Positions 1 to 64,000 of a DNA stretch of 64,000 nt are shown in pieces; positions within the stretch are counted from its first letter, which is position 1; every line of letters begins with the position of its first letter. Position numbers and translations under genes: made by a program. The notes under the pieces were generated by a model, which worked only from the letters and a program-made list of their open reading frames with translations, was not told the DNA's origin and did not search any database. This DNA is from Mobula birostris (taxonomy: Eukaryota): positions 46,982,150 through 47,046,149 of the forward strand of contig NC_092379.1 in NCBI RefSeq assembly GCF_030028105.1, read 5' to 3'.

Positions 1-420
1 CAGTTGATGTTTTAGGATGAGACTCTTCATCAGGACTAGGGGAAAAAAGATAAGTCAGTAAGAAGGCGGGGGGGGGGGGTGGAGGAATTAATACAAGATG
101 GTAGGTGATAGGTGAAACCAGGAGAGAGGGAGGGGATGAAGTTAAGAGCTTTTCCATTTCCTGGTTTCACCTATTACCTACTCCCAACTCTATACTTCAC
201 CCCCTCCCCCGGTTTCACCAATCACCTACCACCTTGTGCTACTACTTCCCCTCTCGCCATCAACTTCATCTACCTTCTCTTTTTTCCAACTCCAATGAAG
301 GGTCTCGACCCAAAACGTACTCATTACTTTCCATAAATGCTGCTTGGCCTGCTGAGTTCCTCCAGCATTTTATATGTGTCGCTTTGGATTTCCAGCATCT
401 GCAGATTTTCTCGTGTTTGT
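1..420. mobile_element. Penelope-like retroelement terminal fragment
   Basis: Contains gctgcttggcctgctgagttcctccagcatttt, which recurs next to GIY-YIG-coding remnants elsewhere (47960-48020, 49150-49200, 60700-60830). Confidence 0.6.
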
Positions 421-759
421 GGACAAGAGGGATTTTACAGCTATTGTGAATAATAATGAGTAAATAAGGCATGCAATCATTGCAGAATTGTCAGAAAATA
501 TTTCAATTTTTGAAATAAATTAGACACTTAGCGTCAATACCCTCAAAGCAAGCTTGTGAGACTCCTGAGAGTACAGAGACTAGACACTACAGATGCTGGA
601 ACACAGAAACATATAGCTCAGAAACCCATTTGACCCTTATACAATCTGTTTAGCAATCTAATCACGCTATGAATAGTCATAATACATTTCCAAACTGGTC
701 ATTTGAATTCGGCTGAAAATTACTTTACAGATTAAGTTCAGTCGTTACTGCTTTATTTA

Positions 760-1190
760 TAGTTTGCGGAATATTGCTGTGGCTAAACGCTTAAGAGATG
801 GCGGCATAAGAACCCACAATTCTCTTCAGCACAGCAATGGTTCTATACAGTGCTCGTATACCTACCGCATGCTCACCAGGACCGCGGTGCAGAGCGATGA
901 TTTTTGTTTGTGCAGCGCAGAATTAGAAGCGGTAGCAGGAAAGGAGAACTACACCGACTCACCGTCTGGCTCTGATCAAAGGTGGGCTCTACTTCCCGGA
1001 GCCGAGTCCGCACGTGTGATCCTCTTTATTTCAATAGGGTTCCGTTTACGCCGCAGAGCATTCTGGGTAGCGATAACCACCATTTTAAGCGTAATAATTC
1101 ATATATTCAAGTTTGATTTGCTAGGCCGATATTTTAGGCGGGGCAACAGATTATGTTTAACTGCCCCGCACCGCCTCGCCATTCTTGTAA
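760..1190 (-). promoter_or_regulatory. CpG-island promoter with a probable non-coding first exon of a minus-strand gene lying left of the window
   Basis: CpG-rich. ZNF143/Staf-type site TACCCAGAATGCTCTGCG (1069-1052, -). Strong donor CG|GTGAGT with GT at 962-961. YY1-type GCCGCCATCT at 805-796. Confidence 0.6.
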
Positions 1191-1329
1191 TTGTTTCCTC
1201 TATTGAAATTTTTTTTCTCTATTTATATATACAGCGTGGAGAAGGCCATTCCAGCCCTTAAAGCCACGCCACCAGCAATCACCGATTTAACCCTAGCCTA
1301 TTCACGGGGCAATTTGAGGGGTTTTTTTC

Positions 1330-1570
1330 ATCTAACTCCCTAAATTCACTTTTCAGGGTCCCAAACCTTTCCCTACCTCATCATTGGTGCCAACATGTGC
1401 CTGGGTCTGCTAAGACTCCCCCTTTAAAATGTCATGGACCCCTCCCGAGACGTCCTTTTCCCTGGCACCTGGGAGGCAATACCTGGATGTCTCTTTCACG
1501 CCCACAGAATCTCGTGTCGTCTCCTCTAACCAAGGAATCCCTCATCACTACTGCAGTCCTCTTCTCTCTT
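1330..1570 (-). mobile_element. CR1 LINE ORF1 (SGNH esterase-like) fragment
   Basis: Translation AVVMRDSLVRGDDTRFCGRERD resembles the CR1 ORF1 motif GDSIVRGTDRRFCG. Confidence 0.7.
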
Positions 1571-1629
1571 GGATAGGTGGATCCAAGTGATAAGGGGTGA
1601 TAGGCATATGTAAGAGGATTTAATAGAAA

Positions 1630-1885
1630 TAGTGAACTATACAAGTGTCGTGTGAAATGTGATTGAATGTCAAGCACAATCCTTTGGAACCTTCACACAA
1701 GGGAGAATCCATTAATTTGTTCTGACTGTGGGGATTCACTTGTTTGTCCCAAATATGCCCACCAATGAGTTTATATTGTGGAGAGATTATTCACTTGATC
1801 CAGCTATGGAGATTCACTTAATTATCCAACTTTTTAAAGACACCAACTTGTTTACACTGAACACATTTAAATGTCTGAATTACCT
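1630..1885 (+). pseudogene. Fossil C2H2 zinc-finger array (about 3 decayed fingers)
   Basis: cacacaagggagaatccattaatttgttctgactgtggg reads HTRENPLICSDCG. It is followed by ggattcact, caccaa, gagagattattcact and agacaccaacttgtttacactga (RHQLVYT), with stops and indels. Confidence 0.65.
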
Positions 1886-2386
1886 GAAAAAAATCTAAAC
1901 GCATAAATGGCATTTTTGAAGCACCAATACCTTGTTCATCTGCTCCAAGCTTGGGGCAGTAAATATAATAAAAATTAATTTGCACGGTTTTACCATTCAT
2001 CTCATCCAGGACTGAACTAGCAAGCATGAAACTGGAGTATGCCCTCTTATTGTCAATATCTCTGGGATATTCTTAATACGTCAACTAAATCACCTTTATT
2101 GTAAATATAATTTGGAAAAACTGCAAAACAACTGGTTGTTCAATGTGTAGATTGCAAATTGGAGAAATGGGACTGCTGGGATTGCTTTACTAGAAGCTAA
2201 ATTGGATCTGATGGGCCAAATAATCTCTAGTATCACAGTACATTTAGGCTATAGTGAGAGGGTCATTTTATACCTTCAGTGACAGCAGGTTCTTACACAA
2301 GCAAATCTTGTGCCAGTTGAGAGAACCAGGAAGGCCAATGCAAATACAGGGAATACACTGAGATTCTGGGAAGATGTAAAACTACA

Positions 2387-2437
2387 ATGAATTCCCAACC
2401 GAATATGAAGCAGCAGACTTTAAACTTCCAGTTTAAA
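2387..2437 (+). CDS. Candidate first coding segment of a putative spliced gene hosting PRMT5 (MNSQPNMKQQTLNFQFK)
   Basis: Acceptor ttttataccttcag|2280, ATG at 2387 with A at -3, upstream in-frame TGA, phase-0 donor AAA|gtaatt. Confidence 0.3.
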
Positions 2438-2932
2438 GTAATTTTGGTAATTATTCAGCAAAGATTTAATGCACCTCTGTAATAATACCAAGCCGACAAT
2501 TTTATGGCACGTATAACCCCTTTCACATCACCAGTGTTATGGAAGTATGTTTGCTTTATATGGCTATAGAACAGTATTATGTTTTAATATATCCCCCTTG
2601 GATGATATGCAATTCATACTTTTTATTTCTTGTGCATTATGAAATGGGTCCTTTCGTTTGGTGTTTAGAAATCAAATTTCAATGATAAGTCAGTCAAAAG
2701 CAGTCTTCCCCACCACAAGTCAGAAACTACTTCTTAAAGAAATTAGTGAAAATCAAGATCTGTTATCATAAAAAGCTATTGTGGTAGACAGTCTGATTGA
2801 GAAATCTCCAAACAAGAGAGATAGAATTTGTCAGTTCATTATTTACAGTGATCTGTGTGTAAATTGAACAGTTGATATAATTAAATGGCAGAACTGGACA
2901 ACCTGTTCATTTTGCTTTGCTTTTGATTTCAG

Positions 2933-3037
2933 TTCCCTGAGCGAATTTTCCAATCAGAGCTCCCACAATGGAGCCCATACCCAGACTGCTCCCTCTCACC
3001 GCAACAGAAGCCCATGTACTACCCTGGACAGCCTGAG
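2933..3037 (+). CDS. Candidate 105-nt internal exon (FPERIFQSELPQWSPYPDCSLSPQQKPMYYPGQPE)
   Basis: Strong acceptor ttttgctttgcttttgatttcag| and strong donor GAG|gtgagc. Length divisible by 3, open frame, non-repetitive sequence. Confidence 0.5.
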
Positions 3038-3229
3038 GTGAGCTTGCATAACCAAAAAAAATTTTCAAGCTCCCACAGTTATAAGGGTCCCTGGTTCCTC
3101 TTTCCACAGATGCTGTGAAAGTGACTCTCTTCTAGCAATTTCTATTCTATTCCACATTCCAGCAGCTGCAGTTTTATTTAGGATCAATAAAAAGGCCTGG
3201 CCAGATACATTTGTGGTACATTTATCTAA

Positions 3230-3753
3230 TATTTAGGAGGCCATTCAATGCACTGAGTCTATACCAGTTATCAGAGCAATCCCATCTCCCCACTTGTTTC
3301 CCTGCAACCACTTCTCTTAGAGACGTCGTCATCTCCACCCAGATTCTCCTATCACCCATCTATGTTAGGGGTAATTTACAGTAGCCAATTTACCTACTTT
3401 CTGCCAGCCAGTGGTGTAGTGGCATCCGCACTGGACTTTGAGGTGAGTGGTCCCGGGTTCGAACCTGGCTGGCTCCTTGCACGTTTTCCACCTGGGCTGG
3501 GTTGAGCGTCGAGCTAGTTAACTCGGTCTCGTTAAAAAAAAGACAAAACTGGTAAAGAAGCGGAAAGGTTGCCGCCGATGTGACACAAAGGCGTGGAAAG
3601 GAGCAACAACAACTTGCCTACTTTGGGATACAGGAGGAAATTAGAGTACCTGGGGGAAATCCACATGAAATGGATAAATTCCATGTGGCATTGCAGGCCA
3701 AAATCAAACACGGCTTGCTGGAGCCGTGAAGCAGCACTGCACCGTGCTGCCCC
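3230..3753 (-). mobile_element. Decayed V-SINE (HE1-like), interrupted by a younger SINE
   Basis: Minus strand begins ggggcagcacggtg and contains V-domain-like gtggatttcccccaggtactctaatttcctcc and ggctactgtaaattacccct. Confidence 0.6.
3401..3616 (+). mobile_element. tRNA-derived SINE with (CAA)n tail
   Basis: A box tggtgtagtgg, B box ggttcgaacc, tail gcaacaacaac, target-site duplication cctacttt at 3393-3400 and 3617-3624. Confidence 0.8.
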
Positions 3754-3754
3754 T

Positions 3755-3760
3755 TTTATT
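3755..3760 (-). terminator. Probable PRMT5 polyadenylation signal AATAAA
   Basis: First AATAAA on the minus strand, about 265 nt after the stop codon. Confidence 0.55.
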
Positions 3761-4025
3761 TTTGGATTTAAAGACTTTAAAGAGCTTTGCAACAAAATCA
3801 GTTTAATGTCAGTAACACAATGCATCATCACATATCCAACTGGGAGCCTCCCATTTTATACTCCCACCCACCCTCCAGCATTGGTAAACACATCATTTTG
3901 ACCCCTCAACACAGATCACAGTTCAGCAGCACGAGATAGGAGCCAATCCTTGTCAACTACCCCACCTATTGAACATGCACACAGGTACAAGTGGAACACG
4001 TCCAAAACTGCCAACGGGCACCATG

Positions 4026-5915
4026 TCACAGGCCGATGGTGTATGATCTGCCAGTAGGGTTGTGGATGGCAGAACACTCTGGCGAGGTCACTGCCCACTC
4101 ATACCACACCTTCTTGGGATTGGCACACCTCCAGAAGCGGGCACACACCGTCTCCCCTGCCTTCACAGGAATGGGTTGCTTCAGGGGGAAGAGGATGGGG
4201 AACCAGGAGTACATGCCCGGGGAGTGAGTCTCTGGGCGGATGCTCAGCGTCACCTCCTTGTACAGAGTGGTCTCAAAGTAGCCGGCAAACCCGTGCAGCA
4301 CAGTATTCAGCTTGATGTCAAACTCCAGGCACTTGTAGCGGTTGTTGTTGAAGACACCCCTGTTAGGGTGTGTGAAAGTGAAGCAGGGCTGAGGAGCAGC
4401 CAGCTGGTGGAAATTGTGCAGTCGAACCACATAGGGCATTTCAAACTGAGCCTCCGGGTCGCGGTCCTTCTCTCTGCTGGCGCGCACCTCGTTGTAAAGC
4501 TTGGACGAGGAGATGGGAGCGAGGAAAGAGGTGTACTGGCTGGGTATGCTTACTCCATCCTCCTTCAGGAACCTCTGCGCTCCATCCAAGCATTCTGGCG
4601 ACAGCTCGTTGTCTCCAAAGGAGCCCAGCAGCTCGCTAACGATGATGTCTGCCTTCACGGGCGCCTGCCAGTCCCTCATATCAGAGGAGACCACTGTCAC
4701 CTGGTCCCCCCACTCCTCATACTTCCAGTTCTGAAGCGTGACGACAGCATTGATGTTCTTCTCAATGGCGAACACTTTAATCTTCCGGTCAGCCTGTCGG
4801 GCAGCTCGCAGAGAGGCATTGACCAGGGGGCCCCGGCCCGCTCCCAGAACCATCAGGATATGAACGTTTGTGTCCTTCTCACTCTCCGGGATCCTGTCCA
4901 GCAGACACCTGTAGACAGCCTGTTGGTACTGCGAGTATTTGATCGGGTCTTTCTCGAAAATCTCGTAGGTCTGAGACTCCAAGTTATCCATGAGGGGCTG
5001 TAACGGGCACTGCAGGTAGTCTTCGTATCCCTTGGCGTAGGTTTCGTACGAGTTGGGCGGGGGTCGGTGCTGGTTGAGATATTCGAGGTACTGCAGGTAA
5101 GAGCGGAACTCCTTATCCGAGTGACGGTTTGACCCAGTGATCACGAACTGCACCTCCAGCTTGAAGAACCGGTAGATCAGGTTCTGATGCATCTTGGACA
5201 GGACGGGGAAGCCCTTCTTGTTGGTCAGGAAGATGCTGGTGGGCAGCACGGCCGCCTTGATGGGCTCCCCGAGCCAGCGGTCGATGACAGCGTCGGACGG
5301 CAGATCTGGCCCGACCTCGAGGGCCAGCGCGATCCTCTTGTTGTAGTCGCACAAGGAGCGGAAATGGTGCCACCACAGCCAGGTCGTCTCCTCCTCGCTG
5401 CAGTCCTCCGAGCGCACCACCGGGTCATTCTCTACTAGGTCCTCCCGCATGTCCTCCCAGGAGATGAGCGGCACCCGGATCCAGAAGATCGTGGAGTGGT
5501 GTCCGGTCAGCAGGTGGTTGATCAGCACCCTTGCCAAGTTACTGTTGTTCATCTGCTGCAGCGGCAGTAGGAACGCGGGGACACCGAGGTAGGCCGCAAA
5601 GTTCAGCTCCTGCAGCAGGGCCTCTTCCGAGTTTCTCCTCACCTGCTCGTCCTCTGAGTCCGCCTGTATCCATGGCGACAGCTTGCCCACGATGAGCGTG
5701 TTCCAGTCCCGGCCAGACAGCAACAGATCGGAGCGGGTCAGGGCCGCCGGCCGGTCCTTAGCCGGCCCCGCGCAGAACTCCCTCCTGAAGCGGGGGTGCA
5801 CGATGGGCATGCAGAGGAAATCGAATCCCTGCCCACCCGCTGTACCTAGGCTCTCCCCGACGTCTGGAACTGCATTCACATCGCGACCACTCGACACACG
5901 CGTCCCTGCCGCCAT
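4026..5915 (-). CDS. PRMT5: Protein arginine N-methyltransferase 5, single-exon, 629 aa
   Basis: N-terminal RVSSGRD and [11 protein letters not shown] motif [10 protein letters not shown], double-E loop [28 protein letters not shown] loop, C-terminal RSYTIGL. Start ATG at 5915 in strong Kozak context (aagATGg); the ORF-track start at 5954 is a TTG. Confidence 0.97.
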
Positions 5916-5944
5916 CTTCAACCGGAGGAGTTGCTTGGTGGCGT

Positions 5945-6200
5945 AGTCCGCCAATAAACAGCGGGGGTCGGCTCAAATCCTACCAATCAACGACGAGAGA
6001 TGGAGTCTCCACCAGTCAATGGCAGACAACGGATAACCCAGTCATCGGCGGCGGGCGACAGGCTCCACCAATCAGCGACGGGCAGCTGCGACGTTCGTCA
6101 ATCAACAACGAGCGAAAGACTCTTAGCCAATCAGCGTCGTTCTCAAGGAATAAATCCCTCCCAGTAACATGAAAAGAGCAGAAACGGCGGACGCCGGATC
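5945..6200. promoter_or_regulatory. PRMT5 promoter with phased CCAAT (NF-Y-type) box array
   Basis: CCAAT or one-mismatch boxes at 5951, 5983, 6012, 6038, 6068, 6098 and 6127 within a CpG island that extends into the CDS. Confidence 0.75.
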
Positions 6201-7110
6201 CGAGAAAAGGCAGTAAATACTGGAGACGGTTATCAGTTCAGGCAATAACTTTGAGAAGAGTATCGGCATCATGGAGAATATAGCACAGATTGGCCCGTCG
6301 TCCCATTTTCCTGTGTCTGGTCTATATCCTTTTCTATTCATGTATCTGCGCAAATGTTTTAAACATTGTAATTGTACCCGGCGCTGCAGCTTTCTCTCGC
6401 AGGCCATCCAGCAACCTCTGTGAGAAAAAGCTGCTCCCCGTGGCCTTTTTAAACTTTTCCCCTCTTACATTAAACGTATGTCCCTTTATCTTTGAGGGAA
6501 CTGTTCTGGGGAAAAGGCCATTTAACTGAAGTCCTCCAATCCTAGTAACATTCTTGTGAATCTTCTCCGGAAATTATCTAACCTTTCCAATAGCTGGATG
6601 ACCCAAACTACACAGAAAACTCCAAGTGTGGTCGCCAATGGCTTGTCCGGTTGCAACATGAAGTCCCATTGCCTGTACAGTACTCAGTGGCCTGATCAAT
6701 GGAGGCAGGCATGCCAAATGCCTTCTTCTCCGACCAGCATTAGACAATCTTGAATCTTGTCCATGCTGGCCACAATGCTTGCTCTTATTTGCCTGCATTC
6801 GACCCATACTTCTCTATGCCTTCCTACTTCTCCGAATGCCCTTTAAACATTGTAATTAAATCTGCATACACCACTTCCTCTGGCAAATGGTCCCATCAAA
6901 CCAGTCCCCTCCATATGAAAAACCTACCTTCCAGATCTACTTTAAAAATATCCCTCCTTACGCCGGTGCCTCCTAGTTCTGGCCTCACGGTTGGACAATG
7001 ACTCTCGATTAACAGACGGATCCATGGGGCAGATGACCTGTTTCAAGGCACCTGAGGCCCTTCAGATACACTGCACCCAAGTCCTGTTTTTTCTCTGCCC
7101 TGTTCATCAG

Positions 7111-7377
7111 CCAGCCAGTTATGCTTACCCCAGTGATGACATCCTACTCCCTCAAAGCCCAATCCAACCCTTGAGATCCAAATCACAGCCCTTCCTGATG
7201 CTCTTGGGCTCCTACTCCCACCCCAGGGCACATGTTATTAAGCTTAATCATGTAAGGCCTAGAACCACAGTGAATGGGTGCCTTGGACATCAGCCACAAT
7301 ACCATTTTGCAGCAAAGAATGTCAAGAGAGAAACATATGTGGTTCCTCAGATATCCAAAAGAGTATGGATCCAATAA
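7111..7377 (+). CDS. Candidate terminal exon of the putative host gene (PASYAYPSDD...KRVWIQ*)
   Basis: Acceptor ttttttctctgccctgttcatcag|, phase 0, 88 open codons, TAA overlapping AATAAA at 7373-7378. Confidence 0.4.
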   Translation, partial: PASYAYPSDDILLPQSPIQPLRSKSQPFLMLLGSYSHPRAHVIKLNHVRPRTTVNGCLGHQPQYHFAAKNVKRETYVVPQISKRVWIQ

Positions 7378-8009
7378 ACTAACAATAATTCCAGCTAAAT
7401 GTTCAGTGGACTCAGAGAGAGGAAAGGGACACCAAAGGACTCTCACCTAGGACTGGAGGTGAAAGTATCCCTATTCCACCCTCACTTGTGGCTGGATGAA
7501 ACTCGCCATGGAATGAAAGGCTGAGACTAGCCCAGAAGAATAGCTGATGGCCCTAACGGAAACAAAGATTCAGACAGAGGTGTGAAGTTACAAATGTCTT
7601 AATAGCAAACAGGTCATTAATTAGTCTTCCTGTGAAATCAGAACTTGACAAATTGTCTTTGGCATAAAGATGATGTGTTGATAAAATATAAAAGTATTAA
7701 TCATCATTCTAATGAGGGAATCATCAACCGTAGCAAAAACAAGTGAAAGAACAAAGACGATTAACAGCAGAAATACTTTTAACGGAAAGCTTGCTAGTGA
7801 ATCAATAGACTGCAGTACTGAGCAAATCCCTTCCCACACATAGAACGGGGTAGCACAGGAACAGGCCTGGAGCTCACAATATAAGCAGGATATCAAATTC
7901 ACTTCTACCTGCACATGCTCTATATCTCACCATTCCCTGCATATTAAGGGACCCGCCCAAAAGCCTCTTGAACATCACTGTTATATCTATTCCCATTACC
8001 ACCCCTGGC

Positions 8010-8830
8010 AGCATCAGGTTTAATATGACTGGCATACATGTATCATGAAATTTGTTGTTTTGTGGCAAAAGTACATTCCAGCATATAACAATAATAAAAT
8101 AAACTATAAATTACAATAAGTATATATAAAAATTAAATTAAATAAATAGTGCAAAGAAAGAGGAAAAAAGTGAGGTAGTGTTCATGGGTTCATTGTCCAC
8201 TCAGAAATCAGATGGGGGAGGGGAAGAAGATGACCCTGAAATGTCGAGAGTGTGTCTTCAGTCTCCTGTACCTCCTCCTTGATGGCAGCAATGAGGAGAG
8301 GGCATGTCCTGGGTGATGGGGGTCCCAAATGATGGATGCCTCCTTTTTGAGGCGTTGTCTTTTGAAGGGGTCCTCAAAGTTGAGAAACCTAGTGCCCATC
8401 ATGGAGCTTTTTTTTTGATACTGTATAGTGGCCCCTCCATACCAGGCAACCAGTTCAAGTGCTCTCTACGGTACATCTGTAGAAATTTGTGAATGTCTTT
8501 GGTGACATATGAAGTTTCCCCAGACTCCTGGTAAAATATAGCCACTGTTGTGCATTCTTTGTAATTGTATCAATATGTTGGGCCCAGAATAGATCTCCAG
8601 AGATGCTGTCACCCAGGTACTTGAAACTTCTTACCCTTTCCACTGTTGATCCCTCAACGAAGAACTGATATCTAGTGTGTGTTCCTTCGACTCCCCTTCC
8701 CGAAGTCCACAATCAATTCCTTGGTCTTACTGACATTGAGTGCAAGGTTGTTATTGTGACAGCAACCAGCTGATCTATCTTGCTCCTATACACCTCCATG
8801 TCGATATCTGAAATCCAGACAACAAACACT
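8010..8830 (-). mobile_element. Rex1-type LINE 3' fragment
   Basis: Remnants VERVRSFKYLG and FYRCTVES; 3' UTR like the copies at 16940-19035 and 57225-58015. Confidence 0.85.
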
Positions 8831-8869
8831 GCGTACAAAATCCTGCCAGGAAATCGTCTCTTATTATAA

Positions 8870-11210
8870 ATGCATGTCCTCTGGTATTTGACAGGAAAAA
8901 GATTCTGACTGGCTTTCTCATCTATGTCTCTCATGGAATTAGGAACTTCTGTCTGGTCTCCCTTCAGTCTCAAATGCTCCATACCAGTGAACCCCTTCTA
9001 TATCCTGTCCAGAGCCTCCACATCCTTCCTAATGGGGCAACCAGAACTACACAGAAAATTACATTCCAGGTTCAGTCTAATCAATGTCTCATACAGTTGC
9101 AACACGACTTCCTGACTCTTCCACCAGTGTGCTGACTTATGAAGGTAACCATGCCATACACATATTTTACCACTTTATCTGCTTATGTTGTTACTTTCAG
9201 GAAGCTATGGTCTTGGACAACAAGATCCCTCTGTACATCAATAGTGTTCAGCATCCTGTTGTTAACTGTATACTCTCACCTTATACTTAACCTCGCAAAG
9301 TCCAATACCAAGCACTTGCCCAGGATAAATTCCGCCTGTCATTTCTCCACCCATTATCTCTAACTGATATGTATCCTTTGACAACGTTCTTCACTGTATG
9401 CAACTCCTCCAGTTGTTGTGTCATCAGTAAATTTACCACCCAACCCATTTCATCCAAGTCATTCATTACAAACAACAGAGACTCCAACACTGATTCCCAT
9501 GGAATGACACTGCTCACAGACCTCAGTCTGAATGTCACCCACCCACCACTAACCTTTGGGCAAGCAAGTTCTGATTCAATCCACCAAGTTACCATGAATC
9601 CCATATATCTAAATCCTCCAGATCAGCCTACCTTGATGGACCGTGTACAGTGCAATCCACTGTCCTACCCTCAACAAACACTTTTGTCACCTCAAAAATA
9701 GTCAATCAAATTTGTCAGACATGACCTGCTTCAGCCATGCTGACTGTCCCTAATTAGCCCATGCTTTTCCAAATGTGACTGAATTCTGACCCTAAGAATC
9801 CTCTCCAATAACCTCCCTTGCACTGCTGTCGCTCACCGGCCTATAATTCCTTAGATTATCCATATTTCCCTTCTAAAACAAAGGAAGAACAGTGGTTATT
9901 CTCCAGTACTCTGGGACCTCACCTGTGCCTAGAAAGGATACAAAAGTCTTCCTGACGGCCCCGGTAATCTCCTCTCTCTTGCCACTCTCAATAACCTGAG
10001 ATAGATCCCATCGGGCCTTGGAGACTTATCCACCTCAATGTTTTTCACAAGACCAAATACCACCTCCTTCTTATTCTCAGAATGACCTACGATACAAATA
10101 TAGATGAGCTGATCCCATTATCCTCCATGCCCTTCTCCTTGGTACATACAGATGCAAAGTATTCATTAAATACCTCATCCACATCCTCGTGCTCCAAGCA
10201 TAAATTCCTTCCTTTTTCCTTGAGTAGTCCTACCCTCTCCCAAGTTATCCTCTTGCTTTTAATGCATGTAAGATGCCCTGGGTTCTGCTTAATCTTACTC
10301 ATCAAGGATATGTCATGTCTCCTTTTGGCCCTCCGAAATCCGTGCTTGAGTTCTCGCTAGCTTCCTTTGTATTCCTCAAAGACCCTGACTGACTTCAGCT
10401 TCCTAAATTTTACATATGCTTCCATTTACTTTTGACTAACTGGAACGTGCTTCTCCTGAACCGTGGTCAGCCGGATTTGAACCAACTCCGACATTCTGAT
10501 GTGGACTTGCTCAATAGCAGCTATTCCCAATTTATTCTCTCTAGCTTCTGCCTAATAATATTACGATTTACCCTCCCAACTTTCTAACGTGGTGCAGACT
10601 TACCTTTACTTTTAACTATCTTAAAATTAAAGAGACGTGATCATTGCTTCCCAGGTCTCTCACTGAAATGCCAGTCACGCAACCAAGCTCATTTCCCAAA
10701 ACAAGTTTCTGCAATGTCCATTATCTAACCAGACTATTCACAGTTTTAGGAAACCCTTGTGAATGCACAACAAATTCCACCCCTTCTAGTCCTTTGGTAC
10801 TAAGGAATTCCCTCAATATTAAAGTCACCTACTTCTGCAACGCTGCTGCCTTTATATCTTTCATAACCTGTCAACATGTCTGTCCCTGTACCTCCTGGTG
10901 ATTATTGTGTGGCCTATATTACAACCCATCAGTCTGATGTCACCTTTCCCATTTTTGAGCTCCACCCATAACTATCAAAAGACCCCCCCCCCAAATTTAG
11001 TATAATCAGCAAACTTGTTAGTCATGTCAAGGACATTCATATCCAAGCCATTTACATAATTCACTGACCCATGAGGTACCTCACTAGTCACAGGCCTATC
11101 CTTCTACTCCTGGACTCACTGGAATGCTGCACCAGGAGTAATCTAGAGATCACTACCCTCCAGGTCCTGCATTTTCATTTCTTGCCCAACTCCCTATACT
11201 CAGTCTGCAG
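8870..11210 (-). mobile_element. Decayed CR1 LINE
   Basis: VFNEYFASV, SVIPWESVLESLLF (GVPQGSVLGP equivalent), ORF1 remnant near 11100-11200. Confidence 0.85.
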
Positions 11211-11369
11211 GTACAAAGGGAATGATGAGATATGGGTTTAGCATACCAAAATGACACTGAGAAACTGTAAACGGTCAACCATTATTGAATGGTAGTACAG
11301 TAAAGAGGTGCTGAATGGCCCACGCCTCTGTTTGTTTTGATCTTAATGTTTTCACTAAGGAGCTGTTGG

Positions 11370-11752
11370 CACGTGGCCAAGTGGTTAAGGTGTTCGTCTA
11401 GTAATCTGAAGGTCGCTAGTTCGAGCCTTGGCTGAGGCAGCGTGTTGTGTCCTTGAGCAAGGCACTTAACCACACATTGCTCTGCGACGACACTGGTGCC
11501 AAGCTGTATGGGTCCTAATGCCCTTCCCTTGGACAACATCAGTGGTGTGGAGAGGGGAGACTTGCAGCATGGGCAACTTCTGGTCTTCCATACAACCCTG
11601 CCCAGGCCTGTGCCCTGGAAACCTCCCAAGGCACAAGTCCATGGTCTCACGAGACTAACGGATGCCTATAAAAGATGGGAACATGCCCAACAAGCCCACG
11701 GTGCACCATTACACCCAGGGGATCAATTAATCCACTAATGGATGCCTATTAT
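11370..11752 (+). mobile_element. tRNA-headed CORE-type SINE, tail type A
   Basis: A box tggccaagtgg, B box agttcgagcc, CORE-like gtgtccttgagcaaggcacttaacc, 14-bp TSD taaggagctgttgg at 11356-11369 and 11753-11766. Confidence 0.85.
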
Positions 11753-12809
11753 TAAGGAGCTGTTGGATGGGGTGATTACATGAGTAGTTTCAACACTAAG
11801 AGAGTTATAAGGTGTGATCATCATTCTCCATCAGCATTTTGCAAATGATTATTATCCTTCCTTAATAGTAATCTGTGCAATCTCACCGTTCACTGCAGAC
11901 AGGGGGGGAGCAGATGAATGCAGATGCAGAATTGCAAACACTAAGCATTGACCATTCTTCCCTCCACAAATACTGGCAGACCTACTGTTTCTTTCTCTAT
12001 CCAAGCAGTACTACGGCCAATAACCTCAGCTGAACCAGGTGTGAATCCCAGCCCTCCCCAATGCTGCGTCGGGGTCCTGCGATGTGCCACTGATGCTGGT
12101 GTGGGGAGGCCGGTGCTGGGCAGGCCAGGGGGAGCACTGCAATGGCTCACTTGGGTGCGGGCACCATCTGCTCCTTGGTGTTGGCAGACCACCTGGATCC
12201 ATGTACTCTCTCACAATCTCCTGTGAGAAAATCTTTTAAAATTCATTCCACATTCTCTCCCGATTCAGCAAGGGGTATTCATAAATGTATTTGCAAACAA
12301 AAGGAGGCACTATACGTGTGCTAGGCCACATGAAATCACTTTATTAAGAGTTATATAAAACATACCATACAGAAAGAAAAATAAATGATTAATGAAGCAG
12401 TAGTACAGAGACAAAATAATACTTATCCACTTAATGAACTGATCTGCAAAATGACAGAGGGAACACAGATATGACAAACTTTCATCTCTCTCTCCCTCAC
12501 CACCTCTAACCCAGCGACCCAGCCTGAGAAGCTTCCCTCTTGCATAAAGAAATTGCCCCCTTTTATACCCTTCATAACACCTTGCACTATCATTTGCCCA
12601 TGACAAGGCACCAACTGGTACCTGCACATGTACAATGATCGGTCCTTCCCCAAACAAACATGTATTCATCATTATCTATTCTCAAGGCTGTAGACTTGTA
12701 CTCCTTTCCTCAAAACATTCGCACTTTTAAGCTAACACAGTTTTGTCCCAGAAACTACCATTTTACCTTAGCATATCCCAAGGGGGAATCAAATTTAACT
12801 CTTTCCTTA

Positions 12810-13340
12810 AGACCATAAGACATAGGAACAGAATTAGGCCATTCAGCCTATCAAGTCTGCTCTGCCATTCAGTTGTGGCTGATTTACTATCCTTCTCTAC
12901 CCCATTTTCCTGCCTTCCCACCAAAAACTCAGACACACTTACTAATTAAAACCTGTCTACCTCCACTGTAAATAGACTGACAGATTTGGCCTCACAGCTG
13001 ACTGTGGCAATGAACTTTACAGCGTGCCAATCACTGGCTATATTCCTCCTCATCTCTTTTCTAAAGGGATGTCCTTCAATTCTGAGCCTGTGCCCTCTGG
13101 TCCTAGAGCCTCCCACTATAGGAAACACCTGCTCCGCATCTACTCTATCTAGGTCTTTCAATATTCGATAAGCTTCAGTGAGATTCTCACCCCCCCGCTG
13201 ACCCATTCTTCCAAGCTCCAGTGAGTACAAGCCCAGAGCCATCAAACGTTCCTCATAAGTTAACCATTTCAGTACCAAATCATTCTCGTGACCCTCCTCT
13301 GGATCCTGTCCAGTGCCAGCACATCCTCACTCAGATAAAC
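12810..13340 (-). mobile_element. CR1 (HER1-like) LINE 3' end
   Basis: LTYEERLMALGLYSLE and SRTRGHRLRI; tail tcttatggtctta. Confidence 0.85.
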
Positions 13341-13559
13341 TTTGAACACTCCTGCTGCTGAATGTGGCGGAAAGTGTGGTCTCCCTCCCTCCTTATATAG
13401 TTGCCCAGTTCTCCTCAGTAGGAGATTTCTCTCTGACAACAAACTGGGTAGTTGACCTTGGAACTTGTGTAGCCTAATTGAAATAAAGGGGGCACAAAGC
13501 TTTCATCAGATTCACCAGAAGGTGATGAGAGAGACAGCCTCCAGCAATGGCCCCAAAAG

Positions 13560-15750
13560 GTGAATTGCCAAAGGACTGGAGGATGCTTTATTTAAGAAGG
13601 ATGTCTTTACTTAAGAAGGATGCCAAAGAAAATCTGGGAATTATAGACAAGTAAGTCTATTATCAGTGCAAGATGCGTTACTGGAGAAGACACTGAGCAC
13701 CCAGGTAGGCATGCATTTGGAAATACAGGGGTCAATTATGCATAGCATTGCTTTGTGTGTGGGAGATCATATTTCATGAATTTGATTGAATTGTTTGGAG
13801 TAAATGACCAAGAAGGTCGATGATAGCATGATGGTAGATGTGATATGTATGGACTTCAGTAAGGCCTTTAATAAGGACTTGCACAGCAGGTTGCTATGGA
13901 AAGTTGGATTGGATGATATGTAGATCACAATTGGCTTGATGGTTGGAAGCAGATGGAAATGGTGGAAGGTTGTTTTTCAGACTGGAGGCCTTGACTAGTG
14001 GTGTGCCTCAGGGGTCAGTGCTAGGCCCATTGTTATTTGTCATTTATATCAAAAATTTGAATGAGAATGTACAAGGCACAGTTAGTAAGCTTGCAGATGA
14101 CACTATGGTGGGTGTCGTTGTCAACAGTGAAGATGGCTATCTAGAATTACAGTGGAATCTTGATTAGCTGTGTAAGTGGGCTGAGGAAAAGCAGATGGAG
14201 ATTAATTCACATAAATACAAAGAGTTACGTTTTGGCAGGACAAATCAGGGTAGGACTTTCACAGTAATTGTATTGGAGAGTTGTAGAATATAGGAACCTT
14301 GAAGCGCAAGTACATGCTTTCCTGAAGGTGGCATCACCAAGTAGATAAGAAGGTTAAGAAGGCATTTGCCATGCAGGCAAATGTTAACAAGTTGGGGTGT
14401 TATTGTTGTGATTGTACAAAACTTTGGTGAGGCTTCTTTTGGAATACTCTGTTCAGTTTTAGTCACCCTGCTCTAGAAGCGATATCATTAGACTAGAAAG
14501 AGTGCAGAACAGACTTATGAAGATGTCGCTAGGACTCAAAAGACTGAGATACAGAGAAAGGTTGAGCAGGCCAGGACATTATTCATTAGAGCGTAGGAGG
14601 AGGAGTAACATTATGGAGGTGTATAAAATCATGAAGGTTATAGATGACTAATTCATGCAGTGTTTTTCCCAGGGGTGGGGAATCAAGAATCAGAGGGTAT
14701 TGCTTTAAGGTGAAGGCAAAAAATGTAATAGGAACCTAAGATACAACTTTTTCACCCAGAGGGTCATGAGTACAGTGGATTGGATCATTGGTTAATTGGA
14801 GTAGCAACATATTTGGGACAACTGTTAAAGAACAAAAGCAAATCAAGAAATTAGCGGGCTTCCCTTCTTGTTCAGGACACAATGCTGCTTAATTGAGACA
14901 GGAGACTGTTGCCAACCAGTTCTAACTAGAGTTAGTCACCTGAACTTGTATGGCCACTGTGCTTAGAGTGAAAAGTTTTCAAATAATGTCAGTTATGTGT
15001 GTTTGTGTTTAAAAGCAGTGATTTCTGTCACTGATAGTTGGCAAGAAATAAGCAGCAAGACAACTCAGAACTGTTTTGTTCACTGTGGTCTCAAGTCTTC
15101 ATGCTTGGAGATGCTAAAAACGACCAGGACTGAAAATGAAATAATTTCACAACCTCAACAAGTTAGGAACTTAGAGTAATTTGAAGTGATTGAAAATCAT
15201 CTTAAATATTACAATGAAAATGAAGATTAGGAGGATGATATAATTAAAAGCACAGTTTGAAGGTAGCCCATTATCTCCACTAAGTGCCTGTGCTGAATTT
15301 GTTCATATACAATTAATCTAAAGAACCTGGGAGTGTACACTGGATGAATTCCTCAATCAATAAATGTTAGGAACTAATTCACAGTTTTATGGTACTGTAG
15401 TCATATTGGTAGAGTTCTAATTTGTTCTGAACTTTATTCAAATATATAATTTGTTACTCAGTTAAGTGGTAGTTTGCCTTTTTTATAACTATTTCCATGA
15501 ACCTTCAGCTAATTGAGGCAACTGCTTAATTGGGCCAAAGTGTACTGGTCCCAATGTGTCCCTGTTAACCGGAATCTACTGTATATGGAATGAATTGTCA
15601 GTGGAAGTGGTTGAGGCAGGTATATTAATAACATTTAAAAAGTACTGGAATGGAAAGTGCTGAGGGATATGGACCAAATGCAGGCAAATAGGACTAGTTT
15701 GGATGGACATCTTGTTTGGAATGGATCAGTTGGGCTGAAGGACCTGTTTC
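13560..15750 (+). mobile_element. Decayed CR1 LINE RT and 3' region, interrupted by a DNA transposon
   Basis: SGVPQGSVLGPLLFVIYI and KLADDT; the CR1 sequence resumes after 15583. Confidence 0.85.
14773..15581 (+). mobile_element. Tigger/pogo-like (Tc1-mariner) non-autonomous DNA transposon
   Basis: TA|cagtggatt ... aatctactg|TA termini. Internal DSWQEISSKTTQNCFVHCG resembles the pogo DDE C-terminus W..V...TI.NCF. Confidence 0.8.
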
Positions 15751-15769
15751 CATAAGACCATAAGATATA

Positions 15770-16045
15770 GAGAGTGTGGTGTGTGGCCAAGTGGTTAGGG
15801 CGTTGGACTAGCAATCTGAAGGTCGTGGGTTCAAGCCTCAGCCAAGGCAGCGTGTGTGTCCTTGAGCAAGGCTCTTAACCACACAATGCTCCAGTCTACC
15901 CAGCTGAGAATGAGTCCCGGCAAAAATGCTGGGGGTTAACCTTGCGATAGACTGGCGTCCTATCTGGGTGGGGGGAGTCACTTCATGCCACGGAAACAGG
16001 CATAAGCACCGGCCTGATGGGCCACAAGGCTCATGACAGACTTAA
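15770..16045 (+). mobile_element. tRNA-headed CORE-type SINE, tail type B, inserted in a CR1 tail
   Basis: Same head and CORE as 11370; TSD ataagatata at 15760-15769 and 16046-16055. Confidence 0.8.
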
Positions 16046-16939
16046 ATAAGATATAAAAGCAGAATTAGGCATTTTGCCCATCGAGTCAGCCTCCCCTTTC
16101 ATCATGGCTGATCTCAGCCCCATAAAACCATGAAATATAGGTACAGAATTAGGCCATCCTGAGCTGCTGCTGCACTTACTTAACCTGTTCCACATGAGAC
16201 AGCCCATCAATGCCATCCCTCAAAAGTTCCTGTCAGGCTCCAAAAACTGGTGTGGTGCCCAAGCAGACGTCTTTCTCCAAGTTCAAGTATGGGGAATGTA
16301 CTGGTGAACACTCAGTCTGATGCGAACAAGAGCAAGGAATCGGCACTCCGGAGGGTAGTGTTCACCAGGGTGCCAGTGGATCACAGTAAGAGAAGGGCCA
16401 CTGAGCTTACTGGAATGGTTTGTGCTGTGAGCACATTCCCAGCTACTTTATATGTAGCTCTTTATGCATGTGTAATAATCTTTAATAATATAATAACATA
16501 ATATTTATAATATTACTGTTACCATCAGGAAGGAGATACAGAAGCCTGAAGACACACACTCAGTGATTTAGGAACAGATACCTCCCCTCTGCCATCTGAT
16601 TCCTGAATGGACTTTGAAGCCTTGCACACTACCTCACTCTTTTTTTTAATATACAGGATTTCTGTTTTTGCACATTTTTAAATAATCTATTCAATATACG
16701 TAATTGACTTACTCGTTTATTTATCATTATATTTTTTTTTTTTTTTTTTCTCTCTCTGCTGTACCATGTATTGCATTGAACTACTGCTGCTAAGTTAACA
16801 AATTTCATGTCACATGCTGGTGATAGTAAATGTGATTCTGATTCAGAGTCTGATAATATTGTACAAAATATATTCATGGTTTTCCGACAGCTGATGAGTC
16901 TTTCATGTTGATCTTTTTACTGCACAGATCATATTATAA

Positions 16940-19035
16940 CCCCCCAGTACTCCTGTTACTGCTACACTACCACCAAGAACAGTTACCATGCCATCCCATG
17001 CCCACAGTTTGGAAAATCTGATCGCCTGGCTGTACTTCTACTTCCTGAGTATTGGCAGATACTGAAGACTGCAGCACCTACAGAACTACTTTCAGCCGGT
17101 GCACTGGACAGTATTGAGGGATTTGTCTTTGCTACAGTTGGCAGTGACTTCATTAAAACCAGCATGGATGAGTGTGTCCTGATGAGAACATACTGTACGT
17201 ACCCAAATCAAAAGCTGCAGATGAGCCAGAAGGTTCATAGTCTGCTGAGGGTTAGATGTGCGGCATTCAAGTCTGGTGATCCAGGACTATACAGGAAGGC
17301 CAAGTATGGAGGGCTATCTTAAGAGCAAAAGAACAATTACAGGCAGAATCAGATGCAGCGTTTGCAGGGCATTGCCTTTTACAAAACGAAACCTAATGTC
17401 ATGAAGAGCAGTGATACTTCATTCCCACGTGAGCTCAACACCTTTCATGCAAACTTTGAAAGGGAGAATGAAACTACGGCACCCAGTGACCCTGTGATCT
17501 CTATCCTGGAGGCTCATGCCAGATCATCTTTCAAGAAAGTGAACCCTAGCAAGGCCACAGGCCCCAGTGGAGTACTAGGAAGGGCTATGAAAACTTGTGC
17601 CAAACAACTAGCAGGTGTGTTCAAAGACATTTTCTCTCTCTCATTGCTACAGTCAGAAGTTAGCACTGCTTCAAAAGAGCAACAATCATACCAGTGCCCA
17701 AGAACAGCAGGGTGAACTGCCTTAGTGACTATCATCCAGTAGTTCTCACATCAATGGTGATGAAGTGCTTGGAAAGGTGGTTATGGCTAGAATCAACTCC
17801 TGCCTCAGCAAGGACCTGGACCCACAGCAATTTGCTTATCACCACAATAGACCTACAGTGGAAGTGATCTCATTGGCTCTTCTCAAGACCTTGGATCACC
17901 TGGACAATACTAATGCTTATGCCAGGCTACTGTTTGTTGACAACAGCTCAATGTTTAACACAATCATTCCTACAGTTCTGATCAAAAAGCTCCAAAACCT
18001 GGGCCTCTATACCACCCTCTTCAATTGGATCCTCGGCTTCCTCACCAGAAGACTACCATCTGTGCAGATCAGAAGTAACACCTCCACCTCACTGATAATC
18101 AACTCTGGCACATCTCAAGGATGTGTGCTTAGCCCACTGCTCTTCTCTCGCTACACCCATGACTATGTGGCTAGGCACAGTTCAAATGCCATCTGTTTGC
18201 TGACAACATAATTATTGTTGGCAGAATTTCAGAAGGCATTCAGGAGTGAGATCAGCGGATGGAATGGTATTGCAGTAACAACCTTGCCCGCAACATCAGT
18301 AAGAACAAACAATTGATTGTGGACGTCAGGAAGAGTAAGATGTGGGAACACACACCAGTCCTCCTCGAGGAATCAGAAGTGGAAAGGGTGAGCAATTTCA
18401 AGTTCCTGGGTGTCAACATTTCTGAGGATCTATCCTGGGCCCATATTGATGCAGTTACAGAGAAGGCACGACAGCAGCTATATTTCAATAGGAGTTTGTG
18501 GAGATTTGGTATGTCACCAAAGACACTCACAAATTTCTACAGATGTACTGTGGAGAACATTCTAACTGGCTGCGTCACCGACTGGCATGGGGGGAGGGGC
18601 TACTGCGCAGGATCAAAGGAAGCCGTAGAAAGTTGTGAACTCGGTCAGCTCCATCATGGGCACTAGCCTCCCCAACACTCAAGTCACCTTTAAGGAACGA
18701 TGCCTCAATACGGCAACATCCATCATTAAGGAACCCCCCCCCGCATCACCCAGGACATTCCTTCTTCTCAATGCTACCATCAGAGAGGAGGTACAGGCGC
18801 CTGAATGCACACACGCACTGATTCAGGAATAGCTCCCTCCCCTCTGTGATCAGATTTCTGAATGGACACTGAACCCATGAACGCTACCTCACTACTATTT
18901 TTCTCTTTTTGCACTTAACCTTTTTGATATATAATGTATATACGTATTGTAATTCACAGTTTTTATTATGTATTGCAATGTATTGTTGCTGAATACCGTA
19001 ACAACATATGCCAGTGATATTAAACCTGATTCTGA
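16940..19035 (+). mobile_element. Rex1-type LINE, 5'-truncated and frameshifted
   Basis: [60 protein letters not shown]; tail ctgattctgattc. Confidence 0.9.
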
Positions 19036-19054
19036 TTCCCATCTCTCTTGTTAG

Positions 19055-19480
19055 AGTATAAGACATATGTAGGAACAGAAGTAGGCCATTTGGCCCATTG
19101 GATTTACTTTGCCATTCAATCATGGGTGATTTATTATCCCTCTCAACAACATTCTCCTGGTTTCTCACCATAACCTTTGACACCCTTACTAAACCAGAAC
19201 CTGTTAACCTCCATTTTAAATATACCCACTGACTTGGCCTCCATAGCCACTTGTAGCCATGAATTCCACAGATTCACCACCTTGAAGAAATTACTCATCA
19301 TCTGTTTTTAAGGGACGTCCTTGTATTCTGAGGCTGTGCTCTCTGGTCTTAGACTCCCCCACCATTGAAAACATTCTTCCCATGTTGACCTTTCAATATT
19401 TGATAGATTTCAATGAGATTCACCCCTTATTGCTCTAAACTTCAGCAAGTACAGGCCTAGACCTATCAAATGCTCCTCAT
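19055..19480 (-). mobile_element. CR1 (HER1-like) 3' end
   Basis: Same tail as 12810-13340. Confidence 0.8.
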
Positions 19481-20229
19481 ACGTTATTCTGATCAATGGT
19501 TATGCTGGTTACATGGTCAATTGACCACTGTAAAATTACCTTTTGCATGGGTGCCAGTGGGACATTCATGGTACAATTTATGGGTATGTAAGAAAGTGGG
19601 TGAGAGAAATAAGCAGGGGAATTAGGATTGATGTGATTGCTGTAAGAGCTGCATAGACTGATGGACCGAATTGTCAAACTTGACATAAAGTATAAAACAG
19701 TCAAGGGGGTTTCAATCTCAGATCTACAGAGGTACATCCCAACTTCAGAGAACAATCATCACAGTTCTGGGACTATAAAGCAACATTCCAGCCCTGCAGT
19801 TCCAGAGGTAATTCCAGGCCCAGTGTGGATAAGCGTTCCTATTCCACAAATAAAGATAATCGTTCAGACTCAAAGACTGCAGAAAGGTATTCAACTACCG
19901 GACTGTACAGAAACATTCCAAATTTGTAAATATTAGGGCACTATTCGAACACAAACTTGTAAAGTGGCTTTTCATTGCGCTCCAACATCAGGACTGTAGT
20001 GGCGAATTCCAAAATCTCTACTGGAGATAAACTTTCCAAATCTGGAACTGTGGAGTTTCAGGGTGGTTGAGGACAATGCTATCTAACAATAGAACAGTCA
20101 AATTCTGACACAGTAGACAGACATTCCGTGTCCGGGACATTAGTGGTATTCCAGAACCACGCGACAATGGAGGGACATTCCAACTCAAATATTTAAAAAT
20201 CACTTTTTATTAATTTAGTAACCGTGCAA

Positions 20230-20770
20230 AGAGAGTGACCTCGAGTCATCCATTAATGGCGGTAGCAATACCCAGAATTCTCTGGACATTGAACCACCCC
20301 CATCCACGGCAAATGATAGCGCCTGATGAGTGCGCATGCTCTACATGAGCCTCGGTTCATGCTGATACCGCATGCGTCAAAGCTCCTGCGGGTGAGCCGG
20401 ACGCCGTGGAAACGGGAGAAGTCAGCGGGTGATGCCGGGTAGGGGGGCGGGGGAGGGGCTGCACCATACATTTAGCGACGAAGGGGATTTACCGTCTATT
20501 CGGCTGATGCCGCGGCTCTGATCCGAGCACAAAGCAGCGCGCTCGGTGTTTCTGAGGCCCACACCCGCCACACTGAGGGACCGTAGGCCGCACTGCGCAC
20601 GCTCGTTTCAAACACACGCTTCGGCCACGAGACCCCCGCTTCTTGGCGCGTTGCCCCCCTCCCCGTCTGCAGGAAATAGGCCATTGTCCAGCCCGCCAGG
20701 CATCCTGGGTATGGTCCTTCGCCATTTTCGAGACGACTGGCCAGCGTTAAAAATAAGTTTTTAGGGTCCA
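20230..20770 (+). promoter_or_regulatory. CpG-island promoter and non-coding exon 1 of the + strand ZNF gene
   Basis: YY1-like aatggcgg at 20255, ZNF143-like TACCCAGAATTCTCTG at 20269, NRF1-like TGCGCATGCT at 20331, donor CGG|gtgagc at 20392, GC box at 20441, YY1 cgccatttt at 20720. Confidence 0.7.
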
Positions 20771-22586
20771 TGTTGACACATCAGCTGATACCAATTTTAC
20801 TGCTTTTCCCTAGATAGATTTTTTTTTAATATAGTATATCTGCGTTTTCGGCATAACTATTAAATCTGCTGAGAACTTATTTCAAGGTGCTGTTCTCCCT
20901 GCTGGAAATTCAGACTGAAAAATAATATTGTCCCTACATCTTCTGATTTCGTCGTCAATTACCTTAAAACATAGCATTAAATACCGCAATAACTTCACCC
21001 TCTAACCTCATTTGTTCCAGGCTGAATAATTGTAGCTTCTCCAATTTCTCCTGATAACTGATGTCAGGCATTGTTGTGAATTTCTCCTACAGGCAGGCTT
21101 TAAACAACTTAATAAAGTTAAGCAGAGCAATACAATTGAGGCCAAATTAATATTGACGTGAGACTAGCTGCTGGAATCGGATGCAAATAATGGGCTGCTA
21201 AAGGAGCTCAGTGTCTGTGGAAAGAAATGGGCAGTCACTGCTTGGGATCAAAACCCTTCATCTGGACTGAAAGTCTAAATGAGAGACTTCCTCCAGCAGC
21301 TTGCTTTTTGCTCATGATCAATATTCTTGTGTAAGGCTTTGACCATAAGATATAGGAGCAGAATTAGGCCATTAGGTTCATTGAGTCTGGTCTGCCTCTC
21401 CATAAGCTAATGTTGAGACTTCTGTCATAGTAACAGGGAACAGGAGCAGGTTATTCAGGCTTTAAATCTGCTGCAGTTAAGAGGACCAGAACCTGCTCCT
21501 ACCTTTACCCTTTATCTTTAAAACATATATTTACTTCCTTGAAAATGTTCAATGACTTGGCCTCGACTGCCTTCTCTGCAGTGGATAATTTCCCTCTTGG
21601 TGAAGAACTTTCCCTTGATTTGAATTTCCAATGTGCTTCCTCATTTCCTGAGTTGGTAACTGGAAGGTTCTGGAATCTGTGGCCACCAGGACCATCCCCC
21701 CTGTACCTTACCTGTCTGGTTCTGTTACAATTTCATAGGATTCTGTAAGTTGTGCTCTGATTCTGATATAAGCCCTGAATACAGTCCTGCCATCTAAGGA
21801 ATCAAGCTGGCAAACCTTTGTTATACCTCGTCCATGGCAGCAAAATCTTCTGATGAGGAGACCAGAACTCCAGATGGGATCTCAGCTCTTCTGACCCCTA
21901 TATAGCCATGACAATACATCCACATTCTAGTACTCAAATTCTCTTGCAATAAAGGCCAATAAAACATTTTTGTGCATTACTGCCCAATGTTATTTATAGA
22001 TTTCTATTTGGGTGATTAGATCAATAAATTGATTGAAGCAAACCCCATGTGGTGCATAAGGAATTGAGTAACTATTACAGTCATTCAATCTGGGTTAAAT
22101 TACCAAGTTCTGTAACGTGAATCATCTTTTATTGATTATTTGCCAACTTAAAATCATGGCCTAATTTCTGTACCTCTTCAGAGCCCCTGGACCTCGCCTG
22201 GCATCATAATGTTGACAAGTATGGATTAATTGCTTAGAAGCCAGCAGAAAGAAAGCTCAGGGAGAGGCAGCACTGTGCTGGAGTAGTCAACTACACGTGA
22301 GTTGCTTTGAATCTCTGAACAGCAATCTACTGTTTCTGGTTTGTTTACAGGGTGCAATACAGCTAGCATCATTGCCCAACCCAGTTCTTGATTATTAGTG
22401 GCATAAACTCTATCTTTCAACAATGCACTCTCTGTAGAGATGAGACCTTTCTATTGCTGTTCTTGATGTCAGTACCACTTGCAAGGCGAACAGTAACGTT
22501 CTCAAATAGCTTTTGAAAAGTTGGTGACTGCTGACAGAACTGCAGTTTATGTGCTGAAAGTACTCTCACGTTGCTGCTCCTGATTA

Positions 22587-23320
22587 CACTGGACAACCAT
22601 TTCTTTCAGAAGTGTCGCTTTCTCAGAGTTGTCTTTTGTTTATGATAGACCACTTGAAGCTATAATTTCAGACTACTTGCATCACATGGGAATTTGGAGA
22701 GACAAGAAATTACCTTTTATTGAATATAATTTGTTTAATTGCATAACTGTTCTGATGTTTTGCAATAGTTCAACTGAGCTTGATGATTTTCATTTGTACT
22801 CGGTGTCTGAGGCCTCTTGCTTAAGTGTCCAACAATAATCAGCCAGCATTGATGAATTCCAGTTGCCCTGATACTGTTTCTCCATGACTGCAATATCATA
22901 GTGAAATATTTCACCATGATTATCACTGACTGCATCAAGACTTTAGGGAAGAAGTCTAAATGGAAATCCAGAAAATGAATTTTTAGTGACATTGTTTTGT
23001 ATGCTTGAAGCATGTTGTCAGCCATGTAGCTTGGTGCACTATAGTTGCCAAGAGAAGTTTCAATAACACCGTTGAATGCCTTCAATACAATTTTCTCCAG
23101 TCCCATTAAAAGTTCTTTGAACTGATTACCTGTTTGATTTGTGAATCAGCAAAAATGCCTTCCTTAATCTTGGCATCAGTTATTCTGACTTGAGTATAGG
23201 TAATTTTTAAAAAAATAGTGCATGATGGGGAAATTTCATGGTGATTTTCATGATCAGCAGCCCAAAATCCACAAGGTACACCCAAAAGTATTTAGGAAGC
23301 AATATCATTATTATCCGGTG
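22587..23320 (-). mobile_element. Internally deleted Chapaev3-like (CMC) DNA transposon
   Basis: TTA|cactggac ... atccggtg|TTA termini. Minus strand encodes MSLKIHFLDFHLDFFP, then frameshifted AVSDNHGEIFH and MLADYCW. Family assignment is from recall. Confidence 0.65.
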
Positions 23321-23759
23321 TTATAAAAACAGGAATGAAGATAATCAAGCTGTTCAATTAGGAGTGCTGTGGGATTAGGATGAGAGATGGGAAGCACTAA
23401 TATTTTCATTTAGCTACTTCACTCTTTTAGCTGGAGTCTGCAGGCAAGGAAGTTTCTGTCTGAGAATGTGTATAAAATCTGCCTTCTCCCCCAACCCCAC
23501 TCTTCTGCTGTATTTTCTCTGCCAGAGCCCAGATGTTGGTTTACATCGGGATTAGCTGATGATTCCCTTTCCCGAAGGAGAATAATGAACCAACTGAGTT
23601 GCCATGGTTTTCTAGCACAAGCCCCACAACTCAGCATATTCATAAAGTTCAATTTTGCAACCTACCTTTGCTTATTTTGTGGGTTCTCACTCATCTTTTT
23701 TTCCCGTATTTTATCCATTGAAAACATTTCACAGGATATTAAAAAAGGAGAGTCCTCAG

Positions 23760-24797
23760 ATGGAAAATTCAGACAAAGCATCAGGTCAAGACCAGGACAA
23801 ATCGTGTGAATCATGCAGCCCCAAAGCTCTTCAGCGTCTGGAAATGGAAGTGAGAAGGTCCATTCTGGTGGGCAAGAAGACATTTTTGTGCTCTGTGTGT
23901 GGGAGGGGCTTCACCCGTTCATACACCCTGCTGAGACACCAGCGTATTCACACCGGGGAGAAGCCGTATACGTGCTCCATGTGTGGGAAAGGATTCACGC
24001 AGTCAACCCACCTCATCGCACACCAACTTGTCCACACTGACCAAAAACCTATTCAGTGTTCCGATTGTAAGAAGAGTTTCAAAAGCAGGGCTCATCTGCT
24101 GAAACACCAGCACGTACACAGTGAGGAGAGGCCCTTTGCCTGCTCTGCATGTGGAAAGGGATTCACTTCTGCATCCAACCTCACCGCGCACCAGCTCGTT
24201 CACACCGATCAGAGACCTTTTAAATGCTTGGACTGTAAGAAGAGCTTTAAAAAGAGAAGCCACTTGCTGAAACACCAAAAAACTCACACTGGGGAGAGGC
24301 CATTTATCTGCACCGTGTGTGGGAAAGGATTCACCCAGTCATCCAACCTGACAGCACACCAACTGGTTCACACTGATGAAAAACCTTACACATGTTTTGA
24401 ATGTGTAAGGGGCTTTAAGAGTAAACAGGAACTACTGAAACACCAGCGCACTCACAATGGAGAGAGGCGCTTCACCTGCTCTCAGTGCGGGAAGGGATTC
24501 ACTGTATCTGCTGACCTGCAAAGGCACCAGCGAGTTCACACCGGAGAGAAACCATTCAACTGCACACACTGTGGAAAAAAGTTCCGATGTTCGACCAACC
24601 TTATCAGGCACCAGCGAGTCCACACGGGAGAGAGGCCCTTCTCCTGTTTGGAGTGCGGGAAAAGATTCACTCTGTCATCCTACCTGCTGAGACACCAACT
24701 GATTCACACTGGGGAGAAGCCTTTCGCTTGCTCTTTATGTGGGAAGGGATTCACTCAGTCATCCAGCCTGCTGCGACACCAGCAAGTTCACAAGTGA
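23760..24797 (+). CDS. C2H2 zinc-finger protein, 11 tandem fingers, 345 aa, no KRAB visible
   Basis: 11 CxxC...HxxxH units with TGEKP-type linkers; acceptor catttcacag|23735 followed by ATG at 23760. Confidence 0.9.
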
Positions 24798-25849
24798 CTG
24801 CAGCGTTGTATTGGACTGTACCGCTGTTGTTATTCGCACCCAGGACAAAATGCCTTTCATCCTGAGAGTCCGGGTTTGTTCCAGTTACTTGTTTATGTCG
24901 TTGCTGTAAGTGGGGGCTTGTTTTGATAACATCGTTGGACACATTTGTGCAATATCTTCAACTCAATGTGTTTGAAATGTTTTATCTGTTAGCATCTCCG
25001 AAAGTGTTGATCAAACTGTACTGCATTTGTACTGATTTGCATGTTATATGTAATGGTACCTCTAAGAAAGAAGAGGGGAAATTGATTAATTGAATCCCTT
25101 TGTATAAGAGGTTTTATTTGATCTTTCTGAGACTGTGCAGTCAGCTTACATAATACAGGTAAAAATTAGCATTAGTGACACAGTAATTAAATCAATATTG
25201 GAAACTTTTAAAAACTAATACTTCTAAAATGGTAGCAAACTATTAGTTTAAACATATCAGGAAAAAAGAACACACGGATCAAACACTAAAATGAAAGCAA
25301 AACACTGCGACCTTTATAGACTCCAGTCTCCGATGCCACAGGGGACAGAAGATCATGAGAAGGAGCAGTGAAAATCTCCAAAACATAAATTGGTTTATTA
25401 TTGTTGCCTGTACAAAGGGGCAGTGAAGAATTTTGTTTTGCATGCTATCCATACAGATGATTTCATTTCAACATTGCATTGATCTGTACAAGGGAAACAA
25501 GTGTTACAGTTACAGGGAACATTTAATGCAGCTGGACAAAAGGTGCAAGTCCATAATAAGGTAGATTGTATGATCAAACACTCCATTTTATTGTGCTAAC
25601 AGTCAATAGTGGGAAAGAGTTTGAAGAAGGGGGAGGAAATCAAGTGAGAATGTGGTGGTTGGGGGAGAAACGATAGTGAGGGAAATTAATGCTGTCCTGT
25701 GTAGCAAAGTCCAAAAGTTCGGGTACCAACGACAGAAGCAGGACAAGGAAGTCTGTGTGGGAAGGAACTGGCCACCAAATTACAACACATTAGTTAATAA
25801 TCCCTGTATCAGTCCCTGAGCTATGTACAATTTCACTTCAGGCATATGA

Positions 25850-26360
25850 GAGAAATGTTGCTGCCCTGATCAAACCACATTTGGAATATCATGTTCATTT
25901 CTGGTCATTTCATTACAGAAAGGATGTGGAAGTTTTAGAGATGGTGCAGAGGAGATTTATCAGGATAATAGAGCATGTCCTCTGAGGAGTGTTTCTCCTT
26001 GGAGCAAAGGAGGAGAAGAAGCAACTTGATAGAGTTGTACCAGATGATAAGGGGCATAGATCAAGTCGATAGCCAGAGTTAATCTGAGGGGCATAATTTT
26101 AAGGAGGAGAGTACGGGGGTGGGGGGGGGATGTCAGAGGTAAGAGTTTTATATGGAGAGGGGTGGGTATATGCCCTGCCAGTGGTGGTGGCAGAGGTACA
26201 TGCATTAGGGACATTTAAAAAATCTTAGATAAGCACATGAATGGCAGAAAAATGGAGGTTGTTTCGGAGGGAAGGGTTAGATTTATTTTAGAGTAGGTTA
26301 TAAGGCCAGCACCACATTGTGGCCGGAAGGGGTTGTACTGTGCTGTAGTATTCTATGTTC
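25850..26360 (+). mobile_element. CR1 LINE 3' fragment
   Basis: ccacatttggaatat (PHLEY), gtgcagaggagattt, tail tgtactgtgctgtagtattctatgttc. Confidence 0.7.
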
Positions 26361-27169
26361 GAGCAATTAATACACGGCAGTAGTTTTGTAGAAGTTGGGT
26401 TCTGGTTTGTGCAGCTCTGATATCAGTTCTGGGAAGCGCAGATGGGTGACATACATCCAGACTCTGCTGGGATCAGTCTTCTCATAACTTCGCAGAGCTA
26501 GGGAGGTAGGGAGGGTTTAAAACAAGTAGTGGAGGAAAGCGGATTAAAGTTCGGCAAATGAGCTTGAATAGCACAGAAGGCTTGAGCAAAGGATACTAAT
26601 ATGGCAATGATAACCTGATCTGAAGGGATCTGCAGTACAAATCTAAAATTAACTCAGTGGGCAGGACTAGAGATGACAGAAATAGTAAAAGCACAAAACT
26701 GTAGGTTTCACATCTGTGTGCGAGAAATACTTGAGACAAACAGATGTACTGAGAACACAAACAGGAGCAAACAAGTATGGTCTGACAGTCAGGAAGTCAG
26801 GATAATTACAATCACATTTTAATGCTCCTCTGTAAATTATTGGAGGTGTGGGCTGAAAACTCACTGGGATTTGTTGGACTTCTTTCGAGGGTCTCAAAAG
26901 AAGTGACACAGATGATGTTGGTCTTATGGTATTAACTTCCCAAAATTGTGTAGATTTTTCCATTTCATTGGACATACAAATTTAGCTCATTTAAAAAGGA
27001 ATGGAGACAGAAAGCAGGATTCCACATGGCAGTTAACATCTGATGTAGGAAAATAGTTAGAAACTATAACTACTATAAGATTTACAAAAGTCCAAGTAAT
27101 TGGGCCAAGCCAGTATAGTTCCAAGAAGTGGAATGAATATTTTTCCAAGTTGGTGGAGCCTTGTGATTT

Positions 27170-29280
27170 AAGCACAAGAGATTTCTGCAGATACTGGAAA
27201 TCCAGAGCAACACGTTGCTGGAGGGACTCAGTAGGCTGGGCAACATCTATGGAGAGAAGTAAACAAGTCAACTTTTTGGGCCGCGACCCTTCAGTAGGAC
27301 TGGGAAGGAAGGAAGAAGAAGCCAGAATAAGGTGAGGGAAAGAAAGGGAGTACAAGATGGAAGGTGATTGGTGAAGCCATGTGAGGGAGTGGAAGAGGAG
27401 CGATGAATTGAGAAGTATCGAGGCGACAGATGGGAAAGGTAAAAGGCTGAAGAAGGAGGAATCTGATAGGAGTTGAGCGAGGACAATGGGAGAAAAGGAA
27501 AGGGGGGGCACCAGAGGGGGGTGATAGACAGGTGAAAAGGGGAGGTAGAATGGGGTATGGAAAATGCGATAGATAGGTAGATACTTTATTGATCCCAAAG
27601 GAAATTACGGTGTCACAGTAGCATTACAAGTGCACAGATATACAAATATTAGAAGAGAATTAAGAAAGAATAAAACATGTTACCTCAAACAGTTTAAGTG
27701 GAGGGTGTCGTCACTTCCCCAGCTATAGGCTGACTCATTATAGGCCTAATGGCTGAGGTTAAGAATGACCTGATATAGTCCTCGTTGGAGCAGTGCACTT
27801 GTCTTAGTCTATTGCTAAAAGTGCTCCTCTGTTCAGCCAAGGTGGCGTGCAGAGGGTGAGAAATATTGTCCAGAACTGCCAGGATTTTTTGTAGTGACCT
27901 TTGTTCTAGCACAGCCTCCAGTGTGTCCAGTTTGACTCTTATAACACAGCCATCCTTTCCAATCAGTTTATTGAGCCTGTTGGCATCACTTGTGTTGATG
28001 CCACTGCCCTAGCACACCACCACATAGAAGATAGTGCGGATGACAACAGACTGGTAGAACATGTGAAGGAGAGGCATGCGTACTCCAGAGGACCTCAGTC
28101 TTCTCAGGAAGCAGAGGCTCTGTGTTGGTGCTCCACTCAAGTCTGTCATCCAGGTGCTTGTAGGTCCTCACCATATCCACATCCTCACCATCAGTAGTAA
28201 CAGAGAGCAGTGCAGGCTTAGTCTTTCTAAAGTCCATTATCATCTCCCGTTGTTGGAAAGAAATTGTCGGAAGTTAGAGAAATCACGTTGGAGGCTATCC
28301 AGGAGGAAAATGAAGTGTTGCTCCTCCAGCCTGAGAGTGGCTCCATCATGCTAGGAGAGGAGGCCATGGACTGACAGGTCGGAATGGGAAGGGGGAGTGA
28401 AATTAAGAGGGGGAAAAGAGCAAAGGTGCTCAAAAATGCAGTCCCCCAATCTACATCGGGTCTCACCAATATAAAGGAGGCCACATTGGGAGCACTGGAT
28501 ACAGTAGATGACCCCATCAGGTTTTACCTCACCTGAAGGGACTGTTTGGGGCCCTGAAAGCTGGCGAGGGAGGAGATGAATGGGCTGGTGAGCACTTGTT
28601 CCACTTGTAGGGATAAATACCTGGGGTGAGATCAGTGAGGAGTGAAGAATTGCCAAGGGAACCAGAGAGAGCATAATCCCTGGGGAAAGCGAACTGTGGA
28701 GGGGAGATAAAGATGTGTTAGGTGGTAGGATACTGTTGAAGATGGTGGAAGTTGCGGAGAATAATTTTCAGGATGCAGAGGCTCACGAGGTGCTTGGTAA
28801 GGACAAGAGGAACTCTATTCTTTGCTAAGGCAGTGGGAAGATGGAATGAGGGCAGATATCCCAGAAATGGTGAAGAAGTGGATGAGAGCAGTGTCAATGG
28901 TAAAGGAAAGGGAAACCTCTTCTTTGAAGAAGGAAGATATCTCAGATGTTATTGAAACAAAAGCTTCATCCTGAGAAAAGAGATGACAGAGACAGAGAAA
29001 ATCAGAAAAGGGATTAGTATTTTTACAAGTGACAGGATGGAAAGAGGTGTGGTCTAGGTAGCTGTGCGTGTCAGTAGGTTTCTAAAAGATATCAGTAGAT
29101 ATCTTTTTCCAGAGAGATTGAGAAAGGGGAGAGAGATGTCAGAGAAGCAAGTGAATTTAAGGGCAGGATGGAAGTGGAAGGCAAAGTTGGTGAAATTGAC
29201 GAGCTCAGCATGGGTGCAGGAAGCAGCACCAATGCAGTCCTCCATGTAGCAGAGAAGTAATTGGGGACATTACTTGAGAA
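27170..29280 (-). mobile_element. Penelope-like element (RT C-terminus and GIY-YIG), interrupted by Rex1
   Basis: VIYCIQCSQCGLLYIGETRCRLGDCIFEHL (GIY-YIG) and FHPALKFT...SLPFL (Penelope RT). Confidence 0.85.
27570..28245 (-). mobile_element. Rex1-type LINE 3' fragment (second subfamily), nested in Penelope
   Basis: MIMDFRK, LDDRLEWSTNT, SHPLH; (GATA)-like tail at 27570. Confidence 0.75.
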
Positions 29281-29339
29281 GGCTTGGAGCAGGCTTTGTT
29301 TTTTGAAGTAACCAAAGATGATTAAATCTGCTGATAACA

Positions 29340-30140
29340 CTGCGAGGAAAGTGAGTTGTGTGGGGGGGGGGGGATATAGGTAAGATAGGTTCAAGGGAAA
29401 TAGGTAGGTTAAGTGAAATCAATAAAGTAATTAACAAATGGAACATAATATGGAAAAATGTGAGATTAACCATTTTGCAGGGGAAAAATTATGGTATCAG
29501 CTTCTTCTCTAAATGGCGCAAGATGGTGGAGCCCAGAGATGCTGAGAGATCTGTGTATCATAATGAATGTCTTGCCAAAGGCAATATGCACATATAAAAT
29601 ATCACGAAAACTAGTGATATCAGTATTTATGATGAAGAGAATTAAGTACAAATGTAGGAAGGTAATATGTTTTGTAGTATAGGTGAAACAGTATCTGGAG
29701 TACTTACAAAAGGAAATAAATGCATTCTAAGTTTTATTAAACTGACATCTGGAATATGGCAATTGACCCTATGAGGACAAGTTGGACAGGCTTATTTCAG
29801 CTGAAGTTTGAAAAGCTGAGACTTGATAGAAGCATAAGGAGGTGAGGCTGTCATGACGGTGTGAATGTGGGAAGAATGGGGGCAGCCAGGCCCAGAGTCA
29901 CAGTTTCAAATATATGGTACTCATTTATGACTGATAGTTCTCTCAGTCTTTGGAATTCTTTCTCCAAGGGAGCAGAGCCCATAATATTGTTTATAAGGCA
30001 AAGGAAGATTGATACTTGATAGGCAATGTGTGAAAGGTTGCCCATAGTGGGTAGGATTGCAGATTATAATCAGATCAACTATGACCTGATTGAATGAGAG
30101 TGCAGGCTCAGAGCTGAGTGGCCTACCTTACTCCTAATTC
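29340..30140 (+). mobile_element. Old CR1 LINE 3' fragment
   Basis: Degenerate RT C-terminus and tail ggcctaccttactcctaattctt. Confidence 0.6.
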
Positions 30141-31451
30141 TTAACTCTGTGTGGGAGCTCTTCTCACAGTCAGATGAAATGATCTTCAATCACTTTTAAA
30201 GTATTTGTGAGTCGCACTGAATCTTAAACAATGTCTGCCTTGGGGTGGCTCTGGAAACATTTTCTCCATATTAACATCTTCGATCCACTTGCTTTCACAA
30301 ACATCTCTGCTTTTTATCTGTCTCCTATCGTCACTGTCTTTTGTCCCCTATTCCTTGAAATGAAGTAAATCTGAGAAAGTTAGGGACATTAGGAGCCAAC
30401 AGCTGGAGACAGATAAATCTCTACCTGTGAGCCACTCGTCTACACAGTGTGGTTTCTGACCCATTTCCAATCCATGAGTTGTTTCTTTTCAGTCTACAGC
30501 AAAGCTGGGCAGACCAGATGTCTGACTAGTGAATACCAAATTTTTACTTAAACTCTTAAGTCTTCTTTTTCTGGAAATTGTTCATCATCTGTAATGTAGA
30601 TGCAGTATGCATTTTGTAAGTAACTGATCATGAGAACATTTTTAGTGGTACTTAAAAGCATAAAGACCATTCGTGCTAGCAACGATAAATTAAGACAAGT
30701 AATTTTGGGAGTATTGGTCCACAAGTCTAGCTTCAAGAATACTCTTGCCCCTTGGAGTAAGAACAATGAAGAATTATTTGGAACAATGTTCCCATAAGAT
30801 GATGTGGCGGTCTCTATTGTTGAATCCTGAGTTCAGATTGGTAGTTCCTGTATTATTTGTTCCAATTATTTGATGCAAATGAGGAGTATGGCTTTGATAC
30901 TGTACACATTCTCTGCCTACAGGTTCAAAGAGGAAGTGTGGATAAACACCTCTCAGCCAATACGTCTCAGTGGCAGAGTACGTCAACAAATTTTAACATT
31001 ATACACAACCCAGAAGATGCAGACAACCCATTTTGCCAAGAAACACTAGCTACTGCACTTGACTCTATCCAGGTTCCACTGACTGATACACCATCTGACT
31101 TTTGATCTAACTGGTACTTTCTATTGCCCTTTTTAAAATTAGTGAATATCTTTGCAAGGAAACTAATGTTGCTTGCTCAAGTGCATCTTGATCTATCCAT
31201 TGCATTCTGCACATAATTCAAACTGGGCCTGAGATGAAATGGGTTTTCCCTTCCTGTGCTTGCAGGGCTCAGGCAATAAAACATCCAGGAATAACTGAGT
31301 GAATCTATGTGGAAGTAGATACATGAGATTGGAACATAGTGAGTTAACAAAATGCAGGTGGTATCTGTCTCCCTGAGACAGGGGAATGGAGTTTCTTGAT
31401 TTTCTCCATTCTTGAACAAGAGGACCAAAATTGAACTATGCCTTAACCATT

Positions 31452-31725
31452 CGACCCGGCTGGTGGCTTAGTGGCATCAATGCTGGACTGTACTGTGGCG
31501 TGGGAGGTCCTGAGTTCAAATCCAGCCGGCTCCCCTGCACGCTTTCCATCCATGCTGGTTTACGAGCTGGTGATCTCTTTGGAAACTCACCCGGCAGAAG
31601 GCAATGGCAAACCACTGCTGTAACTTGCCTCGTATGCGATTTCCCACTACGTCAGAGCGGCGTGGGAGGAAGGAAGTCGTCTGCTAACTGGAAAAATTCC
31701 GGATGCGACGTACCTTTCCTTTTAT
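31452..31725 (+). mobile_element. tRNA-derived SINE with RTE/Sauria-like segment and ACCTTT tail
   Basis: A box tggcttagtgg, B box gagttcaaatc, head shared with 3401, internal gaaggcaatggcaaaccact, end gacgtacctttcctttt. Confidence 0.75.
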
Positions 31726-33711
31726 CCTTATGATAATAAGAAACCATTAGGCCCTTCGAGCCTGTGCCAGCTCTCAGAGCAATCCCATTCCCCACTTATT
31801 TCTTTCCTGTCACCTGTTCTTCACAAGTATCTGTCAGTTCCTCTGTCCACCCCCAAGATTTTACCACTCACTGACATATCAGGAGCTGTAAGATCATAAG
31901 ACATTGGAGCAGAATTAGGCCCTTGGGCCAATCTGTGCCATTCAATCATTTATTAATTTTCCCTCTCAACCCTATTCTCCTGCCTTCTCCCCGGAACTCT
32001 TGACGCTCTTACTAACCAAGAACCTACCCACCTGCATTTTAAGTTTTGTAGCCTGGGAAAATACACTCAGGACAACAAATACTTTTTTGGGTTATTAATT
32101 CCTTTATCTGTTTCAGATTTTTTAATGCAGAAAGAGGATATCAAAAATAAAAACAAGAAAATGAGTTTGAAAAAGAAAACCATTCCCACTGTTACAGCCT
32201 CAGCCTAATTTTGGCCCACACACTAGTTACGTATGCAGTATGAAAATTAAAAAAAATAACAAAATATACAAAACCAATATGACAGTGGCAACTCTAAAAG
32301 ACAATACAAATGATATTAGAATCCTGCCAACTATCTGCCTTGTACATAACATCAAAAAAAAATGCATTTCATCTTATCTAAGATGCACACATGCGCTTAA
32401 CTTCCAGACACATACAGCCTAGACCCTGAAACAAAATCTCCTCACTCATGTTACCTGAGCAGAGATTAACACATTCACATTACGTCTTTACATTCAGATT
32501 AGGTTATGGAATGACCTAGTAATGAATTAGGTTGTGGTAAGACAGAAATAAACCTTTACAATACAATATATTGTCTAAGTGCATAAGGTTGCAATACTCA
32601 ACACAAGAGGTGGATAAATCAAATGAAGATTCATTTAAGGTGGGCAAGCATGAGGAATAAAAGTTCTGCTGTTAGAATTCAATAAGACTCGAGTGAAGCA
32701 AGAAACAGGGCGTATACCAGTACTGTAAATTAGTGCGTAACAGGTAGACAGGCCACTGAAGTAAGTATTTGCATGTATTCAGTGGTTAGGGCAGCGAATA
32801 TAAGAGTCAGGACATCCTGCTGCAGCCATACAAGACATTGGAAAAATCATGCTTGGAATAGTAGATCATAAGACATAGGAGTATGTCTTTCAGCTGATTT
32901 ATTATCCCTCTCAACCCCATTCTCCTGCCTTCTCCCGGTAACATTTGATGACCTGAATAATCAAGAACCTGTCAACTTCCACTTTAAATGTATCCAATGA
33001 CTTGGCCTCCAAAGCCATCTGTAGCAATGAATTCCACACATTCGCCACCCTCTAGGTAAAGGAATTCCTCTTAATCTCATTAGGAGACCACTGCTATCTT
33101 CTCTCTTTCCGTCAACCTCCCTCCCTCTCTCTCTCTCTCTCTCACACAGACACCTTTATAATTCTGACACTAGTGAACCCATGCCTTTTAAATCCCCTGC
33201 ATTATTTCAATAAAGACTGTTACAGCAATCAATTTGCCACATTTTGTCATTGCTAATATTTCACATCAGATGGTATGATTCTCATAAAATAGTATCAGTC
33301 TCATTCTCATAAGATCGTGAGCCTCAGGTGAGTGTTAGTGAAGCTATTGGAGAGGATATTGTGCCTCCTAGAGTTTAAAGACTGAGTTATGTAACTAATT
33401 TAATCTCTGTTCTGAAGGGATTTAGCTGTCTGTAATCACTATCTAGAGCACTGAGTTCCCCTTCCTTCCCAACCAAGGAGGAGATACTTCCAGCTAATGA
33501 CACAGATTAAACATAGGTATTTACTTTAAATTGTGCATTTATTTGAGGAGTAATTCTAACATAGATCATATTTCTCCAAAGGATTTCCAAAATCAAGTAT
33601 GATTCTTAAAAAAGTAGAAAACCATACCAATGAGTTGCAGATGAACGTGTTGCTTGCCACAAAAAGGAGGCTCTGGGAAGAGATCCTTCTTGTGTGGACT
33701 CTGTCTGCGTC

Positions 33712-33950
33712 TCTAATTCCTCCCCTCGCTTACTACCTTCTAATATTTATATCTAATTCCTCCCACCCCTACTGTCTTCTAATATTTATATCTAATTCCT
33801 CCCCACCCCTACTGCCTTCTAATATTTATATCTAATTCCTCCCCACCCCTACTGTCTTCTAATATTTATATCTAATTCCTCCCCACCCCTACTGCCTTCT
33901 AATATTTATATCTAATTCCTCCCCACCCTTACTGCCGTCTAATATTTATA
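33712..33950. repeat. 40-bp minisatellite, 6 copies
   Basis: Unit tctaattcctccccacccctactgYcttctaatatttata read directly from the sequence. Confidence 0.95.
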
Positions 33951-34164
33951 TTTTTTTTTCTGCCGGTCATCCAGTGGCAAAGAGGGCTGCATGTGGTATT
34001 TTCACACTTGTGTTGCAGCTTGTTAATAGCACAGGAGCCAGAGCCAAGGGATTATATGATTACAATCCAAACTCATAATTTAGACAAAGGAAACTTGATG
34101 TCAGACTCATTCAAGCAGTGTTGATCTGCATCGATTCATACGGCACAAAAGTTGGTTCCGTGGT

Positions 34165-34688
34165 CGTTCTTCTTATTCTTAAGCCCATCACCCCTACTAG
34201 GGCCTAGGCCACTGACAGCAGCTTGCCAGGATCCCCTGACCTGGGCCAATCTTTCAAGTTTTCCCAAGTGTAGTCCATCTTCTGGTGTAACCTTCCTGTC
34301 CTAGGGGTCAGGACTTTGGAGCTTCTGTTGGTGTTTCTCTAGCACTGGGTTTTTATGGGATTGGATTGCCAGCCCTATGCCCACCCTTCTCCTTTCGCAG
34401 CTGGGCTTGGGACCATCCATGGCAGAGTTCCACTGTGGTGGGGCAGGGGAGGGGAGAGGGAGGGAGGGAACGTCGACTCAGACCATGAGAGGCCTGCGTC
34501 GGGCATTTTCATGCCTTACAAGGCACAGATTGGAAGTCTGTGTGGGGCGCCACTCCTCGCACAGACACTACAGCAATGTGTGGTTAAGTGCCTTGCTCAA
34601 GGACACAAACACACTGCCACAGCTGAGGCTCGAACTAGCGACCTTCAGATCACTGGACGAATGCCTTAACCACTTGGCCACATGTCCA
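34165..34688 (-). mobile_element. tRNA-headed CORE-type SINE, tail type C (RTE-like 3' end)
   Basis: Head and CORE match 11370 and 15770; ends in gatgggcttaagaataagaagaa on the minus strand. Confidence 0.75.
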
Positions 34689-34814
34689 TTGTGGCTATGC
34701 TGACTATCAAACACCCATCTATACTAATCCCACTTACCTTCACTTGGTCATCAGTTCCCTATGTTGGGATCACTCAAGTGCTTGTCTAATGTTGTGAGTG
34801 TCTGTCTAGTTGTA

Positions 34815-35352
34815 AGTTGTCACAACAGCGCCTCTTTCATCTCAGACAGTTAAAGAAGTTTTGTATGGCCACCCAAATTCTAAGAACTTTCTGTAGAGGC
34901 ATGATTGAGAGCATCCTGACTGGCTGTGCCACTGCCTGGTATGGGAACAGTACTTCCCTCAATTGCAGGACTCTGCAGAGAGTGGTGCGGACAGCCCAGC
35001 ACATCTGTAAATGTGAACTTCCCACTGTTTGGGACATTTACAAAGACAGGTGTGTAAAAAGGACCTGAAAAATCATTAGAGACCTGAGTCACCCCAACCA
35101 CAAAACTGTTCCAGCTGCTACCATCCAGGAAACGGTGCAACAGCATAAAAGCCAGGACCAACAGGCTCCGGGACAGCTTCTTCCACCAGGCCATCAGAAT
35201 GATTAATTCATCCTGACACTACTCTATTACTGTGTTATATTGACTATCCTGTTATACATATTATAAATTACTATAATTGCACATTTGAACGGAGACCTAA
35301 CATAAAGATTTTTACTCCTCATGTATTTGAAGGATGTAACAAAGTCAATTCA
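34815..35352 (+). mobile_element. Rex1-type LINE 3' fragment
   Basis: QQRLFHLRQLKKF, IESILTGCATAWYGN, LQRVVRTAQHI. Confidence 0.85.
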
Positions 35353-35984
35353 ACTCCTCTACCTTTTCAGAAATTGTATTCCAGAATGCAGCCTCCAGGT
35401 TTGTGAAAAATTTGCTCAAATAAAAATTCCAGAATAAGGGAGCCTTCTGTTCACAAATATCATAATCCGAACCTCCTGCTCTTAACATTAAACCGATGTC
35501 TTCTAGTTTCAGACACCTTTGTTATGCGATAAAATCTCTGCCTTCAAGAGAAACACTGTTCAAAGACAATTGTTGCTCTGTACCCATTGCTTCCTTCTTG
35601 AACAGCAGCTCAAAGCCTAGAAAGATCATTGGAGACATTGAGAAAGCTCTTCTGAAGATTACTTGCATTTTTCTATCTTGTTCTCACTTCCATATGAGGG
35701 AGGGATAAATTGAGAAGCTTGGGATGGGAATATTGAAGCTTGCTTACTCAATGAACTAGAGGGCAAAGGTTTAAGATGAGAGAGGAAGGGTTTAATGGGA
35801 GCTTGAGGGGCCAATTATTTTACAGAAAGGGTGGTATCTATGTAGAATAAGCTGCCAGAAGTGGTTGAAGCAGGTACAAGAATAAATTTTATTATAGGAG
35901 AGTTGAGCAGGTATATAGATTGGAAAGATTGAACAGGGTCCAATCCTTGCAGGGTGTGGGAAGATTAAAGGAAGTAACCTGTGT

Positions 35985-36270
35985 TTAATTTATTTATTTA
36001 GAGACACAGCATGGAACAAACCCTTCTGACCCTCCCCCACCCCTGAGCCATGTGCCCAGCAACCAACTGATTTAACCCTAGCCTAATCACAGGACAATTT
36101 ACAATGACCAATTAACCAAACTGGTACCTCTTTTGGACTATAGTAGGAAACCCACACGCACACAGAAGAACATACAAACTTTGTTACAAAGGGCACTGGA
36201 ATTGAATTCCAAACTCCCAACGCCCCGAGCTGTAATAGCAACACACTAACTGTTACAGTACCGTGGTCCC
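35985..36270 (-). mobile_element. V-SINE-like element
   Basis: Minus strand has a tRNA-like head and gtgtgggtttcctact...ggttaattggtcattgtaaattgtcc. Confidence 0.65.
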
Positions 36271-36589
36271 CTAACTGGAGGCATCACAAACATTCATCAG
36301 CAGAAGATATCGCTGAGGGCATTTTGGGAGGGCACTACCCCTAAAATGATACTGTAACCAAGACCCAGATAATGTCTCTAAATCAGCGGTCTGGTTGGCC
36401 CCTTGATCTTCCTTTTGACACTTCTTAAGTCTAACCACAGAGTTAAGGCAAAGTTAGCCCTGTGTCCACTTGGAATCCTACCAGTTGTATCTTATACTAT
36501 TTAATAGTTCTTTTTTTGTCCATCTCTTGTTGCCTACAAAGCATGCCTCAATCCTACTTACTTTGCCATAATGATCTCTTATATTTCCC

Positions 36590-36800
36590 ATAGCTCAATG
36601 GTCCAGCTGATGGAGCTGCTGCCCTCCAGGAATCTGGATTCAATACTGACATCCAGTGCTGACTGCGTGGAGTTTGCACGTTTTCCTTGTGATTATGTGG
36701 GTTTCCTCCAGTTGCTGAAGGTTCCTCCAATGCCCCAAAGGTGAATGGGTCGGTAGGTTAATTTGTTATTGTAAATTGTCCCGAGTGCCTCGGTGAGCAG
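36590..36800 (+). mobile_element. HE1/V-SINE
   Basis: gtggagtttgcacgttttccttgtgattatgtgggtttcctcc V-domain. Confidence 0.75.
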
Positions 36801-36946
36801 ATTACACCATAAGATATAAGAATTAGGCCATTTGGCCCATCAAATTTGCTCCACTATTTCATCATGGCTGAACCATTTTCCTTTCCAGCCCCAATCTCCT
36901 GCCTTCTCCCCGCATCCCATCATGCCCTGACTAATCAAGAATCCAT

Positions 36947-38301
36947 TGTTATGTGACCGTTTCATTTACTGTGAGTGTCACTTTAAAATGCCTGGATGAG
37001 GCGGGACTATGACATCAGTATAACAGGCTACGATGGACCGCTGGGATTTTCAGAGTAAGAGAAGAGAGAGAGAGAGAGAGAGATAGAGTGTAAGAGGAGA
37101 GAGAGAGAAGAGAGAGGATTTTGGCCCGCAAGCTGCCAGCAGGGGCTTGTTGTACAATGGATAAAGTCTGATACTGTCCCATACCCAAAAGATTGGGTTG
37201 ATTAATGGCACTCCGTGCACATTGGATTTGTGATTGTCACTTCGTATAATCCGAATGTGGATTCTTGTTGGAGTATCCTATGGCATCCACTGTTATTAAC
37301 CCTTACCTGGATTCAGGTGTGTTATGTGGTAACGACTTGGAAGAAGGGATGTTCCGTGACTGCCACTTTAGAACATAGAACACAGCACATTACAGGCCCT
37401 TCGACCCAAAATGTTGTGCCGACCCTCAAGCTCTGCCTCCCATATAACCCCCCACTTTAAATTCTTCCATATACCTGTCTAGTAGTCTCTTAAACTTCAC
37501 TAGTGTATCTGCCTCCAGCACTGACTCAGGCAGTGCATTTCACGCACCAACCACTCTCCGAGTAAAAAAAAACCTTCCTCTAATATCCCCCTTGAACTTC
37601 CCACCCCTTACCTTAAAGCCATGTTCTCTTGTATTGAGCAGTGGTGCCCTGGGGAAGAGGCGCTAGCTATCCACTCTATCTATTCCTCTTATTATCTTGT
37701 ACACCTCTATCATGTCTCCTCTCATCCTCCTTCTCTCCAAAGAGTATAGCCCTAGCTCCCTTAATCTCTGATCATAATGCATACTCTCTAAACCAGGCTG
37801 CATCCTGGTAAATCTCCTCTGTACCCTTTCCAATGCTTCCACATCCTTCCTATAGTGAGGCGATCAGAACTGGACACAGTACTCCAATTGTAGCCTAACC
37901 AGAGTTCTATAGAGCTGCATCATCACTTTGGGATATCTCTACGTGGATTTTGGAACGACTCGACGGATAAGATCTTCGGCAACTGCTACTTCGTTTCCCA
38001 GCGTGGAACGTGTGGAATTTCTTCGTGACCGCCTTCACTCTATATTTTAACGTGGATTTACAAACCTCTCCCCTCATTTATTTCCGTGGATTACTGAACC
38101 TTTCTACTTTGCCATCTTAATCTTAAGACATTAAGAACTGTTCCTAAGCTTGACAGTTTGGGAGCCACACACAGGCATAACACTGTTAACTTCTGTTTAT
38201 CCCGTTTAATTTTCTATATTCTGAGTAGATACTAATAAAGATAGTGGTTTTAGCATTAAAACCTGACTTAGTTTGTAATCTATTGCTGCTGGTGCATAGC
38301 A
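36947..38301 (+). mobile_element. Solo LTR containing a nested CR1 fragment
   Basis: TGTTATG...CATAGCA inverted termini, GC box, GA-rich tract, AATAAA about 60 nt before the 3' end; interrupts a CR1 tail. Confidence 0.65.
37370..37923 (-). mobile_element. 5'-truncated CR1 insertion inside the LTR
   Basis: Tail tgtgttctatgttct; flanked by cacttt at 37364-37369 and 37924-37929. Confidence 0.8.
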
Positions 38302-41300
38302 CTTTCAACCTTTGCCTTAAATATATGTAAAGACTTGGCCTCCACAGATGCCTGTGGCGACAGATTCTCCACTGTCTGGCTAAAGAAATTCCTGCTCATC
38401 TGCATTCTAAAGGGACGTCCCTCTATTCTGGGGCTGTGTCCTCTGGTCTTAAGACTCTCTCACCATAGGAAGCATCCATTCAATTGATGCCTTTAAATGT
38501 TCGATAGGTTCCAAAGTGGTCACCTGTCATTCTTCCGGGTTCCACGGAGTACAGGCCCAGAGCCATTAAATGCTCTTCATATGACAAGCCATTCAAGCCC
38601 AGAATCATTTTCATAAACCTCCTTTCAACCCTCTCAGTATATCCTTACTTAGATAAGGGCATAAAACTGCGTACAATACTCCAAGTGAGGCCTCACCAGT
38701 GCTTTATAAAGTCTCAACAATACATCCTTGTTTCTATGCTCTAGTCCTCTTGAAATGAATGCTAACATCACATTTGCCTTCCTCACCACAGACTCGACTT
38801 GCAAATTAATTTTTAGGGAATCCTGCACAAGGACTCCCAAGTCTCTTTGCACCTCAGATTTCTGAAATTTCTCTCCACTTAGATAATAGTCTATTTATTT
38901 ATTCTACCAAAGTGTATGACTATACACTTCCTGACACTGTATTTCATTTGCCACTTCTTTACCCATTCTCCTAATCTGTCTAAGTTCTTCAGTGGCCTCT
39001 CTACTTCCTCAAAACTACCTACCACTCCACTTATCTTTGTATTATGCACAAACCCTGCTATAGAGCCTTCAATTTTGTCATCCAAGTCATCAACATATAA
39101 TATAGAAAGAAGTGATCCCAATACAGCCTTGTAGATTACCACTAGTCCCCGACAGTCAACCCAAAAAGGCTCCCTTTATTCCCACTCTTTACCTACTGCT
39201 AATCAGCCACTGCTTTCTGCTAGTCTCTTTCCTGTAATACGTAACGGGCTTACAGCTTGTTACTCAGCCTCATGTGTGGCACCTTGTCAAAGGCCTTCTG
39301 AAAATCCAAGTACATAACACCCACCGATTCTCCTTTGTCTATATCCTCCTTGTTATTTCTTCAAAGGATTCCAACAGATTTGTTAGGCAAGATTTTCCCT
39401 TAAGAAAACCATGCTAACTGCAGCCAATCTTATCATTTGCCTCCAAGTACTTTGAAACCACAACCTTAACTACTTCCCAACTACAGAGATGAGACTATAA
39501 TTTCCTTTCTTCTGCCTCTCTCCCTTCTTGAAGGAGTGACATTTGCAATTTGCCATTCCTCTGGAATCACGTCAGAATCAGTTGATTCTTGAAAAGTCGT
39601 TACTAATGCCTCCACAATCTCTTCAGCCACTGCTTTCAGAACCCTGGGGTGTACACCATCTAGTCCAGGAGACTTATCTACCTTCAGACCTTTCAGTTTC
39701 CCAGGAATCTTCTCCCTAGTAATGGCAACTTCACACACTTCTGCATCCTGACACTCTTGAACTTCCAGCATACTGCTAGTGTTTTGTGCAGTGAAGACTG
39801 ATGCAAAATACTTACTCAGTTCATCCATTTCTTTGTCCCTCATTACTACTGCTCCAGCATCTTTTACCAAATGTTCCAATATCCACTCTCGGATCTCTTT
39901 TACACTTGACGTATCTGAAAAAACTTCAATATTGTTGGCTCGCTTACCTTCATATTCCATCTTTTCCTTTTTAATTACTTTTTTAGTTGCCTTCTGTTTT
40001 TTTTTAAAAAAAGCTTTCTAATCCTCTAACTTCCCACTAATTTGCTCTATTATATTCCCTCTTTGGCTTTTATGTTGCTATGACTTCTCTTGTTAGCCAT
40101 GGTTGTGTCATCTTGCCTTTAGAATACTTATTTCTCTTTGGGATGTAGATATTCCACACCTTCCAAATCGCTTCCTGGGAATTCCAGCCATTGCTGCTGT
40201 GCCGTCCTCCTTGCAAGTGTTCTTTTCCAAACAATGCTGGACAGCTCCTCTCTCATGCAAATGTAATTTCCTTTTACTCCACATCTGACTTTAGCTTTTT
40301 CTTCTCAAATTGCAGGGTGAATTCTATCATATTATGATCAATGGTCTCTAAGGGTTCCCTTACCTTAAGCTGTCCAGTCAATTCTGGTGCATTGCACAAC
40401 ACCAATCCAGAATAGCTGATCCCCTAGTGGGCTCAACCAGGAGCTGCTCTGAAAAGCATCTCATGGGCATTCTAGAAATTCCCTCTCCTGTAATCTAGCA
40501 CCAACCTGATTTCCCCAATCTACCTGCATATTGAAATCTCCCATGACTATTGAAATATTGCTTTTTTGGCATGGATTTTCTATCTCCCATTGAAATTTGT
40601 AGACCATATCCTTACTACTGTTTGGGATATGCATATGACTCCCATCAGGGTCTTTTTACCCATGCAGTTCCTTAGCTCTATCCACAACGATTCATCTTTC
40701 TGACCCTACGTCAACTCTTTCTAATGATTTAATTCATTTTTTTTTTTTTTACCAACAGAGCCACACCGCCCCCTCTGTCTACCTGCCTGTCCTTTCAAAA
40801 CAATGTGACTCCTTGGATGTTAAGCTTCCAGCTATACTCTTCTTTCAGCTATGATTCAGTGATGCCCACAACATCATACATGCCAATCTGTAAACTGTGG
40901 TACAAGTTCACCACGTTTATTCTGTATACTGCACACATTCAAATATAACACCTTTAGCCCTGTATTCACCCTTTTCGATTTTGTCCACCTTTTACATTGC
41001 AACTCATCTTGTTCACTGCAAATTTGCCCTATCAGCCTTTCCTTGCTAGCAGTCTCACTACACATTGCCTCTGTTTGTAAACAAACTACCTCAGCCTCAA
41101 GACTATCAGTCCAGTTCCCATCTCCCTGCCAAATTAGTTTAAACCATCCTGAACAACTCTAGCAAGGGTATAGGTCCCTTTTGTACAGGTCTTACCTTCC
41201 CCAGAAGATATCCCAATGATCCATAAATCTGCCAGTTCCTCAGCCAGGCACTCACCTGCCAAATCACCTATTCTTACCCTCAATGACACGTGGCATGGGA

Positions 41301-41948
41301 AGCAATCCAGAGATGACTATCCTGGAGGTCCTGTATTTCAGCTTTTTACCCAGATCTCCCTTTCAGCTTTCTACCCAAGGTCTCTCTTCAGAATCTCCTC
41401 ACCTTTTCTGTCTCTGTCTTTGGTGCCGATATTTATGAAGACCTCTGGCTGCTTCCCCTCCCTCTTTAGATGGGGTTGCAGCAAAGTAAAAATGCAATTA
41501 GTATAAACGGATGTTCGATGGTCAGCTTGGACGTGACGCACCAAAGCCCCAGTTCCATACCAGAACACTCGGACTGCCCTCAGCACTCACACTGAATTTG
41601 AAAAATGTACATTTGTTCTGTTTATAACCTTGTTAACAACAGAACTGGGTCATTTAAAGTCTTAACCTTGTTAATGAATTAAAAGCGTGACACTCAGAGG
41701 TGGATATAGTCAGCTTTAATCCACTAATCATCCACCTTTCTCTTTAACAATTATTCGTGAGCTGAATTCATTTACTTACAAGTGCATGTTACCTGAGCAA
41801 AACAATGACCCTTTTTAAAATTCATTTATCTCATTGGAATGTAATTAGAAACACCGATTATATTCTTTCTCTTTCTTAAACTTAACCCTGAATCAGCTAC
41901 ACATTAATATCTGACACCCTAACAAAGCAAACATTTCATTCTCACAAG

Positions 41949-42734
41949 TCACTGGTGAATTTTCTGGTGTTTTCGCAAGGTGGATGTACGAGCGAAGCCC
42001 TTTCCACATTCAGTGCAAGTGAAAGGCTTTTCCCCAGTGTGAGTACGTTGGTGGTACATCAGATCTCTTCTGGTTTTAAAGCTCTTCTCACAGTCAGAAC
42101 ATTTATAAGGCCTGTTTTCATTGTGAACACGACTGTGTGAAGTGAGGTTTGTTGAGCACGTGAAGCATTTCCCACACACAGAGCAACTGAAAGGCTTCTC
42201 TTTGGTGTGAATTCGCTGGTGGATCAGAAGCTGAGATGAACTAGTGAATCCCTTTCCACAAACTGAGCAGATGAACGGTCTCTCGGTTGTGTGAAGTCGC
42301 TGGTGGCTAAGATGGTGAGATGATTTATTGAATCCTTTCCCACACAGAGAGCAGACAAATGGCTTCTCTCCTGTGTGACGACGCTTGTGATCAGTGAGAT
42401 GTGAAGAGCAAGTGAATCCCTTCCCACACTCAGAACAGGTGAATGGTTTCTCCCCAGTATGAACTCGTTGGTGCTCAATGAGGTTGGATGAAGACCGGAA
42501 CTTCTTTCCACACTGAGAGCAACTGAATGGTTTCTCATTGGTGTGAAGCCGCTGGTGCACTACGAGACTGACGGACTGAGCAAACCCCTTCCCACACTCT
42601 GGGCAGATGAAGGGCCTCTCCCCAGTGTGACTGCGTCGATGAATTTCCAGCTGAGAAGGCGAATTGTAACCCTTTCCACAGTCCCCACATTTCCAGGGCT
42701 TCTTCCTGCTGCAAGTATCTTTGTGTTTCTCCAT
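41949..42734 (-). CDS. C2H2 zinc-finger protein, 9 tandem fingers, 261 aa, no KRAB visible
   Basis: 9 intact fingers starting KPWKCGDCGKG, ATG in Kozak context atcATGg, acceptor ttgtttttacag|43033. Confidence 0.9.
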   Translation of the reverse strand: MEKHKDTCSRKKPWKCGDCGKGYNSPSQLEIHRRSHTGERPFICPECGKGFAQSVSLVVHQRLHTNEKPFSCSQCGKKFRSSSNLIEHQRVHTGEKPFTCSECGKGFTCSSHLTDHKRRHTGEKPFVCSLCGKGFNKSSHHLSHQRLHTTERPFICSVCGKGFTSSSQLLIHQRIHTKEKPFSCSVCGKCFTCSTNLTSHSRVHNENRPYKCSDCEKSFKTRRDLMYHQRTHTGEKPFTCTECGKGFARTSTLRKHQKIHQ

Positions 42735-43689
42735 GATGAATGATCAGTTCACATCACAGTGACACACACAGGGCTTTTCTCCATTCAGTGGGTAGTGTTT
42801 TCTCAGGAGTGTAAATGTTAAAAATCCTTCCCCCACGCCTGCATTAGAACACTCTTTTGTGGTCCTGAAACTTCTCCAGTCACGTTGATATTTAAAATGT
42901 TTTCTCAGTGGCAACATAGACATACATTTTTTCCTTCCACAATTAACACGATGATACTCAGATCCCAATGAAATTCAGAGGGGTGATGTTGCATTTGAAG
43001 CTTCACCATTTGTTAATTCTCCTCTTCCAACACCTGTAAAAACAATTTTAACATGACTAATAACTCAAAATATGCAGGCTGAGACCATAAAAAATAGCCT
43101 GCCATATACACTAGAATTTGTCCGCCACAATTTTTAAGATCAACGTGAATGCTACATTTACCCCCAACCCAAAGTATACACTGCTATTATAACCTGCCTG
43201 CTTCCTCCTTATCCAGTCCTGATGCAAGACCTCGGCCCAAATGTTGACTGTTAATTCCTCTCCGCAGATGCTGCCTAACTTGCTGAGTTCCTCCAGTATT
43301 GTGTTTGTGTTGCTCTGTTATCACAAGGACCAATCTTGACCACTTCTTGATATTTTGTTGCTATGATAACCTGATTTACGGACTTTTTACAAACTGGATG
43401 GAATCATTATTTAGTTATTTATTAATCTTTTAGGATCTGGACATGGTCTGTCCTCACAGAAACCACCAGTGGGAAGCAACCTTCCAGAATTGTTGCAGTT
43501 CTACTAGGAAACGCTGGGGTTTAGTAGTGGTTGGGGTGCAGACAGAAGGGCAAGATTATTAAAGAGAAAGCTGACCAAAGATCTCAGTCCACGTAAGCAA
43601 ACAGCATCAAAGAATTGTGTACAAGCATAGAACATTATAGCCCTCTGGCCCACGATGTTGTGCCGAACTTATATCGTACTCGCAGACCG

Positions 43690-44280
43690 TGACTGTCAAT
43701 CAAATAAACGGACCAATTGGCTTCTACTCTGCTCTCTGGCTAACCGCCAAGATAGCCGCACATGCGCAGTACTGTGAGCCGGTTAACACCTCCCCCACCC
43801 CCGTTCACCTGGGAGCTGTAGCTAAACGCGCACACCCCCCCCCCCACCCGTGAACAGTCCCCAGCAAGTCTTTGAACGCTAATCCTAGTCCTTGCGTTTA
43901 GATCAGATGTTTCAATAACACCCACCCCACTTCATCCACGAGCTGCACCCCTTCCCGTCCCTAACATTCTCCTACCAGCTGGCTGGGCAGCATCTACAGG
44001 AAAGAGAAAACATCCACTGTTTACTTTTTTTTCTCCCCACAGACGCTGTCTGGCCTTCTGAGCTCCTCCAGCATTTTATGTGTATTACTTTAATTTTCAG
44101 CACCGGCGGATTTTCTCTTATTGTGATTGTTCCACCAGTTCCGGAATCGCTACGTTGTCCGCAGGCCGCCTCAGTCGCTTTTACTGCGCATGCTCAGACC
44201 GGCGCACTGGGTTCGGCGGCCGCTTTGGCTAATCGGTCATAGTTCCACCCGCAAAGACCTCTGGGTATATTTGGGGCCAT
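43690..44280 (-). promoter_or_regulatory. CpG-rich promoter region of the minus-strand ZNF gene
   Basis: ZNF143-like TACCCAGAGGTCTTTGCG (44267-44250), NRF1-like TGCGCATGCTC at 44185 and GCACATGCGCA near 43758, CCAAT at 43713. Confidence 0.65.
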
Positions 44281-44496
44281 TGGGTTGTGAAGTGTGCCAT
44301 TTAGTTTGGGATGGGAAGAGTAATAAATTAATAAATTCCACAAGAAAACGGAATCACTTTAGTAAAATAGAGAACGAGTAAATGCAAATGATCTAATGTA
44401 CAATTATGTAACCCTCTGTTCCTACAGTGCTTTTTGTATTGCCGCAGATTCCAGTATTTGAACTCTAGAACGTCCATGATGTATTTGTGTATGTGT

Positions 44497-44906
44497 TGTT
44501 ACAAGAATCACCCCTTGCAATAATGGTCAGTGAGGCACAGAGAATCTGTAGTTACCGACAAGTAACTTTTATTGTTTCAACTAAAAGCACGTGGGTTCAC
44601 GAACCGTCTCGTGTGCACCCTACTAGAATTCCCTGACAGTCAATGAAGAGAGAAGGATATTACCCAGGAAAGGAATCCGCGCTGGCCAGGCATTCCTCGT
44701 GGTCCCGATCTCCACGTGTCCGTGGAGTCCTCCTTATCCGCGATGGTTGATCTCTGGCTGCTGGAGAGTTATCGCCCCTGCGTATTTGGAGCTCCTGAGT
44801 CTTATACTGTTCCTCATCAGTTGAACCATTGGCTCTCCACCCCATTGGCTCAAGGCCACCTGACCTACCTGGGTCAGCTTCTTAATGGTCATTGTACAGG
44901 GCTACA
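44497..44906 (-). mobile_element. Possible solo LTR
   Basis: Minus strand starts tgtagccc and ends tgtaaca, with CCAAT boxes, tataag and AATAAA in the expected order. No TSD found. Confidence 0.4.
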
Positions 44907-46589
44907 GCCAATATTGTTTGATGGCTCTGCCCACCCCAGCCTTGTGTATTTGTGTCTTTACACCCTGACTGGTCCGCACCAGTTAAAGGAGGCAACCCAG
45001 ACAGAGTCTAACGAGATTACCGATTGCAGGTCTGGCATTTTACAAAACAAGTAGCTACTGCACTGAGAATGGTCTCAGGTATATTGCTGTGATTAGATTG
45101 TCCCAGAGCAAGGATCTGTTCAGAGTCCAAGCCCTTTACATAACAAATGGCTATTTGTTTGAGAATGGTCTCAGGTTTAGCAGATCATTACCAGAAGCTT
45201 CCTGTGTCCACATTCAGTTGCTCTGATTAGATTATCCGAGAGCAAGAAACTGTTCAGAGTCCACAAAATGGGGGAAACAAATACAACTGGATCTGCTTCC
45301 CCTGTCCTTGATCAGACTGCAGTTTCTTCTGGCCAACAGTGCATAGGTATACATGTATAAACATATATACATGTATGTATACTGTGTGTGTGTGCGTGCA
45401 TATTGTGTGGACATGTACATAATTAATATTCGTCAGGCTAGTAACTATTGCAAAAAGCTGGTCTTCATGGTATTTGTACCCTGGGTATGTATGCCCACGA
45501 TACTTGAAAGCTGGAATCTGGAGCTAAAATCTACAATGCTGGGCCAAGAGCGGGTCAAGCTGTATGTGTGGAAAGAAAGGAATCATCAACATTTTAAATC
45601 GAAACATCAGGATTGAAATTGTCGATGGGGTATAAAACATGTGAGGTTGATTGGTGGACCAAATGGGAGAGAGGATGATAGGCAGATGGAACCAGCTGAG
45701 GTGAGGGTGAGGAGAAGGAGGCTGGGAGCAGTTAGGTGGTAACAGACAAGGCAACAAAAAGACACAACCTTCTAGGAGTGAGGAAGGAGGATAAAGGTGG
45801 AGATGAAGGCTGGAAGATGTTAGGTGGAGGCAGAAGATATACATGTGCTGGGCTTTGATAATTAAGGTAAGTCATAAGTGAAAAGTATAAGAGAGGGCTG
45901 ATGGGCAGCTGGAACTACGTTGGGGAGGGTATAGGAGGCATCATGGGAAAAGTGTAGGTGCATTGTGTGTGATGTGGGAAGTATACAACTCAGCAGTAAG
46001 TAAGCCAAACTCCACTTCAGTTGAACACGGGAGTCAGGATATGGCATCAGCTACAGGTGCTTTATTGGGCAGCACTTACTCATGCAATTGAATAAAGCAA
46101 AACTGAGAGAGAACTAGAAGAATACCGTAACTACCTAATGCAGCAAACTTATAATGATTGAGTCACAGACACAGTCCCAAGAAATTAAGAATGCGTAAAA
46201 CTAGTCTTACATATAAAATATCCAAAAATTATACACAACACAAGTAAACAAAGTTTTAAAGTATGCAAGAAGATTAATTTCACGTAAGCATTCTTTAAAT
46301 TACCAAGACCGGTCAAACACTATACCGATAATCAGGAATAAACTTGTATATAATATTAATGCAAAATATTGTTGAGATTCCATTCTCTCTTATGAATTCC
46401 GAATAATGGATTGCACAAACAAAAGAAAGACAATGCAGGATTATGTATGTACTGTATATATTTCAGTATGACTGAAAATCTCTACTATAAACAAATTGGC
46501 TGCCCCCCCCCCCACCCTGAAGTGGTCCAACAGAATTTCAAAGTTAAAGTCTGCAGGGCTATAATTTAAAATATAGCCAATGATGTGGC

Positions 46590-49500
46590 TGTAACCTGTG
46601 TCTCCTCCATTTCCGAAATATCTGCACTCACCCCATCTTCCCTGCCGCTTTAACAGTCATTACCTACCACCCCATGAGCTTCTAGATTCAACACATCATT
46701 CTCCACAACTTCCACCATCTCCAAAGAAATCCTACCACTGAACATATTTTTACCTCTCCCCCTCTCTCCACCTTCTGTAGGGGTTGCTCCCTCTGTGATT
46801 TCCTCATCTGTTCATTCCTCCCGGCACTTATCCTTACAAGCAGCCAAAGTGCTACACCTGCCCATTCTCTTCCATCCAAGGCCCCAAACAGTCCTTCCAG
46901 GTGAGGCAACCCTTCACCTGCATATCTGCTGGAGCTGTCTATTGTGTCCGGTGCTCCCGATGTGGCCTCCTCGACATCGGTGATACCCATCGTAAATTGA
47001 GGACTGCTTTGTCGAGTACCTCTGCTCTTTCAACTTCCCGGTGGCCAGACATTCTAATTCCAATTCCCATTCCTGTTCCGACATATTGGCCCATGGCCTC
47101 TTGTTCCAAGATGAGGCTACCCTCAGGATGGAGGAGCAACACCTTATATTCCATCTGGGTAGCCTCATGATTATCGATTTCTCCTTCTGGTTAAAAAAAA
47201 TGTTTCCCTCCCCCTCCCCTCTTCTTCTGTTCCACACTCTGGCCTCTTCTTGCCTACCTGTCACCTCACCTCTCCCTGGGTCCCCCCCACCCCTTCTCTT
47301 TCTCCTATGGTCCACTCTCCTTTCCTATTGAACTCCTTCATCTCCAGCCCTTTTATCTTTCCTAAGCAATACACACAAAGTGCTGAAGGAACTCAGTGTC
47401 TATGGAAATTAATAAGCAGTCAACGTTTCTGTCTGAGATCCTTCTTCGGGACTGAGAAGGAAGGAGCAATACACCAGAGTAAACAGGTGGCTTGAGGGTA
47501 AGGAGGCTAGCTAGAAGGTGATGGGAGAAGCCAGGTTGGTTGGAAATTTCAATGGCTGGAGAAGAAGGAGTCTGAAAGGAGAATGGACCATAGGTGAAAG
47601 GGAAGGTGAAATGGGAAGTGATAGGCAGGTGAGAGTGGGGAACTGAGAAAGAAGGGAGTGGGGGAGGGGAGGTGTAGGGGGAAGGGGAATTTCTTTACCA
47701 GAAGGAGAAATCAATATTCATGCCACCAGGTTGCAGGCTACCCAGACAGATTTTGTTGCACCTCCACCCTGAGGATGGCTGGCTTGCTGAGTTCCTCCAG
47801 TGTTTTATATGGTGCTTTGAATTTACAGCATCTGCAGACTTTCCCACCCACCTGACTTCGCCTGTCACCTTCTAGCTAGTCCCCTTCCCCTCCCCAACCT
47901 TTTTATTCTTACCCCTTCTTTTCCAGTCCTGAAGAATGGTCTCGGTCTGAAACGTCGGCTGTTAATTCATTTCCATAGATGCTGCCTGGCCTGCTGAAGT
48001 CCTGCAGCATGTTGTGTGTGTTTCAAAATAAAAGCCTGAATAGCAGGGGTGATGTGTGGATAGGAACAGTGGGAAGAGGACAAAACTGGATGAAAGAGGA
48101 ATTGAGGGGTGTGTGGAAAAAATGACGAGGAGACCTCGATGCATCAGAGTTGGGTGAGTTAGTTTGATGCTGGAAGTTTCAATATTGATTCCACTCGGAG
48201 CACCTAGGCAGAATATGAGATGATTTACAAATCAGTGACATAGTCTATGCTTGCTCTCACCAATGTAGAAGAATGTATCAAGAGCACCAAATGCACCAGG
48301 TGAGGTTGTAGGTGATGCATGTAGATCGCTGCCTCATCTGGAAGGGCTATTTAGATTCTAGTTGTTGATGAGGAAGGAGGTGTGGGGAACAAGTTTTGCA
48401 CCTCCTGCGCTTGCAGAAGAAACATTCCATGTGGCGTGGAGTTTTGGGTTGGGAGGGATGACCAAGCAGACCAGGGAATCAAGAAGAGAATGGTTTCTGC
48501 AGAAAGCAATAAAGGGTGTGGAGCAGAAAATGTGACTGGTGGTGGGGATTGCAACTGCATTTGGTGCTCTATGTGACTTTCACGTTGGTGGCCTCAAGTG
48601 TAGACAAAGTGAGCAATTAATGGAGCACATGTCTGTTTGCACTGGTCACCCTCAGCTAATATACAGCACCTCACTGGTCACCCTCAGCTAATATACAGCA
48701 CCTCACTGGCCACCCTCAGCTAATATACAGCACCTCACTGGCCACCCTCAGCTAATATACAGTACCTCACTGGCCACCCTCAGCTAATATACAGCACCTC
48801 ACTGGCCACCCTCAGCTAATATACAGCACCTCACTGGCCACCCTCAGCTAATATACAGTACCTCACTGGCCACCCTCAGCTAATATACAGCACCTCACTG
48901 GCCACCCTCAGCTAATATACAGCACCTCACTGACCACCCTCAGCTAATATACCTCACTGCTGCTGAAAAGGCTAATTTTCCTGACACTTATACCCTGTGT
49001 AGGTATATCTATGACAATCAACTTTATCTTGAACTTGAGCTCACAGTAGCTTCTCATTTCATCTCCTTTCCTGTTCCTTCCCACGTTGTACTGTCCATCC
49101 TTGGCTTCCTCCACTGTCAGGGCTGAAGACCAACACCTCATATTCTGAACAACACACACAAAATGCCGGAGGAACTCAGCTGGCCAGGCAGCATCTGTGG
49201 AAATGAATAAACAGTCGATGTTTTGGGCCGAGTGGAAAGGAAGGGGGAAGATGCCAGAATAAAAAGGTTGGGGAAAGGAAAGGAGGTCAAGCTGGATATA
49301 GTGATATGTAAAGTCAGGAGGGTGGGAAAGGTAAAGGGCAGGAGAAGAAGGAATCTGATAGGAAAAGAGAATGGATCGTAGGAGAAAGGGGAATGGTGAT
49401 ATGCAGGTGAGGAGAAGAGGTAAGAGGCCAGGGTGGGGAAGGGAAGAAGAGGGAAGCAACGGGGAAAAATACCAGAAGGAGAAATCAATGTTCACCCCAT

Positions 49501-50110
49501 CAGGTTGGAGACGACCTGGATGGAATGTGAGGTGTTGCACCTTCACCCTTCGAGTGGCCTCATTGTAGCAAAAGAGGAGTCTATAGACCAACATATTGGA
49601 ACAGGAATGGGGGAAAGGAATTTAAATGATTGGCCACCAGGAAATACCACTTTTTTGCGAATGGAATGGAGGTGCTCGACAATGCAGTCCTCCAAATAAT
49701 GTTGGGAATCACCAGTGTAGAGAAGTCTACATCAGGAGCAGTGGATACAATCGACAACCCCAACAGATATGTAGGTGAAGTATTGCCGCACCTGTAAGGA
49801 CCATGTGGGGCCTTGAATGGAGGTGAGTGAGGATGTGAATGGGCAGGAGTAGCATTTCTCTTGCTTGTAGCGATATGTGCCAGGAGAGAGATTAGTGGAG
49901 AGAGTCAAATGGACAAGGGAATCGTGGAAGTAGTGTTTCCTGCAGAAAGCAGAGTGTGTGGGGGCGGGGGGGGGGGTGGTGTAGAGGTGAAGATGAGTTT
50001 ATGTAGGATCCTGTTGAAGATGATGGACGTTGTGGAGAATGATGTGTTGGATGCAGAAGCTCATGGGGTAATAGGAGAGGACAAGAGGAACTATATCTCT
50101 GTTAAGGAGA
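46590..50110. mobile_element. Cluster of Penelope-like fragments in both orientations
   Basis: AVYCVRCSRCGLLDIGDT and EATLRMEEQHLIFHLGSL on +; EATRRVKVQHLTFHPGRLQPDGVNIDFS on -. Confidence 0.8.
48640..48959. repeat. 32-bp minisatellite, about 10 copies
   Basis: Unit cactggccaccctcagctaatatacagcacct at 48640 plus multiples of 32; no spacers. Confidence 0.95.
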
Positions 50111-50289
50111 AGGACCTCATATTATGTCCAGTGAGAGCATTGAATGTTCCAGTTTCAGGTAACCCTTATCTCTGTATTGTATTACCCTCCCATCGCCGCT
50201 TCCCCCAGATCCACTTATGTCCTCCAGCCCTCAAGCCTCTCTACCCAGTGTTTCACTCTCTCCACTCCCCCACCAGCTTCTATCTACCC

Positions 50290-52140
50290 TTAGAAATGAC
50301 TTGGATGAAGGCGCCAAAGGTATAGTGGCTAAGTTTGCCGATGATTCAGGTTGGTGGGAATATAAATCCTGGAGAGGTTACAAAGGTGTATAAATAGCTT
50401 AAGTGAATGAAGACCTAGCAAGTAAAATATAAAGTGAAAATGTGAAATCGTCTGTGTCTGCAGGAAAAATAACAAGGCAACATGTTACCTGAATTCTGGG
50501 GTATTTGGATATACCAGTGCATGGTTTGCAAATGTCTAGTTATCGGTTGTAGCAAGTAGAACAGAGAACATGGAACATTACTGTGGGTATATTTAAGGCA
50601 GAGGTTAAAATATTCTTGATTAGTCAGGGCGTGAAGGGATATGGGGAGAAGGCAGGAGATTGGGGCTGAGATGGAAATTAATCAGCCATGATGAATGGTG
50701 GAGCAGATTCGATGTGCCAAATGGCCTAATCCTGCTCCTGTAACTTATGGTCTTTGGAATTAGGATAGAATTAAGTTTTAAGAATTAATGTTTAAATGCA
50801 ATAAAATCAGATTTATTTTGTAGCAACTGGAATTTGGATTGCTTTATTTAAGTATGTAAGGAGCAAGTAATATTTGTGTTTGTATATTCTCTTTCATGAA
50901 TTTAGGATGTCTCAATACAGTTTTACATTAAAAAAATGCGGATGCAATAGGGCCTTTTAAGAGACTGCTGGACAGGTACATGGAGCTCAGAAAAATGGAG
51001 GGCTATGGGAAACCCTAGGTAATTTCTAAGGTAAGGACATGTTTGGCACAGCTTTGTGGGTCAAAGGGCCTGTATTGTGCTGTACGTTTTCTGTGTTTCT
51101 ATTACAGTACGGTACAGACCCTTTGGCCCATAATGTTGTGCCAGTCTTTTAACTTACACTAAGATCAATCTCATCCTTTCCTTCATTTTTCTATCATCCA
51201 TGTGCCTATCTAAGAGTTTCTTAGTTTCCCCGAATGCATCTGCCAATATCACCACCCCTGGCAGGACATCCAACGCACTAACCACTCTGTGTAAAACTAA
51301 ACCTCTGACATACCCTCTCTACGTTCCTCCAGTCACCTTAAAATTATGCTCCCTTGTATTAGTCATCTCTGCCCAAGGGAAAAATGTCTCTGACTATCCA
51401 CTCGATCGATGCCTCTTATTTTGTACACCACTATCAAGTAATTAGGAAAGCTAACAGAATGTAATGGTGTATTGCTTAGGGAATTGAATTCAATATAGAG
51501 GATTTTATTTATTTATTTACTGTGATTCAGTGTGAAGTAGGCCCTTCTGCCCTTTATTGTGTTCAAATGTATGTAGCGTTGACAAAACCTGCATTGGTCT
51601 CCTCATTTGAGAAGGATGGTAATGTCGGAAGCAGTTTGACTTGCTTTTTCATTATAATGCCCAGAATGGACAAGTTGTGCAATAAGGAATGCTTGGCTAT
51701 CTGGGCTTGTAATTGCTGGTTTAGAGTGGTGAGAAGTGATGATTAATACACATTATGTCTGGGTGACTCCTGGTAACATTGACATGCAGAGGGTATTTCC
51801 TCTTATGGGCAAACCTAGAACTAGAAAGTCATTGTTTAAAATTATGAGATTGTTCACTTAAGATAAAGATAAGACAATTTTGTTTCCTGAGATTTATGAG
51901 TCTTTAGAAATCTTCCTTCAAGGACAGTAGAAGTAGAGTGTTTGGACATTTTTCTGGCAAAGCAAAACAGATTCTTAATAAGCAAGGGAGTACAATTTTT
52001 CTGTTGGTAGATGGGAATGCAGAGATGGAGCTGCAGTCAGAGCAGCCTTGATTTTATTAAACAATAGGTCAGGCTTGAGGAGCTGACTGTCTTACTCCTG
52101 ATCCTGTTTGTATGACCTTGTTGAACAGTGGAGCAGGTTT
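50290..52140. mobile_element. Old CR1 RT fragment with several younger CR1 tails inserted
   Basis: aagtttgccgatgat (KFADD) near 50331; CR1 tails near 50580-50755, 50960-51100 and 51100-51440. Confidence 0.65.
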
Positions 52141-53124
52141 GAGGTCCCTTAAGATTTTTCCTTGATCTTTTCATGTGGTCTTTAGTTACTCCTTCCCAAA
52201 AATGTGCTGGGTTTCGCTTTTCAAGTACTAACTTGTAGCTTTGGTTACTGAATGTTTACAATCTATTTTTTTTTTACAAACTCTAGTTCATATCTATTAT
52301 TCTGAGAATAATACTGGAATAGATGCTTGTGGGTTTAACAAGTTGGCAATGTTTCTGAAAGGAGAAAATAGATGAAAGTACCAAAGATATAGGGCAGACA
52401 TATTCACTTAATATGCAGCTGTGCCTTGGGGTTCAATATAAAGGTTCTCTCTCCTCAAGATTCGAGATTCAAGTTTATTTATCACATGTACATTGAAACA
52501 TATATTGAAATATGCTGTTTCATTAACAACCACAAGTGTGTCACCACAGTACCTGATGGTATTAAGTGTACGTGTTTTAGACACCTAAGCTGAAGTCTTA
52601 TCTGCTATGTGTCCACTAGTATGCTCACTTTTGGGAGGTTATACTGTATCAATCTAAATTTCAAAGTTTAATTTACTTAGCTACGTTAGAGGATTTTCCA
52701 GTCGGGTTTTAGCTGACACTATTTCAGGTCCAAGGAGAAGCCTGCAGTTAAGAAAGGAGATTAATCACAGTTATTCTGCTTTAAATGAAGCATGTTTTAT
52801 ATTGCGTAAATTCCAACAGTGATTAGAATGGTACAAAAAAGATTTCCAAATTACAAATACAAAACTTACAAACTAGAAAACTTAACACAGAGTTGCAGAG
52901 TTGTGTAGCTGTTGCTGTGTTTTATGGTATCATTAGTTTTAATAAGGTCAACATAGATACTATAGTATTGTTCCTATTGATCACATCAAATGGATGGGCA
53001 GAGCATATAAATTAGAAGTTTAAGTAGCCTTTCCACTGTGCTCAAAAGCACTATATTGAGGAATAAGGATTTTCAAGCTTGGACAGGTTTTTACTGCGGA
53101 GGCATGGTCAGACAGACACAGACA

Positions 53125-53365
53125 GAGTAGTGTAGCAGTTAGCATAATGCTATTACAGCGCCAGGTCCCTAAGTTAAATTGCGCCACTGCCTGTAAGAAG
53201 TTTGTACGTTGCCCTGTGACCGCATGGGTCTCCTCTAGGTGCTCTGGTTTCTCCCCACATTCTGACAAAGATTAAAGGGTTAATGATTGGTCACGCGGGT
53301 ATAACTGAGCGGCACAGGCTCAATAGACAGGAAGAACCTGATACCGTGCTGTGTCTCTAAATAAG
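53125..53365 (+). mobile_element. V-SINE
   Basis: aagtttgtacgttgccctgtgaccgcatgggtctcctctaggtgctctggtttctcccc. Confidence 0.7.
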
Positions 53366-53809
53366 AACACAAACACACACAGAGCCTTGCCCAAAGTTAT
53401 TTTAGAGTCATTGTACACGTATGTCACCACATAGTACCCTCAGGTTTCTTGCAGACATTCACAGTAGAACAAAGAATCAGTGAAAAACTACACACAATTC
53501 AACCATGTGGAAAAGACGACAAACTATGCAAATACAAAAAAAGAAATCAAACAAATAAATAACTAACGCTGAGAGAATACTAAATTAATAAATAACACCA
53601 CATCAGGTTTCATCAATTTGTCCTGAGCACAACATGACACAAGTCAGATAAGGGGATGTCAAATGCTCAGCTGAAGTGTGGGTCAAAACAAATCTGGAAC
53701 CAGAGGGTCTGAGCCAAAGGATGTTGCTCGAAATAAATCAATCAATATCTTTGGCAACTGCCGAAAAGTGAGGATTGGTTTGCTGCTGGACTCTTCACCA
53801 TGGGGGACA

Positions 53810-54100
53810 TAGAAAGCAGATAGTCCTTCAGTTGCACCACACCAGCCACTCAGGGGGTTTGATCTGTGGTGTTTGTGTGGAGTTTGCACATTCTATCGGT
53901 CACCACCTGGGTTTCCCTAGATGCACTGGTTTGCTCAAACATCTTACAGGCAGACTGGCAGGTTAGTTGGCCTCTGTCTATTACCTCCAAGTAAAGGTGC
54001 ATGGCAGCGGAAGGAGTGTGAGATTGTGATGAACATGTCTGAGAGAACGGGCTGCAAGAAAATATGTGGGTGTGTAAGACTCATGCGAATGCTGAGTAGC
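53810..54100 (+). mobile_element. Decayed V-SINE
   Basis: gtgtggagtttgcacattct...gggtttccctagatgcactggttt. Confidence 0.55.
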
Positions 54101-54429
54101 CTCCTCCTTTGTTATAAGCAAGTTCACTCGTGCTTTCTATGACTCTCTCCCATTCGGCTATTGGAAAGTATTACTGCACTGAAGGGGCTACATTCACTGA
54201 TTGATAGGTTTCTAGAGGTGATCATGGCCTGGAGCCTGGAGAAAAGCTGATCCAAGCTCTCACATGAATCAGGTTAATTTAAAACAACTTCAGACTTTTT
54301 ATGTGGGCTTATCACTGGATGTATACACAGGAGCTTGCAGGCTCTAATTCACACTTCACATTTGGTGCCTGCTCGGGTCTTTTGATCTGCTGTCACCATG
54401 CTCGCATGCCAGCTTTGAATGTAAACAGT

Positions 54430-56735
54430 ATATGAACAAAAGAAATAGGAGCAGGAATCGGCCTTTTGGCCCATTGAGCCTGCTTCGCCATTCAATAAGA
54501 TCTTGGCTGATCTGACCATTGACTCATCTCTACCTGCCTGCCTTTTCCCCAAAACCCTTAATTCCCCTACTATGCAAACATCTATCCAAACTTGTCTTAA
54601 ATACATTTACTGAGGTAGCCTTCACTGCTTCATTGGGCAGAGAATTCCACAGATTCACCACTCTCTGGGAAAAATAATTCCTCCTCATCTCCATCCTAAA
54701 TCTACTCCCCCGAACCTTAAGGCTATGTCCCCTAGTTCTAGTCTCATCTAACAGTGGAAACAACTTTCCTGCATCTATCTTATGTAACCCTTTCATAATT
54801 TTATATGATTCTAAAAGATTTCGTCTTTCTGAATTCCAGCAAGTACAGTTCCAGGCAACTTAATCTCTCCTCATAGCCTAAGCCCCTCATGTCTGGAATC
54901 AATCTGGTGAACCTCCTCTGCTTCGCCTCCAAAGCCAGTATATCCTTCCTCAACTAAGTAGACCAGAACTGCATGCAATACTTCAGATGCAGCTTCACGT
55001 ACCCTATACAGTTGCAGCATAACCCCCCTGCTCTTAAATTCAATGTCTCTAACAATGAAGGCCAACATTCCATTTGCCTTCATGATAGCCTGCTTCATCT
55101 CCAAGTCAACCTTTTGCGATTCATGCACGAGCACTGCCAAGTCCTTCTGCACAGTAGCATGCTGCAATCTTTTACCATTTAAATAATAATCTGGCCTTCC
55201 ATGTTTCCTTCCAAAGAGGGTGACCTCACATTTATCAACATAGCATTTTATCTGCCAGACCTTTTCCCACTCACTTAACCTATCTATGTCTCTCTGCAGA
55301 CTCCCCGTATCTTCTGCATAATTTGCTTCTGCACTCAATTTAGTGTCATCAGTAAACTTAGATACACTACAGTCGGTCCCCTCTTCCAGATCATTAATGA
55401 TATTGTGAACAGTTGCAGGCCCAGAATCGACCCCTGAGGCACACCGCTCACCACTGATTGCCAACCAGGGAAACACCCATGTATCCCAACTCTCTGCTTT
55501 CTATTGGCTAATCAATCTTCTATCCATGCTAATACATCATCCCCAACTCTATGCATCCTTACCTTATGGATAAGTCTTTTATGAGGCACCTTATCGAACG
55601 GTTTCTGGAAATCCAGGTAAATAACGTCCATCTGTTCCCCTCTATCTACTGCGCTTGTTATATCCTCAAAGAACTCCAGTAAGTTTGTCAAACAGGATCT
55701 GCCCTTGCTGAATCCATGCTGCATCTGCCTGATGGATCCATTTCTTGCCAGATGCCTCGCTATTTCTTCTTTAATGATAGCTTCAAGCATTTTCCAACTA
55801 CAGATGTTAAACTAACTGACCTGTAGTTACCTGCTTTAGCCTACATCATTTTTTGAACTGTGGCGTGACATTCGCCGTCTTCTAATCCACCAGAACCTGC
55901 CCACAGTCCAGAGAATTTTAGTTTATTTTCTTTCCTTATTCCCTTTCTTTATTAATTGCTTGATGGTTCTTTATTACTTTTTGAAATTTTCCCAGTCTTC
56001 CAGTTTCCCACTACTCTTGGAGGCTTTCTATTCACACGCTTTTAGTTTGACACCTTCTTTAATTTCCTCAGTTATCCAAAACTGGCTCTCCCCACCCTTA
56101 CTGTCCGTGCTTTTAACTGGAATATACTTTTGTTGAGCACCGTGAAAAATCTCTTTGAAAGTCTTCCACTGCTCCACCATATAGCCTGTGTTCCCAGACT
56201 ACTTTTGCACCCTCCATTTGTATAGGAAACTCAGTCATACTGTGATCACTCTTTCCGAGAGGATCCCTAACTACAAGATCACTAATTTTACCTTTCTCAT
56301 TGCACAGGACCAGATCTAAGATAACACATTGTCTTGTAGGTTAAGTAACACGCTGTTCAAGAAAGCCATCATTTATGCGTTCTATGAAGTCCTCCACAAG
56401 ACTGTCTCGACCAACTTGATTCACCCAATCTATGTGCAAGTTAGTCTCCCATGATAACTGCTGTTCCATTCTCCCATGCCTGAGATATTTCTGTTTACTG
56501 CCTGTGCCACTGTAATGTGATTATTTGGTGGCCGATCGACAACTCCCACCAGGGATTTTTTTTCCCTTACTGTTCCTAATCTCTACCTAGATGGACTCAA
56601 CGTTCTGCTCCTTAGATCTTATATCGTCTCTCACTGTCGCACTGATCTCTTCCTTAGAGCGCTACCCCACCTCCCTTACCTTCCTGCCTATCATACCGTA
56701 TAACCTGATATCCTTGGATATTTAATTCCCAATCT
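54430..56735 (-). mobile_element. CR1 (HER1-like) LINE with internal deletions
   Basis: QHGFSKGRSCLTNLLEFFE, DVIYLDFQKPFDKVPH, SKFTDDTKL, TRTRGHSLKV. Confidence 0.9.
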
Positions 56736-57224
56736 TGACTTAGCTGAGAGGTTGCTTTGAGCGAAGCTGTAAATCATCTACAAGATGTCAGCTCAGCTGA
56801 AATCATCTACATCTCGTAGATTAAATCATTAGTCCCACCTAAGGTGACTTAGCACGTCAACCAAGAGAAACTCTTACAGGAGTGGAGGATGGTGACGTCT
56901 GCAGTCCTTCTGGTGACTTTGGCTTCACCAAGATAAACAGGGTCGGATTCTTCTGCAACTGGGACTCTTCTTGCAGGTTCTCTTCAGGGAAGGCCCGGTC
57001 TTTGAGGAGCATTTCCTTCTGCTCCTGCCTCTGGTGAATTTCCCTGCGCATCTGCCTGGAGAGATAGCGAGATTTTCAATAGCAAGCCATTGTACCAATA
57101 TGAACAATGCCCTCTCCCACCCCTTCAATGTTCCAACCTCATGCGCAGTAGGGCCAGCACGCTCGGCTGTTCCAGAGGGAGCAGTACCGGGGGCAAGGAT
57201 CACCTGTCAGTCTAACATTGAGGG

Positions 57225-58015
57225 GGGTGGGGTGCTCTTTGACATAAGAATGGAGGTGTACCTGACCTTGCACTCAACGTCAGTAAGACCAAAGAACTGA
57301 TTGCAGACCTCAAAGGGTAAGATGAGGGAACACACATCAGTCCTCACAGAGGGATCAGAAGTGGAGAGAGTGAGCAATTTCATGTTCCTGGGTGTCAACA
57401 TCTCTGAGGATATCGATGCAGTTACAAAGAAGGCACAACATCGGCTATATATCATGAGGAGGCTGAGGTGATTTAGTATGTCTGCAAAACACACTTGCAA
57501 ATCTCTACAGATGTACCATGGAGAGCATTCTAATCGGCTGCATCACCATCTGGTATGGTGGGGGGGTGGGCACTGCACAGGACCGAAAGGAGCTACAGAA
57601 AGTTGTGAATTCAGTCAGCTCCATCATGAGCACTAACCTCCCCAGCATCCAGGGCATCTTCAAGGAGCGATGCCTCAAAAAGACGGCCTCCAACATCAAG
57701 GACCCCCATCGCCCAGGGCATGCCCTCTTCTCACTACAACCGTCAGGGAGAAGGTACAGGAGCCTGAAGGCACAAACTCAACAACTCAGGAACAGCTCCT
57801 TCCCCTCAGCCATCAGGTTTCTGAATGGACAATGAAACCATGAACACGAGCTGACTACTTTCCTCCCCCTCTTTTTGCACTACTTCATTAATTTAACTAT
57901 TATATATATACACAGTCATTCACAGTTTTGATTATTATATATTACATTGTACTGCTACCACGTAACAACAAGTTTCACGACGTACCCCAGTGATATGAAC
58001 CAAATTCTGATTCTG
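57225..58015 (+). mobile_element. Rex1-type LINE 3' fragment
   Basis: ESILIGCITIWYG, KDPHRPGHALFS, SGRRYRSLK. Confidence 0.85.
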
Positions 58016-58049
58016 TTCCGTATCACCAGTGATGAATCACCACACTTGA

Positions 58050-59990
58050 TCAGAATCAGGTTTCACATCATTGACATATATTGGGAAAGTTGTTGTGAAA
58101 CTTGCGACATAAAAACACTGTAAGTTGCAATAGGAAACATACTAAAAATTAAACTAAATGAGTAGTGCAAAAAGACTGCACGAAACAGTGAGGTGGTGTT
58201 CCTGGGCTCAATGTCCATTCTGAAATCCGGTGGCACAGGGGAAGAAGCTGTTCCTGAATCGTTGACTGTGGGTCTTCAGGCTCCTGTACCTCCTCCCTGA
58301 TGGTAGCAATGAGAAGAGGGCATGTCCTGGGTGATGGGGATCCTTAATGATGGTAAGAATATATAGCTGTGGAGGGAGAGAACACAGAACCTGACAGTAC
58401 AGTACAGGCCCTTCACCCCATAATGTGGTGCTAATCTTTAACCTACTTTAAGGTCAATTTAACCTTTCCCTTCCACAGAGCCTTCCATTCCTCTATCTTC
58501 CATGTGCCTATCTAACAGTCTCTTTAATGTCCCCAATGTGTCTGCCTCTACCACCACCCCTGGGCAGGGTGTTCCATGCACTCACTACTCTCTGTGTGAA
58601 GAATTTACCTCTGACATCCCCCCCCTATACTTTCCTCCAATTACCTTAAAATGATGCCCCCCTTCCCTATTAGCCACTTCCAACCTGGGAAAAAGTCCCT
58701 GGCTGCCCATTTGATCTATGCCTTTTTCATCTCCTCCATCAAGTCACCTCTCGCTCCAAAGAGAAAAGCCCTAACTCGTTCACCCATTCCCATAAAGACA
58801 TGCTTTCTGATCTGGGCAGCCTGATACAGCCTGTCAGAATGTTTGACATGGTACGTCTATAGAAGTTTGAGTGTTTTAGATGACAAACCAAATCTCCTCA
58901 AACTCCTAATGAAATATAGTTGCTGTCTTCCCATCTTTATAGTTGCATTGATATTTCGGGATCAGGTCAGATCCTCAGAGATCTTGACACCCAGGAACCT
59001 GAAATTGCTCAGTCTCTCCACTTCTGATCCTCTATGAGGATTGGTTCATGTTCCCTCATCTTACCCTCCCTGAAGTCCACAATTGACTCTTCTGTCTTAC
59101 TGATATTGAGTGCAAGGTTTTTGCTGTGATATCACTCAACTAGCTGGTATATCTCACTCCTGTACGCCCTCTCATCTCCACCTGAGATTCTACCAACAAT
59201 CGTCGTATCATCAGAAAATTTATAGATGGCATCTGATCTGTACCTAGCCACAAAGTCATGGCTATAGAGAGAGTGGAGCAGTGGGCTAAGCACACACCCC
59301 TGAGGTGCGCCAGTGCTGATCATCAATGAGGAGGAGATATTATCAGCAATCCACTTAGATTGTGGTCTTCTGGTTAGGAAGTCGATGATCCAATTCCAGA
59401 GGGAGGTACAGAGGCCCAGGTTCTGGAGTTTATCAATCAGGACTATGGGAGTGATGGTGTTAAACGCTGAGCAATAGTCAACAAACAGCATCTTGACATG
59501 GTATTTGGATTGTCCAGATGATCTAAGGCTATGTGAAGAGCCATTAAGATTCCATCTGCCATAAACCTATTGTGGCAATAGGTAAATTGCATTGGGTCCA
59601 GGTCCTTGCTGAGGCAGGAGTTGATTCTAACCATAACCAACCTCCCAAAGCATTTCATCACCGTAGATGTGAGTGCTACTGCATGGTGGTCAATAAGCAG
59701 CATACACTACTCTTCTTAGGCACTGGTATAATTGTTGCCTTTCTGAAGCAGGTAGGATCTTCCGCCAATAGCAATGAGAGGTTGAAGATATCCTTGAGTA
59801 TTGCCGCATGTTGGTGGGCAGAGGTTTTCAGAGCTTTACCAGGTACTCCATCAGGGCCTGCAGCCTTGTGAGAGTTCACCCTCCTGAAAGACAGCCTGAC
59901 ATTAGCCTTCAAGACAGAGATCTCAGGATCACTGGGTGCAGCACGGATCTTCAGAGCTGTAGTTATATTCTCCCTTTCAAAGTAGGCATA
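58050..59990 (-). mobile_element. Rex1-type LINE with a CR1 tail inserted near 58375-58820
   Basis: [47 protein letters not shown]. Confidence 0.88.
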
Positions 59991-60699
59991 AAGATCATTG
60001 AGCTTACAATTCTTTTGTAAGAAATCCTGTTCATGTATGTATCAGGGTACTGAGACCAAGTCAACACATAAAGACTCCACTCTCTAAATCCTTAACTTTA
60101 ATAATGTCATAGCTGATATTCCTCAGCAAGAGGGGTACCAGAATTATTGTCAGACTGTAACTACAACTTGTGTACATTTTGTTTATTATCTTGGTCTCCA
60201 CCAAACCAGAGAGTAGTGAATCTGTGGAATTCTGTGCCACAGGTGGCTGTAGAGGCCAAGTCATTGGGTATATTTAAGGCAGAGGTTGATAGATTCTTGT
60301 TGAGTCAGGGCATGAAGGGATACGGGGAGAAGGCAGGAGATTGTGGCTGAGAGGGAAATAGATCAGTCACGGTGAAATGGCAAAGCAGACTCAATGGCCT
60401 AATTTTGCTCCTATATCTTATGGTCTTATGCTCTTGTGGTACACATTAGTAAACCAGGAATTCCTGAACAAGTTCCTTAAGCCTGTCTTTAGCTGGAGTT
60501 CAGATGTTTGTAGTACAGTTGTATCAGCAGTTAACAGGCTCCTGTAAAATCAGCAGTCTGCTATTTAAATGCAGACACTACCAATTTGTTATAAACTGCC
60601 TTACTTTAAATGAGAATACCTAGTTTAAAATTTAAAACTGTTATTCAAACTGGTGATACTTTCATTTCTAAACTGGGAAATTGATCTTGCTAACCACAA

Positions 60700-61100
60700 G
60701 ACATTCTGTAGATGTTGAAATCCAGAGCAACACACTCAAAATGCCGGAGGAGCTCTTCAGGTCTGACAGCAGCTATAGAAATGAATAAACTGTTGATGTT
60801 TCAGGCTGAGACCCTTCATCAGGACTGGAAAGGAAGGGGGAAGAAACCAGAATAAGAAGGTGGAGGAGGGGAAGGTAGGAGGTGATAGGTGAAATTAGGA
60901 GAGTGGGGAAGAGGGGAGTTGAAGTAAAAACCTGGGAGGTGATAAATGGAAAAGGTAAAGGGTTGGAGAAGAAGAAATCTGATAGGAGTGGGGAGGGGTA
61001 CCAGGGAGAGATGATAGGCAGGTAAGGAGAAGAGAAAAGGTAAGAGGATGCCAGATTGGTGAATTAAAGCAGAGGGTAAGGGGTCTTTCAATCAGGACCA
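60700..61100 (-). mobile_element. Penelope-like terminal fragment
   Basis: Matches the non-coding ends at 27170-27570 and 49140-49500. Confidence 0.7.
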
Positions 61101-61539
61101 CAGCCTTCATTTCTGTGATGGAGAGAGTGGCTAGGCTATACTTTGTATGTGATTCAGCTTTAATCTATATTAATTCACCTTCTTATCAAAATAGATCAAA
61201 GGGCCATTTTTCCTTGAGGATTGGTCCCTGAGAAACTGGTCCAGGCGGCACCTGTTCCAGTTATACAGTTCTGCCCCAGAACATCCATTTTGAACTTCAG
61301 CTGGGCAATTGTAAACTTTCTGGTACAAAAGGCAAAAATCTGTAATTAAGTTTCGAAACAAAGCTAATTTATTTGACAGCATAAATATCATCAAGCCCAT
61401 TACAAGGTTCTGGATATCTGCAGAAATAAACCCCGTGTCTCAGAGTAAATTGGCTTAATACTGATTAGGAATAAGAGTAGAATTCAGCAGTCCAGTTTGA
61501 TGAACAGTTGTTTCATCTGATGGTATCACAGTTCGAGTT

Positions 61540-64000
61540 GGATCTCATAGTGATAAACATGGAAAACGGCCATTCAGCCTGGCGAGTTAGTCCCATCTGC
61601 CCACTTTTGACCCATAACTCTTTAAGCCTTTCCTGTCCATGTACTTACCTAGATAGCTTTTAAATATTGCCCACCTTAAAATTCTGAGGCTCACTTGAAA
61701 TATGTAGCACCCCTTCTGGGAAGAAGCTGCCTCTGAGATTTGTTTTCAAGTTCTTGCCTCTAATCTTAAACCTATGCCTTCTTGTTTTTAGCACACCCTC
61801 CCTGGGGGAGAAATACTGTGTGTTCATCCTGTACTATCACTCATGATCTTGTATTCTCCTGTTTTACCCCTCAATTCCAAGGATTAAAGTCTTAGACTAC
61901 ACATCCTCTCCTAGTAACATACTGGTACTGTAAATCTGTTCCGCACTCTTTATAATTTAATAACATCTTTCCTATAACAGGGTGACCAAAACCCTACACA
62001 ATACTGTACTACAAGAGCAGCTTTAACAATGTTTTTCATAACTGGAACGTAGCTTCCCAATTCCTGTACTCAGCCCCCTGACTGATGAATGCCAGTGTGC
62101 CAGATGTCCTCTTTATCACCCTATCTACCTGAGACGTCGCTTTCAGCGATGTACACACTTTCACTCCTAGGTCCCTCTGTCCCTTAACATGCCCCAGGGT
62201 CTGACGATCCACTGAAAAAATCCCGCCTTGTTTGTTTTGATCTTCCAGAATACAACCTGTCACATTTACCTGGATCAGAAACCATTTACCACTTCTCGGC
62301 CCACTTACCCAGCTGATGAAAATCCCCCTCTAATTTTTTTTTCATACCGTTCTACACTGTCGATAGCACCAGCTATTTAATTGGAATTATAATTGTTTAT
62401 TATTTTCACATGTACTGAACTACAGTGAAAAGCTCACCTCGCATATCCTTAATACAGACCGATTCATTACACAGTGCATCTGCAAACTTACCAAACATGT
62501 CTCGTACGTTCACGCCCAACTTGTTTATGTAAATTACAAACCACAAAGGTCCGAGCACTGACCACTGTGGCACTTCTGGACATAGGTCTCCAGTCCAAGA
62601 AATGGCCCTTGACCATCACCTTCTGCTTCAACCACTGAGCCAATTATGATTCCAATTGATAGTCTCTCTCTGGATCTCATGCAATCAAATTTCTACACTA
62701 GCCAGCCATGAGAAACCTAGTCAAAATCTTTACAGGAAACATCAACTACCCTATCCTCTCCGTTACCTCCAAGTGATTTGTCAGACACAAAGCCATAGTG
62801 ACTGTGCTGAATCAGAGCTTGTCGCCAAATATTGATAGATCCTGTCCCTCAGAATCCCCTCCATCTATTTACTCACCATCAATGTGAGAATCGCTAGCCT
62901 GTAGTTTCCCGTTTTGTTTTACTATTCATTTTAAACAATAGGGCCAAATTAGTGTCTTGATAGTCCTCCAGAGCCTCACGTGTGGCGTCAAAGGTTACAG
63001 GAAGAAGGCAGGAGAATAATGCCGAGAGGGATAATAAATCAGCCATGATGGAATGGCAGACTCAATGGGCTGAATAGCCTAATTCTGCTCCTATGTCTTT
63101 TGGTCTTATGAATAGATGTCTGCCAACATTGTATGTTTAAAAAGGGAAGAAGGGAGAAACCAAGAAATTACAGGCCTGCAGGTCCAAACTTGGTAACAGA
63201 ATATTGGAAATATTCTTGGGCACATAAGCATTGGGGAAGAAGAGGTCATGCTAAGTATGCTAGCATGAATTGAAGACTGCTAAAGCACAAGATAAAGGGT
63301 TGGAACAGTCGGATGTGTTCCACGTATTTTTGCACTACCTTACTTCCCATTTTTCTATTTTCTATTTATGAGTTATAATTTAAAATGTTAATATTTACTA
63401 TTTTTTTACTATTTTTAATATTTAATATTTGTAATCCAGGGAGTGGGAAGCACAGAATCAAATATCGCTGTGATGATTGTACGTTCTAGTACCAATTGTT
63501 TGGCGACAATAAAGTATAAAGTATATTAGGATGTAACAAGTGGAGAGGCCCAATAATCAATCCTTGCTCTTCAATTATTTACAAATTACATTAAAAACCG
63601 GAGGAGGGGACACACTGTGAGGTGTTCAGCTCTGCAGATTACTGTATGTGGGAGAGCATATTGCGGTGCCAGTATTAGAACTCTGAGCTGGATATAAACA
63701 GGATTAAAACTTAACAAATGGAGTTTAATGTGGCAAAGAACAAGACCATGCACCTTGGTAAAAGGAATCAAAAGGCAGTCTGTTCTCCAAGTGGGAGACT
63801 TTGCAGATGAGGGATCTACGTGTTGTTGTATATAAAGCACAAATAAATTACAGGCTTGGTTAAGAGAGAAAATTATATTTTGCCCTTCATTGCAAGAGGG
63901 TTGCAGTTTAGGCATGGAGAGGTATTGTTACAATTCTACACGGTACTAATAAGACCACACCTGGGGTACTGTACACAGTTTTAGTTTCCTTACTTGCAAA
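61540..64000. mobile_element. Decayed CR1 fragments (- at 61540-62930, + at 63120-64000) with short CR1 and Rex1 tails
   Basis: QRDLGVKV...LAFISQG on -; ctaataagaccacacctggggtactgt (LIRPHL.YC) on +. Confidence 0.7.

Follow-up and report, generated by a model that had tools for sequence, protein, structure and literature searches.

Gene Content of the Locus

This study analysed a window of 64,000 nucleotides from Mobula birostris (NC_092379.1, positions 46,982,150 to 47,046,149), which lies on a 148.7-Mb contig of the 4.0-Gb genome. The window carries an intact PRMT5 gene on the minus strand and three candidate exons, referred to here as segments 1 to 3, on the plus strand; two C2H2 zinc-finger ORFs lie to the right of PRMT5. 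The features, in window coordinates, are as follows:

700..1230, no strand: unassigned CpG island, candidate antisense promoter, single copy, with a YY1-like motif at 796 (plus strand) and a donor-like site at 982
2280..2437, plus strand: candidate exon 1 (segment 1), acceptor at 2280, ATG at 2387, weak donor at 2438, in-frame TGA 5' of the ATG, single copy
2496..4025, minus strand: PRMT5 3' UTR region, with short forms reaching 3655-3876 and a long form likely extending to about 2450-2500
2933..3037, plus strand: candidate exon 2 (segment 2), 105 nt, phase 0, strongest exon signature; probably a true exon or the fossil of one
3255..3750, no strand: SINE-type repeats within the long 3' UTR, one of them a tRNA-derived element (about 3405-3580), with local repeat matches
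4026..5915, minus strand: PRMT5 CDS, 629 aa, intact and intronless, likely an orphan retrogene, with PRMT5_TIM, PRMT5 and PRMT5_C all above cut-off
5916..6300, minus strand: PRMT5 5' region, likely promoter, a CpG island (obs/exp about 1.0-1.1) with four CCAAT motifs and one ATTGG motif
7111..7377, plus strand: candidate exon 3 (segment 3), terminal, with its stop overlapping AATAAA at 7373, or internal as 7111-7251 with a donor at 7252

The PRMT5 Gene and Its Flanks

The sequence-only reading had placed PRMT5 between segments 2 and 3 on the opposite strand, and the gene indeed runs there from 5915 to 4026 with 0 introns, its single 629-codon frame carrying all three PRMT5 domains (TIM barrel, methyltransferase and oligomerisation). 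The predicted protein is 99.4% identical to that of Mobula hypostoma, 98.7% to those of Hemitrygon and Hypanus and about 95% to those of skates, that is, 94.8-99.4% across the other batoids, with 88.4% for a catshark and 78.1% for a mammal. The range among batoids points to purifying selection on the protein, and the ray protein retains the catalytic glutamates and the active-site phenylalanine.

PRMT5 appears to be expressed, as contigs from sequencing runs enter its 3' UTR in all four runs compared (RNA type putative). These four, with tissues unrecorded, were among 22 matching runs, and their contigs were compared with positions 600-3990 only. None of the 22 is recorded as RNA, and the shares matched, up to 0.38, are those expected from PRMT5 mRNA alone. 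The contigs reach 3876 (X1), 3844 (X6), 3655 (X5) and 2496 (X19), and, judged by their lengths, the contigs of X5 and X6 would have their far ends near 5935-5945 if colinear. No similarity was found between the PRMT5 promoter and the four other CpG islands compared with it. Poly(A) signals on the minus strand of the 3' region are ATTAAA at 2470-2465 and 3807-3802 and AATAAA at 3760-3755; a T-rich tract near 3755 may be part of the adjacent SINE. Many unrelated contigs are stacked at 3403-3517, and the tRNA match at 3405-3476 is weak.

The X19 contig comes from a relative (organism H, type unrecorded). Of its 3303 nt, 1809 letters lie further out on the PRMT5 side; the rest covers 3990 down to 2496 without a splice, passing over both ends of segment 2, and a minus-strand ATTAAA lies 26 nt past the end of the contig. 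The contig, from which strand cannot be read, is likely the long PRMT5 3' UTR, antisense to segment 2. It differs from the window at 49 of about 1495 sites, and 38 of these 49 differences are listed.

Candidate Exons on the Plus Strand

The sequence-only reading had joined the plus-strand segments into a spliced gene whose intron encloses PRMT5, and its arithmetic is correct: 2387-2437 (51 nt), 2933-3037 (105 nt) and 7111-7377 (267 nt) have GT/AG ends and lengths that are multiples of 3, together giving 140 codons and a stop, which does overlap the AATAAA at 7373. A second donor at 7252, which that reading had not mentioned, could turn segment 3 into an internal phase-0 exon of 141 nt; no further exon was recognised at the acceptors listed downstream. 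The claim of coding-like sequence after 7377 fared less well, as the open pieces there are only 36-58 aa without a Pfam match, and a Pfam search of 12 open pieces gave no credible match.

Comparable chains were counted with splice-site frequency tables in the 264 kb that surround the locus, on both strands and in 101 strand-bins of 5.2 kb each; a chain was admitted if it began with ATG, had three exons and 140 codons or more, and its sites scored at least equally well. Such chains occur in 9 of the 101 bins, the observed chain included; in 8 bins a poly(A) hexamer lies no more than 300 nt away, and in 1, that of the observed chain itself, AATAAA lies within 40 nt. Relaxing the threshold by 1 bit raises these counts to 17, 13 and 3. 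The chain, which was chosen post hoc, is uncommon and not rare, and it exceeds chance only modestly. Of its donors, the first, at 2437, is weak, with equally good sites at about 5.8 per kb; the one at 3037 is strong, at 0.19 per kb.

The composition of the segments had been described as continuous across the junction that skips PRMT5, a description that holds only in part: proline makes up 23% of segment 2 and 11% of segment 3. Both segments are C-rich DNA (C content of 0.37 in segment 2 and, over its initial 141 nt, 0.36 in segment 3), and so is all of the region from 6 to 12 kb (GC skew of -0.14 to -0.19).

Segment 2 stands apart in GC content, with 0.55 where its flanks have 0.32 and 0.39, the largest step among 30 strong candidates; the step, bounded by AG and GT, is 0.20, followed by 0.14 and 0.08 in the next candidates. 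All eight of its two-fold pyrimidine codons end in C, and its codon score is reached by 16% of 1500 GC-matched open stretches used as controls. Segment 3 has no GC step and no codon bias, its score being reached by 93% of the controls. A PSMB5 exon held out for comparison scored 0.53; segments 2 and 3 scored 0.10 and -0.36, respectively.

These data bear on the possibility that the splice-like sites arose by chance in unique DNA near a retrogene, with the plus strand left unspliced and segment 2 representing part of the long PRMT5 3' UTR. Equal chains in 9 of 101 bins fit this explanation, as do the 20 exon candidates in 30 kb of locally unique DNA found at looser thresholds, the unspliced X19 contig and the strand skew that accounts for the proline. 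The sharp GC step of segment 2 at its AG/GT ends and the unassigned CpG island upstream speak against it, and overall we regard chance as a rather unlikely explanation.

Searches for a Coding Host Gene

Comparison with a relative and a protein search with the spliced peptide had been suggested as checks of the proposed host gene, and neither favours a conserved protein. The peptide search, run for segment 3, gave no homologue: word searches among proteins of 48-154 and of 155-2000 residues found none, and a full phmmer scan of 1.84 billion representatives gave no match except one tandem-repeat artefact. This protein, P0001 (E 3.7e-8), was rejected as a homologue, being an unnamed, single-member tandem-repeat translation in which a 27-residue match of 44% recurs five times. 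As the collection includes the PRMT5 proteins of eight batoids and of the genome itself, an annotated ray protein with segment 3 should have surfaced. In the Atlas, the best value for segment 3 was 0.80 and segment 2 had no match. Segment 2 was searched in Pfam, the Atlas, PDB and its own genome, giving no credible match in any of them (E 3.5 at best in PDB); an own-genome match with E 4 was rejected for having neither exon ends nor matching neighbours. An exact look-up gave 0 matches for segment 3 and also 0 for the two zinc-finger ORFs, and hence had no working control, and a 20-base pattern had 0 matches in metagenome contigs. Resemblances to BOLL, POU2AF1 and DAZAP2 were rejected, as none was supported by any search. 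Rfam searches of 1-3990 and 5916-24000 revealed no family at gathering score, and thus no sign of a snoRNA or microRNA host gene.

In organism H, segment 2 is no better conserved than its flanks, the listed substitutions amounting to 4 in 105 positions of segment 2, 8 in 437 before it and 13 in 298 after it (Fisher p 0.54). Two of the three changed codons are non-synonymous, altering 2 residues, with 0 stops and 0 indels. The frame, acceptor and donor have no listed break, although four random changes would leave the frame open in 74% of cases. From these small numbers, we see no sign of coding constraint on segment 2 in the comparison of the two sequences.

Within 600-3990, segment 1 is uncovered by the contigs of all four runs and segment 2 by those of X1, X5 and X6, such contigs showing presence and not absence. 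The joint 2437/2933 does not occur in the contigs of the four runs, which carries no evidential weight in presence-only data. A faint signal in X5 at 942-1055, with a depth of about 2, is too weak for use.

A live, tissue-restricted and fast-evolving gene for a Pro/Gln-rich protein, whose intron 2 would enclose PRMT5 and its promoter in antisense and which would be transcribed through PRMT5 in an unsampled tissue, can be weighed against these results. Its open phase-0 chain with a stop overlapping AATAAA is unique in the 101 bins at these scores, segment 2 combines a GC step with C-ending codons and keeps its frame and splice sites among the listed changes of organism H, and every segment is single copy in the genome. 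On the other hand, segment 3 has no homologue even though annotated ray proteomes were searched, and its codon score does not rise above background; segment 2 shows no excess conservation, its open frame being one that would mostly outlast four random changes; the first donor is weak; and one contig spans both ends of segment 2 unspliced. The placement of PRMT5 inside an intron of a protein-coding gene is therefore unsupported, the 140-codon ORF does not appear to encode a conserved protein, and we consider such a gene improbable. The fuller proposal, in which all PRMT5 function of rays and skates would come from a retrocopy within this undescribed gene, spliced across PRMT5 and its promoter and overlapping the long 3' UTR, is distinctly improbable. 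If it were true, transcription of the host could turn PRMT5 down in one tissue, for example the gonad.

A non-coding or decayed antisense transcript around PRMT5 is a plausible candidate, because segment 2 looks like an exon, real or fossil, and the CpG island upstream of it has no assigned gene. The phase-0 lengths, the codons ending in C in segment 2 and the overlap of stop and AATAAA (1 of 101 bins) nevertheless weigh more towards a coding origin than this interpretation allows for.

PRMT5 Copy Number and Genomic Place

Searches of the M. birostris genome with the whole PRMT5, the methyltransferase domain and the TIM barrel gave one match each, 23, 5 and 120 candidates being scored, respectively; the first filter was stricter in the whole-PRMT5 search than in the other two. 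The neighbours described for human PRMT5 are HAUS4, C14orf93, PSMB5 and ACIN1 (PMC5428979, PMC10340279). In the ray, HAUS4 exons, a proteasome-subunit exon and DUF4616 are clustered about 29.8 Mb from PRMT5 on the same contig (C12), in a readable island of about 110 kb flanked by N runs no shorter than 94 kb and 113 kb. When 400,000 bases at this block, 193,189 of them readable, were searched by tblastn with three PRMT5 proteins, no match reached E<=1. A parent PRMT5 is absent from the readable assembly, and gaps flank the HAUS4 block.

Eight named batoids each have one full PRMT5 of 629 aa, carried by contigs 46-136 Mb long; these proteins form a single cluster, with one protein per species, among the best 120 of 2151 matches. 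Of the six shark proteins, five are shortened, starting at mammalian residue 78 in two and 43 in two and ending at 458 in one; a carp model has a deletion from residue 77, and bony-vertebrate isoforms are missing the blocks 105/106-149/150 (3 models) and 260-313 (2 models). Human PRMT5 has 17 exons. The common breakpoints of the shark and carp models are of the kind that exon boundaries would give. We infer from protein models that PRMT5 is probably spliced in sharks and intronless in the other batoids. Three of the four shark clusters with a recorded contig have at least one member on a contig of 25 kb to 5.2 Mb. In a tree of 23 PRMT5 proteins, from which the protein of the window was left out in favour of a database protein 99.4% identical to it, the 11 batoid rows form one clade (100/97) with short branches, within a clade of sharks and batoids (100/100).

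It is highly unlikely that PRMT5 is not an orphan retrogene, with a spliced parent in unassembled DNA or with introns lost in place via cDNA before relocation: a parent could hide near the HAUS4 block because N runs flank its readable island, in-place loss with rearrangement is conceivable because block and gene share contig C12, and the Hemitrygon protein is labelled 'PRMT5-like' under two accessions, but only the one batoid cluster with one protein per species was found among those best matches, other genes of the ancestral block were not recognised among ORFs of at least 170 aa in the 264 kb around PRMT5, and GC content is 0.435 in the PRMT5 region and 0.518 at the block.

Batoid PRMT5 as a Probable Orphan Retrogene

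Taken together, our data suggest that PRMT5 is probably an orphan retrogene common to rays and skates. The sequence-only reading had raised the arrival of PRMT5 by retroposition, and this idea is supported by the single intronless copy, its distance from the ancestral neighbours and the spliced-looking shark orthologues. Taken by itself, the retrogene is held with high confidence. The full interpretation, which adds one or more real or fossil antisense exons of a non-coding or decayed transcript and no conserved protein of 140 residues, we favour with moderate confidence.

The simplest account has PRMT5 retroposed once, in the ancestor of batoids, and the parent lost afterwards. In this scenario, spliced PRMT5 mRNA made at the HAUS4/PSMB5/C14orf93 block would have been reverse-transcribed and the cDNA inserted into an AT-richer zinc-finger region, where the copy would have recruited a CCAAT-rich CpG-island promoter; the parent would then have been lost and its constraint passed to the retrocopy. 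Survival of a poly(A) remnant and of a target-site duplication is not expected in an old insertion. A longer PRMT5 3' UTR may later have extended into the flanking DNA, through segment 2, and the CpG island at 700-1230 would be the likeliest starting point for any plus-strand transcript.

PRMT5 is essential in mammals, where it is central to germ-line piRNA and snRNP assembly and its level is adjusted by detained-intron splicing. If true, a lineage-wide switch to an intronless PRMT5 under a new promoter would offer a clean natural experiment on the need for PRMT5 introns, and ray PRMT5 would add to the signs of retrocopies replacing genes of GC-rich regions in sharks and rays. A non-coding antisense partner of such a retrogene would be ordinary. 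Our literature search found no published account of a shark or ray PRMT5 retrogene or of an intronless PRMT5; a preprint on vertebrate retrocopies that includes cartilaginous fishes (10.64898/2026.06.26.734816) does not name PRMT5 in the main text as far as available, and its supplements could list the ray copy.

Compared with vertebrate PRMT5, a type II arginine methyltransferase, the ray protein has the same three domains and is 78% identical to that of a mammal, whereas its gene is without introns and does not adjoin HAUS4. The antisense geometry proposed in the sequence-only reading resembles that of nested antisense genes and of human PRMT5, which also has an antisense RNA, PRMT5-AS1 (PMC5428979); the ray locus is nevertheless not the human one, so that PRMT5-AS1 is an analogy and not a homologue, and the ray host is a candidate only. 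Orphan retrogenes have been described by Ciomborowska et al. (PMC3548309) and Carelli et al. (PMC4772013), in human and mammalian sets whose main texts, in the parts available, do not name PRMT5, while the present case concerns rays and skates and parent loss is seen here for the readable assembly. Like the mammalian orphan retrogenes, 9 of 10 of which have a CpG-island promoter (PMC4772013), ray PRMT5 is a single-exon, strongly conserved copy for which no parent was found, with a likely CpG-island promoter.

Results and Discussion

In the alignment of PRMT5 proteins (A1), two changes relative to bony vertebrates were common to all shark and ray rows spanning those sites, namely Pro to Ile or Leu after the SAM-binding glutamate, and Phe to Tyr preceding Ser-Trp in the C-terminal domain. 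Both positions lie near the active site. The Hemitrygon 'PRMT5-like' protein (database entry P0002) is a single protein under two accessions, which represent either two UTR variants or two copies.

The following features were located in the window:

61-261: imperfect inverted repeat, inside a repeat
700-1230: CpG island, single-copy, without an assigned gene
23646-24797, + strand: long C2H2 zinc-finger ORF, with its own CpG island nearby (~20000-21000)
41949-42743, - strand: long C2H2 zinc-finger ORF, with its own CpG island nearby (~43900-44400)

On the + strand, the 700-1230 island contains a donor-like site and a YY1-like motif. Against microRNA models, the inverted repeat gave weak scores to many, all far under the gathering scores. 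Downstream of the window (L013-L019), ORFs resembling an LTR retrotransposon, long tandem repeats and a GPCR-like frame of 317 codons were observed, all named solely by appearance.

The exons of the ancestral block were located elsewhere on the contig:

L035:8570-9190, L036:3398-4294 and L028/L029: C14orf93-like, PSMB5-like and HAUS4 exons

These exons sit in a GC-rich island of ~110 kb with long N runs on either side, adjoined by further zinc-finger genes. AJUBA was not recognised at this ray block, and the order of its genes is unlike the human order.
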